From an uncultured Gammaproteobacteria bacterium (lineage in GTDB: Bacteria > Patescibacteriota > Microgenomatia > Daviesbacterales > UBA10151): a stretch of DNA of 64,000 bases. The notes beneath the pieces were generated by a model. That model was not told the DNA's origin, made no database searches, and saw only the letters and a list, made by a program, of their open reading frames with translations. Positions 1 to 64,000 of the stretch are shown here, in pieces. Each line of letters opens with the position of its first letter. Position 1 is the stretch's first letter. Both the position numbers and the translations under genes were made by a program. The DNA is taken from the NCBI GenBank assembly GCA_964396715.1, contig CAYNFQ010000002.1, positions 2,234-66,233 on the forward strand, given 5' to 3'.

Positions 1-43
1 AAGCAGGCACGAATTTCCGCAAAATTGCCGCAAAATTGCCGCA

Positions 44-811
44 CTATTTTGATTTTTCTTCAGGAGCAGCTTTTCCTCCAGCTTCAGCCGGAGCCTGACC
101 TTCAGCCGGAGCTTCAGCTCCAGGCGCGCCTTCAGCAACTGCTGCACCCTCTACAGCCTCACCTTCAGCAGGAGTACCTTCGGCAGTTTCAGCCGCCGCT
201 GCAGCTGTTTCAGCAGCTTGCTCTTCCATCAACTTCTCCATTTCTGCAGTGACAGCCGGAGCAAGCTTCACCACAATTTCCTCTGGCTCGGCCTGAAGTG
301 TCAGTTTTGCCCTATCATAATTTAACTGCCCCACAGTAATGGCATCATCAATTTGCTTAAGGGGTGTAATATCCACCTCAATTTTGGAAACCATTTCAGC
401 AGGAAGTGCTTCTACTTCAATCTCATTTAAGGTTTGCAAAACAATGGCCTCGCCCAGATGAACTGATTCCGGCTGTTCACCGATTAAAACCAAAGGCACA
501 CTCACTTTCACCTTCTCCTGCAAGTTTACTTGGTAAAAATCTATATGGATTAAATCTCCGCTGATAGGATCATGCTGGACTTCCCTGATCAACACCGGCC
601 TGACTTTCTCTGTACCGATTTTTAAATCAATTAAACCTGTTTCCCCTGCCAGATGAAAAGTTCTTAAGAATTCTTTTTGGTCAACAGCCACAGTCTCGCC
701 ATCTACCCTTTTGCCAAACACATGGCCTGGAAGCAACCCGTCTTTTCTTAGTCTTTTAACTTTTTTACCAAGGATTACCCGCTCCTGCGCCTGTAAACTT
801 AATCTGTCCAT
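44..811 (-). CDS. rplY: 50S ribosomal protein L25/general stress protein Ctc, with Ala/Glu/Pro-rich low-complexity C-terminal tail
   Basis: N-terminal L25/Ctc beta-barrel motifs (GKKVKRLRKDGLLPGHVFG...); low-complexity acidic tail. Confidence 0.8.
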   Translation of the reverse strand: MDRLSLQAQERVILGKKVKRLRKDGLLPGHVFGKRVDGETVAVDQKEFLRTFHLAGETGLIDLKIGTEKVRPVLIREVQHDPISGDLIHIDFYQVNLQEKVKVSVPLVLIGEQPESVHLGEAIVLQTLNEIEVEALPAEMVSKIEVDITPLKQIDDAITVGQLNYDRAKLTLQAEPEEIVVKLAPAVTAEMEKLMEEQAAETAAAAAETAEGTPAEGEAVEGAAVAEGAPGAEAPAEGQAPAEAGGKAAPEEKSK

Positions 812-888
812 GGTCTAGTAAGATACCACATTTGCCTTTTTTGTACAAGCAACCAAATAAAGCCCAGAGTACCCTCACGTGCGTGATT

Positions 889-1305
889 TCAGGCCAATCC
901 GAGAATGATCACTCCCATAACAAGGATAACTGCTCCCATTAACACCTGCAGCTTCTTTTGAGGCTGGGTGATTTCTTTAAAATAGAAAAGCCCCCATAAA
1001 AAAGAAGATAAAATTACCAGAGAAGAAATTATCGGTACGGCTTTTGAAATACCAAGGCTTAAGATGGCAACTAAAGAAATAGCGTTTGCCACAGCCCATA
1101 AAAATCCGCTGATTAGTCCGTATACATTTAGATTTAAAGGGTATCCTAAAATTAAAGAAAGAAAAAAACCTGAAGCAAGGATACCCAAACCCATTAGTGC
1201 CTGGAATTGAATTAACCGTGAAGATTGGGATAACTTAAACGGAACAGTATAAGAACCCCAGGCCAAAGCTGCCCCCAGTGCTGCTAAAAATCCTAATGAC
1301 TCCAT
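889..1305 (-). CDS. small 4-TM membrane protein (EamA/DMT-like half transporter?)
   Basis: 138 aa, four hydrophobic helices, no other motif. Confidence 0.35.
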   Translation of the reverse strand: MESLGFLAALGAALAWGSYTVPFKLSQSSRLIQFQALMGLGILASGFFLSLILGYPLNLNVYGLISGFLWAVANAISLVAILSLGISKAVPIISSLVILSSFLWGLFYFKEITQPQKKLQVLMGAVILVMGVIILGLA

Positions 1306-1374
1306 CTAACAAGTGTACCATGCCCTGCTGCAAGCTGGCCAAATAATGCCCGAGGTTTGCTCACGTCTTGGAAA

Positions 1375-4209
1375 TTATTTGTTAAATACCACCTCAAATG
1401 ACCGGTTGCGCGACAAATCTGTGGAGATGCTTTGCTCCTGCGGGCCAATCTCTATTCCCTGTTGGGAAGATAAACTGTAGTTTAACGGGTAGGTTAGACT
1501 CCACTCAAAAGGATCTTGTAAGGTGCCGGCCTGCTTGATAACATCCAGCCTGTATTGGGCTTTGCCCTCTTTAAAATCCAGTTTGGTAGGTATTTCATAA
1601 TCTAAAACCAAACTTTTTGCCTCTTTTGGCGAAAGTGAGATCAGGAAAGAATAACCTGACCTGCCGTAGTCCACAAAGCTCTCTACATCCTTGGTAATAT
1701 CACTCTCCCCCCACAAAACTCTCACTATTTTAGCCCCAAACGGCAGATAAACCCTCATCCTGTTTTTATATTTCCCGGCCGGCCAGCTGTTGGAGGGGCT
1801 TTTGTTAATATAACCAATCCGCAGTCTGTGCCTAAGATCCCCATCCTTGCCTACCACAGTTTCCAGGCGGTAATTTCTTTCCAGATAATAGTTGGCTTTA
1901 TTTGCCCCTAAATTGGCCTCTACAGGTGCTAGAAAATCCTGAAGCGTTCCGCCTGTTTCGCTGCCGGCCCTTGGCATAGCATTTGTCCAACCCTGGGAAA
2001 CAAGGTAGGAGAACAGTTTAGGATGATCCAGATAGATGCTCATATGCTTTTCCTCCAAAGATTTTCCCAAACTAGCTACAATCCCCGGCCAATTCTGGTT
2101 AGGCACAAAGATCAGTTTATTAAATAATTGGGAAGTCAGGGCTGTCAAAAAGTTTTTCTTGGCCTGGGAGCCCGGGAAAAAGCTTAACTCCGCATGAGCG
2201 ATGGCTTTTTCAAATAAGTTATCTGCAGTGATTTTTTCATTATAATCAGGCAAATCCAACGGCCCGATCGTCTCCAGTAAATTTTCCATAGCAGAAACAT
2301 CTAGGGCTAAAACTCCCTCCACTCTCTCCCCTGTTTCCTTATTGTAAAACCACTCTGATTGCCTGGCAGATGTGGGAAAATCCGGCTCCCAGTTGGCATC
2401 CCGCAGATACCAGTCTTTTTGTCCCAAATCCTCCCTGATCTCCTTTGGTGGTTCAACATGAAAGTTCAACTGTCCATCAATTGCATAGATATCCTCAACA
2501 TCCAATCTTTTCAGTTTTCCTCCCTCAAAAGTAATGAGGGCATATGAACCAATAAAACCGCCTGCTGGCCGAAGTTCCATATTATTTTGCAGCAGTACCA
2601 GATAGCTTTTAGCACCTTCCCAAGCCACCAGTCCGGGCAGTAAAACGCTCACGGCCCGGCCGTTTTTGACCAAATTTCTATAATGTGACAGTCTGCTTTC
2701 CAAACCATCCACTTGATCTTTTAAAATAGCGGGCAGACTCATTTTAAACTCCTCTGTATTTAATAAAGCGTAGGCTTTGGAAATTTGCTCATCAGCAAAG
2801 GTCAGCTGCAAATTAGCTTTCTCAAAATACTCTTTTGGTGAACCTGTTTCCTCCCCTGTGACGCTCCTAAGCCCCTGATAAAGCTCCTCCACTCCCAAAA
2901 CTGCTGACTTGGCTGACAGTATGGAATAAGTTGCCAGGGATGAAAGCCCGTCTCCAATACTGAAAGCCGGATCCAAAACTGGCATCTTTCTTAACGGTGC
3001 CAAAGATTTAAACATATTTTTCGCACCCCCAAGTCCGTATTCAGCCTGAGAAAGGTTGATTAAACTTTTGTCAAATTCCCCTTTTCCCAAATTTTTGGCA
3101 GCCTCAAGCAATTGGTACCTGAAAGTGAAAACTGCCCACCCGACTGAAACAGCCGGCCAAATCAGCGCATAAAAAATCAGCCCGATTGCCAAAGATAAAT
3201 AAATTTTGCCCAGAGGAAGTTTAAATTTTGGTAATTTAATTGCCCGCTTTGTTTTAGGTTTTGGTGCATCTTTTTTTTCTTCTCTTAAAACCTGCAGTTG
3301 TTCTTTCTTTTCATCTTCCATCTCAGGTACTTTTAACTCGTGGTCTTTAAAATAACTTAAAGTCTCCCTTAAGGCCTTCACAATGCCCACTCTTGGGCGC
3401 CAGTTTAAAAACCTGATGGTTTTTTCTGAGTTGGGAGTTGGCCAGGGCGGTAAAGATTGCGGGCTAAAACTTCTCTCCTCATACCACAAAGGGTCTAAAA
3501 GTATTTGTTTAATCTCCGCTACTTTGATTGGCGAAGATAAAACTCCGTCAAAGATTTTTTGGGCAGTTGCTCCTGAAAAGAGGCTTTTTACCATCAAATC
3601 CAGCGCATCCTCAATATACAAAGCCCTGGTGGAAAAATCCAAAGACACCTCTTTTTGTAAATCTTCCCTCAGGGCCTGCTGGATTAATTTCACCAGAGGA
3701 TCTTTAATCTGAAAGTGCATCCTTGGCCCGTACACCGGACCGAGCCTTAACACCCTGGCATTTAAATTATTCTCCTTGGCAAAGGCAGCCAGTTTAGCCT
3801 CTATTTTTTTAAGCCAGTCGTGCTCGCCCGACCCCCGATCATATAGCTCTATTGAGGAAAGCAGCAGGCACCTTGAACCTGTCTTTTTAAGTAGCTTTAA
3901 AATATTATCTATATTCCAATCTCTGCTGGTGGATAAAACCACATAATCCAGCCTGGGAATATCCAATTCCAAATTTTGAGCATTATCTACTATGAAATGA
4001 AAATTGTTGTCTTTGACAGCATTTTCCAGATTTTGCTTAAAACCTGTGGATAAGTTATCCACCCCGATCACCTGAATTCCTTTTTTCAGCAATTCATCAA
4101 CCAGAGAAGATCCTAAAAAACCCGCTGCTCCCACGACCAAAGCCACAGGAGTGTTTCGCGAAAGGCTTATACTATTTTTTTTGATGATATTTATCTCTGT
4201 TTCATCCAC
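1375..4209 (-). CDS. NAD-dependent epimerase/dehydratase-like Rossmann domain fused to a large membrane-anchored C-terminal domain (DUF4012-like), probable cell-envelope polysaccharide protein
   Basis: N-terminal VVGAAGFLGSSLVDELL GxxGxxG motif; central TM segment; approximately 550-aa C-terminal domain of unknown function. Confidence 0.5.
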   Translation of the reverse strand: MDETEINIIKKNSISLSRNTPVALVVGAAGFLGSSLVDELLKKGIQVIGVDNLSTGFKQNLENAVKDNNFHFIVDNAQNLELDIPRLDYVVLSTSRDWNIDNILKLLKKTGSRCLLLSSIELYDRGSGEHDWLKKIEAKLAAFAKENNLNARVLRLGPVYGPRMHFQIKDPLVKLIQQALREDLQKEVSLDFSTRALYIEDALDLMVKSLFSGATAQKIFDGVLSSPIKVAEIKQILLDPLWYEERSFSPQSLPPWPTPNSEKTIRFLNWRPRVGIVKALRETLSYFKDHELKVPEMEDEKKEQLQVLREEKKDAPKPKTKRAIKLPKFKLPLGKIYLSLAIGLIFYALIWPAVSVGWAVFTFRYQLLEAAKNLGKGEFDKSLINLSQAEYGLGGAKNMFKSLAPLRKMPVLDPAFSIGDGLSSLATYSILSAKSAVLGVEELYQGLRSVTGEETGSPKEYFEKANLQLTFADEQISKAYALLNTEEFKMSLPAILKDQVDGLESRLSHYRNLVKNGRAVSVLLPGLVAWEGAKSYLVLLQNNMELRPAGGFIGSYALITFEGGKLKRLDVEDIYAIDGQLNFHVEPPKEIREDLGQKDWYLRDANWEPDFPTSARQSEWFYNKETGERVEGVLALDVSAMENLLETIGPLDLPDYNEKITADNLFEKAIAHAELSFFPGSQAKKNFLTALTSQLFNKLIFVPNQNWPGIVASLGKSLEEKHMSIYLDHPKLFSYLVSQGWTNAMPRAGSETGGTLQDFLAPVEANLGANKANYYLERNYRLETVVGKDGDLRHRLRIGYINKSPSNSWPAGKYKNRMRVYLPFGAKIVRVLWGESDITKDVESFVDYGRSGYSFLISLSPKEAKSLVLDYEIPTKLDFKEGKAQYRLDVIKQAGTLQDPFEWSLTYPLNYSLSSQQGIEIGPQEQSISTDLSRNRSFEVVFNK

Positions 4210-4271
4210 GCGTAAATCGTAGCAGAGAAAAATAAGAATGCAATATGGAGGAAGTAGATCTTAATGGATAA

Positions 4272-4682
4272 TTATTGCTTATCAAGCGCCCAATTGGCCA
4301 GTTGGTCGGCTAAGGTATTTTGTGCGCGAGGAATGTGGCTGTAAACAACACCACCCAGCTCCATTGCTAAAATTTTAATTTGTTCAATCATTGGCTTAAG
4401 ATGTTTTGCTTTAACCTTAAACCTACCCGATAATTGTTCTGCCACCAGCTTTGAATCTGCAAAAAGTTCTATTTGAAGCTGTTCCTGCCCAGGTGCATAC
4501 TGCTTAATGTGTTTTAGCGCTGCCAAAACCGCAGTATATTCTGCTACATTGTTGGTGGTAATTCCAATTATTTTACCGACTTTGTGTAAAATATTGCCCT
4601 TCTCATCAGAAATCACAAAACCATAGGCTGCAGGTCCTGGATTACCGCGGGATGCTCCATCAGTAAATATGGTTAATTTCAT
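4272..4682 (-). CDS. rnhA: ribonuclease HI
   Basis: FTDGASRGNPGPAAYG signature and DEDD catalytic residues; 136 aa. Confidence 0.85.
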   Translation of the reverse strand: MKLTIFTDGASRGNPGPAAYGFVISDEKGNILHKVGKIIGITTNNVAEYTAVLAALKHIKQYAPGQEQLQIELFADSKLVAEQLSGRFKVKAKHLKPMIEQIKILAMELGGVVYSHIPRAQNTLADQLANWALDKQ

Positions 4683-5917
4683 CTTAACAGACTAACAAGC
4701 AGCATCAGCAAAATCAAGTACTCGGATACCACAGTGGTAGTGGCTGCTGCCATAAACGAATAAGCAGGGATGTAGATAAAATTTAAGACTAAGTTGATCG
4801 CCAAACCGAACGCGTAAATTATCAGCAATGTCTTATATCTACCCTTGCCAATTAAAATCCACATCAAAAGCGAGGACAAAAAATAGGCCGGGAAACCTGC
4901 GGATAATATTTGCAGGCTTTGAGAAGAACCGATAAATCCTCCTCCTGTCAAAAGATTTATCACGGTTGGCGCCAGCATGAGTGTTAGCGCCATACCCAAA
5001 CCAGCCAGCAACAATAAACCCAGTCCAATAATCTTGCTGCCTTGGTAAGATTTCAGCATCAGCGGATAATAAGCATTCATAATAAAGGTGGGCAAAACCA
5101 GGGCTGATTGGAAAATTGAATAGGCAATATTATATATTCCGGCATCAGATACACCTTTAAAATAGGCCACCATAAATGAATCTGCCCGAAAATAGATCAC
5201 ATTTAACCCTAAAGTTGCGGCAATGGGCCAACTGCTTGTGATAAGTTTTTTGGAAAAGGTCGCATCAAAAATAGGTGTCATTGTTTGAGTAATTTTCCTG
5301 GAAAATATTACAGCCAAAAAAACTACCAGTATCCAGTTTAAAACCTGGGCAAAGATTAAATACAAAAGGGGGAAGTTGGCATTAACAAACCAGATCACCA
5401 GCAATAAATTTAACACAGTGCCTGCTGATGTTGCCGCAACAGACAAATCATATCTTAATTTGGACTGAAACAACAAGTTAATGCTGACAAAAATGGCAGA
5501 TCCAAAAATGATCGGGCTGCCAAAGATAACCAGTTTTCTGAATACATCACCCCCGATAGGCAGAAGGGGGAGCACGATTATGGAAAGTGCCATTAGTATT
5601 GCTGCCCATACAATTCTTGTTCCTAAAAGTTTCCTAAACATCTGCTTCTGCAGACTGAAGACTGAAGACTGAAGACTTTTTAAAACATGCGCATTAAAAC
5701 CAAAATCGGAAAGCAGCATAAACATGGACAGGTAAGTCAGGGCCAGAGTAAAAATACCTGTTCCTTCCTCACCAAACTTTCTGGTGATAAGACCCAAGAT
5801 GATGATGGTGGAGAAAACAGACACGGCTTTGCCTGCAATCTGCCACATTGTTTGCTGGGAAATTTTTAAAATTTGACTCACGCTTTTAATTCTAACATGG
5901 AAAGGCTCAGTCCCCAA
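4679..5917 (-). CDS. polysaccharide biosynthesis flippase (MOP/Wzx-like), 12-14 TM
   Basis: Polytopic membrane protein with Wzx-like topology. The start is probably the internal Met near 5848, because the N-terminus overlaps the upstream gene. Contains an in-frame GACTGAA x3 tandem repeat at 5652-5676. Confidence 0.55.
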   Translation of the reverse strand: MGTEPFHVRIKSVSQILKISQQTMWQIAGKAVSVFSTIIILGLITRKFGEEGTGIFTLALTYLSMFMLLSDFGFNAHVLKSLQSSVFSLQKQMFRKLLGTRIVWAAILMALSIIVLPLLPIGGDVFRKLVIFGSPIIFGSAIFVSINLLFQSKLRYDLSVAATSAGTVLNLLLVIWFVNANFPLLYLIFAQVLNWILVVFLAVIFSRKITQTMTPIFDATFSKKLITSSWPIAATLGLNVIYFRADSFMVAYFKGVSDAGIYNIAYSIFQSALVLPTFIMNAYYPLMLKSYQGSKIIGLGLLLLAGLGMALTLMLAPTVINLLTGGGFIGSSQSLQILSAGFPAYFLSSLLMWILIGKGRYKTLLIIYAFGLAINLVLNFIYIPAYSFMAAATTTVVSEYLILLMLLVSLLR

Positions 5918-7155
5918 ATTAAAAATAGCAGTCTTATTCCTTGGGGCAGGGTTAAAAAGTAGTGATCAAATAATCCTAAAAATAGCATGGTTCCCCAAAT
6001 AATTGGAAATCTGTCTGCCGACAGGCAAGATTTGAGACCTGTCTGCCGACAGGCAAGATTGGAAATCTGTCTGCCGACAGGCAAGATTGGAAATTGTTTT
6101 AATATAGGATATCCCAAAAGCCCCAACCACCCTAACAGTCCCAACATCCCTGTTTCAGAAAGAGCCAAAAGGAAAATATTATGCACCGGCTGTAAAAAGC
6201 GGCTGGGGCCTGATATTAACTCAGACGACAAAGAGGGAATAAAGTTATTTAAACCTACTCCAGATACAGGATTTTTCCAAAATAGCTCCAGTGCTGATCT
6301 AGTCAATTCTTCTCTTCTCAAAAAAGTCAGCTGATCATAGTTAAATATGGCTGCAAAACGCGTATATAAAATGGGCATTAGCAAAAAAATAACCAAAAGC
6401 AACAGTAACCGTCCTCTGGTCTTAAGTATCAGCAGAGCAGATGCCAAGCCGGCAATTATGGCTGTTCTGGAAAAAGTAAGCAGTGTCGTCATTCCCGCGA
6501 AGGCGGGAATCCAATTAGCCGTTTTGTTTATGGATCCCTGCTTCCGCAGGGATGACAGGATCACAACTGTGATAACCATAAATGCAGCCAAAATATTAGG
6601 ATGGGGGAAGGTTCCATAAGGCCTTAAAAACTCACGTCCATAAAAATCAAACTTGGCAATACCAGGGGTGGAGAGAGAAAAACTGCGCTCACCCAGTATC
6701 CAAAGACCGATTGTGCCTTCTTTTAAAAACTGCAGGATTGCCAAGGTGGATTCAAAAAGAACCGCAAAAGCTAGCGGCGTATATAACTTTGCCCTCAGCA
6801 CTGCCCACTTTGTACTCGCTATATACACCCCAAACAGCCCTGCTATCAGATACTGCTCCAATCTGATAAACCCAACCCCCAATGCTTGCGGGTTAAAAAG
6901 CAGTGAAACAGTTTGAGTCAAAATAAAAAAATAAAAAAAAGTTAAGGCTAGTCTGTTGATGTGTTTACCGGAAAAAAGGCATACCACCCATAAAACAATT
7001 ACCAAAATATCCCAAAAATAAAGAGTGGGGGAAAGATAGTCAATTGGCAGGGAATAGATAAAAGAGAACTGGGGCCAGAAATGCCGTCCAAGCTGGGTGG
7101 GAAGGAAGAGCAGGACTAAAAATAGTAAGGTTCTTTCTAAATTCGCAAGAGTCAT
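5878..7155 (-). CDS. O-antigen ligase/Wzy-like polytopic membrane protein
   Basis: Multi-TM with a large periplasmic loop typical of the WaaL/Wzy family. The 3' end runs through a 28-bp x3 palindromic tandem repeat, so the true C-terminus is uncertain. Confidence 0.5.
   Translation of the reverse strand: MTLANLERTLLFLVLLFLPTQLGRHFWPQFSFIYSLPIDYLSPTLYFWDILVIVLWVVCLFSGKHINRLALTFFYFFILTQTVSLLFNPQALGVGFIRLEQYLIAGLFGVYIASTKWAVLRAKLYTPLAFAVLFESTLAILQFLKEGTIGLWILGERSFSLSTPGIAKFDFYGREFLRPYGTFPHPNILAAFMVITVVILSSLRKQGSINKTANWIPAFAGMTTLLTFSRTAIIAGLASALLILKTRGRLLLLLVIFLLMPILYTRFAAIFNYDQLTFLRREELTRSALELFWKNPVSGVGLNNFIPSLSSELISGPSRFLQPVHNIFLLALSETGMLGLLGWLGLLGYPILKQFPILPVGRQISNLACRQTGLKSCLSADRFPIIWGTMLFLGLFDHYFLTLPQGIRLLFLIWGLSLSMLELKA
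6003..6094. repeat. 28-bp tandem repeat x3, each unit containing hairpin CTGTCTGCCGACAGGCAAG
   Basis: Units at 6011-6030, 6039-6058 and 6067-6086, with TTGGAAAT/TTTGAGAC spacers. Confidence 0.8.
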
Positions 7156-7199
7156 TTCGTAACACTCGGAATGACTCGGAGGGCCAGAATTTCAGAATA

Positions 7200-7694
7200 T
7201 CAGACGGTCTGACTTTCTGATTTATCTGAGTCTTCCTGAGTTTTCTGGATCACTGGTTTTATCACCACATGCCTATCTCTTCCCTCGCCCACACTCTCAG
7301 TCATCAGTCCCTCTATCTCACCCACCACCATATGTACCACCCTTCTTTGCCAGGGAGATTGCGGCTCAAGTTCAATTTCCTTGCCTGTTGCCAAAACTTC
7401 CTTCCCCAATTCTTTTGAACGGGCAGCCAGTTCCTCTTCTTTTTGCTTTCTCCAGCCTGAAACATCCAAGATCACCCTTTTAAACCCTTCTTCTCCAGCT
7501 TTCTTGGAAATGATCTGGTTTATCAGAAGCTGCAATCCCTCCAAAGACTCGCCTCTTGTGCCAATCAGCCTTCCCGCATCTTTTGTTTCTATGGAAACCT
7601 CAAACCCCTGATCGGTTTCTTCAATCTCATAGCTTCCCTCCAAAAGAAGCAGCCCCAATATATTATCTAGTACATCTGATAGTTGTTTTTCCAT
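7200..7694 (-). CDS. jag: Jag/KhpB-like RNA-binding protein (KH + R3H domains)
   Basis: R3H-like C-terminus (QRRVVHMVV...); conserved position downstream of yidC. Confidence 0.7.
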   Translation of the reverse strand: MEKQLSDVLDNILGLLLLEGSYEIEETDQGFEVSIETKDAGRLIGTRGESLEGLQLLINQIISKKAGEEGFKRVILDVSGWRKQKEEELAARSKELGKEVLATGKEIELEPQSPWQRRVVHMVVGEIEGLMTESVGEGRDRHVVIKPVIQKTQEDSDKSESQTV

Positions 7695-7749
7695 AACTTA
7701 TTAAATTCGAAATCCTAATATAATTTTGGATTTTGATATTTGAATTTGT

Positions 7750-8607
7750 TTAGGATTTCGGGCTTCGAATTTTGAATTTTCCGACATAGTCGGATAATCC
7801 TCCCCAGCCGGAAATTTTATACTGCTGGATAATCCCCAGTATTGTATACGTATTCCAATAAATTGCAAGCCCTATGGGAAAAGTAAAGGCAAAATAACCG
7901 ATCATCACCGGCATTAGATATACCATTTGAGACTGAACCTGTCCCATACTCTCTTCCAAACCTTCTTTTTCTTTTTTCTCTTGCGGAGAATCCGCAGGAT
8001 AGGTTTTTACTGGTTTGGCAAGCATCATTTTGGACTGGACAAAGGTGAGGGCGGCGGTAATCAAAGGTATGGTCAAAAGAATTGGTCCGTAAGTTGTAAA
8101 CTCAGAGGGTTTGACTGCCAAGTTAATACCCAAAAAGCTCGGGTCCAGCCCTGGTGGAAGTTTTAAATTTGGAAAATAAAGCAGGGTATTAATCTTATCT
8201 ATCTGCCCGCCTGCGCCGGGAATAATATTTAACAGTGCCTGATATAAAGCAATAAAAATGGGGATTTGGATTAAGGCCGGCAAACAGCCGCCTGCCGGAT
8301 TAACACCGTGTTCTTTATATAAAGCCATTTGTGCTTGTGCCAAAGCCTGTTTATTGTCAGTGTGTTTTTTCTTAAGCTCGTCCATGTGCGGTTTTAAGTC
8401 TGCCATTTTTTTGGCTGATTTTATCTGGGAGCTCATAAAAGGCCAGACCAGGATTCTAATGATTACTGTTAAAAGAATTATTGATAATCCCAGGGCTCCG
8501 GGGATAGATACTGCTTGCAACCCCTGGAAAATTAGTACCAAAAGATTGACTGTCGGGCCGTAAAAAATCAGGTTAAAAATATCCCCTATTACCCCCATTA
8601 CCTGCAC
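7750..8607 (-). CDS. yidC: membrane protein insertase YidC/Oxa1 (short form)
   Basis: Conserved GCLPALIQIPIFIALYQAL motif; five TM segments; synteny with rnpA-yidD. Confidence 0.85.
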   Translation of the reverse strand: MQVMGVIGDIFNLIFYGPTVNLLVLIFQGLQAVSIPGALGLSIILLTVIIRILVWPFMSSQIKSAKKMADLKPHMDELKKKHTDNKQALAQAQMALYKEHGVNPAGGCLPALIQIPIFIALYQALLNIIPGAGGQIDKINTLLYFPNLKLPPGLDPSFLGINLAVKPSEFTTYGPILLTIPLITAALTFVQSKMMLAKPVKTYPADSPQEKKEKEGLEESMGQVQSQMVYLMPVMIGYFAFTFPIGLAIYWNTYTILGIIQQYKISGWGGLSDYVGKFKIRSPKS

Positions 8608-8798
8608 CTCCAGATTCTTTTTATACCCAGCCAGCTTCCCCTAAAAACCCCCCAATCCCTAATCGCTGTTTTAGTATATTCAGAGCAGGAGAGGGAGTAT
8701 TTGCAGGCACCGCCAGGGGCAAAAACACACAGTAACCCCCGATCAAAAGACAAAAATCTCTGATAAAAATTTATTAAACCTATTATTATTTTTTTCAT
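8598..8798 (-). CDS. yidD: membrane protein insertion efficiency factor YidD
   Basis: 66 aa with the conserved Cys pattern (CVFAPGGACKYSLSCSEY); overlaps yidC. Confidence 0.7.
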   Translation of the reverse strand: MKKIIIGLINFYQRFLSFDRGLLCVFAPGGACKYSLSCSEYTKTAIRDWGVFRGSWLGIKRIWRCR

Positions 8799-8877
8799 AG
8801 TTTTTATGGTGACTTCTCGCTTTGCTCGAAGAATAAATTATTGTTCGAACGAAAGTGAGAACATACCTTAAAGACTA

Positions 8878-9213
8878 CTATATAATTTTTTCATCTTTAA
8901 GTTTTGACTCCACATCCAATAAGACGTCTCCTGATTTTACATTAAGTATGCTCTGTTTGGGAAGAGCCACTATATTGATGGTAGATGGTAGGTCATGGAT
9001 GATAGATTGGACAGCTTGAGATACCAAGCGTTTTACCCTATTCCTCTCAGTAGCCTTTTTAAAAATCCTTGATGAAACAGCAATGCCAACTCTGGGAGTC
9101 TTGTTTTCCCCCCACCTAATAAATAGTTTCAGATACCTGCTTTCTATCTTTTTACCAGAGGCTACCCACTTAAAATCTGTTTTTAAATTAAGTCTTTGGG
9201 ATTTGGGAAGCAT
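8878..9213 (-). CDS. rnpA: ribonuclease P protein component
   Basis: Basic 111-aa protein with LKTDFKW...RNRVKRLVSQAV motifs; directly downstream of rpmH. Confidence 0.8.
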   Translation of the reverse strand: MLPKSQRLNLKTDFKWVASGKKIESRYLKLFIRWGENKTPRVGIAVSSRIFKKATERNRVKRLVSQAVQSIIHDLPSTINIVALPKQSILNVKSGDVLLDVESKLKDEKII

Positions 9214-9352
9214 CTAGATAGTAAGCCTTGTTCTGCCCTGAACTCTTCTTCTCTTAATTACCCCTCTTCCACCGGCAGTTGCAATTCTGGCTCTGTAACC
9301 ATGTTTTCTGACTCTTTTTAATTTTTTAGGCTGGTAAACTCTTTTTGGCATA
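9214..9352 (-). CDS. rpmH: 50S ribosomal protein L34
   Basis: Hand translation of the minus strand gives [45 protein letters not shown]. Not in the ORF track because it is below the length cut-off. Confidence 0.85.
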
Positions 9353-9488
9353 GAGAAATTTTATCGGCGCTTTGAGGGCTTAGATTGAATATCCTTCTTT
9401 ATCAGTGAAAGCCAAATTCCTAATGCTATAATTGCCAACAGGCCAAATACTATAGATGAATTAAAAACATCTAACCAATTTATTTGAC

Positions 9489-9698
9489 TCATAATTGATC
9501 CTCCAGTCTCGCTAAATACCAACTGGCGAGTAAAAATATTATAACAAACAACAACCCCTTAATCAACACAAATAATATCTCCCACCAATTTGTCAGACCA
9601 CTTAAGGCAGGAGTTACAAATGCAGCAACAAAATAGGCTTTTGCAATATCCAGGCAAAAATTAGATAAAATCCCAGCCAATTTTGAATCCAAAACCAT
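9489..9698 (-). CDS. hypothetical small membrane protein
   Basis: 69-aa ORF with two hydrophobic helices; no homology recognised. Confidence 0.25.
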   Translation of the reverse strand: MVLDSKLAGILSNFCLDIAKAYFVAAFVTPALSGLTNWWEILFVLIKGLLFVIIFLLASWYLARLEDQL

Positions 9699-9805
9699 AA
9701 ATTCATTATACAGCTAAGTCATGGTCTATTGTATCGTAACTTTTTAAACTTGATCTACTTTTTAATAGTTTCTCCATATTGTGGAAAGCCTGACAGTGGA
9801 TTAAA

Positions 9806-9818
9806 TTGTGGATAAGTT
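9806..9818. promoter_or_regulatory. DnaA box (TGTGGATAA) in the dnaA leader
   Basis: Perfect reverse DnaA box at 9809-9817, about 25 bp upstream of the dnaA start. Confidence 0.5.
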
Positions 9819-9839
9819 TTCCACTGCCTCCAAGCTCCT

Positions 9840-11159
9840 ATGGACAATTTAAGGCTCTGGCATAAATTTTTACAGCTCATCAAACCCGCAGTAGGCCCTG
9901 ATAATTTCAAGGCTTACTTTTTAAAAACCCTGCTAAAATCAATGACCGGAGATAGTCTTGTTTTAAGCACCAACTCAGCTTTTATAAAAGAGAGTTTGGA
10001 TCAAAAATATAGAACATTAATTGAGGAAACTTTTGCCAAGCTTTTAGAAAAAGCAGTGAAAGTTTCATTTATTGTCGCAGAGAGCGAAACTGAAAACCGG
10101 CAAATGGAGGAGGATTTTTTCTTGCCCTTGCAAACTCAAACAAATACGCTTAACCCCAAATATACCTTGGAAAATTTCGTGGTTGGGCCCACTAACAATT
10201 TAGCCTATGCCGCTGCCCAGGCTGTTGCTCAAAACCCCGGCACCTCTTATAACCCCTTGTTTATATACGGCGGGACCGGTGTGGGCAAAACTCACTTAAT
10301 GCTGGGGATTGGCAACGCCATAGTCAAAAAACACCCCAATTTTAAAGTTAATTTTTGTTCTTCGGAAAGATTCACCAATGATTATGTAGGCGCCCTTCAG
10401 ACCAAACAGTTTGCCTCTTTCCGTAACCGCTACAGAAACACAGATATTCTGCTGATTGATGATATCCAGTTTTTTTCCGGCAGGGAAGGCACCCAGGAGG
10501 AATTTTTTCACACCTTTAATGAATTAGCTTCTAAAAACTCGCAGATTGTGATCACTTCAGACAGACCCCCGTACGAAATTGCCAAACTGGAAGACAGGTT
10601 GAAAAGCCGCTTTCAGGGAGGATTGATGGTTGATATCCAGATTCCGGATTTCGATACCAGAGTGGCCATATTAAAAAACAAGTGCGCAGAACACCACAGC
10701 TTCCTTGGGGAGGGCTGTTTAAACATGATTGCCGCCTCAGTTGAAACAAATGCCCGAGATTTGGAAGGAAAACTGATCCAGATCCTGCAGTCTTTAAAAA
10801 CAAAGAATTTGCCCCCCACAGAGGAAAATATCACAATTTTACTTGGCGCAAAAGAGAATGGCCAGTTAAAAAATCTTACACCAAGGCAAGTAATTACCAA
10901 AATCTGTGAGTATTTTACCATTAAACAGAGTGATTTAAACGGACCCAAAAGACAAAAAGAACTGGTTTTACCCCGCCACCTCACCATGTATATTTTATCA
11001 GAAGAATTAGGTCTCACTGTGGAAAAAATAGGAGAATTGCTGGGAGGAAGGGATCATACCACGGTGATGCACGGAAGAGACAAAGTCAAAAGATTAATTC
11101 TTACCAATAAGGATGTCCAAAGAATTTTTATTGAAACCAAACAGAGTTTATCCACATAA
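9840..11159 (+). CDS. dnaA: chromosomal replication initiator protein DnaA
   Basis: AAA+ Walker A GGTGVGKTHL, sensor motifs and C-terminal HTH DNA-binding domain; 439 aa. Confidence 0.95.
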   Translation: MDNLRLWHKFLQLIKPAVGPDNFKAYFLKTLLKSMTGDSLVLSTNSAFIKESLDQKYRTLIEETFAKLLEKAVKVSFIVAESETENRQMEEDFFLPLQTQTNTLNPKYTLENFVVGPTNNLAYAAAQAVAQNPGTSYNPLFIYGGTGVGKTHLMLGIGNAIVKKHPNFKVNFCSSERFTNDYVGALQTKQFASFRNRYRNTDILLIDDIQFFSGREGTQEEFFHTFNELASKNSQIVITSDRPPYEIAKLEDRLKSRFQGGLMVDIQIPDFDTRVAILKNKCAEHHSFLGEGCLNMIAASVETNARDLEGKLIQILQSLKTKNLPPTEENITILLGAKENGQLKNLTPRQVITKICEYFTIKQSDLNGPKRQKELVLPRHLTMYILSEELGLTVEKIGELLGGRDHTTVMHGRDKVKRLILTNKDVQRIFIETKQSLST

Positions 11160-11314
11160 TCTTCCTGCTTATCCACATATTTTCCCACCAAAAATAACTG
11201 CTTATTCACACGAAATTCTCCCAAAAATAAGTTCAAAAATTAACTTTTACACATATCCACACCACATATTAATATGACTAGTATTTAGTACATTTATAGT
11301 ATAATCTACAAGCA
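11148..11314. promoter_or_regulatory. oriC core: DnaA-box cluster plus AT-rich DNA unwinding element
   Basis: Perfect TTATCCACA at 11148-11156 and 11169-11177. One-mismatch boxes TTATTCACA at 11202-11210 and ATATCCACA at 11252-11260. Reverse perfect box TGTGGATAA at 11306-11314. AT-rich stretch about 11262-11300. Confidence 0.75.
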
Positions 11315-11316
11315 CT

Positions 11317-11775
11317 GTGGATAACTTTAACTGGATTTTGGTTATTCTAATAATTACAAGTTTGTTAATTGCTTATTTAGTTGGTAGGCTTCAAGGTAGA
11401 AAACCAGCAGATATTCCTACTGATTTAATAGATCTTTACAAAGGAGTCCAGGATTTGCCCGCCAAAGTATTACAGGTGATCCAGGGCTCAATTAATCCTC
11501 AAAAAGGCAGGATGGCCGAACTTTTAACCTATGCCGAACTTCGCTATGATTATGATCGTATTATTCCCTTGGGATGGCCGATTGATTTTATCGGCATTAA
11601 AAACGGGGAGCGGATAGATTTTATAGAAGTAAAGAGCGGCCAAACTTACATCTTGACAGACGAGGAAAAACACATTAAAAACTTAATTGCTGCTGGCAGG
11701 GTTAATTTCAGATTAATTAAAGTATCTGAAGAAGACATCCACAATTTTGTGACTGCCAGAAAGGGAGAAGAATAG
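11317..11775 (+). CDS. membrane-anchored PD-(D/E)xK nuclease-like protein (Hjc/YraN-like fold), encoded inside the dnaA-dnaN origin spacer
   Basis: N-terminal TM helix; D...IDFIEVKSG E-x-K motif arrangement typical of restriction-endonuclease-fold proteins. Confidence 0.4.
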   Translation: MDNFNWILVILIITSLLIAYLVGRLQGRKPADIPTDLIDLYKGVQDLPAKVLQVIQGSINPQKGRMAELLTYAELRYDYDRIIPLGWPIDFIGIKNGERIDFIEVKSGQTYILTDEEKHIKNLIAAGRVNFRLIKVSEEDIHNFVTARKGEE

Positions 11776-11816
11776 ATTTCAGTCTTCAGCTATCAGCTTT
11801 CAGACTTTAAAATTGT

Positions 11817-11844
11817 CTGACGACTGACGACTGACGACTGACGA
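11817..11844. repeat. heptamer tandem repeat (CTGACGA)x4 abutting the dnaN start codon
   Basis: Direct reading. Confidence 0.85.
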
Positions 11845-11850
11845 CTGAAA

Positions 11851-12969
11851 ATGAAATTTACCATATTACAACAGGATTTTTTGCCCAAGTTGCAATCTGT
11901 TTCCAGGTCAGTGGGCGTGCGCTCCACCCTGCCTGTTTTGGATAATATTTTACTTTCGGTAGCAGGCTCGCCTCGCGGCGAAGCGGGCAAAAAACTGAAA
12001 ATTGCCGCCACCAATTTGGAAATAGGTGTTATTAAATATTTGCCTATTGAAGGAGGGGAAGACGGAGAAATTACTATTCCTGCCAAAACCATAGTAGAGC
12101 TAATTTCCGGCTTAGACCAATCCAAGGTGGAGCTTGCCACAACAGGGGAAGGCTTGACAGTCTCAAGCGGCAAACTCAAAGCCTTCATCAATGGTATCCC
12201 TGCCTCGGAATTTCCGGCCATACCTTTATCAGAGGAGAAAGGGATCAGTTTTTCCAAAGAAGCGCTTCAAGAGTGCTCTGGGATCCTTTTTGCCTCGGCT
12301 GTGGATGAGGGCAGACCGGTTTTGACGGGGATTTTAACAGAAGCCAAAGATGACAAATTGGATTTCGTAGCCACAGACGGCTTCAGACTGGCCCACCGCC
12401 AGGTAGCATTACCCAAAGGATCACCTCAGTTTAAAAGTTTAATCCCCAGGAGAACTTTTGAGGAAGTTTTACGCATTATGGGGGAGGAGGAAGCGGAGGA
12501 GATCAAGATTGCCACCACTGAAAACCAAAACCAGGTCATATTTTCCCTGGGAACAACAATTGTGTCCTCAAGGTTGATCGAAGGTCAATTTCCTGCCTGG
12601 GAAAAGATCATCCCCGCCTCCTCGGTGGCCAGGGTGGCGGTAGATAAAGAGGAATTTTTGCGGGCCATCAAACTGGCAGCTGTTTTTACCAAAAACGAAG
12701 CCAATATTTTGGTTTTAAATACCCAAAAAAACCTCTTAAAGCTTAAATCCTTTGCCAAAGAGCTGGGCAGCCAGGAGAATGAGATTGAGGCGGAGGTGGC
12801 AGGTGAAATTGAGGTGGCCTTCAATACCAGATTTTTACAGGAGGTTATCTCCAATGCTCCCTCAACTCAAGTCAGCATTGAATTTTCAGGCCCGCTTTCT
12901 GCCTCCTTAATCAAACCAATCGGAGTCGAAGGATTGGAATATATTGTCATGCCGGTGAGGCTGAGTTAA
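11851..12969 (+). CDS. dnaN: DNA polymerase III beta sliding clamp
   Basis: 372 aa with three-domain clamp architecture; position after dnaA. Confidence 0.9.
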   Translation: MKFTILQQDFLPKLQSVSRSVGVRSTLPVLDNILLSVAGSPRGEAGKKLKIAATNLEIGVIKYLPIEGGEDGEITIPAKTIVELISGLDQSKVELATTGEGLTVSSGKLKAFINGIPASEFPAIPLSEEKGISFSKEALQECSGILFASAVDEGRPVLTGILTEAKDDKLDFVATDGFRLAHRQVALPKGSPQFKSLIPRRTFEEVLRIMGEEEAEEIKIATTENQNQVIFSLGTTIVSSRLIEGQFPAWEKIIPASSVARVAVDKEEFLRAIKLAAVFTKNEANILVLNTQKNLLKLKSFAKELGSQENEIEAEVAGEIEVAFNTRFLQEVISNAPSTQVSIEFSGPLSASLIKPIGVEGLEYIVMPVRLS

Positions 12970-13081
12970 TGACTGCTTGAAGATTTGCGTTTGCGTTCCA
13001 TTAAAGTAGGTAAAGCCAATAAGATTAATGACAAAAGGACAACTCCTAAAGCAATATAAAAAAGAAATATATCTCCTGAGT

Positions 13082-13387
13082 TCATTGTTTCACTTTCCTC
13101 ATAATCAAAACACTAAACGACCATGAAGTTACGGTAAATAACAATCCTAATACTACTATATGTAGTTTATTATTGAACCAGAATACCTCGCAGCTCTGCT
13201 GCGGGGATGAATGGTTCGATAAGAACTTGTCCCGCTTGCGGGATACCCCGCTGCTTGCAGCGGGGAGGAATTCATTTTGGTCAAGACCGGGAACTATCAA
13301 GGGTAGAATCATAGAGCCAGCAAAAAGCTGTCCAGAAGCCACACCTATGTCAGCAAGTACTTTAAGCTGATAATGGTTAAGTTTCAT
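13082..13387 (-). CDS. hypothetical protein (uncertain)
   Basis: ATGA start/stop overlap with the upstream gene suggests coupling. However, the ORF body covers two strong GC hairpins on the plus strand at 13185-13285, so it may be non-coding. Confidence 0.25.
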   Translation of the reverse strand: MKLNHYQLKVLADIGVASGQLFAGSMILPLIVPGLDQNEFLPAASSGVSRKRDKFLSNHSSPQQSCEVFWFNNKLHIVVLGLLFTVTSWSFSVLIMRKVKQ

Positions 13388-13833
13388 ATCCCCCTAAATT
13401 TTATTGTTTGGAAATGATAGATTGCCTCTTTGCCCCAATTGCCTACGCCATCGAATTTAGTCTCCGGCCCGATAAATATAGTATAGGTTACCCCCAGTTC
13501 AAAGGGGGTTTGGGGGATAATTTTGGCGGTTTTGCGATCAGGTGACAGCTCTATTTTTATTTCTGCCTTAGGATCTATCCTGAATTTAAATTCTCCGATA
13601 TTCTCCAAGGGGCGGTTAAAAGTTATCTCCACCACCTCTGTTGCGGAAACCACCGCATTTTCCAAAGGATCTGGTTTGGTGGCGATAATTTGAGGAGGTT
13701 CTGTTTGCTCATTTGCAGAAGGTTGTGGTTTAGCTTCAAAAGCTAGATCCTTTTTATAAATTCCCTTATACAGCAAAAAAGCGATCAGTAGTGTCAGTAG
13801 GCAAATTAGAGGCAGTAATGTTTTTTTATTCAT
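13384..13833 (-). CDS. signal-anchored secreted protein with Ig-like beta-sandwich domain (possible VirB8/PrgL-position protein)
   Basis: N-terminal TM/signal anchor followed by a beta-rich approximately 100-aa domain; last gene of the T4SS-like operon. Confidence 0.4.
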   Translation of the reverse strand: MNKKTLLPLICLLTLLIAFLLYKGIYKKDLAFEAKPQPSANEQTEPPQIIATKPDPLENAVVSATEVVEITFNRPLENIGEFKFRIDPKAEIKIELSPDRKTAKIIPQTPFELGVTYTIFIGPETKFDGVGNWGKEAIYHFQTIKFRGI

Positions 13834-13835
13834 AT

Positions 13836-16670
13836 TTATTGAGAAGTTATCTTTACATCATCCAGATACACAGCTGTCGGAAAATCATTTGTCACTCCAA
13901 ATCCAATATATACTCTTTTTCCTGATATTCCAATTTTTGAAAGCCCGTCAGCGCTTAAATTTATATTAATCTTTTTCCAGCCGGAAAAAGCATCAGAACA
14001 ATCAAAAGCAGCGCCTCCATCAATAATACACTCATACCCGGAGGAAAAATTCCCCTTACCACATTCGCTGAAATCAGGAACACCGGGAACATAACCAAGA
14101 AAAATTTCTTTCCCCGGATAAGGAGGAGTCTCCTCATTTGCTATATAAATATAAAACGGAGCAGACCTATTTGTCCCGACCTGATAGGTACCCTCACTTT
14201 TTATCTTGAACCAGAATTCAATTGAAATTCCGCTATTCATATTTGAGCTTTCAATATATTGTCTTACTTCAGGAAATATACGGAAACTTCCAGGTGTTGG
14301 ATCGCCCCCGTTATATATTTTGGGAGCTTGGCAAAGAGCTGCATTTTCTCCTCCAATTAGTATTGCAGATTTTCCGCTGTGAGCATCTGTAGTAAAACTT
14401 AAATTATCACTGAATTGACCCGCTTTATAAGAAGCTGTATTTGTCCACCCGGACAAAGAACTTTCAAATCCGCAGTTTTGTATAAGATTATTGCTTGTTT
14501 GGCAGGAGGCGGTATTATTTTGAGCGGAAGAAGTGCTAGTTGAAGAAGAACACCTCCCCCAGTAATTGGTATTAGTTTTTTGTACTCCGGCATAGTTATT
14601 ATCAGACAGATTGTCAGAGGACTTTAAAAGAGAGGAGTCTGGATCGGTAATCCCGATAAATCTTAAAGGGTTTACCAATACTCCGTTAATTTTAATTTTA
14701 TAGTGGACATGAGAGCCTGTTGAACCACCGCCTGTTGAGCCGACGATTCCTACAATACTTCCCCTTGTTACATTATTTCCTTTATCAACCCTGGAAGTTT
14801 GCAGATGTTCTAAAGTTATAACCGTAGATTTATCCTGACTGGTAATCTCTACAAATCTTCCCTCGTCACCATTAGCATCTGCTGCGCTGACAGTCCCATC
14901 AATGGTTGATTTTACAGGAGTAATGCCCTCTGTCCCGGCAATATCTATGCCGTTGTGGCATTGCAGAAAGCTGGAAGGACAATCTTGGTTGCGAACATTA
15001 GGATATCCTGGAATATTATAGCCGTATGGTGTGGTAATAGTTTCCTCAACAGGACAACCCAGGGATTGGTTTTGGGAGGCAATAATTTGTTGGCAGCTTT
15101 GGATGCTGGTCCAGATGTCAGTACCGTAGTTATAAGGGCCGCTGCACTTTAGTGGGTCTCCACCCCCATACTCTAAACAGCCATAATAACCTGAAGCTAC
15201 CTTATAGATAACATTTTGATTGCTATTCCAAGAAGGATCCCATTTTGTTCCATCTCCGATACCATACCCCAACTCTAATCTTTTTAAGATAAACCCAGCT
15301 GATAAAATAATACTTGTTTTAGGATCACAAAAATCTGTCTCAGTAAGCTGATCCAGGGATTTACCCAGAAAACCTGCTCCTAATTCTAATCCTGCAGAAA
15401 ACCCCCCTCTTGTACCAGGAGGCTGAAGCTGCATAATTCCTAAGGCTCCTGTTTGGCTTCTTGGACAACCGGCAATTGAGCTTAAACTGGGTAAATCTGC
15501 ATCTGTTTTAGAGGTAATTGTGGGAGACTCCACCCTGGCTATGGCAGCCAAGACAGCTGCTGGAACAGAAGAGATGCGAGAGGCTTCTTGAAAGTAATTC
15601 AAAAGAAGAGGGCTTTTATAGCTTTCTTGAGCAGGAGTTCTATCTCCTCTTGTAAACTGGCAACTGTTTAAATTTGTGATTGGGTAACTTGCAACAGGTG
15701 CAGCTTCACCTGATGGGGTTGTTTGGGAAAGGCCGCCAATTAAGCCTACACCCAAAACAAGGAAGAAAAAAGCTCCAACTAGACCCCAGATTAGCTTTTT
15801 TGATCCGGAGGACACAAAGGATTTAGATGCACTTCTTAATTCGGGACTGGAAAGTCTTTCAAAAGCATTAAGGCCGTGGTTTGCTGCTTTCCCCAAAAGA
15901 TTGTATGTGCCGGTCAGCCCAGGACCGGCAATACCTCTGCCTACTCCTTTGGCTATTTCCCAAAGACCCCTGCCTATTCTACCTAAATTTATTTTGGTAA
16001 ATCTTTGGCTAGCAGAGCCAAAATTTTTGGCTGCATTTGTAAATGAATCAGGCATTTTAAAACTGCGCCAGTTAAACCTTTGGAGAGCAGCAGTTTGCGC
16101 GTTTAGCCGGTTTGTTTCAGCTTCCAGTCTGTTTGCTTTATTAGTAGCAGCCGTGCCTTGGCCTGTTCCTCCCTCCATGCCTCCAATAGACGGAGGAGCC
16201 TGGTTGGCAATAAAAATACGCCGGGGAGTGGAAGAAATAGCTGGACCAGCAGGCAAGCCCGGCACACCCATTGTGCCCCCTGCTTCGCCAACAGGTACCT
16301 GTGTGCTTACGCCTTGTCCGGCTGAAGCTTCCTGACTGCCTACTTGTTCGCCGCTCCACCCTGCCGCAACAGGCTTTTCCCCTAACACTTTTGTTAATTC
16401 AATTTGCTGTGCCTGGGTAAAGTTACCCAAGAGAAATTTTCTATTATTTGGATCGGATAAATATCTGATAATGGCATTGTCATCTTTGAATTTGTCTCCT
16501 TGAAACTGTGGGAATCTGCGAAGCAATGAAAGACAGTAAGGTTTATCTACAGGTGTTCTTTGCCCGTTGATCATAGCAGAAGAAGGGATTTGTTTTAAGT
16601 CTTGTTTGAAGCCGCTATCTTTTAATGCCGAAAAAAATGCTATGAGTTTTTGAATATCCCTATAATCCAT
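13836..16670 (-). CDS. PrgK/VirB1-like bifunctional peptidoglycan hydrolase: lytic transglycosylase (SLT) + M23/LytM peptidase, single TM, Cys-rich C-terminal domain
   Basis: SLT motif ...ARVESP...GALGIMQL; M23 motif HNGIDIAG...GSHVHYKI; TM helix LIWGLVGAFFFLVLGVGLIGGL; adjacent to VirB4. Confidence 0.75.
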   Translation of the reverse strand: MDYRDIQKLIAFFSALKDSGFKQDLKQIPSSAMINGQRTPVDKPYCLSLLRRFPQFQGDKFKDDNAIIRYLSDPNNRKFLLGNFTQAQQIELTKVLGEKPVAAGWSGEQVGSQEASAGQGVSTQVPVGEAGGTMGVPGLPAGPAISSTPRRIFIANQAPPSIGGMEGGTGQGTAATNKANRLEAETNRLNAQTAALQRFNWRSFKMPDSFTNAAKNFGSASQRFTKINLGRIGRGLWEIAKGVGRGIAGPGLTGTYNLLGKAANHGLNAFERLSSPELRSASKSFVSSGSKKLIWGLVGAFFFLVLGVGLIGGLSQTTPSGEAAPVASYPITNLNSCQFTRGDRTPAQESYKSPLLLNYFQEASRISSVPAAVLAAIARVESPTITSKTDADLPSLSSIAGCPRSQTGALGIMQLQPPGTRGGFSAGLELGAGFLGKSLDQLTETDFCDPKTSIILSAGFILKRLELGYGIGDGTKWDPSWNSNQNVIYKVASGYYGCLEYGGGDPLKCSGPYNYGTDIWTSIQSCQQIIASQNQSLGCPVEETITTPYGYNIPGYPNVRNQDCPSSFLQCHNGIDIAGTEGITPVKSTIDGTVSAADANGDEGRFVEITSQDKSTVITLEHLQTSRVDKGNNVTRGSIVGIVGSTGGGSTGSHVHYKIKINGVLVNPLRFIGITDPDSSLLKSSDNLSDNNYAGVQKTNTNYWGRCSSSTSTSSAQNNTASCQTSNNLIQNCGFESSLSGWTNTASYKAGQFSDNLSFTTDAHSGKSAILIGGENAALCQAPKIYNGGDPTPGSFRIFPEVRQYIESSNMNSGISIEFWFKIKSEGTYQVGTNRSAPFYIYIANEETPPYPGKEIFLGYVPGVPDFSECGKGNFSSGYECIIDGGAAFDCSDAFSGWKKININLSADGLSKIGISGKRVYIGFGVTNDFPTAVYLDDVKITSQ

Positions 16671-16685
16671 ATCATTAGTGTATCA

Positions 16686-18449
16686 TCAAACATTTTGCCG
16701 GGCCAATAATTCCTCCGGGTTTGAGGTGATTAACTGATGTTCGGAAGGCGAGGCTACCACTCTCATGGCCACATGGGTATTTCCGGCAAAAAACAATCCT
16801 TCCCCGATGCCCTCAGACATCAAAAGCCTTTGTTCCCCTTCCGACAAATTAAAAACCCGGCCCAACAGATCAATTGAGGCGGGAGCCTGTTTTAACAGGA
16901 TTTGGATTGAAGAGTTGGAGATAATTTCCTTGCCCCGGTCGGTTGATAAAAAATCCTCCACATCCTGGGTGATAGTGGTCAGCCCCAAATAATACTTTCT
17001 TGATCTTTTGGCAATATCCACCAAAAAATCAGCCGAATCCTGATTTCTCATCAAATACCAGGCTTCATCTACAATCAGGATGCGTTTTTTGAGTTTGCTG
17101 CGGATCTTGGTCCAAATAAAATCCAATATCAGATGAATTGCCAGAGGCCTTAGCTGATCAGCCAAATCCCTGACTGAAAAAACAGTGAATGAGTTGGATA
17201 AATCAATATTGGAGCGGGAGGAAAATATGCCTGCTAAAGAGCCCTTGATAAATCTTTCCAAGCGGGCAGCCAGCTCCATGGCAGAGGGTTCTTCCATGCC
17301 GATCAACACCTTATACAAATCCTCCATCAAAGGAGGGCCGGATGGCGGGTTAATTTGAGTTTTGGGATCATCGGTGATGCCTTTTTGTTGGTATGTTTGT
17401 TTTAAGCTTCTGTCCAAAATTGCCGCCTCGGTGGCGGAAAGCGTCCCCAGGACAATTTTTAAAAATGCGGTTAAGGATAAAATTTTTCTTCCCAGCTCAT
17501 TCTCACCTGAGGATACATCAAAAGATAAATCAAACGGATTAATTTTGGCAGGGGATGATGATGAAAAATTAATATATTCCCCCCCGACAGCCTGCGACAG
17601 TGTTAAATACTCCTGCTCAGGGTCAATCACAATAATTTCCGTGCCAAACATTAAAGAACGCATAGCTTCCAGTTTTACTAAATAACTTTTTCCCGCTCCT
17701 GATTTGGCGAAGACCACAGAATTGGCATTCTCTAAACTGAACCTATCAAACAAAATCAGCGAATCATTATGCTCATTGATGCCGTACATGATCCCCTCAT
17801 TGGCTGTTAGCTCAGATGAGGCAAAAGGGAAAGTGGTGGCCAAAGCCGTGGTGTCCATATTGTGGGTTAAATTTAACAGGTCTTCTCCCAAAGGCAGGGT
17901 GGATTTAAAACCATCCTCCATTTGCAGTGTGGTTGGTTTGGCGCTCATGGAGAGCGATGCCAGGGTTCCCTCAACCAGTTTGGAAGTATTGTGCAATTCT
18001 TCCAAATTAACGCTGGGGACAGTGATGTACAAAGCAAACTGGAAAAATCTTTCCACGCCTTTGACCAGTTGGTCCTGCAATCCTCTGGCATCTTCCAGCG
18101 CCACCTCAACAGAGGGATCAATAGCTCTGCCCCGTTCCAGATCTGTTTGGATGGTTGCCTCCATCTCGGCAATTTTTCTTTTCAACTCATCCAAAACCCC
18201 GGCGGACTGGGAAGGATAAATAAACATGGAGATTAAAAGAGAATGGTCAAAGGAGATGACCGGTTCCAGCCAGTTTGGTTCCACAAAGCGGGGGTAACTG
18301 GATACAAAATAAGTTCGGGAAAACCTGTTGTCTATTCTGATGTGGTTAAAATCAACTTCAATTTCCGCAGGAGCAATCACGTCCTCCAAAGTTAATTGGA
18401 TAGTGGTATCTTCTGTTTTATTTTTTTTACCAAACAGGTTAAATTTCAT
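16686..18449 (-). CDS. virB4: VirB4/TrbE/CagE-family ATPase, C-terminal ATPase portion
   Basis: Walker A FAKSGAGKSYLVK; Walker B LIVDEAWYLM; 587 aa. Confidence 0.85.
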   Translation of the reverse strand: MKFNLFGKKNKTEDTTIQLTLEDVIAPAEIEVDFNHIRIDNRFSRTYFVSSYPRFVEPNWLEPVISFDHSLLISMFIYPSQSAGVLDELKRKIAEMEATIQTDLERGRAIDPSVEVALEDARGLQDQLVKGVERFFQFALYITVPSVNLEELHNTSKLVEGTLASLSMSAKPTTLQMEDGFKSTLPLGEDLLNLTHNMDTTALATTFPFASSELTANEGIMYGINEHNDSLILFDRFSLENANSVVFAKSGAGKSYLVKLEAMRSLMFGTEIIVIDPEQEYLTLSQAVGGEYINFSSSSPAKINPFDLSFDVSSGENELGRKILSLTAFLKIVLGTLSATEAAILDRSLKQTYQQKGITDDPKTQINPPSGPPLMEDLYKVLIGMEEPSAMELAARLERFIKGSLAGIFSSRSNIDLSNSFTVFSVRDLADQLRPLAIHLILDFIWTKIRSKLKKRILIVDEAWYLMRNQDSADFLVDIAKRSRKYYLGLTTITQDVEDFLSTDRGKEIISNSSIQILLKQAPASIDLLGRVFNLSEGEQRLLMSEGIGEGLFFAGNTHVAMRVVASPSEHQLITSNPEELLARQNV

Positions 18450-19195
18450 ACTTCTGTTCCTAATTCTTCCACCACAAACGGGTGGTTTCTTGAGTACTGG
18501 GTGGTAAGTGGCGGTACAGGAGGCTGGTTGAGTTTTTGTTCGGGAAGTGCTGATTTTAAGTCCGGTTGCACAACTATCTTTTGCGGCTCCTTTAGGGTCA
18601 CCTCCATCTGCCGGCCGCTTATTGAGAGGGGTTGGCTGCTTTGGAAACTCTGACCATTGTAGATACTGTAAAAAAGCTCAAGCAATTCTTGGCCGGTCAG
18701 TTGTGAAGTCTTAAGTCCGACTCTTGACAGTTGTCTTAAGACTTGATCCCTTCTTGGCAGCAGCACGGTTTTAATTTTCTGCTGCAGCGACTCTGTTGAG
18801 GCAGTCAGTCCCAACTCTAAGGAAAAAAGAGGAATGACTACATAGAATTTTTTATCCAGGACATCATTTTCCTTAATGGTAGTTTGAATAAACTGGCGAT
18901 AACTGACAATCATTTTTGATAAAAGCAGATTAGTCTGTATTTTTTGGGCCTTGTCCAAAAGGGTGAGGTATGAGTTGATATTTAACCTTTGAGAGTGGAT
19001 GACGATTTGGATACTGAATGATAAGGAGTTTAGCATTTGGGCAAAGCTGCCAATGATGGCCATTTGCTCTCTTTGGGAAAGCAGGCCAAAATTAACTGCC
19101 CCCACTTGTAAAACCAGTGCCCCTCCGCCTCCTTTGAGGATTAAAATGTCCTCCCGAATATCCTTAATAGACAAATGCTGCTGTGTTGTGCTCAT
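18446..19195 (-). CDS. VirB4 N-terminal domain encoded as a separate ORF (split VirB4)
   Basis: 249-aa ORF with a VirB4/CagE N-domain-like pattern; 4-nt ATGA overlap with the ATPase ORF. Confidence 0.55.
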   Translation of the reverse strand: MSTTQQHLSIKDIREDILILKGGGGALVLQVGAVNFGLLSQREQMAIIGSFAQMLNSLSFSIQIVIHSQRLNINSYLTLLDKAQKIQTNLLLSKMIVSYRQFIQTTIKENDVLDKKFYVVIPLFSLELGLTASTESLQQKIKTVLLPRRDQVLRQLSRVGLKTSQLTGQELLELFYSIYNGQSFQSSQPLSISGRQMEVTLKEPQKIVVQPDLKSALPEQKLNQPPVPPLTTQYSRNHPFVVEELGTEV

Positions 19196-20214
19196 CCTAC
19201 TGCCTCCTTTGCTGTGATTGTCAAAGGTGAGATCACCTGTCCTGTTAGTTCAATTTGCAAGACATCAAAACCGAAAGTATCTTTTTCCAATTCAATTTTA
19301 TAGGTGCCGTTTGGCAAAGGCGTTGCCCCTGAGAATTGGCCCAATTTGTTAGTTTTTAAGGCTCGGACAGGCAACCCTTCTTTATCGTAAATAACCACCA
19401 CCACGCCTTCCAGGGAGTTTCCGCGGGCATCCTTGATAATGCCGTTAATCACATTGGGAAAAGAAGTCAGGGCAATTTGGGTCGCTTTGCTTTTTTGTGG
19501 GGTGATAACTTTTACCTCAGGTTTGGCCATAGGCACAGGTATGGTTTGAGATTTTAGCTCCTCCTCGCCGACAGTTTCCAGTTGTTGTTTAATCTGCGAT
19601 GCCTGGTTGACCAAATTTTGCAAATCAGCCAAAACCTGGTTGACCTGCCCACTGTAATCAACAGGGATAGGTTTTGGTTTTTGCGCTTCTTCCCTGATAT
19701 GACTTAAGGTCCGTTCGGTTTGGATGATCTTCCATTGCAAATTTTGTGCCTCTTTTGCCAAATCAACAGTTTTTTTCAGATCATCCGCAGTAGGTATGGG
19801 TTCTGGCGGTATGACAGCCTGGCTGGGGACGGTGGTGGCTTCAGCCGGAGCTGGGGGATAAAGACCGGAAACATAGGTGACAAAGCGAGAACCAAACAGC
19901 GGGTCATTAACAGCAGTTTTGTTGTTTTTCTGCCAGACTCTTTTGGTGGGAGAATAAACAGCTTTTAAAAATGCCCCCAGCCAATAATCCAGAGGTCTTG
20001 AATTTATAGGCAAAAAAGCAAACGCAAAGCCCAAAGAGGCGGAAATTACAATCAGCGGCCAGGCAATTAAGGGATAGGCAGAGGAGACAAACACAAACAA
20101 AACATAGGCAATAGTTGAACCTGCTGCCAGATACATAAATTGTTTTAAGGTCATATCCCCGATCAGATGAAACTCAAAAGTGGTCACATTTTGCGGAATA
20201 GGATGCGGTTCCAT
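19192..20214 (-). CDS. VirB3/PrgI-like membrane protein fused to C-terminal carboxypeptidase-regulatory-like beta-sandwich domain
   Basis: N-terminal two-TM PrgI-like segment (FEFHLIGDMTLKQFMYLAAGSTIAYVLF). C-terminal GVVVVIYDKEGLPV...GTYKIELEKDTFGF CarbopepD_reg-like domain. ATGA overlap with the downstream VirB4-N ORF. Confidence 0.5.
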   Translation of the reverse strand: MEPHPIPQNVTTFEFHLIGDMTLKQFMYLAAGSTIAYVLFVFVSSAYPLIAWPLIVISASLGFAFAFLPINSRPLDYWLGAFLKAVYSPTKRVWQKNNKTAVNDPLFGSRFVTYVSGLYPPAPAEATTVPSQAVIPPEPIPTADDLKKTVDLAKEAQNLQWKIIQTERTLSHIREEAQKPKPIPVDYSGQVNQVLADLQNLVNQASQIKQQLETVGEEELKSQTIPVPMAKPEVKVITPQKSKATQIALTSFPNVINGIIKDARGNSLEGVVVVIYDKEGLPVRALKTNKLGQFSGATPLPNGTYKIELEKDTFGFDVLQIELTGQVISPLTITAKEAVG

Positions 20215-20270
20215 TAGGTAGGGTATAGCGTATAGAGAATAGGGTATAGTTGAATCTTCATAACTATAAG

Positions 20271-20660
20271 CTAAACGCTACTGACTAAACGCTTACTAAT
20301 ACCTCCTTTCTCTCTGTATACCATGACGCATAACATCTTGATGACTTCTAATAGTAATTCCTCCGATTTGCTAAAGCTCTCAGTTGGCGCTAACTGGAGT
20401 TCTTTAGAAATAACAAGCTGAGTATCCAATTCTAAAGCAGATCCGTAAGCAATAGCGTAAAATTGTAAGTATTCTTTATGTGATCGTCTAGCATAACCCT
20501 CTGCTATATTAGAAGGAATAGAAATTACTGCTCTGTGAATCTGTGAAATAATAACAAATTGCTCATTTCTGGGAAACAACGATGTTAATTTATATACCTC
20601 TTTGACTAATTGTATAGATTTTTGCCAGACAATTAATTCTTTATATGATTGTATTTTCAT
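20271..20660 (-). CDS. four-helix-bundle protein of the 23S rRNA intervening-sequence family (TIGR02436-like), copy 1
   Basis: WQKS...IAEGYAR...EYLQFYAIAYGSALELDTQL motif pattern; flanked by CTATACGCTAAACGC-type inverted repeats. Confidence 0.75.
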   Translation of the reverse strand: MKIQSYKELIVWQKSIQLVKEVYKLTSLFPRNEQFVIISQIHRAVISIPSNIAEGYARRSHKEYLQFYAIAYGSALELDTQLVISKELQLAPTESFSKSEELLLEVIKMLCVMVYREKGGISKRLVSSV

Positions 20661-20865
20661 AACTATACGCTAAACGCTACTCTCTATACGCTTCGTTATA
20701 CAATGTGAAAAAAATAATGGCAAGCAGCACAAAGGGGATCATTATGGGACAAATATGGTTAAATGACAAAATCCAAATGCCAAATTACAAATGAAATCTT
20801 AATTTCAAATTTTAAATTTTAGTCATTTGATATTGGAAATTTGAAATTCTTATGTTATTCTTAAT

Positions 20866-21053
20866 TTGTGGTGCACTAGTCCGATGTCATATCGGACCAA
20901 GGTGCAAAAAGGGAATCCGGTTAAAATCCGGAGCTGTGCCGCAACTGTGATTAGTTAGAGAATAGTAAATAGCGTACAGCGTTTAGTTATAAACAACTAT
21001 ACGCTAAACGCTTCTCTCTATACCCTAACTTTAAGTCAGGAGACCGACCACAA
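20866..21053 (+). ncRNA. cobalamin (B12) riboswitch
   Basis: Core AAGGGAATCCGGTTAAAATCCGGAGCTGTGCCGCAACTGTGA. B12-box-like AGTCAGGAGACCGACC. P1 candidates TTGTGGT/ACCACAA. Lies in the 5' leader of 21078..21986. Confidence 0.6.
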
Positions 21054-21077
21054 TTTAGATCCCGTAGCAGGAAAAAT

Positions 21078-21986
21078 ATGTCAGTTCAACAACTTGAAAG
21101 AGAACAATTACCAACTTTTTATTCCCAGAAAGCTGAAGAGCATGCCTCCCGTGTTTTAGAAACCCACAGGATTCCTGATCCCTATTATTTTTTAATAGAT
21201 CAAGATGGTGATTTATTTTCTCCGTCAGCACACTTAAAGGTTAGGGAGAAAATAGATACCAGTACAAGAGTAGGGATGTTGGAAGCTCAAGCATTTCAGG
21301 AGACCTCTCATTGGGCATCTGGTGCCGAAGCTGGTGCAAGTGCCTGGGTTAGCCCACCAGGACATTATCCTGTCTCCAAAATTATTATAAGCGAGATTGA
21401 GAAAGTTAATGGAGTAAAAAGGATTTTTAATAGAGCAATAGTTTTGGATATTAATGAAAGCGAGTGTTTGGATTTAGGACGAAGGCTTAGTGCTTATTCA
21501 CTAAATCAGCCGTTTTTGACCTATTCAGACCAGTTAAGAAGTACTCCAATAATATTGGACACAAAAGAAAAAAATTGGCTTGAGATTATGGAAGAGGTAA
21601 TGCCTGATTCTTTTTTGTGGGAGAGTATTAGAAGAGGGGATGAGGTGATTGCCAAACAAGCAGCTTTAGCAGAAGCAGAAAGAATTTTTGCCAAATATAG
21701 AGTGCCTGGAAGAGATCACAATGACTATGCTGATAATAGAGAGATGCAGAGGGATATGCAAAGCATGCTGGGAGATAAACCGGAAAGCTGTCCTCCCAGA
21801 CTATCTTCTGGTGCGGGGCAAACTGCTTTTCAGGTTTTTTCTGAAAACGCCTTGACATTTAGTAGTTCAGCAAACAAAGACCCTGATTTTTGCGAGGTTT
21901 GTCCTGCCTGTGAAGAAATAATTAATTGTGTTGTTAAAACAGGTAGCAGTTGTCCTAAATGCGGAGCAGTCAAAAGATGTGGTTGA
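21078..21986 (+). CDS. hypothetical protein with C-terminal CxxC...CxxC zinc-ribbon; putative B12-riboswitch-controlled gene
   Basis: 302-aa ORF with AGGA RBS; C-terminal CEVCPACEE...CPKCG motif; no recognisable family. Confidence 0.5.
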   Translation: MSVQQLEREQLPTFYSQKAEEHASRVLETHRIPDPYYFLIDQDGDLFSPSAHLKVREKIDTSTRVGMLEAQAFQETSHWASGAEAGASAWVSPPGHYPVSKIIISEIEKVNGVKRIFNRAIVLDINESECLDLGRRLSAYSLNQPFLTYSDQLRSTPIILDTKEKNWLEIMEEVMPDSFLWESIRRGDEVIAKQAALAEAERIFAKYRVPGRDHNDYADNREMQRDMQSMLGDKPESCPPRLSSGAGQTAFQVFSENALTFSSSANKDPDFCEVCPACEEIINCVVKTGSSCPKCGAVKRCG

Positions 21987-22165
21987 CAAAGTTAGCTAAG
22001 TTAGAAACTTATAGAAATTGGTAGAAATAAATGGAAATACAGTAGATATATAATAGAAATTAACTGAACAATTTTATCGCTAGTACTTACAAATCTAAAG
22101 AAAAGCAATAAATTTCAATTTATTTCGCAAACTTTGTTTGCATATTTCTATCTGTTTCCGATCTC

Positions 22166-22300
22166 TTTTGTCAGAATTTTAAGACGCGCAAGCGTCGCAA
22201 GCTCCGCTTATCAGTTTAATATCAAGCACTTCGACTACGCTCAGTGTAAACTTTTTCCAAGAATTGACACCAGGTTTGGGAAATTCTATGCTGGTTTAGC
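22166..22300 (+). repeat. dispersed promoter-bearing repeat, copy A (short variant)
   Basis: Shares ATCAGTTTAATATCAAGCAC...TGTTTGGGAAATTCTATGCTGG with three other loci. Ends in TTGACA-17nt-TATGCT. Confidence 0.7.
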
Positions 22301-22963
22301 ATTAAGTAATAATTTATTTGCCTGATTAACAAAATATTCTATCATCCCTTCTTTATTAAAAGGCACCAGTATTTTCGGGAAATCCTTCAGGTTATTTACC
22401 TCAAGAAGCATATGCGCAAAATAAAATTCGGAAAGCCCTAAATCTTTCTTTTTTGCATCCTGTAAAAGTTTATCAAATGTAAATATTTTTCTTTGAATGA
22501 TGAAATATAAATCAATAAAATCTTTAGCTTCAGTTCTCCCTAAAATAGCCGTCATTTTATTGCTACCAATATTTTCAATTGAATCAACCCTTATTCTGCC
22601 GAAATTTTTTATCTGGCCAAAATGTACAGGCTGTTCTCTGACAAAGTCAATTTTTAACTCTTTACCCTTGCCGATTAGAAAAAAAAGGTGGAAGTTTACT
22701 GTAGCCACACGATGATCCAGTTTAGTATTTGTTTGTTTTGCTATATCTGTCAATACTGCCTTAATGGAATTAACTTCAATATCCTCAAAGGTGAAAAGAT
22801 CAAGATCAATACTTCTACGGTGTTTGAAATAAAAACCTGCAAGAGCAGTACCTCCTGTCAGGAAATACTTTTTCCCTATAGTTTTTTCGAAAAAAAGATC
22901 AAGGACAGTTTGTTGTAAATTAGTGAGAGGAGTGTCTTTTTTCATCTTTATTCCATAAATCAA
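22286..22963 (-). CDS. nucleotidyltransferase AbiEii/AbiGii-family toxin (DUF1814)
   Basis: GGTALAGFYFKHRRSIDLDLF motif. Confidence 0.7.
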   Translation of the reverse strand: MIYGIKMKKDTPLTNLQQTVLDLFFEKTIGKKYFLTGGTALAGFYFKHRRSIDLDLFTFEDIEVNSIKAVLTDIAKQTNTKLDHRVATVNFHLFFLIGKGKELKIDFVREQPVHFGQIKNFGRIRVDSIENIGSNKMTAILGRTEAKDFIDLYFIIQRKIFTFDKLLQDAKKKDLGLSEFYFAHMLLEVNNLKDFPKILVPFNKEGMIEYFVNQANKLLLNAKPA

Positions 22964-23195
22964 GTGTATAATCCCATATTTTTTTGATTTGTGGACGCAC
23001 TTTTAGATAAGGAAAGTAAGTTTTTAGCTGGGATAAGGTAACATAGCGCCAGATTGTTTCATAAGGAAGATTTTCAATAATTCTCCCAATAATCCAAATC
23101 TTTTGCTTTTTTGTACCAGACTTAAGTTTGGAAAGCAATTCATTTTCAGAAAAATTATAATCCCAGAATGCCTGGGCAATAGAAACCTGTTTCAT
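22920..23195 (-). CDS. hypothetical protein in antitoxin position upstream of AbiEii (short AbiEi-like partner?)
   Basis: 91-aa ORF overlapping the AbiEii start; no clear motif. Confidence 0.3.
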   Translation of the reverse strand: MKQVSIAQAFWDYNFSENELLSKLKSGTKKQKIWIIGRIIENLPYETIWRYVTLSQLKTYFPYLKVRPQIKKIWDYTLDLWNKDEKRHSSH

Positions 23196-23244
23196 ATAAA
23201 CTATTTTATCATAAGTGAGATCATTTTGTCTTCTAGCCTCCTTT

Positions 23245-23400
23245 CCGTCAGAATTTTATCAGTTTAATATCAAGCACATTATTAGTTTATCGTTTATCGT
23301 AAGATCGTTTATTGGTAACGATATCCGATATACAAAGAGGTCCGTTTTTTCGGACCGTTACGATAAACAATTTGACACAATGTTTGGGAAATTCTATTTT
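23245..23400 (+). repeat. dispersed promoter-bearing repeat, copy B (long variant)
   Basis: About 150 bp near-identical to copy C. Nested inverted repeats GTTTATCGTAA/TTACGATAAAC, GATCGTT/AACGATATC and GGTCCG/CGGACC. Ends in TTGACA-17-TATTTT. Confidence 0.7.
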
Positions 23401-23460
23401 GGTTCTTGACACCAGTCTTAACAATATACTAAAATCCGTATACTGGTAAGTGATGAATGG

Positions 23461-23817
23461 TTGGTAGTTTTTTATGTTGAGGAAAACGGTAATGAGCCAG
23501 TAAGGAAATTTCTTAGCAGCCTTGATTTAAAAACACAAGCCAGATTTAATTGGTCAATTGAACAGTTAAAGATAAGGAATGTGACTGCTAGGGAACCATT
23601 AGTCCGCCATCTTGAGGATAAGATTTGGGAGTTGCGTGAGGAGAGCAGCACCAATATCTTCAGATTGTTGTACTTTTTCTTTACCGGCAAGCAGATTGTA
23701 TTTGTTCATGGGTTTGTTAAGAAAAAACAGAAAACTTCTCGTAGTGAGATTAAAACCGCACTTGAACGAATGAAAGATTTTAGCAAAAGGTATGCAGAAT
23801 TAGAAGAGAGGAGGTGA
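23461..23817 (+). CDS. higB: HigB/Gp49-like (RelE/ParE superfamily) toxin
   Basis: ...IWELREES..FRLLYFF.GKQIVFVHGFVKKKQKT pattern. Confidence 0.65.
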   Translation: MVVFYVEENGNEPVRKFLSSLDLKTQARFNWSIEQLKIRNVTAREPLVRHLEDKIWELREESSTNIFRLLYFFFTGKQIVFVHGFVKKKQKTSRSEIKTALERMKDFSKRYAELEERR

Positions 23818-24167
23818 ATATAATGAAAAGCAAACATAATGTAGTAATGGAAGGTAAAAAGAGTTATCGTAATTGGCAAAGGAAGCTAGTGGAAAATCCG
23901 GGCTATTCAGCTATCTATCAAGAAGAGGCTGCCAAAAAGCAGTTATGGCTACAATTGGTAGAAGCTCGCCAAAAGGTAGGGTTAACCCAGCAAGAAATGG
24001 CTAGAAGGTTAGGTGTCTCACAAGCCCAAGTGGCCAGAATTGAAAAACGTGGCTATGAAACATACACCCTGACTAGTCTTCGTCGTTATATTCAGGCGTT
24101 GGGTAAGGGGTTCTCTTTACAAGTTACTATTTATAGACCTGCAGAATATACAACAGCATACCGTTAA
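23814..24167 (+). CDS. higA: HigA-like XRE-family HTH antitoxin
   Basis: HTH LTQQEMARRLGVSQAQVARIE; overlaps the toxin stop. Confidence 0.7.
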   Translation: MNIMKSKHNVVMEGKKSYRNWQRKLVENPGYSAIYQEEAAKKQLWLQLVEARQKVGLTQQEMARRLGVSQAQVARIEKRGYETYTLTSLRRYIQALGKGFSLQVTIYRPAEYTTAYR

Positions 24168-24196
24168 AGTAAGAGCACCAGAGAATAGTTTTATCC

Positions 24197-24362
24197 TGAA
24201 ATCCGTCAGGATTTAATCAGTTTAATATCAAGCACATTATTAGTTTATCGTTTATCGTAAGATCGTTTATTGGTAACGATATCCGATATACAAAGAGGTC
24301 CGTTTTTTCGGACCGTTACGATAAACAATTTGACACAATGTTTGGGAAATTCTATGCTGGAT
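24197..24362 (+). repeat. dispersed promoter-bearing repeat, copy C (long variant)
   Basis: Near-identical to copy B; ends in TTGACA-17-TATGCT. Confidence 0.7.
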
Positions 24363-24482
24363 ATATAGCTATCAGTCATCAGACGTCAGTCGTCAGACAA
24401 AAAATCTGAAAGCTGAAGACTGAAAGCTGAAAGCTAATTTAAGGCCATGGAATTTTCCAGACGGAAATGGTAAAATTGTTTC

Positions 24483-24737
24483 ATGAATACAGTAACATTA
24501 CCAATCTCTATTATTGAAAGAGTAGAAAAAAAGCTCTATTCTGCTTTAGAGGAAGTTCGTGCGCTTAAAAGAGTAAGCTCAAGAAGAAGCTCTAAACCAG
24601 TTCATTTCTGGACAAAAGCTCAATGGGAAAAGGCAGAAAAAGAAGCTGATGAAGATATTGCTGCCGGGCGGGTAGTAGGCCCATTTAAGAGCGCTAAAGA
24701 TTTAATCGAATCCTTGCATAGAGAAGCCGGGGTTTAG
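24483..24737 (+). CDS. putative antitoxin partner of the downstream RelE-family toxin
   Basis: 84 aa, acidic C-terminus, immediately upstream of a RelE-like ORF. Confidence 0.4.
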   Translation: MNTVTLPISIIERVEKKLYSALEEVRALKRVSSRRSSKPVHFWTKAQWEKAEKEADEDIAAGRVVGPFKSAKDLIESLHREAGV

Positions 24738-24749
24738 TCAAGTATTTTA

Positions 24750-25007
24750 ATGTTTCAGTCATACTTCAGTAAAAAATTCACAAAGCAGTATTCAAAATTA
24801 CCACTTTCTACCCGGAATAAATTTGACAAACAGATTCAATATCTTCTTTCGGACTTAAGACACCCCTCTATTCATGCCAAGAAAAAGCAAGGAGAAGTAG
24901 ATGTTTGGGAAGGGAGAGTTGATAGATTTTACAGATTCACCTTTACTCTTTCGGAGGATGTAATTACTCTACGTGCAATAGGTCCACATGATGAGGCACT
25001 AGATTAA
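24750..25007 (+). CDS. RelE/ParE (YafQ-like) mRNA interferase toxin
   Basis: K.F.K.....L......KQGEVDVWEGRVDRFYRFTF...DVITLRAIGPHD pattern. Confidence 0.6.
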   Translation: MFQSYFSKKFTKQYSKLPLSTRNKFDKQIQYLLSDLRHPSIHAKKKQGEVDVWEGRVDRFYRFTFTLSEDVITLRAIGPHDEALD

Positions 25008-25039
25008 TTTCAATTTTAGCCTTAAATTCATCAGGATTT

Positions 25040-25130
25040 TGTAAGGAATAAATCAAGCAGTTTGACTCCGCTCAATGTAAACTTATCCCGGACTTGCAAA
25101 GATGTTTGGGAAATTCTATGCTGAAGTTAG
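25040..25130 (+). repeat. dispersed promoter-bearing repeat, copy D (short variant)
   Basis: Same conserved ends; TTGCAA-17-TATGCT promoter pointing into the 1391-aa ORF. Confidence 0.65.
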
Positions 25131-25272
25131 GGACTAGGGATTAGCAACTAGGGTTTAGTAAAAACAAACTATACCCTAAACCCTACACCCTATACCCAAA
25201 AAAAGGCCATGGAATTTTCCCAAGTATAATTGTAGAAAGTTATAACCTTGAGCGAAGCCGAAAGGGAAAAAT

Positions 25273-28200
25273 ATGGCAGAAAGATTAAGCATGGCAGAAG
25301 CAACATCCGGCCCAGGGCCAGAAGCTACACCTCCTGTGGGTGAGGGTCAAGCTGTCCCTCAATCATCAGGTGAATTAAGTCCTCAAAGACCCTGGCATAT
25401 CTCAAAAGAGTTTGATCCTAAAAGGACAGATTATACTTCAAGGGAAGAAGGGAACTGGAATATTTTTGTTGACCCTAAAACAAACAAAGAAGTAGCAAGG
25501 GCAATAAAAATGTCAGGAGGGGCAGATAAAGAAGATGGTGAATACTATGATGGTTCGCAAGAAAAACCAAAAGAATGGTGGCCTTTCACAGAGGATGAAT
25601 GGAAAAATCTTGACATTAAGGATAGGATAGTTGAGGCTGCAGTTTTGGCAATGCGGCATTATTATGACATGGATAATGTAGATAGAGCAGCTAAAGAAAA
25701 AGAATTTTCCATGGCCTATCAAGATTTTTCAGAATACGCTTTGGGTAAAAAACTTTATGACGGAAAAGATACCCGGGTTATTGCACTAGAGTTAGAACTG
25801 GTGAGCTTTGATAAAACAGAAATAGAAAAATATAAAGCAGATCCCGAAAAACAAGGACAGATTGAAGAAGCTCTAAATAACCTGGATGCTCTTGAACATG
25901 AGCAAGCCGGTATTCAAAATGCCTGGAAGGATTACGGCATTACAGATCAAAATAAGAATGATGATCAGTTACGCCCCCCGCATGTTGCACAAGATGAATG
26001 GAAGAAGTATTTGGAAGGAAAGGATGAGATTAAGACAAGATTAGAAGCAGCAAAACAGGCACTTGTAGCTTTAACCAGCCAGGAATTTTTCAATAAAAGA
26101 GAAAAAATCAAAATAGAAGTTGGAGATAAAGTCAAAGAATTAAAAGAAGAAATGGAGAAAAAAGAAAAGGAAGCAAAAAAAGAAGGTGTCCGGGTTGATG
26201 CAGAACAATGGGAGATAGATGCATATAAATTGGAGAAAGAATTGGAAAGAAGCTTATTACAGGGGACAGAAGTCTCTTCGGATCCAGATAAATCGGATGC
26301 TGATGTACCAGTTGAAGAAATACTTAGGTTTATAAAAGAAGAAGGAGAAAAGCCTGTTGCCGAACAATATACAACTGGTTTGGAACGGGCAAAAAAAGTT
26401 CTGGAATGGAATTTTCATGAGGCAAGAAAGCTTGGCATTCTGGAAGATTTGGAAGAAAGGTTTGAGGAAAGATATAAGGAACTGGCAACAGCCGTATTTT
26501 CCAAAAGCAGGACTGATCAGGGTGATACGGAGATTGAAACAAGAAGAGGTCCTCGTAATCTGACCATTGCCGAGATAAAAGAAACATTAGCCAGAGAAGC
26601 AGATGAGCGTAATCCGAATTCGCTCTCAAATACGGCAGAATCAGATACTTTCTGGAAATATCTTGTTAGAGACGGTCTTGTACCCGGAGACAGAGTAAAT
26701 CATTTTAAGGGCATCAGAAAAGCCTTTGTTGACGGGACATATGATCAAATATATGATTCTTTGTCTAACTTATATAATCGCTATAGAGCGGATGAGCTAA
26801 GAGGAAAATTGCAGCAGCAGTTAGACCGGGATGTAATAACTCAACAGCAATATGACAGAAGAATCAATGAAATAAACAACCCAAGAAATATACAAAGGAT
26901 ATCCGGAGAATGGGATGTCCGGAAATATGAAAGAGATATAATGGCCGGTCTGGATAATGAAGAGAGGGCAGAAGCAGGAAGGTTATTTTATATAGACAGG
27001 TATTACCTTACTTTAACAGGCACAACAGAAGCGCAGATTGAACAGGGTGTAAATAATTATCTGACAAGCATTTTGGAAGGAGCGCATGTTTATGATGTTC
27101 AAACAATAATGCAGAAAATGCAATATTTATCTCAGGCTATCATGTCAAAAAAAGATGTTCTTATGCAGTCCGGTATGTCAGCAACTGATGCCCAGGCAGC
27201 CTTAACCAGAATCAATATACTCGCAGAAAACAGGGGAGAATTCTATGTTATGAATTTTTCCGCGCAGAATCTTTTGATGGATGAATACTTTATTCCTTTA
27301 TATGATAAATGGGGGGGAGTGAAAGGGATTGAAAAACTGAAAGAGAGTTTGGATATGAATGATGGTTTAATTGCACCGTGTATGCTTTTGTTTTTAGATA
27401 AAAAGAACCGTTTATTATTTCAACCGGCCGGATTTAAAGGGCAGGGCATGAAAAATATTTGGGCCCAGAGAACCCTGCGGGATAAAATTAAAGGGCAGAT
27501 AGCAGAAGAGCTGGTAAATTTTCAGGCTAAAAAAGCCAATTCTACGGAATTGATGGAACAAGCCACATGGCAGGATTTCTTAAGAATGAAGTTTGAAAAA
27601 AGGTGGGATAAAAAAGATGAACAAGATAATAAAATATTTTTTAAACCAAAAGAGGAAACAGATGCTGCTAAAAAAGCATATCAGGCTGAATATATGCGGG
27701 TTAAAACGGCAGCAAAGCCTGAAGATTTGGAAAGTCTAAAAAGGTTAAGGGAGGAGTACACAAAACAAAAGAATAGGTACGATAGATTGTTGGATCGGGC
27801 CAAAAGCGCTGTTGAGACTACTTGGCAGGTGTTCAATATTTTTGGAGAATCAGCCCGTCTTGGTGCCCCTTCAATAATCATGCGTAACGGTGACCATATC
27901 AGCATTGAGGATGCAACTTATTTCTATAAATTCGTTCTATTGGATGCAATGAAGAAAAGCGGAGATACCCCGGCAATGATGAGGTGGAGAGCCTATCAAT
28001 GGGTTAAGAACCACAGGCAAAGCGAAAAAAATCCAGTTATAAAAGACGGTGTGACTACTTATGAATTAGTTGCAGGACTTGAAGATACAGGGATAACAAA
28101 AGGGGAATACGATGAATTTTTGAAAGCAGTTAAGGAGTTGAGGCTAAACGGTTATAAAGCAGCATTTAGGGAATACAGTTTTGAAGAAATTATCAGCAGA

Positions 28201-29448
28201 AATGATGTCAGACCTGTTAGGAATAATTTTATCAGTAACTATAAATCATCCAGAGAGATATTTGCTAATCCAACAGCCATGAGAGAAGCCAAAAAAGGCA
28301 GACAGCCTTTCATAAAGAATATTCTGGAAAGGTTAGACCGTTCCGGCAGGGGTCAATTTACGGCCCTGGATAGGGCAAAGATAGATGGGAAGCCTTTAGA
28401 TGGGAAGCCTTTAGATGGGAAGCCTTTAGATAAAGTACCGGACGAAAGATTAAAAGAGATTTTTGAAGATGCAATCACGGATTCTTTTGTATTCCATATT
28501 ACTGCCAGGCAATTAGCTCTCTGGGAGGCAACCTTGGAATCTTCTGTGGATGCTCAAGATAATATTGTTTACACAGATAAATTTTCCACTGGCCGGATTT
28601 ACTATGGTAGTCAGGATATCCCCTGGGGAGTTAAGAGACTGCAATATCTGCCGGAATACTGGATGACTAATAAAAGGGAAAGAATAGGCAGGGCATGGAA
28701 ACTTTTGCCATTTGTCCCTCTTTTGAAATCCGGTCTTGCCCAGGAATGTGACGCAGAAAATCTGCCGGATCTGATTCTTAATGTTAATAAAGAACATATT
28801 GATGAGCCGGGACTTAAACAAATAGCAGCAGGTTATAAAGATGCGCAGGGTTGGAGACAGCGGGGGGAGACATCAGTGGATGAACAAAGAGGGGAAACAA
28901 ATTGGGCCTGGTGGGATAAGCTGACAGTAGATGCAGCTCAGATTCTTAAAACTTTACCACAATTAGACTTTCCTCCACAATCTAAAAATGATGCTACAAA
29001 ATTAGGCATATTTGATTATATTATTGATGTACCTAACCCAGAAGAATTTATGAAGAATCATCCAATCCCGTTTGCTTCTAGAAAGGTGCTTGTTGATACA
29101 GCTAGGGAAATACTTAAAAGAGAAGCACCATTAAATGTTTTCCTGGAGGCTCAACTGGGTTATAACCGGAGCGCAGGAGGTTCCGGAATAGGCCTTGAAA
29201 TGGGTGAGAGATGGCATTACAGGATATTAAACTGGTGGTTATCAGAAGTACCAGGTGATATAGATAATAAAAGAGGCACGGAAGGAGGATTAGAAGTTAA
29301 CAGTGATGCTGCAATATTCCTAAAGTTTATTACTATCAAAAATAGCTGGTCAGCAGGTGTATCTATTTTAGACGAGGCATGGAGGCAGGCGCGGGGTACT
29401 CGTGATGCCGGTGCTTCTGATAAATTGCCGCAGGAAATTATTACTTAA
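25273..29448 (+). CDS. giant hypothetical protein (1391 aa), K/E-rich, predicted alpha-helical/coiled-coil, no signal peptide
   Basis: Uninterrupted 4.2-kb ORF with AGGGAAAAATATG RBS. Contains a (DGKPL)x3 15-bp tandem repeat at 28384-28428. No catalytic motif recognised. Confidence 0.6.
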   Translation: MAERLSMAEATSGPGPEATPPVGEGQAVPQSSGELSPQRPWHISKEFDPKRTDYTSREEGNWNIFVDPKTNKEVARAIKMSGGADKEDGEYYDGSQEKPKEWWPFTEDEWKNLDIKDRIVEAAVLAMRHYYDMDNVDRAAKEKEFSMAYQDFSEYALGKKLYDGKDTRVIALELELVSFDKTEIEKYKADPEKQGQIEEALNNLDALEHEQAGIQNAWKDYGITDQNKNDDQLRPPHVAQDEWKKYLEGKDEIKTRLEAAKQALVALTSQEFFNKREKIKIEVGDKVKELKEEMEKKEKEAKKEGVRVDAEQWEIDAYKLEKELERSLLQGTEVSSDPDKSDADVPVEEILRFIKEEGEKPVAEQYTTGLERAKKVLEWNFHEARKLGILEDLEERFEERYKELATAVFSKSRTDQGDTEIETRRGPRNLTIAEIKETLAREADERNPNSLSNTAESDTFWKYLVRDGLVPGDRVNHFKGIRKAFVDGTYDQIYDSLSNLYNRYRADELRGKLQQQLDRDVITQQQYDRRINEINNPRNIQRISGEWDVRKYERDIMAGLDNEERAEAGRLFYIDRYYLTLTGTTEAQIEQGVNNYLTSILEGAHVYDVQTIMQKMQYLSQAIMSKKDVLMQSGMSATDAQAALTRINILAENRGEFYVMNFSAQNLLMDEYFIPLYDKWGGVKGIEKLKESLDMNDGLIAPCMLLFLDKKNRLLFQPAGFKGQGMKNIWAQRTLRDKIKGQIAEELVNFQAKKANSTELMEQATWQDFLRMKFEKRWDKKDEQDNKIFFKPKEETDAAKKAYQAEYMRVKTAAKPEDLESLKRLREEYTKQKNRYDRLLDRAKSAVETTWQVFNIFGESARLGAPSIIMRNGDHISIEDATYFYKFVLLDAMKKSGDTPAMMRWRAYQWVKNHRQSEKNPVIKDGVTTYELVAGLEDTGITKGEYDEFLKAVKELRLNGYKAAFREYSFEEIISRNDVRPVRNNFISNYKSSREIFANPTAMREAKKGRQPFIKNILERLDRSGRGQFTALDRAKIDGKPLDGKPLDGKPLDKVPDERLKEIFEDAITDSFVFHITARQLALWEATLESSVDAQDNIVYTDKFSTGRIYYGSQDIPWGVKRLQYLPEYWMTNKRERIGRAWKLLPFVPLLKSGLAQECDAENLPDLILNVNKEHIDEPGLKQIAAGYKDAQGWRQRGETSVDEQRGETNWAWWDKLTVDAAQILKTLPQLDFPPQSKNDATKLGIFDYIIDVPNPEEFMKNHPIPFASRKVLVDTAREILKREAPLNVFLEAQLGYNRSAGGSGIGLEMGERWHYRILNWWLSEVPGDIDNKRGTEGGLEVNSDAAIFLKFITIKNSWSAGVSILDEAWRQARGTRDAGASDKLPQEIIT
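28384..28428 (+). repeat. 15-bp in-frame tandem repeat x3 (DGKPL) within the 1391-aa ORF
   Basis: GATGGGAAGCCTTTA x3. Confidence 0.85.
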
Positions 29449-31252
29449 TTAATCCTGGTCTTCTTGGCCACGAAAAACCACCTTTCCATCCAACGAAATT
29501 GCCCGCTTTATCAAGTACTTGAGTATGTTGAGGGTTCCAAATAGGTCCTGATGTTTCTCCAAAAAGCGCTTTATTCCATCCGCCTAATTGTCCGCCTACG
29601 GCGCCTCGTCCTTGAGCAAAATATCCCTGACCGCTTCTGATACCTCCGGAAATTTCCTGACCAAGCAACTGTCCTGCCTGGCCCATTTTCCCAATAGCGC
29701 TAACAACGATATCCGGAATTTTAGGTAATGCCACCAATGCCCCGAAAGCCAAAAGAATTTTAATAAACTCCAAATCCATGCCACCCAAAAGAGGAAAGGT
29801 TGTGTTGCCTACAATTTGTATTGGTTCCGCAGCCAAAGCAACAGGCATAAAATTGTTGCCTGCAGGACTTACTGCATCAGTAACAACTTTAAGCGGTCCA
29901 AAATCCTTCCCCAAAATAAATGCTATAAAATAAAAGACAGCCAAGACTGCGGGAAAGATTAAAATATTACCCAGCATATTTAATACCCAGTTAGTGGCAA
30001 TTCCTTGTCTGCCGGGCAGGGAAGCAGCCAGAAATTGAAAGGGAGCGCTGATTGTTAGGAAAATAATGGTCAGATAAGCGGTGATTAAACGCAGGAGCAG
30101 TTTGAGCATAGCGTATATTAGCGCAATCATAGCAATGAAACTTAATATAAATCCTAACCAAAATTGAGTAGTGGCAGCTACGATACCTCCGGCTACTGCG
30201 GTTATTAGCGGACCCAGCCACAGCCCCAAAGGGGGAGGAATAGCCGATGTTAAGGGACTGACAAATTGAGCGGCGATAAAGCCTGTAAAAAGCCTTAGCC
30301 ATCCCTGGACCTCTCCGCTTAGTTTATCAAATATAGCTATCACTGCATTTTCTGCTTTTTCTTGGGTAACTATGCTCACAAATTCACTAAAAATACTTAA
30401 AACACTATCGCCTGATATTTGCTGTACCAAGTTTGTTCTTTGCGGGTCATCTAATTTTCCTTGAGCTGCTGCAAAATAATAGCCGACTGCGTTAGTACCA
30501 ATAAAAGCAGTATCAGAAATAAATCCTGCCAAAAAGTAGGAAAAAGTAATTAAAATTAAACCAATAACTAACCCAGGTAGTGCTGCCTGGGCTGTGATGA
30601 CTGTCTGTGGGTTAATCCTTTGCCGAAACATCACCATCAGCCCGATTATGACAAAAATTATTATCATCACCAGATAAGAAATATTTCTGGAAACCTGCCA
30701 GAGGGATAAAATTGGACTTAAGACACTGGCCCCTGATCCACCTACTTGAGCCCGGGCCTCTTTTACAACTCCCAGGCCTTCTCCCAAAGATGCCAGGTAA
30801 TCTGCTGTTCTGATAGGAGGGTTTGCATAAAGTCCTGCTATAAGGCCTGTGGTGGTCCCTAAAAGCCCTCCTGAAAGATTAGCTGAGGAAAGCACCGGAA
30901 TGGACTGAATTGCTCCCTGGGCATTCTGGGTCAGCTGATAAGTTAGACAGGGTTGGCCGATTACTGATGAACCAATAGAAAGACAGGAAAAGGTATGGAA
31001 TATGTTATGCACCAGAAGGTCTGTGTATAAAGGGGAGGTGGGGGGGATGGTAGGTGGTAGTGAGTAGGTTGTAGGTTGTAGGGAAGAAGGAGAAGGAGTA
31101 GAAGTTTGGGCAAAAACAGGAGTGGTGAATAATGTCAAAATCAAAATGACAAATAACAAATGAATGACAAAGCCAAAATGACAAATAACAAATTTTTTGA
31201 AATTTAGATTTGATTTGACATTTGACATTTGAGCTTTGAGTTTTCCAACCAT
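29441..31252 (-). CDS. VirB6/TrbL-like polytopic membrane protein (putative T4SS channel component) with Gly-rich C-terminus
   Basis: Signal peptide followed by at least six TM helices and large loops; location next to the pilin and VirB4 loci. The first approximately 20 codons are encoded by AAATGTCAAAT-type repeats, so the real start may be internal. Confidence 0.4.
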   Translation of the reverse strand: MVGKLKAQMSNVKSNLNFKKFVICHFGFVIHLLFVILILTLFTTPVFAQTSTPSPSSLQPTTYSLPPTIPPTSPLYTDLLVHNIFHTFSCLSIGSSVIGQPCLTYQLTQNAQGAIQSIPVLSSANLSGGLLGTTTGLIAGLYANPPIRTADYLASLGEGLGVVKEARAQVGGSGASVLSPILSLWQVSRNISYLVMIIIFVIIGLMVMFRQRINPQTVITAQAALPGLVIGLILITFSYFLAGFISDTAFIGTNAVGYYFAAAQGKLDDPQRTNLVQQISGDSVLSIFSEFVSIVTQEKAENAVIAIFDKLSGEVQGWLRLFTGFIAAQFVSPLTSAIPPPLGLWLGPLITAVAGGIVAATTQFWLGFILSFIAMIALIYAMLKLLLRLITAYLTIIFLTISAPFQFLAASLPGRQGIATNWVLNMLGNILIFPAVLAVFYFIAFILGKDFGPLKVVTDAVSPAGNNFMPVALAAEPIQIVGNTTFPLLGGMDLEFIKILLAFGALVALPKIPDIVVSAIGKMGQAGQLLGQEISGGIRSGQGYFAQGRGAVGGQLGGWNKALFGETSGPIWNPQHTQVLDKAGNFVGWKGGFSWPRRPGLIK

Positions 31253-31295
31253 ACTTTAACATTAAAACAAAGTGGCTATCTTTGCAACTCTCTTG

Positions 31296-31676
31296 TTATA
31301 CAAATTCCAAATCTTTAATTCCCTGAAAATCTTTTTTATTTAAAGTGGCAAAAGAGGCTTTGTTAATGATGGCTGTGGCGGCAATAGCCGCATCTGCAAG
31401 ATCTAACCTAGAGATACTGTCTCTGGCAATTTCGCCTGCAAGTTTGGCTACTTCATATGTATAGGATAGAATCTTAAACAAGGAAATTGTATTTATCAGT
31501 TTTTTGTGACGTACTTCATCTTTAATGCTTTTCCCTTCATAAAGTTCTTGGATAGTGATTATAGAAATTGTCAGGTTTTTTTGTGGGTACTTATTGGCAA
31601 GCTTTCTTAAATGTGTTAGTTTATCATCCGGCTGACGTAAATGATCAATAATAATGCTGGTATCTACGATTACCAT
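31296..31676 (-). CDS. vapC: PIN-domain toxin VapC
   Basis: IVDTSIIID...D...ATAI PIN acidic residue pattern; overlaps the upstream antitoxin. Confidence 0.7.
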   Translation of the reverse strand: MVIVDTSIIIDHLRQPDDKLTHLRKLANKYPQKNLTISIITIQELYEGKSIKDEVRHKKLINTISLFKILSYTYEVAKLAGEIARDSISRLDLADAAIAATAIINKASFATLNKKDFQGIKDLEFV

Positions 31677-31975
31677 GCCTTTTTTCTTTCTCTGGATGCT
31701 TTAAGCTCAATTTTCCTTCTTCTTTTTTCTGTTTCAGGCCAGTCATCTCCTGCCCAGGCTCCTTGTGTGCTTTTCAGAATTTCAAGGAAAACTTCTCTCT
31801 TATTGCTTTTTTCTTCCTCAGTCACCACCTCATTTACCGGGTACATATGTATTCCGCCATTGCTGACGATCACATTTAAAAGTTGACCTGCAGAAATATT
31901 TAAATCATCCCTGATTTTTTTAGGAATGACAATCTGACCTTTTATGTTTGGGGTGACTATTGTGCCAATATTCAT
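31670..31975 (-). CDS. vapB: AbrB/MazE/SpoVT-type antitoxin VapB
   Basis: KGQIVIPKKIRDDLNISAGQLL swapped-hairpin motif. Confidence 0.6.
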   Translation of the reverse strand: MNIGTIVTPNIKGQIVIPKKIRDDLNISAGQLLNVIVSNGGIHMYPVNEVVTEEEKSNKREVFLEILKSTQGAWAGDDWPETEKRRRKIELKASRERKKAW

Positions 31976-32082
31976 AAGTCATTATGAATACAAGATTTTC
32001 TTATATTCATACTGGTAATATTTTACTACTTTCGTTAGAAAATAGCAAGCTTTGCTTATTACTTTTACCACAATTTGTCAAC

Positions 32083-32181
32083 CTATTGCGGCAAAATTTT
32101 AATGTTAAAGGTAGTTACATCTATTCCGGTAAAGGCTTTTATAAGTTGTAAAATCAGCCAGGCCAGGGCCATAAAGACCAT
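32083..32181 (-). pseudogene. C-terminal remnant of a VirB2/TrbC-like pilin paralog
   Basis: Encodes MVFMALAWLILQLIKAFTGIDVTTFNIKILPQ*. About 94% DNA identity over 68 bp with the 3' end of pilin gene 33970..34290. Confidence 0.5.
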
Positions 32182-32187
32182 AGGCGG

Positions 32188-33960
32188 TTAGCGGCGGAAT
32201 GGGTTGGGGGCGTTTCGACTTTGCTCAGATCCTATAAACTCACAGCCCTGTATGGGAAAAGGTTTTGTAGTTTTGAGTGCACCATCTGTAAGCGTCACTA
32301 CCGCTTCGGTAAAGTCTAGTACCTCTCCTTCTACGAGATTGTAGCCCCCACGGCCTACTCCGATATCCCCCCTACCCTGTGATCCTAGAGACTGAATGAA
32401 AACCCATGTGGCTAGTGGAGGGAAAATGCTCTCTCGTGGCTCTCTCGTACGTCCTACGATACCTTTTCCTGGAACGAGTTCGCCGGTGTATGACCATGAT
32501 ATTCTTGATGATCTTTCGTCTCCACGATCGACTCTTTTGTATATTCCATTAAACTCTGCAGTGAACCTTAGGTAGTCGCCTCCCGTATATTGCGTTGATA
32601 CCTCACATATCATTATGCCTTTCTCGAACGACGCTTTGCCAGTGGTAGCAATCATGATAGTTTTCCACCAGATTTCTGGATTTTTAATACTCTGTCCGTC
32701 GACTGTGTATATCTCAACACCGGTTTTTTGGACAAAGTCGATATTTACTTCCCCTGTTTGATACCGGCCTCGGAAAATGGTATCTGGTGGGAATCGCCGT
32801 AGGTTTTCAGCTGATGAGCGGGTGCACCATTCTGTATTGTCCGCTGTCGGGTCGCAGTACTTACTAAGGCCAATCTTGACTACTGTATCTTCAAAAGGTG
32901 AAACTGTAAATTCCTCAGGACGATATTGGAAGGTAGGTTGAGGTTTTAGGCGCACTGCTACCTTGTGGGGTTGTGGAGTGTTATTTTCTAATGTAATAGG
33001 CCACCAATATTCTGCCTGATCCTCTCCCCGTATACCTACCTGTTTAATAGCTACTGCAAGTTTGGCTTCTACCCCCAAAACAGCCCCCTTATCCAAATCA
33101 TTCCTTATTCCCCCACAAGCCTTTATAGAATCTTCATTAGGCCCGCATCTTCTTTTATCAGCAGTTCTGACTAAATTATCAGGGCCGATTAATGTACCAT
33201 CTTTATTTGTTGGGCTGGCTTTGATCTGTCCCTGGGGAAACTTTATTCCATCAGCAGGCAGAAATTTCCCATCCTTTTTGGCATACCAATGAAGATGAAT
33301 ACCAGAGGTATCTCCTCCAGATGGTTTTTCACAAGAAGGATTGCCCAACCTTTCCCCCTGTTTCACTTCTTGACCAACGTTTACTAACATGTTGGCAAGA
33401 TGCATATAACCGGTTCTTAAGCCTTGGCCGTGATCTATCTCCACAAGGCTGTGATTTTTATCAGTGGGATCTTTTTCATTTCCCACAACAGCTATCTTTC
33501 CAGAGGCTGATGCTTCCACAAACCTATTTTCCACAGGTTTACCACCAGGACAAGCCACCACCTCTGGTTGAGCAAAATCCAAAGCAGCGCGTACCCCGTT
33601 GGTTGAACCATCCGAGTGAGGACCAGCACTTAAATACCACAAGCCACTGAAAGGATAATCAAAACTGATTTCGCTTCTTGATTCAGCTGACTGGGCAGAT
33701 ACATTTGGCTGTGAGGGGGGCTTGGCTTCAGGGCCACAGGCAGCAGCTAGCAGACTCAAAGATGTTACACCTACAGCGTAAAGTGTTTTGACAGGTCTTG
33801 GTAAGATTTTTAACCAAGCTCTATGTCCTGGTTTAGGATCAGCAAGAGGGAGATCAACAATTCTTGCAACAGAGGCTATTCTTGCTTGTTCAAGTAACAT
33901 TTTTCTTGCTTGACTACCTTGTTCAAGTCTTTGGAAGATATTAGGCCCAAATTCTTTCAT
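32188..33960 (-). CDS. secreted/lipoprotein M23 (LytM) family metallopeptidase with large C-terminal domain of unknown function
   Basis: Lipobox-like LLAAAC; M23 motifs HGQGLRTGYMHL...GIHLHW. Confidence 0.7.
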   Translation of the reverse strand: MKEFGPNIFQRLEQGSQARKMLLEQARIASVARIVDLPLADPKPGHRAWLKILPRPVKTLYAVGVTSLSLLAAACGPEAKPPSQPNVSAQSAESRSEISFDYPFSGLWYLSAGPHSDGSTNGVRAALDFAQPEVVACPGGKPVENRFVEASASGKIAVVGNEKDPTDKNHSLVEIDHGQGLRTGYMHLANMLVNVGQEVKQGERLGNPSCEKPSGGDTSGIHLHWYAKKDGKFLPADGIKFPQGQIKASPTNKDGTLIGPDNLVRTADKRRCGPNEDSIKACGGIRNDLDKGAVLGVEAKLAVAIKQVGIRGEDQAEYWWPITLENNTPQPHKVAVRLKPQPTFQYRPEEFTVSPFEDTVVKIGLSKYCDPTADNTEWCTRSSAENLRRFPPDTIFRGRYQTGEVNIDFVQKTGVEIYTVDGQSIKNPEIWWKTIMIATTGKASFEKGIMICEVSTQYTGGDYLRFTAEFNGIYKRVDRGDERSSRISWSYTGELVPGKGIVGRTREPRESIFPPLATWVFIQSLGSQGRGDIGVGRGGYNLVEGEVLDFTEAVVTLTDGALKTTKPFPIQGCEFIGSEQSRNAPNPFRR

Positions 33961-33969
33961 AGTTAATCT

Positions 33970-34290
33970 TTAAGGTTGGCATATATTTTTTCCATTAGGA
34001 AGGACACACAAAGTTTTTATATCAAAAAAAGTTACATCTATTCCGGTAAAGGCTTTTATAAGTTGCAGTATCAGCCAGGCCAGGGCCATAAAAACCATTC
34101 CCAGAAGGGCCCAGGTGACTGTCTGGTGGGCTGCTGATACTGCCTTGGGTTCCCCTCCGGACATTAAATACTTAAAACCCGCCCAAATAAGCATAACCAA
34201 AAGGACAATAAATCCTAAGCCAACTATTACAGAAACCACGCTACTAAACACTTGTTCGATTTGTTCTAAGCCGGCTGGAGGTGGACCCAT
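33970..34290 (-). CDS. VirB2/TrbC-like T4SS pilin paralog 1
   Basis: Hydrophobic N-terminal helix, W.GFKYLMSGGEPKA...ALLGMVFMALAWLI two-helix pilin signature shared by five neighbouring genes. Confidence 0.55.
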   Translation of the reverse strand: MGPPPAGLEQIEQVFSSVVSVIVGLGFIVLLVMLIWAGFKYLMSGGEPKAVSAAHQTVTWALLGMVFMALAWLILQLIKAFTGIDVTFFDIKTLCVLPNGKNICQP

Positions 34291-34332
34291 ACTTTTAACT
34301 TAGCATGAAGAAGGACTAAAGATCAAATAGTG

Positions 34333-34746
34333 CTAGGGGGTCGGGGTCTTGAATTCCGCTGGGGTCGGGATAGGTAACGTGGTGAGGTCGGTAAATCCTA
34401 AAATTTGTGCTCCCACTCTCGCCAAAGCAAAGGCCACAGCCAAAACAGCCAGGCCGATTAAGGCGTTAATAATCCTGTTTCGCGCCTTTCCAACAGCTTC
34501 CTTATCCCCGCCTGAGACAATCCACTCAAACGCCCCCCAAATCAGCATCACCAAAACTACCAGCAGGGCAACAGCAAAAGAAATAGAAACAATGTTGGTC
34601 ACAAAGTCGCCAATCTGTTTATAGCCTTGGGGAGGAGGACTGATGGTGATGTCTGCTGCTGCCAGAGCTTGAACAGGCTGAAGTAAAGAGGCAATTGATG
34701 CACCGATAAAGGTAATTTTTTTCATTACTGACTTAACTATATCCAA
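34333..34746 (-). CDS. VirB2/TrbC-like T4SS pilin paralog 2
   Basis: Signal peptide with AAADI cleavage region; WGAFEWIVSGGDKEAVGKARNRIINALIGLAVLAVAFAL. Confidence 0.55.
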   Translation of the reverse strand: MDIVKSVMKKITFIGASIASLLQPVQALAAADITISPPPQGYKQIGDFVTNIVSISFAVALLVVLVMLIWGAFEWIVSGGDKEAVGKARNRIINALIGLAVLAVAFALARVGAQILGFTDLTTLPIPTPAEFKTPTP

Positions 34747-34779
34747 ATAATAACTGATTTGTCAAGAGGGGCAAAAATG

Positions 34780-35115
34780 TTACTGCTGCTGGTCGACAAA
34801 AAATGTGAATCCAGTAAATTGTCCCAAAACTTGGATTACCGCAAAAGCCACGGCAAAAAGCAGTATGCCGATGATGGCATTAATTATTTTTCTTTTGGCA
34901 GACTCCAGCTTTTCCTTATCCCCCTCAGATGTCAGCCAGTCCCATGCCCCCCAAAGCAGCATCAAGATTAAAACCACAGCTGCCAGAGAATAAATTAAGG
35001 CAATCAGGTTGTTTAAAAATTTAGAAATCCCCTCAGCCCCAAAACCAAATCTTTGAATTTCGGGAGGAGGACTAATAGTGCCAAAAGTATCTTTTATATC
35101 AGCAATAAGTTTCAT
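34780..35115 (-). CDS. VirB2/TrbC-like T4SS pilin paralog 3
   Basis: WGAWDWLTSEGDKEKLESAKRKIINAIIGILLFAVAFAV. Confidence 0.55.
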   Translation of the reverse strand: MKLIADIKDTFGTISPPPEIQRFGFGAEGISKFLNNLIALIYSLAAVVLILMLLWGAWDWLTSEGDKEKLESAKRKIINAIIGILLFAVAFAVIQVLGQFTGFTFFVDQQQ

Positions 35116-35546
35116 CCGATTATTTTTAAATCACTAATATTAAGTAGTCTTGCCAATAAAAACTGTAATATTAAAAATGCAAACATCAGTATTATAAACC
35201 CTACTATAGCATGGGTGATCATCTGTCTTGCCGAATCCATATCTTCTTTATTCCCTCCGGCCTTTAAAAACCTGAATGCTCCCAGCAGGAAATAAAGTAT
35301 TACCAAAAATGCGGCTACTTGAAATAAAGGCTTGACTAGCCTGGAGGTTCCACAACCTAAAGAGGTTATATCTCCAAAACCAAATTTAGAACCAATATCA
35401 ACCCCCTTTGCAGTTGTAGAGGCTGTATTTACCTCACTCTTGCATGGATCTTGTTCTTGGTCCGCGGCAAAGACAGGAGTAACAAGCAGTAGATAACTTG
35501 TAAGCAAAACTGTAAACTGTAAACTGTAAACTGTAACCTTTCTCAA
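35112..35546 (-). CDS. VirB2/TrbC-like T4SS pilin paralog 4
   Basis: Same signature (GAFRFLKAGGNKEDMDSARQMITHAIVGFIILMFAF). Probable TTG start at 35546 after a GGAGG RBS. The ORF track's ATG at 35639 would overlap the upstream gene by 97 bp. The signal peptide contains an (AAACTGT)x4 tandem repeat. Confidence 0.45.
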   Translation of the reverse strand: MRKVTVYSLQFTVLLTSYLLLVTPVFAADQEQDPCKSEVNTASTTAKGVDIGSKFGFGDITSLGCGTSRLVKPLFQVAAFLVILYFLLGAFRFLKAGGNKEDMDSARQMITHAIVGFIILMFAFLILQFLLARLLNISDLKIIG

Positions 35547-35875
35547 AATGGCGAGCCTCCTTTTGGTGGTAATATTTGAGCAGCAAAGGTGGCAATCAGG
35601 TAGGCTGTCAGTATCACCATCAGTCCGATTATGGCCCATTTAATTCTTTCTCTGGCTTTGGCCAGCTCTTCTTTTTTGCCTGAGGCTAAAATGTACTGGA
35701 ACGCCCCCCAAAGCAGCCAGTAAAAAGCCATAAAGATGGCAATATAAAAAGCAATATTTAAAAGACCGGATAAAACATCAGCCAGTTTAGCATTTTCGAA
35801 TTTAAAATTAAGGGCTTTTAAGCCGGAATCTTTTAGTAAATCGTTTAACATAAGTTTAGTAATGCCAAAGCTCAA
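35543..35875 (-). CDS. VirB2/TrbC-like T4SS pilin paralog 5
   Basis: WGAFQYILASGKKEELAKARERIKWAIIGLMVILTAYLI. Confidence 0.55.
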   Translation of the reverse strand: MSFGITKLMLNDLLKDSGLKALNFKFENAKLADVLSGLLNIAFYIAIFMAFYWLLWGAFQYILASGKKEELAKARERIKWAIIGLMVILTAYLIATFAAQILPPKGGSPF

Positions 35876-35977
35876 AGTCCAAATGTCAAATGAATTTCAA
35901 AGCCTAAATGACAAATTTTTTGTCTTTGGCATTTAGATTTGATTTGTCATTTGTAATTTGGATTTTGACATTTTACT

Positions 35978-36376
35978 TTACTTTCTGATAATTGCCGAAA
36001 AAATTAAAGTCAATTCCTGAGCTTCTTGCCAATGCTTCCTTGCTTCCGGTGCAAGGTTTGGTACAGCTTTTGCCACCATCCTGAGCCAATGTTTGGTTTC
36101 CTTGGCTTCTTTTTTACAAATGCCTATTTTATGTTTGAAGTCTTTTTTGCTTTCCGCCCCGTCTGCTTCGCAATAGTTAGCTCCTATACTGGTGCCTGAT
36201 CGGACTAGTTGGCTGATAACAGGCAGTGTTACGGGATTTTGCGGTATTTTTTTAGCAAACTCCAGAGTCTTTTCCCCAAACTTGGCAGTCCTTTCCTCAA
36301 GATCATATTTCTTTTTAGTATTTGGATTTTGACCTTCATTTGTAATTTGAAATTTGTAATTTGACATTGTCATCAT
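35978..36376 (-). CDS. four-helix-bundle protein of the 23S rRNA intervening-sequence family, copy 2, embedded in the pilin operon
   Basis: GTSIGANYCEADGAESKKDFKHKIGICKKEAKETKHWL motif. ATGA overlap with the upstream pilin-adhesin gene. N-terminus is encoded by AAATGTCAAAT repeats. Confidence 0.7.
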   Translation of the reverse strand: MMTMSNYKFQITNEGQNPNTKKKYDLEERTAKFGEKTLEFAKKIPQNPVTLPVISQLVRSGTSIGANYCEADGAESKKDFKHKIGICKKEAKETKHWLRMVAKAVPNLAPEARKHWQEAQELTLIFSAIIRK

Positions 36377-37875
36377 GGTTCTCCAAACTGTTCCCCCAGT
36401 CCCAGTATACCAACTCCAATAATCTGAAGCAGCAAAACTGCAAAAATAACAAACAACAGTCCAATTATGGCAGATTGGAACCTGTCTCTTCCTGTCTGTA
36501 AAGTTTCCGGGTTTCCGGCAGAAGTGACCATCTGGAATGCTCCCAAAAGCATCATTAAAAAAGCCAACCCTCCGGAAATTCCCAGAATAAACTTTAAAAA
36601 GTCCTTAATGAATCCCACCGGTGAGGTATGTATACAGCCAATGGCTGTTTGGATGCCTGGATTTTTTGGATCTGCTGTATCACATGGCGTCCCTCCTGCT
36701 GTGGTTGGCGGACCTTGTGGTGTGGTTGTGGTTGGGGTTTGTTGCCCTGATCCTGGTTGAGTTATAACTCCTGTTGGAGCTGGTTGATCAGACACAACTG
36801 TTAGTTGAGCTCCTCCCTGAATGCTTGAGTTACTTAAACTTGTGACAATGATAGAATAAGAACCACCGCTTAACCCGTCTCCGAGTTGTAAATTATAAGT
36901 ACATCCTGGCCCTGAACAACTAAAAGTATTAGCCAGTAGCTTGCTGCTTATTTCAACTTTATAGGTTTCATTTGTTGAGCCGTCAACTAGCTTGATCTGT
37001 ATTGTTCTATTTTTAGAAGCACTTGCTTGTATAGTAGAAGGGTTAATTTCTACTTTTAAAGCAGTTGGAACAGGACCTTTGACTGTGAATGTTTTTTGAA
37101 TTTTATCTGATATTTCTTTTGGTATTGAGAGCGAAGTTACACCAACAACGTATGATTGATTTTCAATAAGGTTACTGCCACTAAGCTCGAATGTAACTAA
37201 TTTAGTTCCGGATACGTAGTCTAAATTTTCATCACCCTTTGTCTCACCTTTTAAAATAGTGCAAGTTTCTTTGTTAGGATCACAAAACAACTTAATATAC
37301 ACAATTGCAGCAGACCCGCCAGCCATTGTTATTCTAATTTCATAATTTGAAGCCAGAGGTTTTGTGAGTGCTACTACTACAATTACTTTTTCTGCTTTAG
37401 TAATTTCTGTTGAGGATAGTTGTATTGTTGGTATACCGATTAGTTTCTCCCAAGCGTAAGAAACCCAACCCGTTTGACCTCCTGCCCTCAGGTCCCAAGT
37501 GTCTTTGTACCCATCTCTTAAAAAAACCCTTGCGGATGTATCAGGTTGTCCATTAATCCACCTGACTACGTTCTTGATCAGAATGTTAGTATTGCCTGTT
37601 GTGCTAGCGTCAAGTTCCCTGACTCCTATACAAGGTCCGTAAGTAAATGGTCCTCTTCTTGGACAATCTCCGTCATGGGGAGTTTCAAATGTATATTTTT
37701 TATCAGGATTTTTTGTTTCAACAGTAATTTGCATATCACTATTGCTCCCGAAACTTGCATTCTCCAAGAGCTCTACTGGTCCGAACAGAATTTTGTCAGC
37801 AGCCATGACAGTGGTAGGTCTAAAAGAAACGAGAGTTAAAAAAATAGCAATTGCAGAAATAAGTATTTTGGACAT
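36373..37875 (-). CDS. large secreted protein with N-terminal Ig-like/adhesin-like region, Thr/Pro-rich linker and C-terminal VirB2/TrbC-like pilin domain
   Basis: Signal peptide; beta-rich 350 aa; PTTTTPQGPPTTAGG linker; C-terminal LGAFQMVTSAGNPETLQTGRDRFQSAIIGLLFVIFAVLLL matches the neighbouring pilins. Confidence 0.5.
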   Translation of the reverse strand: MSKILISAIAIFLTLVSFRPTTVMAADKILFGPVELLENASFGSNSDMQITVETKNPDKKYTFETPHDGDCPRRGPFTYGPCIGVRELDASTTGNTNILIKNVVRWINGQPDTSARVFLRDGYKDTWDLRAGGQTGWVSYAWEKLIGIPTIQLSSTEITKAEKVIVVVALTKPLASNYEIRITMAGGSAAIVYIKLFCDPNKETCTILKGETKGDENLDYVSGTKLVTFELSGSNLIENQSYVVGVTSLSIPKEISDKIQKTFTVKGPVPTALKVEINPSTIQASASKNRTIQIKLVDGSTNETYKVEISSKLLANTFSCSGPGCTYNLQLGDGLSGGSYSIIVTSLSNSSIQGGAQLTVVSDQPAPTGVITQPGSGQQTPTTTTPQGPPTTAGGTPCDTADPKNPGIQTAIGCIHTSPVGFIKDFLKFILGISGGLAFLMMLLGAFQMVTSAGNPETLQTGRDRFQSAIIGLLFVIFAVLLLQIIGVGILGLGEQFGEP

Positions 37876-37952
37876 TAGTTTCAGCTTACCACAATTATGT
37901 AACTAATTGTGGCTTAGCACATTTTGGCTGGAAATGGTAAAATTTTAAGATT

Positions 37953-39659
37953 ATGCCCCGTTTTCTTGCTGTATTTTTACTTGTTACTTTTGCCTTGTTA
38001 CTTGTTACTTTTCCTGTCCATGCTGATGAAATAGAGGATTTACAAAAGCAAATAAATTCTCTGAATGAGGAATATCAAAGAGTAGAGAAAGCCAAAGCTC
38101 CTTTGGAAGGACAGCTGGATTCCTTAAAAAGGCAGCTGGCCCAAATTCAAGCCACCTTAGACAATTTATCAGCCAATATAACAATAAAACAGCAGGAGCT
38201 GGATTTAAGAGAAGATAAATTGGCTTTCCAGCAGGCCCTTTTGGAGGAAAGAGTCAGGGCATATTATATCCGCTCATACCTGACAGATCCCCTTTTGGTG
38301 ATTCTTTCCTCCTTTAAGGCCGGTGATTTATTCCGCGAGCTATCCTACAGACAAACCGTGACCAGGGAAGACAAACAGGTGATCACCTCCATTACCAACC
38401 AGGTCTTAGATCTTTTAACTGAAAAAGAAAAACTGGAAAAAGATAAAGCCAGGCTCGCTCTTTTACAAGCTGATGTTGATAAAAATGCCAAGTTTTTGGG
38501 AGGGGAAATCACCAAGGCAAAGGTGTATCAGCAAGAATTATCCACAAAAATTGCTCAACTGACTGCCCGCCAGCAGGCAATCATTGCCCAAAGGCAGGCT
38601 GCTTTGGGTCTGCCTACCTCATTAGGTGCAGGTCCACTTTTCTGCACTGATGATAGAAAACTTGACCCGGGCTTTAGACCGGCCTTTGCCTTTTTCACTT
38701 ACGGTATTCCTCACAGAGTGGGTATGAACCAATACGGAGCATACGGCAGATCCCAGGCAGGCCAAAATCATGAAGATATCTTAAGAGCCTACTTTCAGGA
38801 TTTTTCTTTTGAGCAAAGACCTAACATCAATATTTCTGTTTCCGGCTACGGTTCAATGCCTTTGGAAACATATCTTTTGGGGATCTATGAAATGCCGGAC
38901 TCCTGGCCGGCTGAATCCCTCAAAGCTCAAGCTATTGCTGCCCGCTCTTATGCCTTATCCTATACCAACAACGGTTCCAAGGAAATTTGTACCACTCAAC
39001 AGTGTCAGGTTTACAAGGGTGGCAATAAAGGAGGCAATTGGGAACAGGCAGTAAAAGCAACTGAAGGCAAAACTATGATCTCAGGTGGCTCGCCTGTTAC
39101 TGCCTGGTATTCTTCAACAGACGGCGGGTACACATACACAGCCTCGGATATTGGCTGGGGAGGACGCTCTTTTACCAAAAGGTTAAGGGATACAAGCGGG
39201 GATATAGGTAGTTTTGGGGATCTTTCTTCCAAAGCTTATGACCGTGATTCCCCTTGTTTTTATGCGGCCCAGGGCTTTAGGCCTGAGTATGCAAAGTCTG
39301 CCTGGCTAAAATCAGAAGAGGTAGCGGATATTGCCAATGTGGTAATGCTTGTCAAAAGAGATAGCGGGGTTTCTGCGCATATTTACCAGACAGATAAACC
39401 TAATCCCGAGGGAGGGGAAACATGGAATGCGGATAGGGTCAAGGAGGAGTTAAGAAATAAAGGGGGCACTCCCTTTAACAGCGTATCAGGGGTATCTGTG
39501 GGGGTGGATTTCGGATCCGGCATGGTCACATCTGTCACAGTTTCAGGGGACAGGGGCTCTGAAACATTTAACGGGTCAGAATTTAAAAACTTCTTTAATC
39601 TTCGTGCCCCTGCCAATATCCAAATAGTAGGACCGCTCTTCAACGTTGAGACAAAATAA
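37953..39659 (+). CDS. SpoIID/LytB-domain peptidoglycan-remodelling protein with N-terminal coiled-coil
   Basis: Signal peptide, coiled-coil (approximately 35-200), then the SpoIID/LytB motif region YLLGIYEMPDSWPAESLKAQAIAARSYAL...QQCQVYKG. Confidence 0.65.
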   Translation: MPRFLAVFLLVTFALLLVTFPVHADEIEDLQKQINSLNEEYQRVEKAKAPLEGQLDSLKRQLAQIQATLDNLSANITIKQQELDLREDKLAFQQALLEERVRAYYIRSYLTDPLLVILSSFKAGDLFRELSYRQTVTREDKQVITSITNQVLDLLTEKEKLEKDKARLALLQADVDKNAKFLGGEITKAKVYQQELSTKIAQLTARQQAIIAQRQAALGLPTSLGAGPLFCTDDRKLDPGFRPAFAFFTYGIPHRVGMNQYGAYGRSQAGQNHEDILRAYFQDFSFEQRPNINISVSGYGSMPLETYLLGIYEMPDSWPAESLKAQAIAARSYALSYTNNGSKEICTTQQCQVYKGGNKGGNWEQAVKATEGKTMISGGSPVTAWYSSTDGGYTYTASDIGWGGRSFTKRLRDTSGDIGSFGDLSSKAYDRDSPCFYAAQGFRPEYAKSAWLKSEEVADIANVVMLVKRDSGVSAHIYQTDKPNPEGGETWNADRVKEELRNKGGTPFNSVSGVSVGVDFGSGMVTSVTVSGDRGSETFNGSEFKNFFNLRAPANIQIVGPLFNVETK

Positions 39660-39724
39660 ATTTCAAATATCAAATGTCAAATGAAATCTAAATGCCAAAT
39701 TTTTAAAATATTTGGATTTTAACA

Positions 39725-40333
39725 TTGATTTGTCATTTGGATTTTGTCATTTGGATTTTTATGGAGTATACTCCAATCATCATGTTCTCATCCTATGTTG
39801 AAAATCCCTCAAACTGCCGTTTTGAGGGCCAGGACACTGATGAAAAGATTCTTTTGCTTTTAAGGGCCCACCCCATCACCAATTTAAGATGGATAATGCC
39901 TGCGATTTTACTTTTCTTTGCCCCATTTTTTATACAGGAAATTTTTTTACTTCTGAATTTAGATTTATCAAAAGTACCGGAAACTTTTGCCATAGTTTTT
40001 TTAATCATTAACTATCTTCTGGTTTTAACTATTGTATTTGAAGGATTTTTATACTGGTACTTTAATGTCTACATTGTCACTGATAAAAATATTGTGGATG
40101 TGGATTTTCACTCCATTCTATTTAAAAATATTGATGTGGCCCCCTTAAGAAACATTGAGGATACCTCATCATCAATGGGTGGAATTTTGCATGCCGTCTT
40201 TCACTATGGTGATGTTTTTATTCAAACAGCCGGAGCATCCAGAAATATTGATTTCATATCTGTGCCAAGACCGCACCATGTGGCTGATTTTATCTTGGAT
40301 GAAGCACACAAAATTTATGGAAGGGGGACGTGA
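39725..40333 (+). CDS. hypothetical membrane protein (bPH/YdbS-like?)
   Basis: Two or three TM helices followed by a soluble domain; start may be the Met at 39758. Confidence 0.35.
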   Translation: MICHLDFVIWIFMEYTPIIMFSSYVENPSNCRFEGQDTDEKILLLLRAHPITNLRWIMPAILLFFAPFFIQEIFLLLNLDLSKVPETFAIVFLIINYLLVLTIVFEGFLYWYFNVYIVTDKNIVDVDFHSILFKNIDVAPLRNIEDTSSSMGGILHAVFHYGDVFIQTAGASRNIDFISVPRPHHVADFILDEAHKIYGRGT

Positions 40334-40569
40334 TGCCTACTACCACCCCGATTAATTTTTTTGATTCAGAGGCAGTTTTGATATTTTTAAAGATCGCCAT
40401 TTTGATAATTTTGCTTTTTTACGCTATATTTGCTCTGATGGTTGTCAGACAAGTGGATTTGATGAATCAGACTTTGATTACTAAAATATCAGCTATCCTT
40501 AAAGTCTTTTCTATAGTTCATGCCGGAGTTGCCATCGGGCTAATTATTTTAGCCTGGGGAATACTATGA
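40330..40569 (+). CDS. hypothetical small two-TM membrane protein
   Basis: 79 aa, overlaps both neighbours by 4 bp. Confidence 0.35.
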   Translation: MMPTTTPINFFDSEAVLIFLKIAILIILLFYAIFALMVVRQVDLMNQTLITKISAILKVFSIVHAGVAIGLIILAWGIL

Positions 40570-42374
40570 ACTTAAAGATAGCTCAAGTTATTGGGCTCAA
40601 CACTGACCAGAAAGCTGCCCAGGTGCTTTCTTCGCAACAGGAAGAAAAGGGCACTTTTTTGGCAGTTTGCGAACTGGTCTGTGATGATGCTTTTACCCGC
40701 GGCAGGCAGATTCTGTCCGATCTTTTGGATTTCTATTTTGAATTTGAAGGTTCAATACCGGAAAAACTGAATGCTGCTTTCAAGGAGGCTGAAGCGAAAC
40801 TTTTAGAAATTGACGGTGTTAATTTGGTGCTTTCGGCAATTTCAGGTAAAGCTTTATACTTAATAGCCCGCGGGCAGGTTGAGGTTTACCTGAAAAGAGA
40901 GGACAAACTCTCGTCACTGTTGTCTGTCGGAAGGCAGGCTCAGTTAATCTCGGGTTTTCTCAAGGAAGGCGACAGGCTGCTTTTTGCCACAAAAAACCTA
41001 ATCACTTTTTTAGGTGCGGATTTAGCCAAATCTTTGGATCTGCCGATAGAAACGTTTGAGGAAGAGATTTCGGATAGGGTGGGGGCTTCTGATTTGGAGA
41101 ATCAGGGACTGGCAGCTCTGGCTTTGGAGGTTGAAGCGGATCAAGAGGCGGCCATTGAAAATTTGGAAGAGAAGGAAACTGCCGGTATTCAGAAATCTTC
41201 TAAAATTTCAATAGTTAAAAATATCGGCTTCAATCTTGTCGGTTTTATCTTAAAATCCGGAAAATATTTCCCCAAAGGGGGCAGGGAAAGGCTGATTTTG
41301 GCGGTAGTTTTGATCATGATATTAGTGGCTGGTTTGGGCTTTAAATATATCAGTTCCAAAAATGAGCAAAAACAGGCTCAATTTCAAAAAATTTTACAAG
41401 AGGCACAAGATGATTTTAATGGGGCCAAGGGTTTAACCACACTTTCTCCTGCCGAGGCCAAAGCAAGATTGGATGCTGCCAAAGAAAAAATTAACAAAGC
41501 GCTCAATCTGGATGCCAAGAACAAAAATGCCCTGGATTTAAAACAGCAAATAGAAGAACAGTCAAGCTCAATTTTACAGCAGGTTTCCGTTGCCCAGTTC
41601 CCGGAATTTTTAGATATGGATTTGGTTAAAAAAAACTTCAGGGCTAAGAGTTTGAGTTTGTCGGCAGGCAAACTGCTGCTTTTAGATCCTGCGGTTAAAA
41701 CCTTAGGTTTAGTGGATACTGCCAAAAAAAGCAACCAGATTCTGGCAGGAGAAAGCCAGCTTGGGGATGGGCTTTTTGCTTCTTTGAATGGTGAAATGGC
41801 CTTTGTCTACTCCCAGGATAAGGGTTTACTCAGGATTGATTCTACCAATCAAAAAGTGACAACTGTTTCCCAAAATGATGAAGGCTGGGGGGATATCTTG
41901 GATATGTATGGTTTTGCCGGCAATATTTACTTGTTAGACTCTCTCAAAAACCAAATATGGAAATACTTGCCAACTGCTGAGGGATATTCGGATAAGAGAG
42001 AATACTTGACGAAAGATACGAAGGTAGATTTGGCAAATGCCCTCAGAATGCAGATTGAATCTTCTGTCTATATTTTGAAGCAAGGTGGAGAAATTTTAAG
42101 ATTTACCAGGGGGGCAAAAGACAACTTTGGTTTAGAGGGTTTACCTTCAGGAGTAAAAGACCCAAAAAGTTTCTTTGTTTCATCAGACACAGATAATTTA
42201 TATGTCTTGGATTCGGGTAATTCCAGGCTGCTGATCTTGACCAAAATTGGAGCTTACAAAGGGCAGATGGCAGGAGAAAAATTTGGTTCAGCTTCTGATT
42301 TGGTGGTGGATGAGAAGGGGAAGAAAGTGTATCTTTTAGAAGGAAGCAAGATATTTCAAGTGGACTTGAAATAG
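40566..42374 (+). CDS. hypothetical membrane-anchored protein with C-terminal beta-propeller-like region
   Basis: 602 aa, central TM LILAVVLIMILVAGLGF, repetitive beta-strand-rich C-terminus. Confidence 0.4.
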   Translation: MNLKIAQVIGLNTDQKAAQVLSSQQEEKGTFLAVCELVCDDAFTRGRQILSDLLDFYFEFEGSIPEKLNAAFKEAEAKLLEIDGVNLVLSAISGKALYLIARGQVEVYLKREDKLSSLLSVGRQAQLISGFLKEGDRLLFATKNLITFLGADLAKSLDLPIETFEEEISDRVGASDLENQGLAALALEVEADQEAAIENLEEKETAGIQKSSKISIVKNIGFNLVGFILKSGKYFPKGGRERLILAVVLIMILVAGLGFKYISSKNEQKQAQFQKILQEAQDDFNGAKGLTTLSPAEAKARLDAAKEKINKALNLDAKNKNALDLKQQIEEQSSSILQQVSVAQFPEFLDMDLVKKNFRAKSLSLSAGKLLLLDPAVKTLGLVDTAKKSNQILAGESQLGDGLFASLNGEMAFVYSQDKGLLRIDSTNQKVTTVSQNDEGWGDILDMYGFAGNIYLLDSLKNQIWKYLPTAEGYSDKREYLTKDTKVDLANALRMQIESSVYILKQGGEILRFTRGAKDNFGLEGLPSGVKDPKSFFVSSDTDNLYVLDSGNSRLLILTKIGAYKGQMAGEKFGSASDLVVDEKGKKVYLLEGSKIFQVDLK

Positions 42375-42447
42375 TGATTAGCGTTTAGGGTACAGCGTAT
42401 AGTTGAATTTGAATAACTAAACGCTATACGCTATTCTCTATACGCTT

Positions 42448-42885
42448 ATGAAGATAATTAACAAAAAAGCCCTTCATAATTATCATATCCTGGAATCTCT
42501 GGAAGCAGGTATAGTTCTATCCGGAGGAGAAGTGAAATCTATCAGGGGTGGAAGGTTGGATTTAGGGGAATCTCATGTCAGAGTTTTAGGGTCTGAAGCT
42601 TTTTTAATAAATGCCCACATTCCTCCATATCAGGGATCATATGAAGGTTACGATCCGCAAAGATCAAGAAAACTGCTTTTGCATAAAACTCAAATAAACT
42701 CACTTATTGGTAAGGTATCAAAAGGGGGAATAACTTTAGTTCCAGTCTCAATTTATGAAAAAAACAACAGGTTTAAGGTGGAAATAGGTTTAGCAAAGAG
42801 CAAAAAAGAGTTTGACAAGCGCCGGGGGATTAAAGAAAAAGATCAGATAAGACGTGTGGAGCAGGAGCTTCGCGGTAAAGAATAA
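42448..42885 (+). CDS. smpB: SsrA-binding protein SmpB
   Basis: Characteristic SmpB sequence (NKKALHNY...GGEVKSIR...LLLHKTQI). Confidence 0.9.
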   Translation: MKIINKKALHNYHILESLEAGIVLSGGEVKSIRGGRLDLGESHVRVLGSEAFLINAHIPPYQGSYEGYDPQRSRKLLLHKTQINSLIGKVSKGGITLVPVSIYEKNNRFKVEIGLAKSKKEFDKRRGIKEKDQIRRVEQELRGKE

Positions 42886-42966
42886 ATTTAGTATAAAAGT
42901 AAGTTGTACTTGATGCAATTATTATATTACTCTATAATATAGAAAGTTAGAAAGGAGGAAATTCTT

Positions 42967-43224
42967 ATGCAGCAATTTTATCAGGAGGAAATTGTCAAAA
43001 TTCAACCAAAGGGTTTAGTAACTATCCCCAAAAAATTCCGTAATGAATTAGGTTTTGCAGAAAATAGTTTGGTGAGAATTAAAGAAGAGAAAGGAAGATT
43101 AGTGATGGAGGCTGTGCGTACTCTCTCCTATCCTGTTAGAAGTTATACAGATTCGGAGATTGATCAGTTTTTTGAGCTTGATGAAAAAGAATCAAAGGAT
43201 TTGAGAAAAAAGGGGTTGTTGTAG
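42967..43224 (+). CDS. AbrB/SpoVT-type antitoxin
   Basis: KGLVTIPKKFRNELGF motif; RBS GGAGGAAAT. Confidence 0.5.
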   Translation: MQQFYQEEIVKIQPKGLVTIPKKFRNELGFAENSLVRIKEEKGRLVMEAVRTLSYPVRSYTDSEIDQFFELDEKESKDLRKKGLL

Positions 43225-43649
43225 TGGCGAAGAGAACCCCGTCTGTCTTATTTAATGCCTCAGTTATTTTAGCAGGTTTTAAATCTCCAACAGGTGGTTC
43301 AGCTAAGGTGATCTCATGGGTTGAAGAAGGAAAAATCAAAGGGGTAATCTCCGAAGTAATCTTAGATGAAATTTTAAGAAATGCTCAAAAAATTAGCTTT
43401 GATAGAATGAAATTGAATAAAAAAATTGAGAAAAATTTTAAGATAAGGACAGCACCAAAACAAGAAACTGTAGATCAATTTAAAAGTATTGTTTTGAATT
43501 TTGGAGATGCTCATGTATTGGCATCATGTCAAGAATCCAAAGCAGATTTTCTGGTGACACTAGATCGAAAACATCTGTTAGTTTTAAAAAATCAAATAAA
43601 AAAATTTAAGATATTTACTCCCGGGCAGTTAATTGAGATTTTAAGTTAG
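43224..43649 (+). CDS. PIN-domain toxin (PIN_3-like)
   Basis: 141 aa, overlapping the antitoxin stop; conserved acidic residues (LDEIL..., VTLDRKHL). Confidence 0.55.
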   Translation: MAKRTPSVLFNASVILAGFKSPTGGSAKVISWVEEGKIKGVISEVILDEILRNAQKISFDRMKLNKKIEKNFKIRTAPKQETVDQFKSIVLNFGDAHVLASCQESKADFLVTLDRKHLLVLKNQIKKFKIFTPGQLIEILS

Positions 43650-43669
43650 GTAATAACACTGACTTAGAA

Positions 43670-44107
43670 TAATGGGTGGAGATGGGCGGTTTGAACCGCC
43701 GTCCAAAATTGTGACTTTTAAAACTTCTACAAGCTTATCTTTACTATATTTTTGAGTGTTAATTTGTAACCGTAAAGAAGGAAGATTAACACTTAATCCA
43801 AATTTCTTGGTTCTGATTATGGATTAGATATCAGAAGCTGCATCCTGACTGGGTACATTACTTTAGGTTCTAGCCAGAAAAAGAATTCTAAAATAGATGC
43901 TTTAAGTTCTAGCGTATGCAACAGGAGTAAATACTCCAGTTACACCTGCAAAAAGTTTTGCAACTTCTTGCTCTGCCATTGCTTTGGCATCACGGACAAG
44001 TTTATTGCCGTTTGTTGTTTGAAACAGTATTTTACGTTTAATGTTTCCTTAACAGCTTGCAGTTTTTAAAGAGCAATCCTGTCGAGACTATACATCCCCA
44101 GGTCATT
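43670..44107 (-). ncRNA. ssrA: tmRNA (SsrA)
   Basis: 5' end GGGGAUGUAUAGUCUCGACAGGAU matches the tmRNA consensus GGGGcUGauUcuGGAUUCGACGGGAU. 3' tRNA-like end GGACGGCGGUUCAAACCGCCCAUCUCCACC(CA). Adjacent to smpB. Confidence 0.7.
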
Positions 44108-44142
44108 ATATTACCATATGATCAGATCAGAAGCAAATTTTA

Positions 44143-44841
44143 ATGAACTTTTTATTAGATATTTTATTTTCCAAAAAATGCGTAGGCTGTAAAAAAGAGG
44201 GTAGCTATTTTTGTCAGGGTTGTGTCTTAAATATTTTGCAAACAGATTTGGTTTGTCCAAGATGCGAAAAATTGGCAGTCGGAGGCCAGACCCACCCTAT
44301 TTGCCAAAGAAAATATGGTTTAGACGGGCTTTGGAGTTTAGGGATTTATAAGGATCCTCTGCGATCCGCCATCCAGCAGCTTAAATATAAAGGGGTTAAA
44401 GAGCTGGCAGAAATTCTGGTCAATATAACCTTGGAGTATTGGGCAAAATACCAGCCTTTTATTTTAGACCAAATAAAAAGGGACAGAGGAAAAGGCTGGG
44501 TGGTGATACCTGTTCCTTTGCATTGGTGGAGAGCTAACAGCAGGGGATTTAACCAGGCATCTCTTATAGGACAAATTTTATCCAAAAAATTAGGTTTGGA
44601 CTATTGTGATGGGTTAAAACGTATTCGTTACACCAGGTCTCAGGTAAAACTAAAAGGCAAACAGAGAAAGAAAAATATTTCTGGTGCTTTTGGGGTGACT
44701 TCTAACTATACCCTATACCCTAAACCCTACACCCTACTCATTGACGATGTCTGGACTACTGGTTCAACTTTAAAAGAATGCTGCTATGTTTTAAAAAGAA
44801 ACGGTGCCAAAAAGGTTTGGGCCCTAACTTTGGCTAGATAG
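44143..44841 (+). CDS. comFC: competence protein ComFC (double zinc ribbon + phosphoribosyltransferase)
   Basis: N-terminal CxxC x4; C-terminal LLIDDVWTTGSTL PRTase motif; contains an in-frame dispersed-repeat insertion. Confidence 0.8.
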   Translation: MNFLLDILFSKKCVGCKKEGSYFCQGCVLNILQTDLVCPRCEKLAVGGQTHPICQRKYGLDGLWSLGIYKDPLRSAIQQLKYKGVKELAEILVNITLEYWAKYQPFILDQIKRDRGKGWVVIPVPLHWWRANSRGFNQASLIGQILSKKLGLDYCDGLKRIRYTRSQVKLKGKQRKKNISGAFGVTSNYTLYPKPYTLLIDDVWTTGSTLKECCYVLKRNGAKKVWALTLAR

Positions 44842-44872
44842 TGAATCCCCGTTCTGGTAAAATGAGGCAATT

Positions 44873-44962
44873 GGAGGAGTCGCATAGTGGCCGAGTGCCG
44901 CGCAGTGCTAATGCGCTATACCTGTAAGGGTATCGTGGGTTCGAATCCCACCTCCTCCGCCA
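44873..44962 (+). tRNA. tRNA-Ser(GCU), CCA encoded
   Basis: Hand fold: acceptor GGAGGAG/CTCCTCC, anticodon loop GTGCTAA, long variable arm, T-loop TTCGAAT. Confidence 0.8.
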
Positions 44963-44989
44963 GGTTATAACCCTGAGTGTAATCGAAGG

Positions 44990-45077
44990 GGAGAGGTCGC
45001 CTAGCGGTTTTATGGCGGAAGTCTTGAAAACTTCTAGGGGCGCAAGTCCCTCGTGGGTTCGAATCCCACCCTCTCCG
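44990..45077 (+). tRNA. tRNA-Ser(UGA)
   Basis: Acceptor GGAGAGG/CCTCTCC, anticodon loop CTTGAAA, long variable arm, T-loop TTCGAAT. Confidence 0.8.
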
Positions 45078-45125
45078 CAGATTCAGATACTTGACTGGTT
45101 ATCCGCCAGGGCGTACAGTAAAATC

Positions 45126-45710
45126 ATGAGGCAAACGTCTGTCCTGGTGCCGATCAGTTTGTCGGCTGTAGTCGTTGCAACCTATGTTCTTCGCAGAACA
45201 CTTCAAGAAACCGGCTTTCCAATTGACCCTTATTACGCCATTCTTTTTGCCTTACCAATTTTCCTTATTCTTTTCAAAAAATTCTCTTTCGCTGATTTAG
45301 GGTTTAGAGTAGGTAAACCCCTTGTTGGAATATTTTTTATATTCTTAATTCCGGTAATTTTATATTTAAGATGGTATTTTATGGGACGTCAATTCATTTT
45401 GCCTGTGGATTTACCATTAATGCTTTTGATTGGTTCTTTTGCCGAAGAATTTTTCTTCCGGGGGTACCTGCAGGAAGATTTTAAAAAAAGATTTGGCGGG
45501 AATATCTGGATCAGTTTGGTTATTACCAATATTATTTTTGCCTCGGTTCACTTGGTTAAAGGTTATTCTTTGCCGGCTGCTGGTATAACTGGGCTGATAG
45601 GTACTTATTTTGGGATTACCAAAGATGAGCAAGGAGGAAATTCTTTGTTTTACTCCATGGCTGCTCATGGTTTATATAACTTAATTGCTATTTCTGTAAT
45701 GCCATTATAG
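45126..45710 (+). CDS. CPBP-family (CAAX/Abi) intramembrane glutamic protease
   Basis: EEFFFRGYLQ and FASVHL motifs. Start moved to 45126 because the track ORF start at 45012 overlaps tRNA-Ser. Confidence 0.7.
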   Translation: MRQTSVLVPISLSAVVVATYVLRRTLQETGFPIDPYYAILFALPIFLILFKKFSFADLGFRVGKPLVGIFFIFLIPVILYLRWYFMGRQFILPVDLPLMLLIGSFAEEFFFRGYLQEDFKKRFGGNIWISLVITNIIFASVHLVKGYSLPAAGITGLIGTYFGITKDEQGGNSLFYSMAAHGLYNLIAISVMPL

Positions 45711-45711
45711 T

Positions 45712-47550
45712 ATGAAAATAAGCGAAGCTTTTCTACGAATAAACAAATTCTCTCCTTTAGTAATTATTGTTGCTTTACTGGGTATAGTTTGGCCTTCAAC
45801 TATTAAGGCTAACTTGTCGCAATGGCCGGCGTTTCATGGAGATTCGGCCCGAACCGGTTTTTCCGATTCCAAAATTCCCTCCTCCCCAAATGTGTTATGG
45901 GAAATAACCACCGGCCAGCTGAAAGAATATGGCGTTGATAATTTTGAAATTCACTCGCCTATAATTGATCAGAATAAGGTTTTTTTCTCCTCTGTCCAGG
46001 TATTTGCCGCTGATTTATCTTCCGGGAAAATTCTTTGGAATTATAAGGGAGACAGGCCGGATTTTTTTGCTGATACAGTCGCTGCAGGAGACGGCAAAAT
46101 TTTTGTCAGGGTGACTAATAGCAGCCTGCTTAAAAATATGTTTTCCGGCTTTATTTACGCTTTTGATGAGGAAACAGGCAAACTTCTTTGGAAATATCAA
46201 ACTAAAAAACAAATTTCTCACTCCAATCCGCTCTTTGCTGAAGGTAAGGTGTTTGTTGGTGACGAGTCAGGCACTGTGTATGCCATTGAGGCTAACAGCG
46301 GTAAGTTAGTCTGGCAAAAGCAACTAGAGGCGTTGTGGATTCATTCTTCCCCGGCTTATGAGCAAGGAGTAATTTATGTGGGAACTGAAACATCAGATAT
46401 AGGAGACGGAAAGACAGGCAGAGGATCTTTCCTTTATGCTCTGGGTGCCAAAGACGGCAGGGTGCTTTGGCGTTTTGAGAGTGACTGGAGGGGTTATGAC
46501 ATGGCTAATTTTATTCATGGCACACCGGCGGTTTTAGATGATGCAGTTTATTTTGGGTCGGAAAACGGCTATTTTTATGCCTTGAACAAAGATAGCGGAC
46601 AACTCATCTGGAAAAAGATTATTACCAAAGGGACAAGGACTTTTGCTCGGGAAGCAGAAGGGTCAGGTCTGGTCGGAGTCTCAACCGCGCCTGCTTTGGG
46701 ATATGGGAAGATTTTTGTCGGAACCTGGGAGGGAAATTTTCTGGCACTCTCACAAAAAGACGGGGCAACTGTTTGGGAATACCCATATGGTACAGAAGGG
46801 ACTGATTCTTCAGCAGTGGTAGCTGATAAAAAAGTTTGCTTGGGTTCACACTATGAATACTTTTACTGTTTTAATGAAGGTAACGGTAAAGTCTTATGGA
46901 AAGAAAAATTAGGCGGGCCTTCAGCAGCTCTGTCAGGTGGAATCTTGGTTGTCCCCAATGCTTTGGCTGGTGAGAGTCCGGGAAGCATTCTTGTTGCCTT
47001 TTCTGATAGGGGCATACCGGGAGCTTCTAATCCAATTGTATCAATATTCTCTTTTGATAACCCGAATTTTCAAAAAGCAGTTGCCGCTATTTTGGGTTTA
47101 GTTTTAGTAGTAATTTTTTACAAGCTGTTACAATCCAGAAAAATTACCGTTAAACAGTTGTTAATTTATGGGGGAATACCTCTGGTACTTGTTGTTGCAG
47201 GATATGTCATTTATTCAAATTACATGGGGTCAAAAAAGACCGAGCAACAAGATGCTTTGATCAAAGAAGGTAAAATTGATCCAGCAACAGGTAGTTTTAT
47301 TGCAAATGACGGTTCACCCAAACATATAGAATACCAAGGCAGAAAATACTTTTTGGATGGAGGTTTCTGCTCCAGGTCAGGCCTAGAGCGTTTTAGTATT
47401 CAAGTCAAAAGGGTCAATGGAGCAGCAGGGGCAGAGGGAGGAGATGGTAATACCATGTATGCTATAGGCAGTAAAAATAACCCCGAGTATATCGGCAGCT
47501 CTAAGGCGAGCGATACCAAAAAAGATTGCTGGAAGGGAGAACCTCAATGA
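45712..47550 (+). CDS. PQQ-like beta-propeller repeat protein with C-terminal TM and Cys-containing tail
   Basis: At least seven G(K/R)(L/V)LW..... repeats. Confidence 0.6.
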   Translation: MKISEAFLRINKFSPLVIIVALLGIVWPSTIKANLSQWPAFHGDSARTGFSDSKIPSSPNVLWEITTGQLKEYGVDNFEIHSPIIDQNKVFFSSVQVFAADLSSGKILWNYKGDRPDFFADTVAAGDGKIFVRVTNSSLLKNMFSGFIYAFDEETGKLLWKYQTKKQISHSNPLFAEGKVFVGDESGTVYAIEANSGKLVWQKQLEALWIHSSPAYEQGVIYVGTETSDIGDGKTGRGSFLYALGAKDGRVLWRFESDWRGYDMANFIHGTPAVLDDAVYFGSENGYFYALNKDSGQLIWKKIITKGTRTFAREAEGSGLVGVSTAPALGYGKIFVGTWEGNFLALSQKDGATVWEYPYGTEGTDSSAVVADKKVCLGSHYEYFYCFNEGNGKVLWKEKLGGPSAALSGGILVVPNALAGESPGSILVAFSDRGIPGASNPIVSIFSFDNPNFQKAVAAILGLVLVVIFYKLLQSRKITVKQLLIYGGIPLVLVVAGYVIYSNYMGSKKTEQQDALIKEGKIDPATGSFIANDGSPKHIEYQGRKYFLDGGFCSRSGLERFSIQVKRVNGAAGAEGGDGNTMYAIGSKNNPEYIGSSKASDTKKDCWKGEPQ

Positions 47551-48239
47551 TGCGAAAGGAAAAAGGGGTTACTCCGGTTGTGATAGTACTTAGCATAGCT
47601 TTGGTGGTAGCTTTAGCCGGAGTCGGTTATTTTTATCTCCAAACACAAAAATCCGGGTCTTCGAAAGATAATATCAAAACAGCCAAAGATGTACCTCCTC
47701 CCAAAAGGGAAGCGCCTACTCCTTTAGTAGCCCAACCTCCGGCAGACCAGATGGTTTATAAAACATTCAAAAGTGCTGATAGTCAATTCTCTTTTGACTA
47801 TCCCGTGAGTTGGACACAAATTGATATTAAAAATTTGGAAAGTATTGTTCCAAAGGAAATGATTGACAAAAATGAACTGAAAATGCCGCTTCTTTTAACA
47901 GACCCAACAGGGGGGAGACTGGTTTTTAGTACATACCGTTTTGATTCCAAGATGGATCTGGACCAGGTGATGGATTCACTAAAGGCAGATTCAGAGAGGA
48001 TGGGAGCACCATATGAGGAAATCAGCCGTAAGACAGAAGAAGAAAGTCTAGTGGTAGACGCAAAAATAAGAGCAGGCGGAGTTATCGTGATGAATAGAGA
48101 TATTGTTTTTATGGTTGCAGACAGTCCTACAAACAGTGTTTATGTTATTAGCTTAGCATCACCTGAAAATGTTTGGACAAAATTTGAAACGATTTTTGCC
48201 AAAGTTCAGTCATCTGCAAAACTAACTGTTTCGCAATAG
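47547..48239 (+). CDS. hypothetical membrane-anchored protein
   Basis: Start at MMRKEK; N-terminal TM; approximately 200-aa extracellular domain. Confidence 0.45.
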   Translation: MMRKEKGVTPVVIVLSIALVVALAGVGYFYLQTQKSGSSKDNIKTAKDVPPPKREAPTPLVAQPPADQMVYKTFKSADSQFSFDYPVSWTQIDIKNLESIVPKEMIDKNELKMPLLLTDPTGGRLVFSTYRFDSKMDLDQVMDSLKADSERMGAPYEEISRKTEEESLVVDAKIRAGGVIVMNRDIVFMVADSPTNSVYVISLASPENVWTKFETIFAKVQSSAKLTVSQ

Positions 48240-48240
48240 T

Positions 48241-50064
48241 ATGAAACTGAAAAAACTCATTGTTTTGAGTCTCCTCTTATTTAGCTTTTTCTATTCCCCC
48301 GAATCAATTTTTGCTGAAGCCAAAATTGATTCATCTTTAGGCCCTCCGGCAGGCATAATACCTAAACTGCCACAAACTGCCAATGATCCTGAACTTCTGA
48401 ATGGCCGTGTTTATCCTAATTGGGGCCCTCCTTGCCAAAGATACACTTACTCGGTTGTTTACCGCGACAAAGAGGGAAGAAAGCCGGAGTATATGAAGAT
48501 TTACTTTAACGGCAAAATGATTGACATGCAAAAGGAAAACCAAAGCGACAATGATTACAAAAAAGGGGTGAAATATATTTATAAATATGTGCCCAATAAA
48601 ATCGATTCCAACTTTTACTATTTTGAGGCCTCAAATGGGCTGGGGAAAGCTCGCGCCTCAATTATTGATTCACCTGACAATGGCCCGGTACTATTTGAGA
48701 GTGCTTTTGATAAAAACGAAATTGCCGTTGTTGATAAGCAAACAGGTAAAAAAGTGTTAAGTTTTCCTACAGGAAAAGAGTGGATTGGAGGGGTAGCTTT
48801 ATCTGATGATGGAAAGTTATTGGCAGTTAAAACTTCACAGCATGTTTATCTTTTTGATACTTCAAAACCAAATAAGCCTTTATGGCAGTTTAACTGCGAA
48901 CAATGCAGAATTGGTGAAGATGTCAAGGGCGGGGTTGATATTTCCGGCGATGGGTCAAAAATCATTGCCGCTTTTGGGGAAAAGGTGGCGCTTTTTTATA
49001 AATCAAGCAGTAAACCCATCTGGATATATTCCGGCGGAAATTCTTATAATGTGGCCATCTCCAAAGATGGAAAATACATGGCCGCAGCCACAGCTGGAGA
49101 TGAAGCAGACCTTAATGCAAACCTGATTATTTTATGGAATGGCAAAAGCGAAAAACCGCTTTGGCAATACCATGCTGCCGGCAATTTCCATGATGTTTCA
49201 CTGTCTGATGATGGCAGTTTTATCACCGGATCAACCGGTTGTCCGGACAGACGTTTTTACCTTTTTTCTAAAGACTCCAATAAGCCGATAATAAGAACAG
49301 AACCATTAACCCGCGACTCGCCTGTTCATCGGGCAAAAATATCAGCTGATGGAATGCTGACGGCAGTTGGCAGTGAGGCAGATGACGGCGCGGTGTTTCT
49401 TTTTTCCAAAGATTCCAAAAATCCGGTTTGGAAATTCTCAACACCCCAGCGGAGTTCTGTCAGAGCCTTAAACTTTACTCCCAATGGTAAATATATCGGG
49501 GCGGCCACTTTTGGCGGAGATGCCTATATTTTTGACAAAGATAAAAATAGCCCGATTGCTTCTTGGAAAGTAAATGCATCTTTGGGGGGTATAGATATTG
49601 CCGATGATGGCAGTTTCATTGCAACAGGCGGAACCGACAGCAAGCTTCACATTTTTGATAAAAATTCAAAAAAAGAGATAACAATTCCTTTTAGCGAATA
49701 CATTGAAGAAATAGATATTTCGGCAAACGGCAAATATATTGCGGCAGGAACAGGTGGATCTGTTTACTTTTTTGAGACCTACATATCCCAAGACCGGGAA
49801 CAGGTTTTTGACTGCTCAAAAGTAATTGAGCCCACTTCGGAAAGCCAAATGATAGGTGGAGGGAGTTTCGGTGAACCAGGCCAATTAAGTTTTTGGGGAA
49901 GAATTGTCAGGTTTGTTAAAAATTTATTTGTAAAGAGTGAGAACTCCCCACCAGAACAGGCATTTCCCAAAGGCGAAGAAAGTGTCTGCGGCAATGATCT
50001 GTGTGAACCTTCCTTGGGTGAGACGAGGGAAAATTGTCCTAAGGATTGTACAGGTGAAGATTAA
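48241..50064 (+). CDS. secreted beta-propeller (WD40/PQQ-like) repeat protein with Cys-rich C-terminus
   Basis: Signal peptide; repeated GKY(I/M)AA.T / DGSFI.TGG units; C-terminal CGNDLCEPS...CPKDCTG. Confidence 0.5.
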   Translation: MKLKKLIVLSLLLFSFFYSPESIFAEAKIDSSLGPPAGIIPKLPQTANDPELLNGRVYPNWGPPCQRYTYSVVYRDKEGRKPEYMKIYFNGKMIDMQKENQSDNDYKKGVKYIYKYVPNKIDSNFYYFEASNGLGKARASIIDSPDNGPVLFESAFDKNEIAVVDKQTGKKVLSFPTGKEWIGGVALSDDGKLLAVKTSQHVYLFDTSKPNKPLWQFNCEQCRIGEDVKGGVDISGDGSKIIAAFGEKVALFYKSSSKPIWIYSGGNSYNVAISKDGKYMAAATAGDEADLNANLIILWNGKSEKPLWQYHAAGNFHDVSLSDDGSFITGSTGCPDRRFYLFSKDSNKPIIRTEPLTRDSPVHRAKISADGMLTAVGSEADDGAVFLFSKDSKNPVWKFSTPQRSSVRALNFTPNGKYIGAATFGGDAYIFDKDKNSPIASWKVNASLGGIDIADDGSFIATGGTDSKLHIFDKNSKKEITIPFSEYIEEIDISANGKYIAAGTGGSVYFFETYISQDREQVFDCSKVIEPTSESQMIGGGSFGEPGQLSFWGRIVRFVKNLFVKSENSPPEQAFPKGEESVCGNDLCEPSLGETRENCPKDCTGED

Positions 50065-50477
50065 ACTTTTCCTTTGCGCCTCAAATATTCAAACCAAAGG
50101 TTATAGATAACTATCGGTACTGCCAACACCAACAGTATGCTGTAGTGGCTACGAGAACCTAAATATCCAAAATACGGCAACAGAAAGGTGATATATAAAT
50201 CATAAGTGGCAAAAGCGATAACCAAATTAGTCAGAACTATCTCTTCCCCTTTTGGCAGGTGCTCAAACCTTTCTGTTATCCAACCAAAGATTCTGACTGC
50301 CAAATAAAAAATAGCCAAAGCTATTGGCGCCAGAACCCATAAAGCATTAATACCGAACGTTTCCACCACAGGTCTCCATAAAGGATTACCCTCTGCTCCT
50401 TTTTGATAAGTCAGAAAAGCATCCCAGAAGACAAGGAGTGTTAGCAGTAGCCAGCCGATACTTTTGGGCAGTACCAT
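50061..50477 (-). CDS. hypothetical 4-TM membrane protein
   Basis: 138 aa, hydrophobic. Confidence 0.35.
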   Translation of the reverse strand: MVLPKSIGWLLLTLLVFWDAFLTYQKGAEGNPLWRPVVETFGINALWVLAPIALAIFYLAVRIFGWITERFEHLPKGEEIVLTNLVIAFATYDLYITFLLPYFGYLGSRSHYSILLVLAVPIVIYNLWFEYLRRKGKV

Positions 50478-50686
50478 AATATTCTTTTATTATATCCTAT
50501 TTTGCTATAATTTAGAGTAAACAAGTGCCGGTTTGACCTGTCGTACGTCGCCAAAGGCTATGCCGACGGCGCGAGAGAGAGGAGCAACAAGTTGTTCTAA
50601 TTGCTCCTTGAAATAATTTCCAACATAGTCAACCAGGCACCGCCACTTTACACATTTAATTTTTAGAGTTACACTTTAAAAAGATT

Positions 50687-51262
50687 ATGCCCCAAGCAAC
50701 TAAAAAAGTTCAGGCAAAAAAACAGCCGGCTGATACAGGTCCTCTCCACCCCAAAATCATGGAGGCAGGAGAGGTCAGAACCTTACTTTCCTGGGAAGCG
50801 CCATCCAGGCCTTTCAGAAAAAAAGACCGTTCCTACTATACCACCATTGCCATTATTGTCATGTTACTAATCCTGATAGCCTTTCTTTTTAGGGAATTTC
50901 TGCTGATCGGTGCCATTTTGGCTTTAATGTTTGTAGCATATGTTTTGGCCTTTGTTCCCCCGCACAATATCAAATATAGAATCTCCACCCAAGGAGTAAC
51001 TATTGGTAATGATTTTTACTTCTGGCATTTTTTAGATGCTTTTTGGTTTAAGGAAAAAGAAGGTGCAAAAATTTTAATTATTCAGACCAGGTTTAGATTT
51101 CCCGGTCAGCTGATGCTGGTACTGGCGGATCAGGACGAAGAGAAGGTGAAAAAGATTGTGGCTCGCTTTTTGCCATTTGTGGAAGTGCCGTATAAATCCT
51201 GGATGGAAAAATGGTCAGAATCTTTGCAGAAAAACTTCCCGCTGGAAAATATTCACCGTTGA
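50687..51262 (+). CDS. hypothetical two-TM membrane protein
   Basis: 191 aa. Confidence 0.35.
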   Translation: MPQATKKVQAKKQPADTGPLHPKIMEAGEVRTLLSWEAPSRPFRKKDRSYYTTIAIIVMLLILIAFLFREFLLIGAILALMFVAYVLAFVPPHNIKYRISTQGVTIGNDFYFWHFLDAFWFKEKEGAKILIIQTRFRFPGQLMLVLADQDEEKVKKIVARFLPFVEVPYKSWMEKWSESLQKNFPLENIHR

Positions 51263-51328
51263 CTTTATTAAGATCTTTTGCTAGACTAATTATTAGACCA
51301 ATAACTAGACTAATAATAGACTGATTCT

Positions 51329-52546
51329 ATGAATAACATAGCTACACAAAAACCATTTGTACACACCTTTTTATCCCAACTGGTATTTACACCCAGTTTA
51401 TTGCCATTTACCGATGAGGAAATTAAAAAAGTAGATAGTCAGTTAGGGGAGTATGAGCAGGTGTTTTTAAACCCGGATATTGAAAGAAACCTGATTAGCA
51501 GAAATGAATTATTAGCCTCATTTGCCATCTCTAAAGCAGAGAATTCCTCCTTAACCTTACAAGAAGCTAAAGATGTCTATAATGTGATCTTGGCTAACAA
51601 AGAATACACTTTTATCAGTGATAAACTCAAAGCAAATCAAAAACTAACAAGGAAAGATTATGAGAAACTGGAGTTTTTCAATATCGCTAAAACCTTCCGC
51701 AGTTTAAACCAATCGACGCTAAAAATTGATGATGTCGCACCGGATACATTGCGGGATATTCATCACAGTTTAAGTAAAGGGTTAGATATTTTTGCCAAGT
51801 ATCTACCCGAGTTTACTGTCTATAAAGCTGGTAGATATAGGGATAATGATTTAATCAGGGTAGGCACATATATTCCAGCCCCGTACAAAGAAATTGAAAA
51901 AGGCGTAGAGGAATTACTAAGCTGGTTTAAAGAACATAAAACAATTACTGGTGTGGCGCTGTTTCATACTGCGCTTTATGCACTCCATGCCTTTAATAAT
52001 GGGAATAAAAGGGTTTGTAGGGTTTTAGAGCACCTTTTTTTCCGTGATCTGGGTATTAATCAAAAAAACCTTTATAGCACCTCATACTATTACCATAAGC
52101 AGAAAGAGAGGTATTATAAATACCTGTTATATTCCCTTGAGAGGAAGAACCTAAACCACTTTGTTTCTTTTGTCCAGGAAGCACTGGTACTGTCTATGAT
52201 TGATGTGGTGAAACTGAGTCTTGAAGCAAAACGGAATGAGTTTCTTGAAAGACAAGATGCTGAAACCCAAATTAAATCAATTCTTAAGCCATTAATAAAA
52301 CGGTCTGAGCTGCAGTTTAAGAATCTCTTCAAACACAGTAAAGGCAAAATTGCCAGACAAACATTTGTTAATTACCTACAAAGGGTAACTAATGAGGGAA
52401 TAATTACAAAACGGGAAGCAGGTAGAACTACATATTATGGTTTTAATCTCAAGACTCCACAGCCAGAGGAAGAAACATTGAAAGAATGGCTTACGTTTGC
52501 CAAAGAAAGACTCCCCTTTATACCTGATGATATAAAATTAATGTGA
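51329..52546 (+). CDS. Fic/DOC-family protein with degenerate Fic motif
   Basis: HAFNNGNKRVCR resembles HPFx(D/E)GNGR. Confidence 0.5.
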   Translation: MNNIATQKPFVHTFLSQLVFTPSLLPFTDEEIKKVDSQLGEYEQVFLNPDIERNLISRNELLASFAISKAENSSLTLQEAKDVYNVILANKEYTFISDKLKANQKLTRKDYEKLEFFNIAKTFRSLNQSTLKIDDVAPDTLRDIHHSLSKGLDIFAKYLPEFTVYKAGRYRDNDLIRVGTYIPAPYKEIEKGVEELLSWFKEHKTITGVALFHTALYALHAFNNGNKRVCRVLEHLFFRDLGINQKNLYSTSYYYHKQKERYYKYLLYSLERKNLNHFVSFVQEALVLSMIDVVKLSLEAKRNEFLERQDAETQIKSILKPLIKRSELQFKNLFKHSKGKIARQTFVNYLQRVTNEGIITKREAGRTTYYGFNLKTPQPEEETLKEWLTFAKERLPFIPDDIKLM

Positions 52547-52616
52547 TTTCACGGAAAAAATTTAGTCCGGAAAATTGTTTAAAGTTTCCAGCTACAGTAT
52601 AATCTACAGCGTATAA

Positions 52617-52688
52617 GCCCTCGTAGGCTAACGGATAAACCTCGAGCTTGCGGAGTTCGTAATGTGGGTTCGATTCCCGCCGAGGGCG
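52617..52688 (+). tRNA. probable tRNA-Arg (anticodon GCG by hand fold; weak D-stem)
   Basis: Acceptor GCCCTCG/CGAGGGC, T-arm GTGGG-TTCGATT-CCCGC, anticodon stem CGAGC/GTTCG with loop TTGCGGA. D-stem only 3/4 pairs, so the isotype is uncertain. Confidence 0.45.
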
Positions 52689-52693
52689 CTTAA

Positions 52694-52775
52694 GGAGGGT
52701 GGACTGGACGGTAAAGTAATGGTTTCGAAAACCATCGGGCGTAAGCCCTAGCAGGTTCGACTCCTGCACCCTCCG
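52694..52775 (+). tRNA. tRNA-Ser(CGA)
   Basis: Acceptor GGAGGGT/ACCCTCC, anticodon arm ATGGT-TTCGAAA-ACCAT, long variable arm, T-arm GCAGG-TTCGACT-CCTGC; position 8 is G (unusual). Confidence 0.55.
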
Positions 52776-52792
52776 CTACATCAGCTAAGTGA

Positions 52793-53017
52793 TTAAAATG
52801 TGGTGGTTTGCGAATATATGGGATTTAACAATAAAATTAGTATGAGAGAAATAACCATTAAAACTAATGGTAGAGAAATAACAATTTTAACCCATGTTGG
52901 CCATCTTATCTTCCAAAACCACATCACGATTATCCCAATAGGATAAAGAAATACCAACAGTAATACTGTCACTAGCATTCTGGTATCTGTAGATACTTCA
53001 TTTTGTGGCTGTGTCAT
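52793..53017 (-). CDS. hypothetical small two-TM membrane protein
   Basis: 74 aa. Confidence 0.3.
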   Translation of the reverse strand: MTQPQNEVSTDTRMLVTVLLLVFLYPIGIIVMWFWKIRWPTWVKIVISLPLVLMVISLILILLLNPIYSQTTTF

Positions 53018-53124
53018 TTAAGTTTAATTATCGATTAAGCGTAACCTAATGTCAAACATGATTTTGTCCAGTAATCTGTAATCAGAATCCTTGACAAGCT
53101 GTAATAATCCTGTAATTATTATAT

Positions 53125-53319
53125 ATGAAACAACTGATTGCTGATGAAGAATTTGTTAGTATCCAGCAAGCTCAAGCTCGTTTAACTAGAATAATTAAAG
53201 AGGCAGAGAGAAAAGGTAAAATACTTAGGATTATGAGAAATAATGAATCTTTAGGGGTACTTATTCCAAATAAAATCTTCTTAAAATTTGTTAAACTTCT
53301 GGAGACTTTATCCGTATAA
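53125..53319 (+). CDS. Phd/YefM-like antitoxin-family small protein, copy 1
   Basis: 64 aa. About 90% identical to 54226..54417. Preceded by TTGACA...TATTATAT promoter-like sequence. Confidence 0.45.
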   Translation: MKQLIADEEFVSIQQAQARLTRIIKEAERKGKILRIMRNNESLGVLIPNKIFLKFVKLLETLSV

Positions 53320-53348
53320 AATGAAAAGAGAATTTTCTGCCAGTGGGT

Positions 53349-53750
53349 TTATTTTTCCAGTCTTTCAATTTGGGGAAATTTATCAAAATCCTCATCAAAA
53401 GAATAAATTTGCTTGACTTTTTTCTTCTGCATAAAGACTGCATTATAGGCATCAGTTAAACTAATATTTTTCTCAACATAGTATTCAAAGATGATATCTA
53501 AAAGACCTTTTTGCTCTACAAGCACATTTTCCAAATGAAAAATAGGCAGCAATTTCTCGGCAATTTCTTTTTTGGGTAATTTAATGGAATTTTGCAATAC
53601 AAATACTACCTCAAGAATAGTGGGCCAGGAAATATAAACTTTGACCTCGCCCCTGTCAATTTTTTCAATAATCTCTTCTGCTTTAGGAGAATAAATAGGG
53701 TGATCTTTGAGAATAAACCTAAGAATGATGTTTGTGTCTAAAAATATCAT
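53349..53750 (-). CDS. vapC: PIN-domain toxin VapC
   Basis: IFLDTNIIL...D PIN motifs. Confidence 0.7.
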   Translation of the reverse strand: MIFLDTNIILRFILKDHPIYSPKAEEIIEKIDRGEVKVYISWPTILEVVFVLQNSIKLPKKEIAEKLLPIFHLENVLVEQKGLLDIIFEYYVEKNISLTDAYNAVFMQKKKVKQIYSFDEDFDKFPQIERLEK

Positions 53751-54037
53751 CTATTTTTACTTTTTAAATCTCTCTCCACAGCAGCTTCAGGCCAAACCTG
53801 TTCTTCCTTTTTGATAATTTTATAAATGTCATCTGTTTTCTTATATTTAATCCTTGGTTTTAAAGAGCCATAAAGCGACATGATGGAGAATTTTTTAGCC
53901 GGTTTTAATTGAGCTGCTTTCTTGCCTGTTAGACTGAATTTAACCTGATCGCCTCTTTTTAAGCCTAAGGTTCTTCTAATGAGAGAGGGAATTGTGACTT
54001 GCCCTTTTTGAGTAACGGTGGTAAGTTGTATCTGCAT
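53747..54037 (-). CDS. vapB: AbrB/MazE-type antitoxin VapB
   Basis: KGQVTIPSLIRRTLGLKRGDQV. Confidence 0.6.
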   Translation of the reverse strand: MQIQLTTVTQKGQVTIPSLIRRTLGLKRGDQVKFSLTGKKAAQLKPAKKFSIMSLYGSLKPRIKYKKTDDIYKIIKKEEQVWPEAAVERDLKSKNR

Positions 54038-54225
54038 AGTAATACCTATTTTATAGTAATACTAAATGTTTGTCAATCCTTCAACCCTTCAATAAAATTC
54101 AGGGTTGTCCTGAGGGATTCGAAGGACAACAAGTTCAGGATTGACCCTGAGTGGAATCGAATGGGTCAATGGTATAATGCTTGGATGCTTGACAAACTGT
54201 AAGGATTCTGTAATAATTATTACAT

Positions 54226-54417
54226 ATGAGACAATTAATCGCTGATGAAGAATTTATCAGTATACAGCAAGCTCAAGCTGGTTTAACAAAAATAATTAAA
54301 GAAGCAGAGAGAAAAGGTAAGATATTGAGGATTATGAGAAATAATGAATCTTTAGGGGTACTTATTCCAAATAAAATCTTCTTAAAATTTGTAAAACTTC
54401 TGGAATCTTTATCTTAA
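54226..54417 (+). CDS. Phd/YefM-like antitoxin-family small protein, copy 2
   Basis: Paralog of 53125..53319 with the same upstream promoter-like sequence. Confidence 0.45.
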   Translation: MRQLIADEEFISIQQAQAGLTKIIKEAERKGKILRIMRNNESLGVLIPNKIFLKFVKLLESLS

Positions 54418-54418
54418 T

Positions 54419-54823
54419 ATGAAACGGGAATTTTCTGCTGGTGGAATAGTTTTTAATGAGGCTGGTCAAGTGCTTTTGACCAAGCATTCTCAAAATCACC
54501 ACTGGAGTTTTCCCAAGGGTTTAATTGACCCCGGACAAACTTCCGAGCAGGCAGCCTTAAGAGAGGTCAAAGAAGAAGGTGGGGTGGAAGCGCAAATTTT
54601 AGGCAAAGTTGGTTATTCAAAGTATGTTTATAGCCATAAAGGTGAGAAGATCTTTAAAGTGGTGACTTATTTTTTAATGAAATATTTATCCGGTGATCCC
54701 AAGGATCATGACTGGGAAGTTGAGGAAGCTGGTTGGTTTGAGGTTGATGAAGCGTTAAAGCAACTAACTTTTTCTCAAGACAAAGCATTATTTAAAAAAG
54801 CTCTTCAAATATATGGCAAGTGA
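54419..54823 (+). CDS. NUDIX hydrolase
   Basis: Nudix box ...GLIDPGQTSEQAALREVKEEGGV... Confidence 0.8.
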   Translation: MKREFSAGGIVFNEAGQVLLTKHSQNHHWSFPKGLIDPGQTSEQAALREVKEEGGVEAQILGKVGYSKYVYSHKGEKIFKVVTYFLMKYLSGDPKDHDWEVEEAGWFEVDEALKQLTFSQDKALFKKALQIYGK

Positions 54824-55451
54824 CCAATTTGTATCTCGTGGTGGGGAGAAGCTTCAGGCAGCAATTGAAAATTGGAAGCTAAATTTGGAAAATTTGACTT
54901 GTTTGGATGTGGGTTCCTCTACTGGCGGATTTGTGGATTGCCTTTTGCAAAATGGGGCCAAAAAAGTTTATGCCCTGGATACTGCATATGGGGAATTAGC
55001 CTGGAAACTTCGCAATGATGAAAGAGTGGTAGTAATGGAGCGAGTCAATATCCTGCATCTTGAAAGCCTTCCTTCTTCCGTCATGGCGAGGAGTATAGCG
55101 ACGAAGCAATCTAGAAAAGAGATTACCACGCTTCCTGTGGTCGCTCGCAATGACAATGTGAGAGTGGACTTAATTACTATAGATGCTGGCTGGACAAAAT
55201 TAGAGTTGGTTTTACCTGTTGTAAAAAAGTTTTTAAAGCCAGGTGGCACAATTATTGCATTAGTTAAACCGCACTATGAAGCTGATAAGAAGTTGCTGGT
55301 AAAAGGGGTTTTGACTCCAGAAATTGCAGAACAAGTTAAAAATGAGGTTTTGAAATGGTTACAGGTTTTAGGTTTTAGGTTACAGGGTGAAATGGAATCT
55401 CCGATTTTAGGTGGGGGAGGGAATAAGGAATATTTACTTCTAATTAGCTAG
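54813..55451 (+). CDS. TlyA-like FtsJ-family rRNA 2'-O-methyltransferase (no S4 domain) with about 25-aa insertion
   Basis: FVSRGGEKL...LDVGSSTGGFVDCLLQNGAKKVYALDTAYGEL matches TlyA. A palindromic DNA segment at about 55066-55165 adds an extra peptide between conserved blocks. Confidence 0.65.
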   Translation: MASDQFVSRGGEKLQAAIENWKLNLENLTCLDVGSSTGGFVDCLLQNGAKKVYALDTAYGELAWKLRNDERVVVMERVNILHLESLPSSVMARSIATKQSRKEITTLPVVARNDNVRVDLITIDAGWTKLELVLPVVKKFLKPGGTIIALVKPHYEADKKLLVKGVLTPEIAEQVKNEVLKWLQVLGFRLQGEMESPILGGGGNKEYLLLIS

Positions 55452-55538
55452 CGGAGAGGGAGGGATTTGAACCCTCGATACCCTTGCGGATATGCGATCT
55501 TTCCAAGATCGTGCACTAGGCCACTATGCGACCTCTCC
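55452..55538 (-). tRNA. tRNA-Ser(GGA)
   Basis: Minus strand: acceptor GGAGAGG/CCTCTCC, anticodon arm CGATC-TTGGAAA-GATCG, long variable arm, T-loop TTCAAAT. Confidence 0.75.
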
Positions 55539-55619
55539 AGGTTTCCATATTATACCAATCCAAGGCTTGACAAGCTAGAATGCATATATTAGTATGTACA
55601 TACCAAAGATGTACTAGAT

Positions 55620-55910
55620 ATGCCAAAAAAGAAACAGCGTTTTGAATGGGACTTTGGAAATGTAGCGCATTTATGGGAGCGGCATCAGGTTCGACCGTTT
55701 GAGGCGGAAGAAGCAATGAAAGACCCTAATGCCATCAAAGGCCCGGATGAACCTCATTCCCAAATTGAAGCCCGTTTTTCAGTAATTGGTAAAACGCGAA
55801 AATCAAGAATACTCTTTTTGGTATTTACTACCAGATTCGGCCGTATAAGGATACTTCATGCACGGGACGTAAAACGAAAGGAGGTAAAAATTTATAAGCA
55901 AAGCTTGTAA
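55620..55910 (+). CDS. brnT: BrnT-like (DUF497) ribonuclease toxin
   Basis: FEWD..N..H...H.V...E.EE pattern. Confidence 0.6.
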   Translation: MPKKKQRFEWDFGNVAHLWERHQVRPFEAEEAMKDPNAIKGPDEPHSQIEARFSVIGKTRKSRILFLVFTTRFGRIRILHARDVKRKEVKIYKQSL

Positions 55911-55919
55911 ATAAGATTT

Positions 55920-56189
55920 ATGAAGAAAAAATTAATAGTACCTAAATTTAAAACTGAAGAAAAGGAGCATCAATTCTGGATGGAGATCGACCTGTCTGAT
56001 TATTTTGCTTCATCCGATTTTAAACATTTTGATTTGGAACAATTTCTAAAAGTTCATGGTGAGCAAAAAACAACCAGGGTAACGATGCGCATACCAACAA
56101 AGATTGTTAAACGCTATAAAGAGAGAGCTTCTGAACTTGATGTGCCATATCAAAGTTTGATGAAGCAACAACTGGCAAAAGGTATATAA
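55920..56189 (+). CDS. brnA: BrnA-like antitoxin
   Basis: 89 aa immediately downstream of BrnT; C-terminal RHH-like. Confidence 0.5.
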   Translation: MKKKLIVPKFKTEEKEHQFWMEIDLSDYFASSDFKHFDLEQFLKVHGEQKTTRVTMRIPTKIVKRYKERASELDVPYQSLMKQQLAKGI

Positions 56190-56314
56190 AAAGTTTTCAA
56201 CCAGCAGGATTTTGGTCTGGAGTTGTTTTCGGGATCTTTTTGGTGTATTATTTGCCCAGCAATCTCTAGTGGTAACCATTAGCTTGGAACGACTGGATGA
56301 ATTACTGATAAAGA

Positions 56315-58090
56315 ATGGATGACAAAGATTTAATCAAAGAGAAAATTAATATTGTAGATCTGATCTCCGAGTATTTAACCTTAAAAAAATCAGGTATTAA
56401 CTTTAAGGCTAATTGCCCATTCCATAACGAGAAGACCCCGTCATTTGTAGTTTCACCGGAACGTCAAATCTGGCATTGTTTTGGATGTTCCAAGGGCGGC
56501 GACATTTATACCTTTTTAATGGAAAAAGAGGGGATGGAGTTTAAAGAAGCATTAGAGATTTTAGCAAAGAAAGCAGGAATTACCTTAACAAGAATTGAGG
56601 GCAAAAAAGATTTTCGGGATAGGCTATTTGAGATTAACCTGAAAGCCCAGGAATTTTTTCACTACATTTTAACCAAACACCCTTTAGGTAAAAGAGCCTT
56701 AAAATATTTGCAAGATAGGGGAGTGTCAGATTCTGCTGTTGAAGAATTCTGTCTAGGTTATGCCCCCAATTCCTGGGAGTCTTTGACAAAATTTTTACTC
56801 AAAAGACACTTTACCTTGAAGGAGATTATCGATTCTGGTTTAGGGGTGCCTGCAAAATCAGGCTGTTATGACAGATTCAGAGGCAGGATAACATACCCTT
56901 TAATTGATGGAAAAGAAAAATTAAGGGGTTTTTCCGGCAGGGTTTTGACCCACCAAGAGCCAAAATATATCAATACTCCCCAAACCCCCATTTTCGACAA
57001 AGGCAGTTTCCTTTTTGGCATGAATTTGGCAAGAGGAGAAATCAGGAATAAAAAGGAAGCTGTTTTGGTGGAGGGTGAGATGGATGTAATTTTATCCCAT
57101 CAGGCGGGCTTTAAAAACGTGGTTGCCTCAAAAGGTACTGCTCTAACAGAGGGTCAAATAGAACTGATTAAAAAATACACTCCAACTATCACCTTGGGAT
57201 TTGATATGGATTTGGCAGGAGATAGTGCCTGCCGGAGGGGTATTGAGATGGCAGATAAAGCAGGGTTGGATATAAAAGTTATTCAACTGATGGGCGGAAA
57301 AGATGCGGCTGATGCGGTACTGGAGGATGTGCAGGTTTGGCAAAAAGCCATAGAGGGGGCTGTACCGATTTATGATTATTATCTGGTATCCGTATCCAAA
57401 AGATTGGACAGCAAAAATCCGCAAGATCTGAAAAAAATCGGAGAAGAACTGATACCTGTTTGGGCAAAAATTACCAATGATTTGGTTCGTGAGCACTATA
57501 TTCAAAAGTTATCGGCATTTTTAAAAACCGATGAAAAAATAATCAGGGAAAATATTGATCAGACAAGAAAGGCGGGAATAAGCACTTTTACTCAGGTATT
57601 AAAACAGCATCCTGCTCAGGATAATGTGGTAGCTGTCAAAAACAGACGGGAGCTTTTGGAAGATTATCTAATAGCCCTCCTGCTTCATCCGCCTGCCGGA
57701 CTTAACTTTGTACCTAACTTTCCTGAAACGCTCTTTTTAAGAGAATACTTCAGACAGATTTATGTGCTGCTGTTTTTATATTTGGACTCAATATCGTTCA
57801 AAAGCCAGTCTTTTAATATTAATGAGTTTATTAAGGAATTGCCGAAAGAGTTACTTTCAGAAGTTGACAGGTTGTATTTAACGGAAATTGACAGTAAACT
57901 TCTCGATGGTAAACTTTGGCAGCAAGAGATAGAAAGTGTGGTTTCCGAACTTAAGAAAGCTTTAATCAAAGCTTCTTTGGAAAAACTCTCTTTGGAGATT
58001 AAAAATGCCCAGGAGTTTGGTAAGATGGAAGTGGTGGAGTCTTTGAACAAAAGATTTAGGGATTTATCAGTGAAGCTCAAGAATTTATAA
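56315..58090 (+). CDS. dnaG: DNA primase
   Basis: Zinc finger CPFHNEKTPSF...WHCFGC; TOPRIM domain. Confidence 0.9.
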   Translation: MDDKDLIKEKINIVDLISEYLTLKKSGINFKANCPFHNEKTPSFVVSPERQIWHCFGCSKGGDIYTFLMEKEGMEFKEALEILAKKAGITLTRIEGKKDFRDRLFEINLKAQEFFHYILTKHPLGKRALKYLQDRGVSDSAVEEFCLGYAPNSWESLTKFLLKRHFTLKEIIDSGLGVPAKSGCYDRFRGRITYPLIDGKEKLRGFSGRVLTHQEPKYINTPQTPIFDKGSFLFGMNLARGEIRNKKEAVLVEGEMDVILSHQAGFKNVVASKGTALTEGQIELIKKYTPTITLGFDMDLAGDSACRRGIEMADKAGLDIKVIQLMGGKDAADAVLEDVQVWQKAIEGAVPIYDYYLVSVSKRLDSKNPQDLKKIGEELIPVWAKITNDLVREHYIQKLSAFLKTDEKIIRENIDQTRKAGISTFTQVLKQHPAQDNVVAVKNRRELLEDYLIALLLHPPAGLNFVPNFPETLFLREYFRQIYVLLFLYLDSISFKSQSFNINEFIKELPKELLSEVDRLYLTEIDSKLLDGKLWQQEIESVVSELKKALIKASLEKLSLEIKNAQEFGKMEVVESLNKRFRDLSVKLKNL

Positions 58091-58155
58091 GGTAACAGGT
58101 AACTAGTGACAAGTAACAAGTTATAAATACTTGTGCCTGGTTACCTTTACTGTAC

Positions 58156-59262
58156 TTGTTACTAACCATTATGGCTAAACACAAGAAAGAAGTACAACTG
58201 GATGCTAAAAAATTATTAAAACTCGGTCAGGAACGGGGTTTCATTACCCAGGAGGAAATTTTGCAAATTTTCCCCAAGCCTGAAGAGGAAATTGAGAGTT
58301 TAGATGAATTCTATATTAAATTGATCAATGAAAACATTGATGTTTTTGAAACAACAGCAGAGGAGCTGGATGCCGATTCTAAAACCGCCACAGAGCTGGA
58401 GAAAGAATTGGAGCTGTTGTCCACTTTGGAAGAAGGCTCAGTGACAGATCCGGTCAGGCAATATTTGCGGGATATTGGCAAAATTCCTCTGCTAACAGCT
58501 ACTGATGAGATAGAATTGGCCAAAAAAGCGGAAAAAGGGGAGAAAAAAGCCAGAGACAGATTAACCTCTGCCAATTTGAGGCTGGTTGTCTCCATTGCCA
58601 AAAAATATGTCGGACGCGGCATGAGTCTTTTGGATTTGATTGAGGAGGGGAATATCGGGTTGATGAGGGCGGTTGATAAATACGACTGGAGAAGAGGCTA
58701 TAAATTCTCCACCTATGCCACCTGGTGGATTAGACAGGCTATCACCAGGGCCATTGCAGACCAGGCCAGGACCATCAGGATTCCGGTTCACATGGTGGAA
58801 ACCATCAACCGTTTTAATAGGACGCAAAGGAGGCTGATGCAGGAATTGGGTAGGGAACCGGCCCCTGAGGAGGTTGCCAAAGCTTTGGAAATTGACCCCA
58901 GCAAAGCCCGTGAGATTATCAAAGTTTCCCAAGAACCTACTTCTTTGGAAACGCCAGTGGGGGATGAGGAGGATTCTCATTTAGGGGATTTTATTGCTGA
59001 CCAGGGTTTACAGCCGGATGAGCAGGCCACTCGTGAGCTTTTAAAAATTCATTTAGATGAGGTGTTGGATTCGCTTTCCCCCAGGGAAAAAAGAGTGCTG
59101 CAGCTAAGATTTGGTTTGGAGGATGGGAAACAAAGGACATTGGAGGAGGTGGGGAAAGAGTTTGGGGTTACCAGGGAAAGAATCAGACAAATTGAGGCCA
59201 AAGCCATCAGGAAATTAAAGCACCCCACCAGGGCCAAAAAACTGCGGGACTACTTAGAATAA
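58156..59262 (+). CDS. rpoD: RNA polymerase sigma-70 factor RpoD
   Basis: Region 2.4 [25 protein letters not shown]; region 4.2 HTH. Confidence 0.9.
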
Positions 59263-59282
59263 TGTAAAATGTACAATGTAGA

Positions 59283-59648
59283 ATGTACAAAGAAGCTCCA
59301 ATTTATCACATCCGAGAGCGAAGCCTAAAATTCAGTATTCGAATAGTTCAACTAGTACGAACTTTCCCAAAAGACACTTCAGGATTCGCTATTGGCAATC
59401 AAATTATCAGGTCTGGAACAAGCGTGGGTGCAAATATAGAAGAGGCTCAAAACTGTGGATCTAAAAAGGAATTTATCCATACCATGACGATTGCTTTAAA
59501 AGAAGCTAGGGAAACAGAATATTGGCTTAAAATTACAAATGAGGTAAAATTAACCGATAAAGATTTGGTAAGTAACTTACTTTTAGAAGTAAACGAACTT
59601 ATCAAAATCTTAACTTCGATTATTAAGAAGTCAAAACTTAATAGTTGA
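59283..59648 (+). CDS. four-helix-bundle protein of the 23S rRNA intervening-sequence family, copy 3
   Basis: GTSVGANIEEAQNCGSKKEFIHTMTIALKEARETEYWL; flanked by inverted GTACAATGT/TGTACAAAG-type repeats. Confidence 0.75.
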   Translation: MYKEAPIYHIRERSLKFSIRIVQLVRTFPKDTSGFAIGNQIIRSGTSVGANIEEAQNCGSKKEFIHTMTIALKEARETEYWLKITNEVKLTDKDLVSNLLLEVNELIKILTSIIKKSKLNS

Positions 59649-59733
59649 TCGCACCTTAAATTTTATTTCTTTGTACAGTTTATATATTGTATTTTTATAC
59701 ATTTTACATTGTAAATTGTACATTGACCTATAT

Positions 59734-59997
59734 TCCCCTGTAGCTCAACGGTAGAGCGGGATCCTGTAAAATATTGCAGCTTCTTCGAAAAATCGGAGTT
59801 GAAAAATTGGGTTAATTGTCGGGAAACCTTTAAAATGGTAATCCGCAGCCAAGGTCCGATGTAATATCGGACAAGGTTCAGAGACTATACGCCTGAAGCC
59901 TAAAGCGAAAGCAATGGTTATGAGATAGTCCAAGTCCTGATGAAAATCGGGAGCACTTGTAAGATCAAGGTTCGTGGTTCGAATCCACGCGGGGGAG
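59734..59997 (+). tRNA. tRNA-Asn(GUU) interrupted by a 192-nt group-I-like intron (exons 59734-59767 and 59960-59997)
   Basis: Exons assemble to TCCCCTG-TA-GCTC-AACGGTA-GAGC-G-GGATC-CTGT^TAA-GATCA-AGGTT-CGTGG-TTCGAAT-CCACG-CGGGGGA-G, closely resembling E. coli tRNA-Asn. 5' exon ends in U and the intron ends in G. Confidence 0.6.
59768..59959 (+). ncRNA. group-I-like intron in the tRNA-Asn anticodon loop
   Basis: AAUCCGCAGCCAAG...AAGGUUCAGAGACUAUAC ... GAUAGUCC P7 pairing. Candidate P1 between exon CUGU and intron GCAG. Confidence 0.55.
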
Positions 59998-60023
59998 CTG
60001 AGTGGCACTTAATATACCCAAAA

Positions 60024-61700
60024 TTAGGCAATAGCGGGAATAAGGGAGGGTCTGACTTTCTCTATGTCTTCTCTTATCTGTTGTACTAGTCTAAAATCCT
60101 CAAATGTTTTGATAGTACATGCTAATTGTGCAGTTGTATTAAAGTTATGATTCTCGGCACTTGTTACACCAAGGTGAGCCTCATTAAGAACCTGAAGTGC
60201 CGGTGTATATTCAACTTCCACGATTTTCTTGTCTTTTGCCCATATCTTTTGAAAGAAGAAGTGCAGGTAGGCCCTTTTATGGTCTATATCAGCTTTAGCA
60301 TAGCTTCTAGCGATATTTCTAGTTAATTCCAATACGTCATTTACTACCGATATATCAACTGTTCTTATCTTCTCTACCTCTGCTAATTCCTTTTGAATAG
60401 CAAGCATTTCTGCATCTAATTTAGCATTAAGCCTTAGCAGTAATTCAGCAGGTATCTTGTTATTACCATAATCGGTTTCTATCTTTTCTTTTCTCATTTC
60501 AATAGCATCGCGCCTGTTACAGATACCCTTTCTGAAAACTTTTACTCTCTCAATACTGTCTGTATAAACCTCATTTATGTATTTATTAACTGCATCAATG
60601 AAATCTTGCTTAAATTCCAGTTTTTCAACTTGATCCTGTACTTGCTGTTCGAGATCAGTTAGCAATACATACCTTGAGGGACACTTGCCACGTTTCCCAG
60701 TTTGACTGCAGTGGTACATTCCAATTCGGCCATTACCTGTTTTATATTTTTCGTGATAGTGCCATTCAGCCACATACCTGCGACCACAGTCTTTACAAAA
60801 TACAATTCCCCTAAGCAGAAAGTTGTGTTTTCTTTTTCTCAATCCAAAAGCACCCTTTTCATCCAGGATTTTCTGTACTAAATCAAAAGTTTCTTTATCA
60901 ATTATTGGCTCATGCTTACCCATACCCTCCAAACCTCCATGATGCATCCAACCCCAATGAAATTTGTTTCTTAACATTGTGTGAGTAACTGAAAATTGTA
61001 ATGGTCTTCCTTTCTTGCCCAAAACACCATGCTTATTTAGATACTGCCGAATATCGTAAATTGAATAGTTACGAGTTGCATACATTTTAAATGCTTGAGT
61101 AATAAACGGAGCAGAGTTAGGGTCAGGGACTACAATTTTTTTATCATAAGAACCACTTGGGTTAGGATTAAGTATGTTTTTATAGCCTAAAGGAGCAACG
61201 GAAGGATAATAACCTGCTTTGAATTTCTCTGCGGCTGTTTGTTTGACTTTGAAGCTGGTCATTCGTGGATGCAGGGCATTTACGACCGCCATCATTTCAT
61301 CCATTGTCTGGCTTATTGGATCGTCATCAACTATTCCTGTGAGGGGAATGACTTTAACTCCGAATTTTTTCAACTCACTTTTGATATATAGGTATTCGAA
61401 AGTATTGCGGGAGATACGGGAGCTATCTTGAACGATTAAATAGTCAATGTCTTTTTTAGAACACCTAGCTAAAAGAGCTTGGAGTCCTGGCCTATTCATC
61501 GAAGTTCCCGATATGCCATTATCAATGTAACAATCTTCGGCAAGATAACCACCTAAATCTTCTATCTTTTCGAGTATCTTTATCTGCTGGGTTTCAATGC
61601 TTAGATTATCCTTTTGTTCCAACGTAGATACCCGGCAATATGAAAGACAGGCAGGTTTTTTATTGTTTTCGCTGATTGTTTGGTTATCTGATGATCGCAT
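60024..61700 (-). CDS. large serine recombinase (resolvase/invertase N-domain + recombinase + zinc-ribbon domains)
   Basis: Catalytic CLSYCRVSTLEQ...; approximately 560 aa typical of phage/ICE serine integrases. Confidence 0.85.
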   Translation of the reverse strand: MRSSDNQTISENNKKPACLSYCRVSTLEQKDNLSIETQQIKILEKIEDLGGYLAEDCYIDNGISGTSMNRPGLQALLARCSKKDIDYLIVQDSSRISRNTFEYLYIKSELKKFGVKVIPLTGIVDDDPISQTMDEMMAVVNALHPRMTSFKVKQTAAEKFKAGYYPSVAPLGYKNILNPNPSGSYDKKIVVPDPNSAPFITQAFKMYATRNYSIYDIRQYLNKHGVLGKKGRPLQFSVTHTMLRNKFHWGWMHHGGLEGMGKHEPIIDKETFDLVQKILDEKGAFGLRKRKHNFLLRGIVFCKDCGRRYVAEWHYHEKYKTGNGRIGMYHCSQTGKRGKCPSRYVLLTDLEQQVQDQVEKLEFKQDFIDAVNKYINEVYTDSIERVKVFRKGICNRRDAIEMRKEKIETDYGNNKIPAELLLRLNAKLDAEMLAIQKELAEVEKIRTVDISVVNDVLELTRNIARSYAKADIDHKRAYLHFFFQKIWAKDKKIVEVEYTPALQVLNEAHLGVTSAENHNFNTTAQLACTIKTFEDFRLVQQIREDIEKVRPSLIPAIA

Positions 61701-61751
61701 AGTTTAATGATTTATTAGTGATCTATATCTATATTTTCAATGGTTTTAGGT

Positions 61752-62030
61752 TCAATGGCACCGATCAATTCCTGTTAATTGTGCTTCTTGCATCTGGTTG
61801 AGCAATAGCTCACACCAAGCCTTAGCCAACTTTTCTACTTCTTTATTAGCTTGACCGGGGGTAGTATCTTTCCTTTGAACCAACTTTCTATCTAGCCCAT
61901 TTCCTTTTATGGAATTATTAGTTCTTGATGATATCTCTCCTTTTGATATTGAGGCACCCGACAAAAGAGCCAGCCGATCCATCTGATTTTTTAAGATTGA
62001 TTTGTTTGGCTGGCTCCTTCGGGTATTCAT
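61752..62030 (-). CDS. hypothetical protein (island cargo)
   Basis: 92-aa ORF. Confidence 0.3.
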   Translation of the reverse strand: MNTRRSQPNKSILKNQMDRLALLSGASISKGEISSRTNNSIKGNGLDRKLVQRKDTTPGQANKEVEKLAKAWCELLLNQMQEAQLTGIDRCH

Positions 62031-62204
62031 AGTTATTGAAGGACTAATACTTTCCCTTCGAATTCACTTGAATCCAGAAAGTTATCTCCCTGTGATCTAA
62101 CGATGCTATTGTCTGCAAGATAAAAGACATCACCAATAAACCACGTTTTCCCGCCATCCTCAGTGTATAAAGAACACTTTAGTTTCATATCGTCGGGTAA
62201 ATTT

Positions 62205-62513
62205 TTATTCACTTTTGTCCACCTCCCTTCTTTGGGGATTTGAAATCATAAGGGCGGTATTCAATTCATTCCCATTACTATTAACTTTTAAATTAGAGTC
62301 TTGAACTTCGAAGCTAAATGAGTCTTTAATACTCTTTATTTGATTATTTGTATTCCTAGTAAAAATGGTTAAAAACTGATACTTTTCTTTTAATTTTCTA
62401 GTTAATCTTAAATAATCATTACTAATACCTAATTCCCTATGTGTACTTATGTATACATAAGTTAAGTAAACATCTAGTCCATATAAGTCAAAGTTAATAT
62501 AAGTGTTGTTCAT
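62205..62513 (-). CDS. hypothetical protein (island cargo)
   Basis: 102-aa ORF; ATGA overlap with the upstream ORF. Confidence 0.3.
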   Translation of the reverse strand: MNNTYINFDLYGLDVYLTYVYISTHRELGISNDYLRLTRKLKEKYQFLTIFTRNTNNQIKSIKDSFSFEVQDSNLKVNSNGNELNTALMISNPQRREVDKSE

Positions 62514-62872
62514 ATTGGTAATTCATCAATGTTTAATTCTTCTTCTTTTTCTTTATTTACGGCGGCTTCAATTTTTTTAAATTCGTCAGGATAGTAGTGT
62601 TCTTTAGCGGCTTGAATGAATTCTTGTATTACTTTTTCTTGAAGCTCTTTGTAATCGTTTTCGTTTAAAATGACGACACAGTTCTGAAAACCATTGGATT
62701 TAAGAGATGGCATCGTGAAGAAAAGACCAGTATGACTTTGTTTCCAGAGTATAGGGCAAAATCTAAGCTCGATTTCGTCATTTAAGTTCAGAGTAACTAT
62801 AGCCAAGGGATTTTCGTCAATTCCTTTGAGCTTTATTTTAATTTTTACGGTATCTAGTATTTTCATATTCAT
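62510..62872 (-). CDS. hypothetical protein (island cargo)
   Basis: 120-aa ORF. Confidence 0.35.
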   Translation of the reverse strand: MNMKILDTVKIKIKLKGIDENPLAIVTLNLNDEIELRFCPILWKQSHTGLFFTMPSLKSNGFQNCVVILNENDYKELQEKVIQEFIQAAKEHYYPDEFKKIEAAVNKEKEEELNIDELPI

Positions 62873-62888
62873 ATTTGATTGGTTACTA

Positions 62889-63137
62889 CTATTTTTGATA
62901 AATGATCTGTTTTAGCCTTTTTTGGGCCGCAAAGAAAGCCATAGGTTCAACCATGGCTTGCATCTGAAAATATTTATCGATAAGTAAACTCAATTCGTTG
63001 GAGGTTTGGTAAACAAAGGTAACTCTGTTATTCTCTTCTCTTACTGTTCCTGTTAAGGGGATATTTTTTGCCAGCAGGTATGCTGCTAAGCAGAAATCTG
63101 ATGTTTTATAATTCTTATCGTTCATTTCCATATTCAT
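62889..63137 (-). CDS. hypothetical protein (island cargo)
   Basis: 82-aa ORF. Confidence 0.3.
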   Translation of the reverse strand: MNMEMNDKNYKTSDFCLAAYLLAKNIPLTGTVREENNRVTFVYQTSNELSLLIDKYFQMQAMVEPMAFFAAQKRLKQIIYQK

Positions 63138-63217
63138 TGAGTTTTTGAATAACTAGCTATATTTTCGCTCAATGCACAGGAAAGATTAATGAAAGTTACA
63201 GGCCTGTAAAATGCACC

Positions 63218-63802
63218 TTACAGCTCAAGAAGTCTTTTGTAGGTTTGTATCCCTTTTAAAACAACATTTTCGTCTGCTCCAGAGTCAGATTCTTCCGCTA
63301 AAGGATTGACCATCCATTCGTCAGCAATAGTGGTATATTTTTTTCCTGATAAATGTTCCCAATGCCAATGGCGATATTTTCTGATATTCGGTGCAGTATC
63401 AGTCCGTGGTTTATAGTACGATAACCTTTCTTCGGTTTTCATCAATTCTTTCGCTTTCCTAAACTCTTCTTTAACATCTTCGTAGGTTGAAGTCGGAGAA
63501 ACAAATATAGCTATTTGCTCTAATGCTGGCCATGCAGTAACCACGGAAAAATTGACAGTTCTAACCTGAGTTGGTTCAAAGAAGGAAGCATCAGTAGCTC
63601 CGCAATAAATGGCTTGCTTTATGGGTTCAAGAAAGTACGGGGGTCTGTTAAACTCGTAACATATCAAATCGCACTCTGCATCCATAGTTTCAGGTAAGAC
63701 ATGAGAAGTTTTAATATGGTCATAAAATTCAGAAAAAGATTCTTTGACTTCCTCAATCTTGGTATACTTTGATAGGTCGATTTTTACTTTTGTATCTTCC
63801 AT
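63218..63802 (-). CDS. hypothetical protein (island cargo)
   Basis: 194-aa ORF. Confidence 0.35.
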   Translation of the reverse strand: MEDTKVKIDLSKYTKIEEVKESFSEFYDHIKTSHVLPETMDAECDLICYEFNRPPYFLEPIKQAIYCGATDASFFEPTQVRTVNFSVVTAWPALEQIAIFVSPTSTYEDVKEEFRKAKELMKTEERLSYYKPRTDTAPNIRKYRHWHWEHLSGKKYTTIADEWMVNPLAEESDSGADENVVLKGIQTYKRLLEL

Positions 63803-64000
63803 ATAATAGCCTCTTTCGTAATAATTAAGTTCTTCATCATAATCGCTGAGAGGGAGAAGAGTGGTAACATGGTATGTTTTACGTAGGACTGGTAGTAAAT
63901 TCAGAAATTCAGGTTTATCAAATAATAAAGCAAGCTCTTGATAGTAAATGTCGTTATCGGTTTGAATATCAATTTTTAATTCTAATAAATCTTCATTTTG

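Follow-up and report, generated by a model that had tools for sequence, protein, structure and literature searches.

Gene organization of the locus

The window is the whole stretch of 64,000 nucleotides analyzed here, and proteins encoded in it match exactly proteins of Candidatus Daviesbacteria (GCA_016192255.1, contig JACPUL010000006.1). The genes of a minus-strand operon running from position 20214 down to 13384 are as follows, with a doubtful ORF at the end.

20214..19192, minus strand: PrgI/VirB3-like protein fused to a C-terminal beta-sandwich, 340 aa (Pfam, AF2)
19195..18446, minus strand: TrsD/TraD-like protein, a free-standing VirB4 N-terminal domain, 249 aa (NCBIfam, Foldseek)
18449..16686, minus strand: VirB4 ATPase, middle and C-terminal P-loop domain, 587 aa (NF045971, PF19044, PDB)
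16670..13836, minus strand: membrane-anchored SLT-like and M23 cell-wall hydrolase, 944 aa (Pfam, motifs, TM)
13833..13384, minus strand: small signal-anchored Ig-like (Big_5) surface protein, 149 aa (Pfam, TM)
13387..13082, minus strand: doubtful ORF with two TMs, 101 aa, in ATGA overlap with the Big_5 gene

Translation of the ORFs showed that all the co-oriented ORFs reported in a preliminary description of this DNA are present on the minus strand. That description counted six genes between 13384 and 20214. I found five ORFs inside this interval; the sixth lies mostly beyond it and is poorly supported, having no family match in Pfam or NCBIfam and no tblastn match in 80 related loci. The ATGA overlaps described previously exist at the PrgI/TrsD and TrsD/VirB4 junctions, but not between the VirB4 and hydrolase genes (15 nt gap) or between the hydrolase and Big_5 genes (2 nt gap). 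In HMM searches, PrgI, VirB4, Peptidase_M23, and Big_5 scored above their cutoffs, and SLT and CarboxypepD_reg scored below them. The structural reading as a monoderm-type T4SS core with a two-piece VirB4, a PrgI fusion, and a PrgK-like hydrolase is backed by HMMs, comparative genomics, and structure prediction.

The gene order of the PrgI fusion, TrsD, and VirB4 is retained in 70-75 of the 80 related loci. The Big_5 gene, whose product has a TM at residues 7-25 and a Big_5 domain of 28.8 bits (Pfam cutoff, 23.6), is kept only among close Daviesbacteria loci (6/80, tblastn).

VirB4 encoded by two ORFs

The 587-aa protein belongs to the CD1110 family of VirB4 (NF045971), with 385 bits against a cutoff of 325. 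It also matches P-loop_TraG (PF19044, Pfam, E 1e-25) and the VirB4 C-domain of PDB 4AG5 (E 7e-48). The preliminary description had proposed that its VirB4 assignment be judged by the Walker motifs. Both were found in the translation, an intact Walker A P-loop (AKSGAGKS) and a Walker B (ILIVDE) at residue 457. The NF045971 match covers model positions 184-733 of 752; positions 1-183 are absent from this protein and are supplied by the separate 249-aa ORF. In the 894-position VirB4_plasma model (NCBIfam), the 249-aa protein occupies positions 131-285 (E 7e-10) and the 587-aa protein positions 281-893. Since these positions are contiguous in one model, the two proteins are colinear with one full-length VirB4.

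What is the 249-aa protein? It aligns with TrsD (NF041427) over positions 15-200 of 201 with an E value of 8e-7 and 29 bits. Since the cutoff is 200 bits, it is a remote TrsD homologue that lies outside NF041427 by the NCBI criterion. The top 12 PDB matches of its structural model are all TrwK/VirB4 (Foldseek), and a PDB sequence search with the TrsD profile gave no match at E<=10. The precomputed Pfam family PF26593 is found on all TrsD-like homologues, and a local Pfam search of the 249-aa protein itself gave no match. The N-part is a TrsD/TraD-type protein, an already-known kind. Its residues 9-180 are structured and are followed by a disordered Pro-rich tail ending in HPFVVEEL. The possibility that this ending serves generally to dock the two VirB4 parts was rejected, since it is limited to a Daviesbacteria-level clade (8/75 loci).

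The VirB4 split reported in the preliminary description is genuine. TrsD and the ATPase are separate ORFs in 73 of the 75 related loci. The 120 best homologues of the N-part are all 239-258 aa long, and those of the ATPase are all 564-608 aa long with 82-89% identity to the window protein. The chance that the split is an assembly or sequencing error in a true gene of one ORF of ~830 aa is negligible, even though the two remaining loci (L027 and L049) do carry one fused ORF: the comparative data (separation in 73/75 independent loci, with junctions ranging from overlaps to ~200 nt gaps, and split lengths in all 120 best homologues of each part) reject a frameshift, the N-part has its own conserved C-terminal tail, and the separate TrsD is a recognised family (PMC12102498). 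The fused protein of L049 spans the full-length VirB4 models unbroken (CD1110, 26-732/752; TIGR00929, 6-724/792). The N-domain and the ATPase of VirB4 behave like the halves of a split protein that is only rarely fused in nature, which provides a handle for study.

The PrgI/beta-sandwich fusion

The 340-aa protein has a PrgI domain (PF12666) of 37.6 bits against a Pfam cutoff of 27, with TMs at residues 26-44 and 49-67 in the TM scan. Its match to CarboxypepD_reg (PF13620) reaches 28 bits, below the Pfam cutoff of 32.3. The AF2 model consists of a TM hairpin (23-42/48-67), an amphipathic helix (74-96), a Pro-rich linker, a coiled-coil hairpin (143-214), and a beta-sandwich (257-334; pLDDT 80-88). 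Structure prediction of 19192..20214 bears out the C-terminal beta-sandwich of the preliminary description. In a Foldseek search of PDB, the sandwich is transthyretin/CarboxypepD_reg/CnaB-like, matching CnaB2 (8bdw, E 4e-5) and the transthyretin-like domain of carboxypeptidase D. E values for these matches are 4e-5 to 2e-4, with TMt (TM-score normalised to the target) of 0.65-0.68 to single-domain targets.

Is this fusion peculiar to the window? The N and C parts lie within one ORF in 69/70 related loci. PF13620 is matched at E<=1e-3 by 102 of 106 homologues, and PrgI is also matched in 85 of the 106 representatives (50% identity) bearing the C-module. In the sequences compared, the fusion is conserved across Microgenomatia. 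The PrgI gene lies directly upstream in 70 of the 72 loci having enough upstream sequence. Only 22.6% of Microgenomatia VirB3-profile hits have been reported to be virB4-associated (Wang et al. 2023; Quinonero-Coronel et al. 2025), which is no contradiction since the denominators differ.

By the positive-inside rule, and given the analogous VirB3-VirB4 fusions, the coiled coil and the beta-sandwich are predicted to be cytoplasmic. The fold class of the sandwich is typical of extracellular proteins, which counts against a cytoplasmic placement. This conserved, class-wide extra domain of VirB3 has to be accommodated in any structure modelled for the Microgenomatia machine.

The cell-wall hydrolase

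The 944-aa hydrolase is composed of a cytoplasmic N-region (1-290), a TM (293-311), an SLT-like domain, an M23 domain, and an unassigned C-terminal domain of ~250 aa. Peptidase_M23 scores 66 bits in Pfam, and there are PDB matches to M23 as well; the metallopeptidase motifs are H572xxxD and H654xH. The SLT match of 18.3 bits is below the cutoff of 21.3, and the ES (E381-S) and GxMQ (GIMQ) motifs of an SLT-like domain are present. The C-terminal 227 aa have no PDB or Pfam match, and my impression is that this domain resembles a CBM4/9-type sugar-binding module. In relatives, the gene at this position carries M23, CHAP, SLT_2, C39_2, DUF11, or nothing. The ectodomain is hypervariable and swapped even among close relatives, with a conserved cytoplasmic anchor. 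Such variation is as expected for a host-range determinant.

Pilin genes and a VirB6 candidate

Further genes of the locus, absent from the preliminary description, lie on the same strand, the pilin array and a VirB6 candidate being 9-17 kb upstream of the operon.

36373..37875, minus strand: secreted protein with a C-terminal VirB2-like pilin domain, 500 aa (Pfam, TM)
33970..35875, minus strand: five VirB2-like T4SS pilin genes, 106, 137, 111, 175, and 110 aa, with two TMs each
32188..33960, minus strand: protein with an M23 peptidase domain, located after the pilin array and before the VirB6 candidate, 590 aa
29441..31252, minus strand: candidate VirB6 analogue with ~7 TMs and a large N-terminal loop, 603 aa (TM scan, synteny)

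Counting the 500-aa protein, six VirB2-like pilin genes span 33970-37875. The five small pilins match T4SS_pilin (PF18895) with 31.7-43.7 bits, all over the cutoff of 26.6. The 500-aa protein has the same domain (35 bits) at residues 418-486 after a large N-terminal region, and its TMs are a signal-like one (1-19) and two C-terminal ones. Pilin arrays homologous to that of the window lie upstream of VirB4 in 14-15 of the 80 loci. The 590-aa protein has M23-type NCBIfam matches and an M23 domain of 49.7 bits in Pfam.

Homologues of the 603-aa protein are found in 23/80 loci on the same strand, upstream of PrgI-TrsD-VirB4 and directly after the pilin genes. The window protein has no PF04610, PDB, or NCBIfam match, and one of 14 homologues has a weak match to TrbL/VirB6 (PF04610, E 0.0015). 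Position, topology, and this match suggest that the 603-aa protein may be a VirB6, and it could fill the place of the "missing" VirB6 in Microgenomatia. The ~75 kb of one contig examined gave no VirB8-like component.

Genomic setting and conservation

[quoted passage not shown]

9840-11159, plus strand: dnaA
11851-12969, plus strand: dnaN, after dnaA and a resolvase-like endonuclease gene

Since rnpA, yidC, and jag are just upstream of dnaA/dnaN, this is a replication-origin region. By tblastn, dnaA/dnaN lie 2-9 kb downstream of VirB4 in 57/80 loci and upstream in one further locus. In all 50 loci compared, conservation is higher for VirB4 than for DnaA and DnaN, and the T4SS locus is under stronger constraint than dnaA or dnaN. 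No earlier description of this was found in the literature searched. All the source-named sequences among the 120 best ATPase homologues are from Patescibacteria/Microgenomates, as are most of the named related loci.

The preliminary description noted no relaxase or VirD4 in the window. This was borne out: neither has a Pfam match in the ORFs of at least 225 aa of the 64-kb window, nor in the next 10 kb. Since ~75 kb of one contig was examined, a VirD4 or a relaxase could lie elsewhere. In Patescibacteria, it is common for T4CP homologues to be encoded at a distance from virB4 (PMC12102498). The comFC gene that had been reported in the window corresponds to a ComF-family gene at 44143-44841, although its TIGR00201 score (E 6e-32) is below the curated cutoff.

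Probable function

These results suggest, with a probability of roughly 85%, that the region encodes the energising and membrane core of a chromosomal, vertically inherited T4SS of the Patescibacteria type (MPF-FATA-derived) in Candidatus Daviesbacteria. TrsD and the ATPase would reassemble into a VirB4 hexamer, which PrgI/VirB3 would tether to the membrane. The hexamer may pull VirB2-like pilins out of the membrane and assemble them, by way of a VirB6-like pore, into a pilus or channel, and the anchored hydrolase may open the peptidoglycan of the cell itself or of its host. Such a machine would serve an episymbiotic host interaction (contact and macromolecule exchange) rather than conjugation. 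The function of the Daviesbacteria T4SS is suggested by analogy with one cultured Saccharibacterium of another class.

A more specific version joins two of the parts. The strongly conserved coiled-coil and transthyretin-like module, which VirB3/PrgI would have acquired in Microgenomatia and which is predicted to be cytoplasmic beside the two-piece VirB4, could dock or gate the substrate where no coupling protein is linked to the T4SS, and the swapped ectodomain of the hydrolase could be a host-specific wall-breaching element. If so, the machine would be a device for penetrating the host or feeding on it, and not one for secretion or conjugation. This combined reading is speculative and rather unlikely.

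Could the apparatus instead be an importer of the ComB/Ced type that, together with ComF/ComEC, takes up DNA of the host or the environment to obtain nucleotides? ComB/Ced DNA-import systems are powered by VirB4 and are generally described as lacking a relaxase or a VirD4-type coupling protein, which speaks for this possibility. A weak match links the ATPase to CedB, an archaeal DNA importer, but its 49 bits fall far short of the cutoff (700) and well under the matches to conjugative VirB4s; CedD gives 22 bits (cutoff, 600). A ComF-family gene exists in the window, but it is 24 kb away and unlinked. Nucleotide synthesis is absent from Patescibacteria (PMC10633639), which speaks for an importer as well. 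However, competence of S. epibionticum depends on T4P and ComEC; cells deleted for comEC lose competence and remain viable, whereas the T4SS is essential (PMC12857230). Thus, the published genetics do not favour the DNA-uptake role suggested in the preliminary description, and I consider it improbable.

It is still less probable, indeed very unlikely, that the region is a transfer module or a remnant of an integrated conjugative element from a Gram-positive bacterium that moves DNA between cells. It is true that, among curated families, those nearest to the operon's proteins belong to conjugative systems (CD1110-family VirB4, PrgI of pCF10, and the TrsD/TraD family of staphylococcal plasmids), and that other parts of the window contain toxin-antitoxin modules, a gene for an AbiEii toxin, and one for a large serine recombinase. 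However, no relaxase, T4CP, or integrase gene adjoins the operon, and the GC content of the operon resembles that of its flanks. The operon is next to oriC genes with synteny in 58/80 loci of many Microgenomatia lineages, and the conservation of VirB4 above that of DnaA and DnaN is the opposite of what a drifting remnant would show. Vertical inheritance within classes has also been published (PMC12102498). A mobile-element origin was rejected because of the synteny, the conservation, and the lack of relaxase, T4CP, and integrase genes beside the operon.

Comparison with known systems

The VirB4-VirB3 complex of R388 (TrwK-TrwM; PDB 7O41 and 8RTB) offers a mechanistic template, namely the anchoring of VirB4 by VirB3. 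TrwK chains are the sole significant PDB matches of the TrsD-like model (E 6e-4, ~190 columns), and TrwK has a weak sequence match to the ATPase domain of the window. In contrast to the window, R388 is a diderm system with VirB7/9/10, a single-chain VirB4, and a VirB3 without extra domains, and the sequence identity is ~12%.

Among monoderm systems, the PrgI protein of the window matches the family of pCF10 (Prg/Pcf) above the cutoff. PrgK of pCF10 is membrane-anchored with LytM/M23-type and SLT-type domains, and the hydrolase of the window is similar. However, PrgK has a CHAP domain as well, PrgJ (VirB4) consists of one polypeptide, PrgI is short and lacks the C-terminal beta-sandwich, and pCF10 is conjugative with a relaxase and a T4CP. 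The conjugative pGO1/pSK41 (Trs) and pIP501 (Tra) systems of Gram-positive plasmids, representing the pGO1 subclass of MPF-FATA, likewise encode a separate small TrsD/TraD, homologous to the N-terminus of VirB4, just before a VirB4-like ATPase. They also have a small VirB3-like protein in the membrane and a hydrolase of the VirB1 type that carries two lytic domains. They differ from the window in being plasmid-borne, in having a relaxase, an oriT, and a T4CP, and in lacking VirB2-like pilins.

The closest known system is the Patescibacteria-clade T4SS (Wang et al. 2023, Cell, S. epibionticum SEML1_0006-0019; Quinonero-Coronel et al. 2025, Microb Genom). This clade has a separate TrsD, PrgI, M23-bearing VirB1-like proteins, no relaxase, and proximity to dnaA; the same architecture, relaxase absence, and dnaA proximity extend across 2,407 Patescibacteria assemblies, and the T4SS phylogeny indicates vertical inheritance within classes (PMC12102498). 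In S. epibionticum, the T4SS and the pilin array are essential for epibiotic growth, and the T4SS cluster has no recognisable relaxase or coupling protein (PMC10633639, PMC12857230). Few machines are known to be indispensable to the epibiotic life of this group, which comprises a large share of bacterial diversity, and the Patescibacteria T4SS is one of them. The window shares with it a TrsD-like gene beside VirB4, PrgI/VirB3 upstream, a wall hydrolase downstream (M23 is reported), a VirB2-like pilin array (reported to be abundant in Microgenomatia), the lack of a relaxase or T4CP nearby, the location near dnaA/dnaN, and a monoderm-type composition without VirB7/9/10. The system in the window is not of a new kind. 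It was already published as a whole in 2023-2025, and the locus is a genuine but mostly ordinary example with a few details undescribed in the papers searched: the C-terminal coiled-coil and transthyretin-like domain of PrgI, the TrsD-VirB4 fusions that occur naturally, the swapping of domains in the hydrolase ectodomain, and a VirB6 candidate for Microgenomatia, in which VirB6 has been reported to be scarce.

The core operon

Exact matches place the window in a Candidatus Daviesbacteria MAG (Microgenomates, Patescibacteria/CPR; GCA_016192255.1, contig JACPUL010000006.1). The following ORFs were found in its origin-proximal part.

Core operon of the T4SS locus
20214..19192, minus strand: PrgI/VirB3-like protein, 340 aa
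19195..18446, minus strand: TrsD-like protein, 249 aa
18449..16686, minus strand: VirB4 ATPase, 587 aa
16670..13836, minus strand: wall hydrolase, 944 aa
13833..13384, minus strand: Big_5 protein, 149 aa
13387..13082, minus strand: doubtful ORF, 101 aa, ATGA overlap with the Big_5 gene

The preliminary description counted six co-oriented genes with ATGA overlaps. Since the 101-aa ORF has neither a family match nor a counterpart in any of 80 related loci, five genes are supported. The ATGA overlaps are present at the 340-aa/249-aa and 249-aa/587-aa junctions, while the next two junctions are gaps of 15 nt (587-aa/944-aa) and 2 nt (944-aa/149-aa). The structural interpretation of the operon was right, though the locus is a Patescibacteria T4SS of a kind already known. 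The dnaN and dnaA genes converge with the operon, and rnpA, yidD, yidC, and jag lie further out; thus, this is the origin region. A gene for an endonuclease resembling archaeal Holliday junction resolvases (PF10107; 11317-11775, plus strand) lies between dnaA and dnaN.

In the 80 related loci, the gene order PrgI-N (membrane part), PrgI-C (coiled coil and beta-sandwich), TrsD, VirB4 is retained in 70-75, the exceptions being mostly contig ends. The dnaN/dnaA genes are near VirB4 in 58 of the 80 (57 at 2-9 kb downstream, one upstream). In conservation, VirB4 exceeds both DnaA and DnaN in 50 of 50 loci (median identities 60%, 40%, and 34%, respectively). Two loci, L026 and L038, have dnaA upstream of virB4 and no TrsD or PrgI alongside despite sufficient upstream sequence; their arrangement may differ, or the partners may have diverged beyond detection.

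The split VirB4

Is VirB4 truly split? The 587-aa protein is a VirB4 ATPase of the CD1110 family (385 bits; cutoff 325) with a P-loop (AKSGAGKS) and Walker B (ILIVDE), and it matches PDB 4AG5 (E 7e-48). The 249-aa protein matches the TrsD/TraD family remotely. On the VirB4_plasma model of 894 positions, the 249-aa protein covers 131-285 and the 587-aa protein 281-893. TrsD and VirB4 form a single ORF of 819-839 codons in two MAG loci, L027 (378-2834) and L049 (1865-4381), one of which carries an Amesbacteria label; the fused protein of L049 gives one uninterrupted alignment to full-length VirB4 models. In these two ORFs, the protein that is split elsewhere is naturally fused. PF11130, the TraC N-terminal region family, appears in the precomputed Pfam column for 3 of 120 homologues of the 249-aa protein. 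Independently of one another, the model matches, the fusions, and PF11130 identify the 249-aa protein as the N-terminal domain of VirB4, made as a polypeptide of its own. An error as the origin of the split was rejected: among the best 120 homologues of each part, the N-part is 239-258 aa and the ATPase 564-608 aa in length, and the two genes stand apart in 73 of 75 related loci, where their junctions vary between overlaps and gaps of about 200 nt. Both the ATPase call and the two-ORF arrangement were borne out.

At the C-terminus of the TrsD-like protein (18446-18520), an invariant HPFVVEEL motif follows a variable Pro-rich linker in the window and in L001-L008. Only a Daviesbacteria-level clade (8 of 75 loci) has it, and both fused forms lack it. 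It may be a clade-specific docking peptide.

The PrgI/beta-sandwich fusion

The 340-aa protein has a PrgI match exceeding the Pfam cutoff and a CarboxypepD_reg match just under it. AlphaFold2 models it with a TM hairpin and an amphipathic helix, a coiled-coil hairpin, and, with confidence, a C-terminal beta-sandwich, whose top PDB matches are CnaB2 and carboxypeptidase D transthyretin-like domains. These results agree with the proposed fusion of a PrgI/VirB3-like protein to a CarboxypepD-type beta-sandwich. Both parts lie within a single ORF in 69 of 70 loci (total length 283-622 aa), and the beta-sandwich is one of the best-conserved portions. A search with the C-terminal 200 aa gave 1,826 clusters (50% identity), of which 1,152 had E<=1e-10. 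Among 106 representatives, giants left out, 102 have a CarboxypepD_reg match and 85 a PrgI match; the named ones belong to Microgenomates-group lineages, such as Woykebacteria.

The membrane side of the C-terminal module is only predicted, since the usual habitat of its fold is extracellular, in conflict with a cytoplasmic placement. Seven Lys/Arg residues follow TM2 and the N-terminus is net negative; thus, the module is predicted to be cytoplasmic by the positive-inside rule. The existence of VirB3-VirB4 fusions in other systems (PMC12102498) also supports this side.

The hydrolase and the Big_5 protein

The preliminary description regarded the 944-aa protein as a TM-anchored SLT+M23 hydrolase. 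The single TM (293-311) and the M23 domain, with HxxxD and HxH, are clear, while the SLT-like segment is under the cutoff but retains the ES and GxMQ motifs. Pfam and PDB searches assigned no domain to the C-terminal 250 aa. The 149-aa protein is, as proposed, a signal-anchored Ig-like protein (Big_5).

In relatives, virB4 is directly followed by a large anchored protein whose ectodomain differs in family from one relative to another: M23, CHAP, SLT_2, C39-like, DUF11, or nothing detectable. The window hydrolase has only the cytoplasmic N-region in common with L002 and L003, and essentially nothing with L001 and L005, whose VirB4 is 79-85% identical. It seems rather improbable that the PrgI C-terminal module is a cytoplasmic substrate-docking element and the hydrolase, jointly, a host-specific 'warhead'.

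The upstream half of the locus

Upstream half of the T4SS locus
29441-31252, minus strand: polytopic protein with about 7 TM (TM scan), VirB6 candidate
32188-33960, minus strand: M23 protein (domain match)
33970-35875, minus strand: five small VirB2-like pilin genes (pilin domain)
36373-37875, minus strand: 500-aa protein with a pilin domain at its end

This half is separated from the core operon by toxin-antitoxin genes, a gene under riboswitch control, and a divergent gene of 1391 aa. In 14-23 of the 80 loci, the pilin array and the polytopic protein immediately precede PrgI-TrsD-VirB4 on the same strand, which links them to the system. By position and topology, the polytopic protein is a VirB6 candidate, but only one of 14 homologues has a weak TrbL/VirB6 match.

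Between the PrgI operon and the VirB6 candidate lies, on the other strand, the gene for the highly charged 1391-aa protein (25273-29448, plus strand), which has no TM and no family match. Its position is kept in L003 (3989-7561; 28% identity over 1,310 aa) and, in part, in L005 (2221-3798). An association with the T4SS locus is possible. Toxin-antitoxin and abortive-infection genes are scattered between the two T4SS halves at 22286-24167 and 31296-31975: an AbiEii toxin, a Gp49-like/HTH pair, and a PIN gene preceded by a small ORF.

A cobalamin riboswitch (20852-21066, plus strand; 63.6 bits) lies directly 5′ of a 302-aa ORF (21078-21986, plus strand), the pair being divergent from the T4SS operon. 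The ORF has no Pfam or NCBIfam match; it has Cys-rich motifs at its C-terminus and homologues in L002, L048, and L078. AdoCbl-II riboswitches occupy the equivalent site in two Daviesbacteria loci, L002 (5762-5841, minus strand) and L005 (7918-7996, minus strand). In this CPR genome, the ORF may encode a B12-regulated protein not yet characterised.

A short intergenic repeat, TAGCGTTTAGCGTATAGTT (<=3 mismatches), has 8 copies against 0 expected (20262, 20661, 20970/20995, 25167, 42386/42415, and 44704). Two copies are direct repeats around a 23S-rRNA-IVP/four-helix-bundle gene (20271-20660), and two pairs have inverted orientation. The repeat resembles a REP-like element or the border of a cassette.

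Other elements of the window

The window has five tRNA genes, of which four are tRNA-Ser (gct, tga, cga, and gga; 44873-45078, 52694-52776, and 55451-55538). Since the listed ORF 45012-45710 (Rce1-like) overlaps tRNA-Ser(tga), its true start is probably further downstream. A group I intron (59671-59952, plus strand; 81.9 bits) is intergenic, within no rRNA or tRNA gene of the window, beside a 23S_rRNA_IVP-family gene (59283-59648) and a large serine recombinase gene (60024-61700). The region past the recombinase (60024-64000, and 1-9949 of L083, the contig continuing beyond the window) encodes a prokaryotic Argonaute (Piwi), a DpnII/MboI-type restriction enzyme, a D12 methyltransferase, a LexA-like repressor, and a NucS-like gene; it is apparently an integrated island.

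Proposed mechanism and function

The genes above provide the parts list, and I infer the working mechanism from established T4SS knowledge. VirB3 anchors VirB4 in the R388 structure, and pilin extraction by T4SSs is driven by VirB4. By analogy, a VirB4 hexamer would be reassembled from TrsD and the ATPase, tethered to the membrane by PrgI/VirB3, and would feed VirB2-like pilins into a pilus or channel via a VirB6-like pore, while the anchored hydrolase would open the peptidoglycan.

The absence of a relaxase or VirD4 held among window ORFs of at least 225 aa and among called genes in the next 10 kb, and a ComF-family gene is indeed present at 44143-44841. The preliminary description suggested DNA uptake or attachment instead of conjugation. 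The machine most likely serves host interaction, not conjugation; DNA uptake is weakened as its purpose because a comEC deletion is viable in S. epibionticum (PMC12857230).

Comparison with known systems

In the cultured Saccharibacterium S. epibionticum, the T4SS cluster and its pilin array are essential for epibiotic growth, and no relaxase or coupling protein was recognisable in the cluster (Wang et al. 2023, PMC10633639). A 2025 review describes the Patescibacteria systems as unique among monoderm T4SSs and a pilus conduit as a speculation (PMC12857230). In a 2026 preprint, tubular structures were seen at a host interface. The following were found nowhere in the literature searched: the PrgI/beta-sandwich fusion that runs through the class, the natural TrsD-VirB4 fusions of two loci, the hypervariable ectodomain of the hydrolase, the VirB6 candidate, and the ranking of VirB4 conservation over DnaA and DnaN.

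Quinonero-Coronel et al. (2025) surveyed 3,035 genomes and found that the Patescibacteria VirB4 clade is monophyletic and nested in MPF-FATA (PMC12102498). Its commonest VirB4 neighbour is TrsD, which is remotely homologous to the N-terminus of VirB4; PrgI/VirB3 and VirB1-like proteins with M23 domains also occur, VirB2 arrays are abundant in Microgenomatia, relaxases are nearly absent, and dnaA/dnaN are close by (PMC12102498). The present locus shares with these systems TrsD, PrgI/VirB3, an M23 hydrolase, a pilin array, the lack of a nearby relaxase, and the proximity to dnaA/dnaN.

Follow-up and report, generated by a model that had tools for sequence, protein, structure and literature searches.

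A probable promoter-less four-helix-bundle cassette in the leader of a Daviesbacteria prgI/T4SS operon and its probable kinship with ORF-bearing rRNA intervening sequences

A small gene of the 23S_rRNA_IVP family lies in the leader of a T4SS operon in a Daviesbacteria genome. This position raises the question of what such a gene is doing in an mRNA, and whether it arrived there as part of an insertable element. We addressed the question in a 64,000-nt stretch of DNA that contains the locus (hereafter the window), in related genomes and in a set of homologous loci from many phyla. The family (PF05635/TIGR02436) is very large and, to our knowledge, its function is known only for Avd of diversity-generating retroelements (DGRs).

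A preliminary description of the window had reported three paralogs of the family, and our ORF calls matched it exactly. The four-helix-bundle (4HB) genes are as follows.

20271-20660, minus strand: 4HB gene copy 1, 129 aa, matching PF05635 and TIGR02436; in the leader of the prgI/T4SS operon
35978-36376, minus strand: 4HB gene copy 2, 132 aa, matching PF05635 and TIGR02436; flanked by two T4SS pilin genes
59283-59648, plus strand: 4HB gene copy 3, 121 aa, matching PF05635 and TIGR02436; rpoD on one side and a tRNA gene on the other

All three were above the thresholds of both profiles. Copies 1, 2 and 3 scored 123.3, 53.6 and 90.6 bits, respectively, against PF05635 (23S_rRNA_IVP, Pfam profiles, cut-off 33.8) and 113, 72 and 111 bits against TIGR02436 (four helix bundle protein, cut-off 24). 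Pairwise identity among the three proteins was 19–28%, and residues R43, S47, N51 and E54 were invariant, corresponding to the family motif R..S...N..E, which has been published for IVP proteins as G..R...S...N..E (PMC3936711). The three ORFs look like intact genes and not relics. The closest solved relative of copy 1 was XCC0516 (PDB 2GSC, E=2.7e-21). A search with a profile built from the three proteins detected no further copy in the window. An Rfam scan of the whole window found no rRNA gene, in agreement with the earlier statement that none of the copies resides in rRNA. PF05635 and PF22296 were the only Pfam families matched by the 4HB genes, with no match to HUH/Y1 transposases; no nuclease, recombinase or polymerase domain was recognisable in the proteins, and PADLOC gave no meaningful match that would assign them to a defence system.

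Inverted repeats, which had been described around each ORF, were found at all three copies, and their arms consisted of tandem 7-nt units: GTATAGN in copy 1, CAAATGN in copy 2 and AATGTAN in copy 3. The periodicity was specific, as a scan of the whole 64 kb found period 7 in 0.16% of scanned segments and each other period from 3 to 12 in no more than 0.045%. A motif singled out in the preliminary description, CTATACGCTAAACGC, occurred 15 times at up to three mismatches, compared with 0.64 occurrences expected. The arms are listed below.

20661-20699, minus strand: 5' arm of copy 1 (U1), pairing with 20216-20252 in the MFE and centroid structures
20257-20300, minus strand: U2 of copy 1, a direct copy of the 5' arm, forming a local hairpin with the 3' arm
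20216-20252, minus strand: 3' arm of copy 1 (U'), 1 nt short of the prgI start codon (20214)
36320-36368, minus strand: 5' arm of copy 2, built of CAAATGN units and encoding the N-terminal part of the ORF product
35858-35982, minus strand: arm copy and 3' arm of copy 2, a hairpin with 58-nt arms that has an ORF-less ortholog in the relative L171
59257-59291, plus strand: 5' arm of copy 3, AATGTAN units, with the ATG of the ORF within the arm
59694-59735, plus strand: 3' arm of copy 3, part of a 31-nt inverted repeat (87%)

In copy 1, the inverted repeat joins 20213-20251 with 20661-20699 (39 nt, 72% complementary, with a 23-nt core at 87%); the corresponding pairs are 35861-35909 with 36320-36368 in copy 2 (49 nt, 73%) and 59261-59291 with 59694-59724 in copy 3 (31 nt, 87%). 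On the coding strand, U1 of copy 1 reads GCGTATAG AGAGTAG CGTTTAG CGTATAG, with a TAG every 7 nt. Copies 1 and 2 share a layout in which the 5' arm is followed by the ORF, a direct copy of the 5' arm and the 3' arm. In copy 1 this direct repeat is 58 nt long and 81% identical to 20644-20701, and the last ~10 codons and the stop of the ORF fall within U2; in copy 2 the ATG of the ORF overlaps the TGA of the gene upstream. With a direct copy of the 5' arm next to it, the 3' arm of copies 1 and 2 can pair either locally or across the ORF.

The preliminary description had envisaged a long stem around each ORF. Folding of the sense transcripts agreed with this for copies 1 and 3, whose long-range arm stem was present in both the MFE and the centroid structure. 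The stem of copy 3 was ~30 bp and its whole cassette had z = -3.3, and the whole-cassette z of copy 1 was only -1.5. The proposal did not extend well to copy 2, in which long-range pairing of the arms was no better than in shuffles and the MFE structure instead had a local hairpin of high stability immediately downstream of the ORF. The hairpins were not followed by a T-run and no intrinsic terminator was called at the cassette; no Rfam family matched the heptamer hairpins. The arm mismatches carried no RNA-specific signature in the form of a G-U bias (67 G-U versus 83 C-A type), and the energies of the sense and antisense arm duplexes did not differ.

Comparison with two relatives that have an empty copy 1 site, L090 (a groundwater relative whose PrgI is 70% identical to that of the window) and L087 (79%), delimited the insert.

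20215-20696, minus strand: whole copy 1 insert, 482 nt relative to the empty sites of L090 and L087

In the window the junctions read CACATTGTATA / 482 nt / ATGGAACC, and in both relatives CACATTGTATA-TAGATAGTA(CCC)-ATGGAACC, with flanks conserved on both sides. L090 also shares its neighbouring genes with the window, namely AbiEii and the cobalamin riboswitch with its gene. The alignment with L090 and L087 showed no target-site duplication at the junctions. Upstream of the insert, the conserved flank resembles a promoter region, with one candidate promoter site called, which would place the copy 1 cassette in the leader of the prgI/T4SS operon. The interval flagged in the preliminary description (20215-20700) coincides almost exactly with the insert. 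Among the relatives, the contigs of L087 and L088 stop at the site of copy 1, and L089 has a different gene upstream.

The copy 2 site was found in three states. In L172 only 1 nt lies between the two pilin genes and there is no insert, in L171 the genes are separated by a 154-nt spacer that holds an ORF-less CAAATGN hairpin, and in the window the spacer has both the CAAATGN hairpin and the 4HB ORF. For copy 3, gene order downstream of rpoD differs among relatives, which prevented a precise definition of an empty-site junction; none of 80 rpoD relatives had a 4HB gene within 1.5 kb on either side of rpoD. At two of the three loci, then, relatives lack the insert, a difference that may reflect either gain or loss. 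The earlier proposal that the element inserts into mRNAs is borne out to the extent that copy 1 has an empty site and copy 2 has both empty and hairpin-only sites. We also considered whether the arms derive from the target sequence, since TAGATAGTA of the empty copy 1 site resembles TAGAGAGTA of the copy 1 arm; this was not supported, as the empty site of copy 2 in L172 has no CAAATG-like sequence.

Heptamer hairpins were not confined to the 4HB genes. Besides the two adjoining copies 1 and 2, at least eight hairpins without such a gene were present in the window, most of which exactly fill spacers between co-directional genes. They and the associated features are the following.

20767-20850: ORF-less hairpin of the CAAATGN (copy 2) family, from the heptamer/inverted-repeat scan
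20950-21035, plus strand: heptamer hairpin of the copy 1 family inside the cobalamin riboswitch, replacing a short peripheral stem
42370-42446: ORF-less hairpin of the copy 1 family, filling the spacer of two plus-strand genes
25127-25200: ORF-less hairpin, copy-1-like, CTAnACC units, from the heptamer scan
31140-31246: ORF-less hairpin of the CAAATGN family, from the heptamer scan
39655-39760: ORF-less hairpin of the CAAATGN family, from the heptamer scan
11780-11850: ORF-less hairpin, GACTGAN units, filling an operon spacer
24367-24437: ORF-less hairpin, CTGAAAG units, from the heptamer scan
58090-58150: ORF-less heptamer hairpin just upstream of rpoD
20245-20268, minus strand: loop of the local hairpin beside copy 1, holding ATGAAGATTCAAC, which retains part of a 4HB start (MKIQ)
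20852-21066, plus strand: cobalamin riboswitch (Rfam RF00174, 63.6 bits), upstream of a 302-aa gene

The heptamer family of copy 1 recurs in the window at 20950, 42370 and 25127, and that of copy 2 at 20767, 31140 and 39655; no other site in the window has the copy 3 family. Thus, the repeats are not strictly locus-specific, as had been thought. Copies of one array family were 68–70% identical by column, and some arrays in the window had no partner arm. Two of the loops were informative about origin. The loop at 20245-20268 is identical to copy 1's own start junction at 20 of 24 nt, and the loop of the 42370 hairpin, 22 kb away, matches that loop at 19 of 22 nt. With remnants of a 4HB start in both loops, these two hairpins look like MITE-like derivatives of cassettes from which the ORF was deleted. 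This matters for the preliminary description, by which its reading would fail if the repeats were found equally often without a 4HB gene. Literally, they do occur that often (at least eight hairpins versus three cassettes), but the ORF remnants in two loops tie them to the cassettes, so they do not appear to be unrelated.

The hairpin at 20950-21035 has a further implication. The riboswitch of L090 is 142 nt long and has a short stem-loop, GTCCGACATAACATCGGAC, at the place where the window has the heptamer hairpin. This sequence comparison shows that heptamer hairpins can take the place of stems in structured RNAs, here in a riboswitch.

The preliminary description had assumed that the family normally resides in 23S rRNA IVSs and that the cassettes of this genome were a special, domesticated case. 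To place the three copies in a wider context, we used 80 homologous 4HB loci from a scan of one genome per species, representing CPR, Bacteroidota, Acidobacteriota, Planctomycetota, Verrucomicrobiota, Firmicutes and other phyla; a single-sequence search with copy 1 alone returned 19,609 cluster representatives. The flank inverted-repeat score had a median of 14 in the 80 loci, compared with 7.75 for control ORFs of the same loci and ~7.5 for shuffles, and in 65 of the loci it was higher than in any of 20 shuffles (Mann-Whitney p = 1e-16). In 46% of the loci the period-7 score was 0.8 or more, a level that no locus reached for periods 5, 6 or 9. Inspection by eye revealed inverted heptamer arrays, each locus with its own, around nearly all of the 80. 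Both neighbours were co-directional with the 4HB gene at 57 of the 69 loci that had close neighbours, and antisense at one, and the gaps to the neighbours were 63 and 52 nt, indicating that the cassettes sit within operons in sense orientation and that their arms fill most of the spacers. As this architecture was found in most of the homologs across phyla, inverted heptamer arms around 4HB genes are a family-wide rule and not a local domestication. None of the 40 homologous loci tested for it was within an rRNA gene; the operon-embedded cassette is the rule and the rRNA IVS the exception, the opposite of what had been assumed.

The arms also differed between the two sides of the gene. The heptamer contained TAG in 20 of 41 arrays upstream and in 4 of 44 downstream, with the reverse for CTA, and the C content of the upstream arm was 9%. 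A TAG in each unit of a 7-nt period places a stop in all three frames. Arm sequences varied from locus to locus, unlike the conserved ends of classical transposons. They tended to be common to proteins with more than 60% identity, in pairs that look orthologous, and at 50–60% identity there was no signal of arm similarity. In Flavobacterium species, some cassettes occupied one site, as inferred from the common downstream sequence, and their proteins were ~73% identical, suggesting that many cassettes are old and stable.

The closest known counterpart of copy 1 is the ORF-bearing 23S IVS, as in Leptospira and the S23p IVS of Coxiella burnetii. Both have a protein of the same family whose ORF lies within stem-forming inverted arms and is sense to the host transcript, and these common features support the view that the cassette is kin to ORF-bearing rRNA IVSs. 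Moreover, the Coxiella IVS has 3–4 tandem GACAGAT heptamers upstream of the S23p ORF (PMC4990558), much as tandem heptamers precede the 4HB ORFs here, and the replacement of a riboswitch stem by an ORF-less hairpin recalls IVSs that replace the tips of rRNA helices. On the other hand, the cassette is hosted by an mRNA leader or operon spacer and not by helix 25 or 45 of 23S rRNA. RNase III is known to excise the Coxiella IVS (PMC4990558), an excision that is putative for the cassettes here. The ORF of that IVS is decaying, whereas the three ORFs of the window keep the family motif. Two earlier reports note IVP genes in cas operons, among them the site between cmr3 and cmr2 (PMC3936711), and in insertions of the 16S and 23S rRNA of CPR bacteria (PMC11270868); neither mentions the flanks of the genes. 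We found no earlier description of the general cassette architecture in the literature searched, which was mostly outside subscription journals.

Other systems resemble the cassettes in part. RAYTs are HUH/Y1 (IS200/IS605-like) transposases associated with REP/REPIN palindromes. As in REP/REPIN-RAYT systems, the genes of copies 1 and 2 are flanked by inverted palindromic repeats that are also dispersed without the gene in spacers, and different paralogs go with different repeat families; unlike RAYTs, the 4HB proteins have no known catalytic domain, and unlike the well conserved REPs, the arms are degenerate 7-nt arrays with 68–70% column identity. ORF-less hairpin derivatives beside ORF-bearing copies are reminiscent of MITEs, and a promoter-less ORF that is co-oriented with the host promoter and bounded by imperfect palindromes is reminiscent of integron cassettes and attC sites. 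Unlike either, the cassettes have no transposase or integrase, no target-site duplication and arms on both sides of the ORF, and copy 1 lacks the combination of target-site duplication and conserved terminal repeats by which classical transposons and MITEs are recognised. STRR arrays are reportedly present inside an RNase P RNA gene, to judge from the title of a 1997 article by Vioque. Heptamer arrays (STRR, TAACTGA and G-rich) are known from cyanobacteria, Beggiatoaceae, Bacteroidetes and Xanthomonas, with "no mechanism evident" (PMC4679880, PMC4692102). Like the arms, STRR and TAACTGA repeats are tandem 7-nt arrays that are intergenic, close to start codons and found in several phyla (PMC4679880); unlike the arms, they were reported as direct arrays without a linked gene, and the 4HB family is not mentioned in either of the two reports (PMC4679880, PMC4692102).

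Taking these observations together, we consider it probable that copy 1 is a promoter-less 4HB cassette with inverted heptamer arms, inserted in sense orientation into the Daviesbacteria prgI/T4SS leader, that it represents a widespread class, and that ORF-bearing 23S IVSs are a special case of this class that landed in rRNA. The core of the preliminary interpretation, an insertable and IVS-like cassette, is retained here in view of the empty sites and the shared family, arms and orientation; its notion of domestication special to this genome is not compatible with the 80-locus survey. A cassette of this kind would have no promoter of its own and would be transcribed by read-through from the host promoter, and its arms would pair within the transcript. 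By analogy with IVSs, RNase III might then cut the arm stem, so that the cassette RNA would be freed and the host RNA would suffer less damage. Ribosomes arriving from upstream could be halted in all three frames by the 5' arm, which is rich in TAG and poor in C, and the cassette would then no longer be coupled to translation upstream of it. In copy 1, ribosomes translating the 4HB ORF would run into U2 and thereby melt the U2:U' hairpin next to the prgI start codon. The only pointers to such an RNA-level role of the arms are the orientation bias and the IVS precedent, and the palindrome may also act at the DNA level, e.g., as a recombination substrate. Weighing against the cassette reading are the lack of a G-U bias and of an energy difference between sense and antisense duplexes, the weak long-range pairing of copy 2, the modest z of copy 1, arms that vary among loci, the missing target-site duplication at copy 1, the apparent age and stability of many cassettes, and a protein with neither a catalytic domain nor a defence-family match.

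A broader reading, which we regard as possible but doubtful, is that the 4HB family is the protein partner of pan-bacterial heptamer palindromes. Cassettes would then be autonomous elements, and ORF-less hairpins (including STRR-type ones), rRNA IVSs (ORF-bearing and perhaps some ORF-less) and stem insertions in riboswitches and RNase P would be non-autonomous ones. An Avd-like oligomer would recognise its own heptamers and mediate their spread, either at the DNA level in the manner of REPIN-RAYT systems or via an RNA intermediate that a reverse transcriptase acting in trans would copy; the latter would explain the sense-only orientation.

The same observations can be read without any mobility. 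Heptamer hairpins might be cis-elements of the host that serve in operon punctuation, RNA stability or translational control, with the 4HB proteins as trans-acting, sequence-specific and autoregulating binders, none of them mobile or selfish. In this reading, which we think unlikely, each paralog would lie within its own heptamer family, regulate itself through it, and act on ORF-less hairpins of that family at other sites as well. Three paralogs with three heptamer families, two of which (those of copies 1 and 2) occur at 4–5 and 3 other sites, respectively, are what such regulators would be expected to have, and the hairpins are placed exactly between cistrons. Avd of DGRs binds nucleic acid. 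Relatives of the 4HB proteins, i.e., XCC0516 and (by a weak HMM match) DGR Avd, are oligomeric helical bundles (PMC4990558), which would suit a binding role, as would the tendency of proteins with more than 60% identity to have a common arm sequence. However, this correlation comes largely from orthologous-looking loci and disappears at 50–60% identity. Presence or absence at conserved sites and the replacement of the riboswitch stem fit insertion better, and the ORF remnants in the loops of ORF-less hairpins indicate descent from cassettes.

Replication slippage is another possible source of the arrays, which would then be neutral or weakly structural, with 4HB genes accumulating beside them, e.g., at recombination hot spots. 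The many arrays of the window that have no 4HB gene, some of them without a partner arm, would be in line with such an origin, and so would the abundance of heptamer repeats in several phyla, to which no mechanism has been assigned (PMC4679880, PMC4692102), and the variation of repeat copy number among Coxiella strains (PMC4990558). Nevertheless, slippage appears improbable as the main cause since it leaves unexplained why mutually complementary arrays flank 65 of 80 genes on both sides and not the control ORFs, why the orientation bias is 57:1 and why the arms are asymmetric between strands. The proposal that the 4HB genes encode Avd accessory subunits of DGRs draws on the relatedness of the two four-helix-bundle families and on weak matches of copies 1 and 3, at 26.7 bits to bAvd (PF22296) and at 22.4 and 17.4 bits to NF033474. 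These scores are far under the cut-offs of 40 bits (PF22296) and 80 bits (NF033474). Furthermore, the genes called within ~6 kb of copy 1 (PrgI, TraC-like, VirB4-like (AAA_10/TraG), Peptidase_M23 and AbiEii) include no reverse transcriptase, copy 2 is located amid pilin genes, and copy 3 is flanked by rpoD and a tRNA gene. An Avd identity is therefore very improbable, and we rejected it on the sub-threshold profile scores and the lack of a reverse transcriptase among the genes near copy 1.

The main value of the inserted-cassette reading lies in a family-wide architecture that may tie together ORFs in rRNA IVSs, stray IVP genes in unrelated operons (cas operons included) and abundant heptamer repeats. 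The origin of the abundant 7-nt repeats in cyanobacteria, Bacteroidetes and other groups has so far been treated separately from IVS ORFs, and a single architecture, if true, would make all three puzzles testable in cultivable carriers. It would also affect genome annotation, as guilt-by-association labels of IVP genes, such as "CRISPR-associated", may only reflect insertion. These cassettes and hairpins are interruptions in operons, leaders and riboswitches, and they also seem to be points at which assemblies break.

The hairpin formed by the inverted heptamer repeat at the copy 2 site was compared with its counterpart in L171, a relative in which the hairpin lacks the four-helix-bundle gene. 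About 30 of 32 nt in the 5' half of the L171 hairpin (L171:2600-2730) were identical to the copy 2 hairpin of the window (35858-35982), whereas the pilin proteins that flank it were only 54% identical. The hairpin may be younger than its host genes, or under more constraint than they are.

At the copy 1 insertion site, the contigs of two close relatives (L087:1-40 and L088:1-60) stopped 19-50 nt upstream of prgI, and their ends coincided exactly with this site; repeats or a heterogeneous population there could account for such breaks in the assemblies. Variant layouts were observed among the homologous loci: two four-helix-bundle cassettes lay within about 1 kb in three loci (L023, L072 and L080, with two matches each), and in L016 an identical heptamer array was present on either side in direct, not inverted, orientation.

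Additional features of the window were as follows.

5644-5683, 31055-31091, 35501-35545, 44702-44742 and 55353-55391: extra heptamer arrays, with units including (GACTGAA)n, (AAACTGT)n, (CTAnACC)n and others
About 59734-60000, plus strand: tRNA gene with an apparent group I intron inside it (Rfam RF00028)
60024-61700, minus strand: large serine recombinase (558 aa), directly after this tRNA gene
43674-44099, minus strand: tmRNA gene (Rfam RF00023, 100 bits)
20852-21986, plus strand: cobalamin riboswitch and downstream gene for a 302-aa protein

No partner arm was obvious for any of the five extra arrays. Some were located inside longest-ORF calls, which suggests that the starts were mis-called or that the repeats are translated.

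The intron match scored 81.9 bits, and the region concerned is 59671-60000 on the plus strand. ARAGORN did not call this tRNA gene; the tmRNA gene, detected by Rfam, was also absent from its output. The recombinase may mark the border of an integrated element that has the tRNA as its insertion site.

In a CPR genome, the 302-aa protein, for which no domain match is on record, is unusual as the cargo of a B12 riboswitch. Its C-terminus is Cys-rich.

Follow-up and report, generated by a model that had tools for sequence, protein, structure and literature searches.

Cobalamin riboswitches of class I carry a large natural extension at the P6 position, and those of class II (Cbl-II, with RF01689 as the AdoCbl-II variant) have no P6 extension and dock a terminal L6 on the T-loop of L4. 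B12-independent isozymes make up the second large class of cobalamin regulons, and metE and nrdAB/nrdDG are repressed in other bacteria when B12 is available. Among corrinoid-related proteins, EutT, BtuM, PduS and RACo have Cys or Fe-S sites. Patescibacteria are believed to obtain cofactors from other cells and, to our knowledge, their B12 sensing and handling are undescribed; a full-text literature search turned up no paper on cobalamin riboswitches in Patescibacteria, CPR or Daviesbacteria and nothing relevant on B12 use in the same groups. REP/MITE-like palindromes and the cyanobacterial heptameric STRR are short, intergenic, multi-copy sequences that form hairpins or show heptamer periodicity and occur as genome-specific families. 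In the class-II switches of env8 and Escherichia coli btuB, a kissing loop between L5 and L13 hides the ribosome-binding site; UCCCG has been published as the L5 consensus, and env8 provides a known example of a bulged kissing loop (PMC10327014; PMC6158498).

The leader analyzed here lies in a 64-kb stretch of DNA (hereafter the window) from Candidatus Daviesbacteria, and the earlier note was therefore right in assuming a reduced genome. It had also read the leader as a cobalamin riboswitch and staked this reading on a match to RF00174. Such a match was found, covering the full model (1-189) with 63.6 bits (E 2.2e-13; gathering score 31.5; Table 1). Both motifs named beforehand are in place, the core AAGGGAAUCCGGUUAAAAUCCGGAGCUGUGCCGCAACUGUGA with its 3' end at 20950 and the B12 box AGUCAGGAGACCGACC at 21034-21049, and the core junctions GGGAA ... 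GCCGCAAC ... AGYCAGGAGACC (20911-20950 and 21034-21049) are invariant in 12 aligned orthologues. P1, P2, P4 and a long P6 hairpin were all recovered in the minimum-free-energy fold (z = -4.0). P4 was located by the search pattern in 20 orthologous leaders and keeps 5/5 pairs in 17 of them, with nine different stem sequences, and P1, compared by eye in the orthologous leaders, varies in sequence among loci with its pairing retained. Inspection by eye also showed a -35/-10 pair at the equivalent place in the orthologous leaders L021, L022 and L023, where it stands 6-9 nt ahead of P1; the transcript of the window leader would start near 20863. Sequence and predicted structure thus confirm the aptamer as a cobalamin riboswitch, which shares the core, the B12 box and the P4/L4 hairpin with RF00174 (clan CL00101) and with the class-II switches env8 and E. 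coli btuB.

Table 1. Coordinates of the leader, the regulated gene and related hairpin elements in the window
Feature	Position	Strand	Remark
Promoter-like site TTGATA, 18-nt spacer, TATGTT	20827-20856	+	3' end 9 nt before P1
Cobalamin riboswitch aptamer	20852-21066	+	RF00174, Rfam covariance model
P1	20866-20872 paired with 21047-21053	+	
P2 hairpin	~20873-20905	+	
P4 (UCCGG/CCGGA) with L4 loop		+	
L5 (UGCCG)	20937-20941	+	
83-nt insert, apical loop of P6	20951-21033	+	ORF-less hairpin 20953-21030
P13 expression platform UCC-CGUAGCA-GGA	21060-21072	+	short hairpin after aptamer
Regulated gene, 302 aa	21078-21986	+	soluble acidic protein
Heptamer-family element with 23S_rRNA_IVP gene (20271-20660)	20218-20700	-	
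Gene-less hairpin, same or sister heptamer family (TAGGGAC... / CTATACC CTAAACC...)	25128-25200		upstream of 1391-aa ORF
Gene-less hairpin, same heptamer family	42375-42451		ends at smpB start codon

In the P13 hairpin the 3' strand of the stem, GGA, is part of the Shine-Dalgarno sequence AGGA (21069-21072), which 5 nt separate from the ATG, and the loop CG(UA)GCA matches L5 UGCCG as its complement if a 2-nt bulge is allowed. This platform is conserved, since UCC-CG(N0-2)GCA-GGA stands immediately 5' of the ATG in 21/21 translational orthologues, with a UCC/GGA stem in 19 of them and UCU/AGA, a compensatory change, in the other two (L015 and L019). L5 UGCCG and L13 CG(N0-2)GCA are complementary with a bulge of 1-2 nt and both loops are invariant in the family; covariation consequently lends no support to the kissing loop, and the P13 stem alone covaries, on two sequences. 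Isolated P13 is weakly folded (-2.1 kcal/mol), which is what the kissing-loop model requires. No terminator was found between the aptamer and the ATG of the window leader, and transcriptional attenuation was rejected for this leader on that ground; it does apply to L008 and L012, whose leaders use a terminator instead.

The mechanism that we propose borrows its kissing-loop model from PMC10327014 and PMC6158498. The aptamer, from P1 to the B12 box, would take up a corrinoid; in the bound state L5 would kiss L13 (CG-UA-GCA) of the marginal 3-bp P13, and this contact would hide the ribosome-binding site, because P13 has the Shine-Dalgarno sequence as its 3' strand; translation would thereby be turned off. 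We regard this OFF logic through an L5-L13 kissing loop as probable. The window leader resembles the class-II switches in having an L5 close to UCCCG and a short P13 that contains the ribosome-binding site and could kiss L5, and differs from known cobalamin switches in reading UGCCG at L5 and in the 1-2-nt bulge of its proposed kissing loop. Downstream of the 302-aa gene there is a weak terminator-like hairpin (22127-22150, plus strand) and AbiEii (22286-22963), the gene that follows, is encoded on the minus strand, indicating that the regulated unit is monocistronic here.

Between the core and the B12 box the earlier note had reported a copy of a dispersed repeat at 20950-21015. The copy is indeed present, although its limits have to be redrawn as in Table 1. 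The insert forms a 78-nt hairpin with a 10-nt loop and no ORF, whose left arm reads TAGAGAA TAGTAAA TAGCGTA CAGCGTT TAG and whose right arm reads CTATACG CTAAACG CTTCTCT CTATACC CTAAC, that is, approximately four tandem heptamers each. The CTATACGCTAAACGC repeat has 8 copies in the 64-kb window at <=2 mismatches, against 0.05 expected, and further copies of the insert arm lie at 20225 (minus strand), 20271, 20670, 25176 and 42424, against 0 expected.

The view that this site tolerates variable length was borne out by the orthologues, which at exactly that point of P6 carry 0 nt (L002, L006, L007 and L021), 17-30 nt (L004, L009, L011, L022 and L023) or a heptamer hairpin of 76-97 nt (the window, L001, L003, L005, L010 and L013). 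The closest orthologues have 0, 17 and 20 nt there and lack the long hairpin, which indicates that the insert is recent. A hairpin of this kind occupies the same spot in 6/21 orthologous switches, which belong to several lineages and carry several heptamer families. These switches keep full-length Rfam scores (50-64 bits), and scores are alike for switches with and without it (50-71 bits). The arms match other copies of the same genome (window, L016 and L003), and the CTGAAAG heptamer family of the L003 and L005 switches is also found at 11773 and 24362 of the window. In the four insert-free orthologues, which are as compact as class II, L6 is a 6-nt loop (UAAAGU); in the window this loop is interrupted by the 83-nt hairpin, and RF00174 is the best-scoring family. 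The apical loop of P6 holds a mobile heptamer hairpin here, as opposed to a plain L6 in class II or the P7-P11 extension of class I.

The closest described counterpart of the insert is the 23S rRNA IVS with S23p / 23S_rRNA_IVP (PF05635), for example that of Coxiella burnetii, which likewise has a stem of ~28-31 bp, inverted repeats and heptamers and is inserted at the helix tip of a structured RNA. In the Coxiella IVS a protein gene lies between arms of this kind (PMC4990558), and the IVP genes of the genome analyzed here are in the loops of such hairpins. One of them belongs to the element at 20218-20700, which is flanked by the prgI start (20214) on one side and by a promoter-like site (20769-20741) on the other and consists of a left arm (20218-20250), an internal right-arm copy (20262-20300) and an outer right arm (20661-20699); a second IVP-gene-bearing element was found at 59261-59724. 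The same kind of heptamer arms flanks the IVP gene in 4/4 cases examined (two in the window, L003 and L016), and the riboswitch insert thus looks like an ORF-less IVS-like element. Its arms have the form of an S23p-type stem (~28-bp terminal inverted repeats, tandem heptamers), and an IVP-family ORF in the loop is present in both gene-bearing elements of the window and absent in the riboswitch copy, which lies in an mRNA leader and not in 23S rRNA. The Rfam scan detected no rRNA in the 64-kb window. Unlike the 23S rRNA IVS, the riboswitch copy has only 78 nt, and the elements of these genomes are dispersed through intergenic DNA and form several heptamer families. REP/MITE-like palindromes and STRR differ from them as well, since here the palindromic arms, each of ~4 heptamers, combine both properties and are associated with IVP genes; no association of the heptamer hairpins with a transposase or RAYT was seen.

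The ORF has the 302 aa that had been claimed for it, and its product is identical to NCBI HYZ05_00950 of Candidatus Daviesbacteria. The protein has no transmembrane segment (maximum hydropathy 0.82) and comprises an N-terminal alpha/beta domain (approximately residues 17-206) and a C-terminal Cys-rich, zinc-ribbon-like module (272-301) with cysteines C272, C275, C278, C284, C292, C295 and C301. The C-terminus is therefore Cys-rich as described before, but the motif is not CxxC-x-CxxC; the conserved pairs C275xxC278 and C292xxC295 give CxxC-x13-CxxC. Throughout the family E28, S92, C238 (within an SCPP motif), C275, C292 and C295 do not vary, and C278 is present in at least 90% of the distant family set. 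Sequence and structure model point to the two CxxC knuckles of a zinc-ribbon (rubredoxin-like) module, with beta strands modelled at 271-274 and 281-285, and a profile search of PDB sequences revealed a resemblance of the C-terminus to eL43/L37Ae zinc ribbons (E 2.6e-4). The likeness of the N-terminal domain to PAS in the structure search is weak and not significant (probability <=0.47, TM <=0.38).

That the protein has no counterpart among known B12 transporters and enzymes was upheld in every search, none of which led to a described family. Pfam and NCBIfam gave 0 matches for the window protein, including the BtuF/BtuCD, CobA, PduO, CblC and B12-binding profiles, and Pfam returned stray zinc-ribbon matches alone for 36 distant family members. 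PHROGs and PADLOC contained no relative, the PDB searched by sequence with the single protein and with a profile yielded nothing but eL43-like zinc ribbons, and Foldseek against PDB and BFVD gave no match at E <= 0.001. The protein has no resemblance to a known corrinoid-binding or -processing fold, lacks the DxHxxG motif and showed no detectable DNA-binding domain. QueH, MetE-like and NrdD-like back-up enzymes were rejected as candidates because neither profiles nor folds linked the protein to a described family. None of the known B12 regulon families includes the regulated gene. In logic alone the protein is comparable to the PduO/CobA/EutT adenosyltransferases, CblC, BtuM, PduS and RACo, being controlled by a B12 riboswitch, cytoplasmic and provided with an invariant Cys and a Cys-rich metal site; on the other hand, no sequence or fold similarity to any of these proteins was detected.

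The protein family comprises 477 clusters at 50% identity, with Patescibacteria as the only named sources. All 26 distinct loci have a cobalamin-clan aptamer 5' of the family gene, with scores at or above the gathering score in 22 and just below it in four, and the switches of distant orthologues score best with RF01689 (33-43.5 bits). The linkage of gene and switch holds down to ~25% protein identity and in three genomic contexts. Since the family follows the B12 switch at all 26 loci, its sequence context makes it a strong candidate for an undescribed B12-related function. In approximately 20 of the 26 loci the gene adjoins a PrgI/TraC-like/VirB4 secretion-type cluster, again down to 25% identity; in L147 it points in the same direction as this operon and stands first in front of it, indicating that the adjacency outlived a reversal of orientation. 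L014, L019, L144 and L146 keep the riboswitch together with the gene away from any secretion-type cluster. The neighbours in these 4/4 non-secretion contexts are metal-related (ZIP, ArsR-YHS, VIT1, IscS/IscU and glutaredoxin), an observation judged too weak to build upon. No B12-dependent enzyme or transporter was found within the 64-kb window. The earlier note had further suggested that the cofactor might be scavenged from a host. The L5 variant CUGUGCCGCAACUGU was rejected as specific to the family, given that in a metagenome scan a family gene follows at only 3/80 loci with the motif; the same-platform loci L051 and L074 encode unrelated unknown proteins, and the L029 protein, also behind this platform, shares the C-terminal CPP and zinc-ribbon module only.

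Taken as a whole, the explanation that we favour on balance is that the leader is a working cobalamin riboswitch that represses translation, that the insert is a passenger, and that the protein takes part in corrinoid handling. The tip of P6 would be permissive and face away from the ligand-binding core, so that a mobile IVS-like hairpin would be tolerated there, outside the sensor, and the insert is likely to be a neutral passenger. A 30-bp duplex in a leader is also a possible RNase III substrate and might impair the switch, which counts against this explanation. That the hairpin actually disabled the switch, leaving a relic leader or one cut by RNase III and a constitutive or destabilised gene, seems very improbable, because a large extension is natural at this position in class-I switches, all conserved nucleotides of core and platform are preserved just as in the insert-free L021, and the other hairpin-bearing switches retain their Rfam scores. 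In its favour are the insert-free state of the closest relatives and the fact that Coxiella IVS stems of the same architecture are RNase III substrates (PMC4990558). We give hardly any credence to the idea that the 83-nt segment is a native P6 extension (P7-P11, as in class I) with a chance likeness to other sequences. Although Rfam places the segment in the variable P6 region of the model, the window holds five more arm copies where none is expected, the same two-arm heptamer architecture recurs in at least 10 other intergenic hairpins, the segment is missing in the closest orthologues, and the heptamer families at the same site in other genomes differ and recur elsewhere.

As to the protein, we tentatively propose a role in corrinoid handling when B12 is scarce. 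The product would be a cytoplasmic, Patescibacteria-specific member of the B12 regulon throughout the family, made when corrinoid is scarce, and might act in binding, reduction, dealkylation or adenosylation of scavenged B12 inside the cell. It is only 38-50% identical where the adjoining VirB4 is 80-85% identical, and such rapid divergence is unusual for a core metabolic enzyme, which counts against this role. The protein could instead be a B12-independent substitute, an isozyme or back-up for a B12-dependent step that is repressed when B12 is present. We consider this unlikely: isozymes of this kind are known as a large cobalamin-regulon class, solubility and the invariance of acidic, Ser, Arg and Cys residues would suit an enzyme, and a glutaredoxin gene adjoins in L019 and L146, but there is no likeness to enzyme families in Pfam, NCBIfam or PDB, the known isozymes are widespread whereas this family is confined to Patescibacteria in all named sources, and the gene evolves much faster than its neighbours. 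Still more doubtful is a regulator or accessory factor of the adjoining PrgI/TraC-like/VirB4 apparatus, with host- or neighbour-derived B12 as the cue. Direct adjacency to the operon at most loci and the co-directional L147 arrangement are consistent with it, and a regulator would fit the divergent layout around a common intergenic region, the weak PAS likeness of the N-terminal domain and the zinc ribbon. However, four loci keep the switch and the gene away from the cluster, the cluster adjoins dnaA/dnaN and the synteny could reflect vertical inheritance, the PAS likeness is not significant, and no DNA-binding domain was detected. We regard with the same doubt the broader proposition that the protein is a new B12-linked factor coupled to the PrgI/TraC-like/VirB4 machine of Patescibacteria.

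The occurrence of different heptamer families in the same riboswitch loop shows that helix tips of structured RNA are permissive, and perhaps preferred, landing sites, and connects the dispersed hairpins with the S23p/IVS elements of 23S rRNA, which have long lacked an explanation. If the IVS-like hairpin is an RNase III substrate, the leader would be a naturally split riboswitch. Given the near-constant adjacency to the secretion cluster, a connection between cofactor status and host interaction is conceivable. Were the protein coupled to that machine, B12 scarcity would turn on a component or regulator of a host-contact apparatus, or the apparatus would help to acquire corrinoid, and in L147-like genomes the riboswitch may gate the whole secretion-type operon. 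A relative-less family under a B12 switch at every locus examined offers a testable entry to B12 handling in Patescibacteria.

A scan of the whole window with Rfam matched the full Cobalamin model (RF00174) at 20852-21066 (+), scoring 63.6 bits (E 2.2e-13) where the gathering score is 31.5. This bears out the cobalamin riboswitch placed by the earlier note at 20866-21986, its core and B12 box both being present, and the match extends across 20860-21060, the interval that the note had named as decisive. A promoter-like site precedes P1 (see table), and comparable -35/-10 pairs, read by eye from printed sequences, occupy the same place in the orthologous leaders of loci L021, L022 and L023. The minimum-free-energy fold of the leader recovered P1 (UUGUGGU/ACCACAA), the P2 hairpin, P4 and a single long hairpin at the P6 tip (z = -4.0), and no terminator was found downstream of P1 in the window leader. 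All 21 orthologous leaders contain UCC-CG(N0-2)GCA-GGA, with the ATG 0-9 nt further on. The small P13 stem is UCC/GGA in 19 leaders and UCU/AGA in L015 and L019, a compensatory change. Its 3' strand falls inside the Shine-Dalgarno sequence, by itself it is barely stable (-2.1 kcal/mol), and its loop, CG-x-GCA, is complementary to L5 (UGCCG) with a bulge of 1-2 nt. In btuB and env8, corrinoid binding leads to an L5-L13 kissing loop that stabilizes P13, which masks the ribosome-binding site; UCCCG is the consensus for L5, and the env8 kissing loop is bulged (PMC10327014; PMC6158498). The window leader has the corresponding elements, an L5-complementary P13 loop and the ribosome-binding site in P13, and this likeness leads us to read it as a putative translational OFF switch. 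Since L5 and L13 are both invariant in the family of the regulated protein, the loop-loop pairs are outside the reach of covariation. The L5 variant was rejected as a family-specific mark because it is not specific to the family. Another expression platform, ending in a clear terminator (CCCCTCGAAAGAGGGG then T6), is found in L008 and L012.

The repeat copy reported inside the switch is present, with its limits shifted from 20950-21015 to 20951-21033 for the insert and 20953-21030 for the hairpin. The 15-mer CTATACGCTAAACGC occurs 8 times in the window at up to 2 mismatches, against 0.05 expected. Insert size, determined in orthologous switches as the spacing from GCCGCAACNGTNA to AGYCNGGAGACC, fell into three states: 0 nt (L002, L006, L007/L020 and L021), a plain hairpin of 17-30 nt (L004, L009, L011, L022 and L023) and a hairpin of 76-97 nt (window, L001, L003, L005, L010 and L013). 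At this site the window gene's three nearest relatives (~65% protein identity) carry 0, 17 and 20 nt, indicating by comparison that the 83-nt hairpin is specific to the window's lineage. The arms of every long hairpin consist of about 4 tandem heptamers, and the heptamer varies by genome. Extra copies of the insert arm were found in the same genome piece for the window (five), L016 and L003, with 0 expected, and the CTGAAAG family, seen in the switches of L003 and L005, also occurs at window 11773 and 24362. These recurrences indicate that the hairpin families are common to these genomes and that different ones came to occupy one riboswitch loop. The Rfam scores of switches with a long hairpin (50-64 bits) overlap those of switches without (52-71 bits), the core and platform of the window riboswitch are identical to those of insert-free L021, and the L6 loop is interrupted by the insert (UAA|AGU) at a site where class-I switches have their own peripheral extension. 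From these sequence comparisons we conclude that the insert is probably a tolerated passenger.

Other small hairpins were observed in these leaders. A second heptamer hairpin, of the GTGACTA/TAGAGTC family, stands in the J1/13 linker between aptamer/P1 and P13 in L010 (~5850-5950) and L011 (~5945-5985), and L001 and L003 carry a small CCCCGAUUUAAUCGGGG hairpin at that position. The 19-nt hairpin GUCCGAUGUNAUAUCGGAC is near-identical at window 20879-20897, where it caps riboswitch P2, and at 59854-59872, where it caps a group I intron helix; a near-identical copy caps the P6 tip of the orthologous riboswitch of L023 (~2988-3006). This could be a small module for structured RNAs, either reusable or mobile. 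The intron itself (59671-59995, 81.9 bits in Rfam) is flanked by tRNA-like halves, UCCCCUGUAGCUCAACGGUAGAGCGGGAUCCU... and ...GGUUCGUGGUUCGAAUCCACGCGGGGGAG, from which ARAGORN called no tRNA; its immediate neighbours are an IVP element on the upstream side and a serine recombinase gene (60024-61700, -) on the downstream side.

At least 11 gene-less hairpins of the heptamer-arm design are present in the window. Each of two scans detected 7 of them (together 8 distinct), with none in 5 and 10 shuffled controls, respectively, and the remainder were seen directly. Those listed in the table belong to several sequence families and are mainly intergenic, often abutting start or stop codons. The smpB gene (42448-42885) is near a one-piece tmRNA (43674-44099, -; 100 bits), with a PIN-domain gene between; many toxin-antitoxin-type genes occur in the window, including AbiEii (22286-22963) and PIN genes (43224-43649 and 53349-53750). 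The window's two 23S_rRNA_IVP genes (20271-20660 and 59283-59645) lie between inverted heptamer arms of ~31 nt, as do those of L003 and L016; in every case examined the IVP gene occupies the loop of such a tandem-heptamer hairpin, with a different heptamer each time and none in rRNA. Since the 20218-20700 element is between the prgI start codon and a promoter-like site of prgI, it is probably inside the 5' UTR of the prgI operon. The 23S rRNA intervening sequence (IVS) of Coxiella has a 28-bp terminal stem, cut by RNase III, and tandem heptamers before its S23p ORF (PMC4990558), the same architecture as the IVP elements. Because its heptamer arms match this architecture, the riboswitch insert is most aptly called an IVS-like hairpin without an ORF; lacking an ORF and lying outside rRNA, it fails two defining features and is not filed as a true IVS.

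Elements of the window and of related loci (L numbers; most encode relatives of the 302-aa protein)
Feature	Locus	Position	Detail
Promoter-like site	window (+)	ends 9 nt before P1	TTGATA-18-TATGTT
Gene-less hairpin	window	7717-7784	
Gene-less hairpin	window	11773-11854	
Gene-less hairpin	window	20783-20859	overlaps riboswitch promoter
Gene-less hairpin	window	24362-24439	
Gene-less hairpin	window	25128-25200	
Gene-less hairpin	window	31144-31240	
Gene-less hairpin	window	39664-39756	
Gene-less hairpin	window	42375-42451	ends at smpB start
Gene-less hairpin	window	58092-58151	between dnaG and rpoD
IVP-bearing element	window	20218-20700	CTAWACG
IVP-bearing element	window	59261-59724	ATGTACA
IVP-bearing element	L003	2259-2625	AGCGTAA/CTTTACC
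IVP-bearing element	L016	19813-20230	TAGAGTC
Long P6 hairpin	window		CTAWACG
Long P6 hairpin	L001, L010		TAGGGTT/CTATACC
Long P6 hairpin	L003, L005		CAGTCNT/CTGANAG
Long P6 hairpin	L013		GTCAGNN
RF00174, at or above gathering	window, L001-L007, L009-L011, L013, L014, L021-L023, L147, L148		
RF01689, at or above gathering	L012, L018, L019, L145		
Just below gathering	L008, L015, L146		33.0, 35.0, 33.4 bits vs 36.5
Just below gathering	L144		25.9 bits vs 31.5
Metal/redox neighbours	L014	3834-4331, 9132-9890	
Metal/redox neighbours	L019	7240-8228	
Metal/redox neighbours	L146	7033-7287, 10760-11443	
Metal/redox neighbours	L144	9161-11241	

A cobalamin-clan aptamer stands directly upstream in all 26 distinct loci encoding family members, 22 of which reach the gathering score; the four that score below it all carry the same L5 and P13. 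The pairing also spans three genomic contexts and two platform types, and taken together this strongly supports membership of the family in the B12 regulon. In L029 (9362-10870, -) the same riboswitch and platform precede a 503-aa protein, which has in common with the family only the C-terminal GCPP and zinc-ribbon module ('GCPP ... ESDSMGSLYFPCPVC...RC'), its N-terminal part being different and longer. This sharing hints that the CPP and zinc-ribbon module is the B12-relevant part of the family, and suggests a portable B12-regulon unit.

The ORF at 21078-21986 encodes 302 aa. An identical protein is annotated in a Candidatus Daviesbacteria MAG (hypothetical protein HYZ05_00950), which assigns the window to the Microgenomates branch of the Patescibacteria/CPR. 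The product is acidic, without a transmembrane segment (maximum 19-residue hydropathy 0.82). Of the C-terminal CxxC-x-CxxC described earlier, the CxxC pairs stand (C275xxC278 and C292xxC295, conserved) and the spacing does not, being 13 residues; the subtype has additional cysteines at 272, 284 and 301. Searching 1.84 billion representatives with a profile gave 477 clusters at E <= 1e-3, nearly all of ~250-350 aa among the 150 listed. Across members at ~25% identity E28, S92, C238, C275, C292 and C295 are invariant and E69, W90, R154 and C278 nearly so. The AlphaFold model is confident (pLDDT 86, pTM 0.76) and predicts an alpha/beta domain with PAS-like strand order (residues 17-206), then helices, a flexible stretch with the invariant SC238PP and a C-terminal two-knuckle ribbon. 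In agreement with the claim that the protein matches no known B12 transporter or enzyme, no family was found in Pfam, NCBIfam, PHROG or PADLOC. A zinc ribbon, as in eL43, was the sole match in a PDB sequence search (E 2.6e-4), and Foldseek against PDB and BFVD gave no match below E 0.01, the best being haem-PAS domains at low probability.

Named sources of the family are all Daviesbacteria, Microgenomates, Chisholmbacteria or Patescibacteria. A few family-bearing MAGs are labelled 'Gammaproteobacteria', probably wrongly, since they have the same synteny and a VirB4 80% identical. The description of a reduced genome is apt, contigs of near-complete relatives measuring 0.74-1.13 Mb. The family evolves fast, its proteins sharing 38-50% identity at loci whose VirB4 proteins share 80-85%.

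The window gene is ~9 kb from dnaA and dnaN, and divergent from a PrgI/TraC-like/VirB4-type ATPase operon; downstream of it come toxin-antitoxin genes and the gene for a 1391-aa protein. The secretion-type cluster (13836-20214, -, and 25273-37875) adjoins dnaA/dnaN and comprises PrgI, a TraC-like protein, a VirB4/TraG-type ATPase, a 944-aa protein, an M23 peptidase, T4SS_pilin genes and 1391-aa and 603-aa proteins without any domain; its synteny is conserved in Daviesbacteria and in other Microgenomates, with VirB4 80-85% identical between genomes. The family gene adjoins the PrgI/TraC-like/VirB4 operon in ~20 of the 26 loci, mostly divergently. In four loci it is elsewhere: by triose-phosphate isomerase/phosphoglycerate kinase genes in L019, L146 and L144, and in a third context in L014. 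In all four, metal- or redox-related genes occur within a few kb (ZIP transporters, VIT1, an ArsR-YHS regulator, glutaredoxin, Rrf2-IscS-IscU), glutaredoxin being near the family gene in L019 and L146. These neighbours may reflect chance or hint at a metal or Fe-S cluster bound by the Cys-rich module.

The regulated gene of a cobalamin riboswitch is expressed when corrinoid is scarce, and by this logic the family gene would be expressed under corrinoid scarcity, in an organism for which B12 synthesis is not expected. Candidate roles were ranked on the grounds of a soluble, lineage-specific protein that combines a Cys-rich metal site with a single invariant Cys elsewhere. Intracellular corrinoid handling (binding, reduction, dealkylation or adenosylation) is tentatively placed first. 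A B12-independent back-up enzyme ranks next and is rather unlikely, and a B12-keyed regulator or accessory of the secretion-type apparatus comes third as the least likely. No B12-dependent enzyme or transporter was found within the 64-kb window.

The riboswitch class itself is already known. No account was found of IVS-like heptamer hairpins that occupy its P6 tip and belong to different families in different genomes, nor did full-text searches turn up a paper on cobalamin riboswitches in CPR. The regulated family is undescribed, and this uncharacterised regulon member is the part most worth following. In L147 (2256-6670) the riboswitch and family gene come first, co-directional and 131 nt upstream of PrgI-like/TraC-like/VirB4/M23 genes, an arrangement in which the B12 switch might gate the whole operon.
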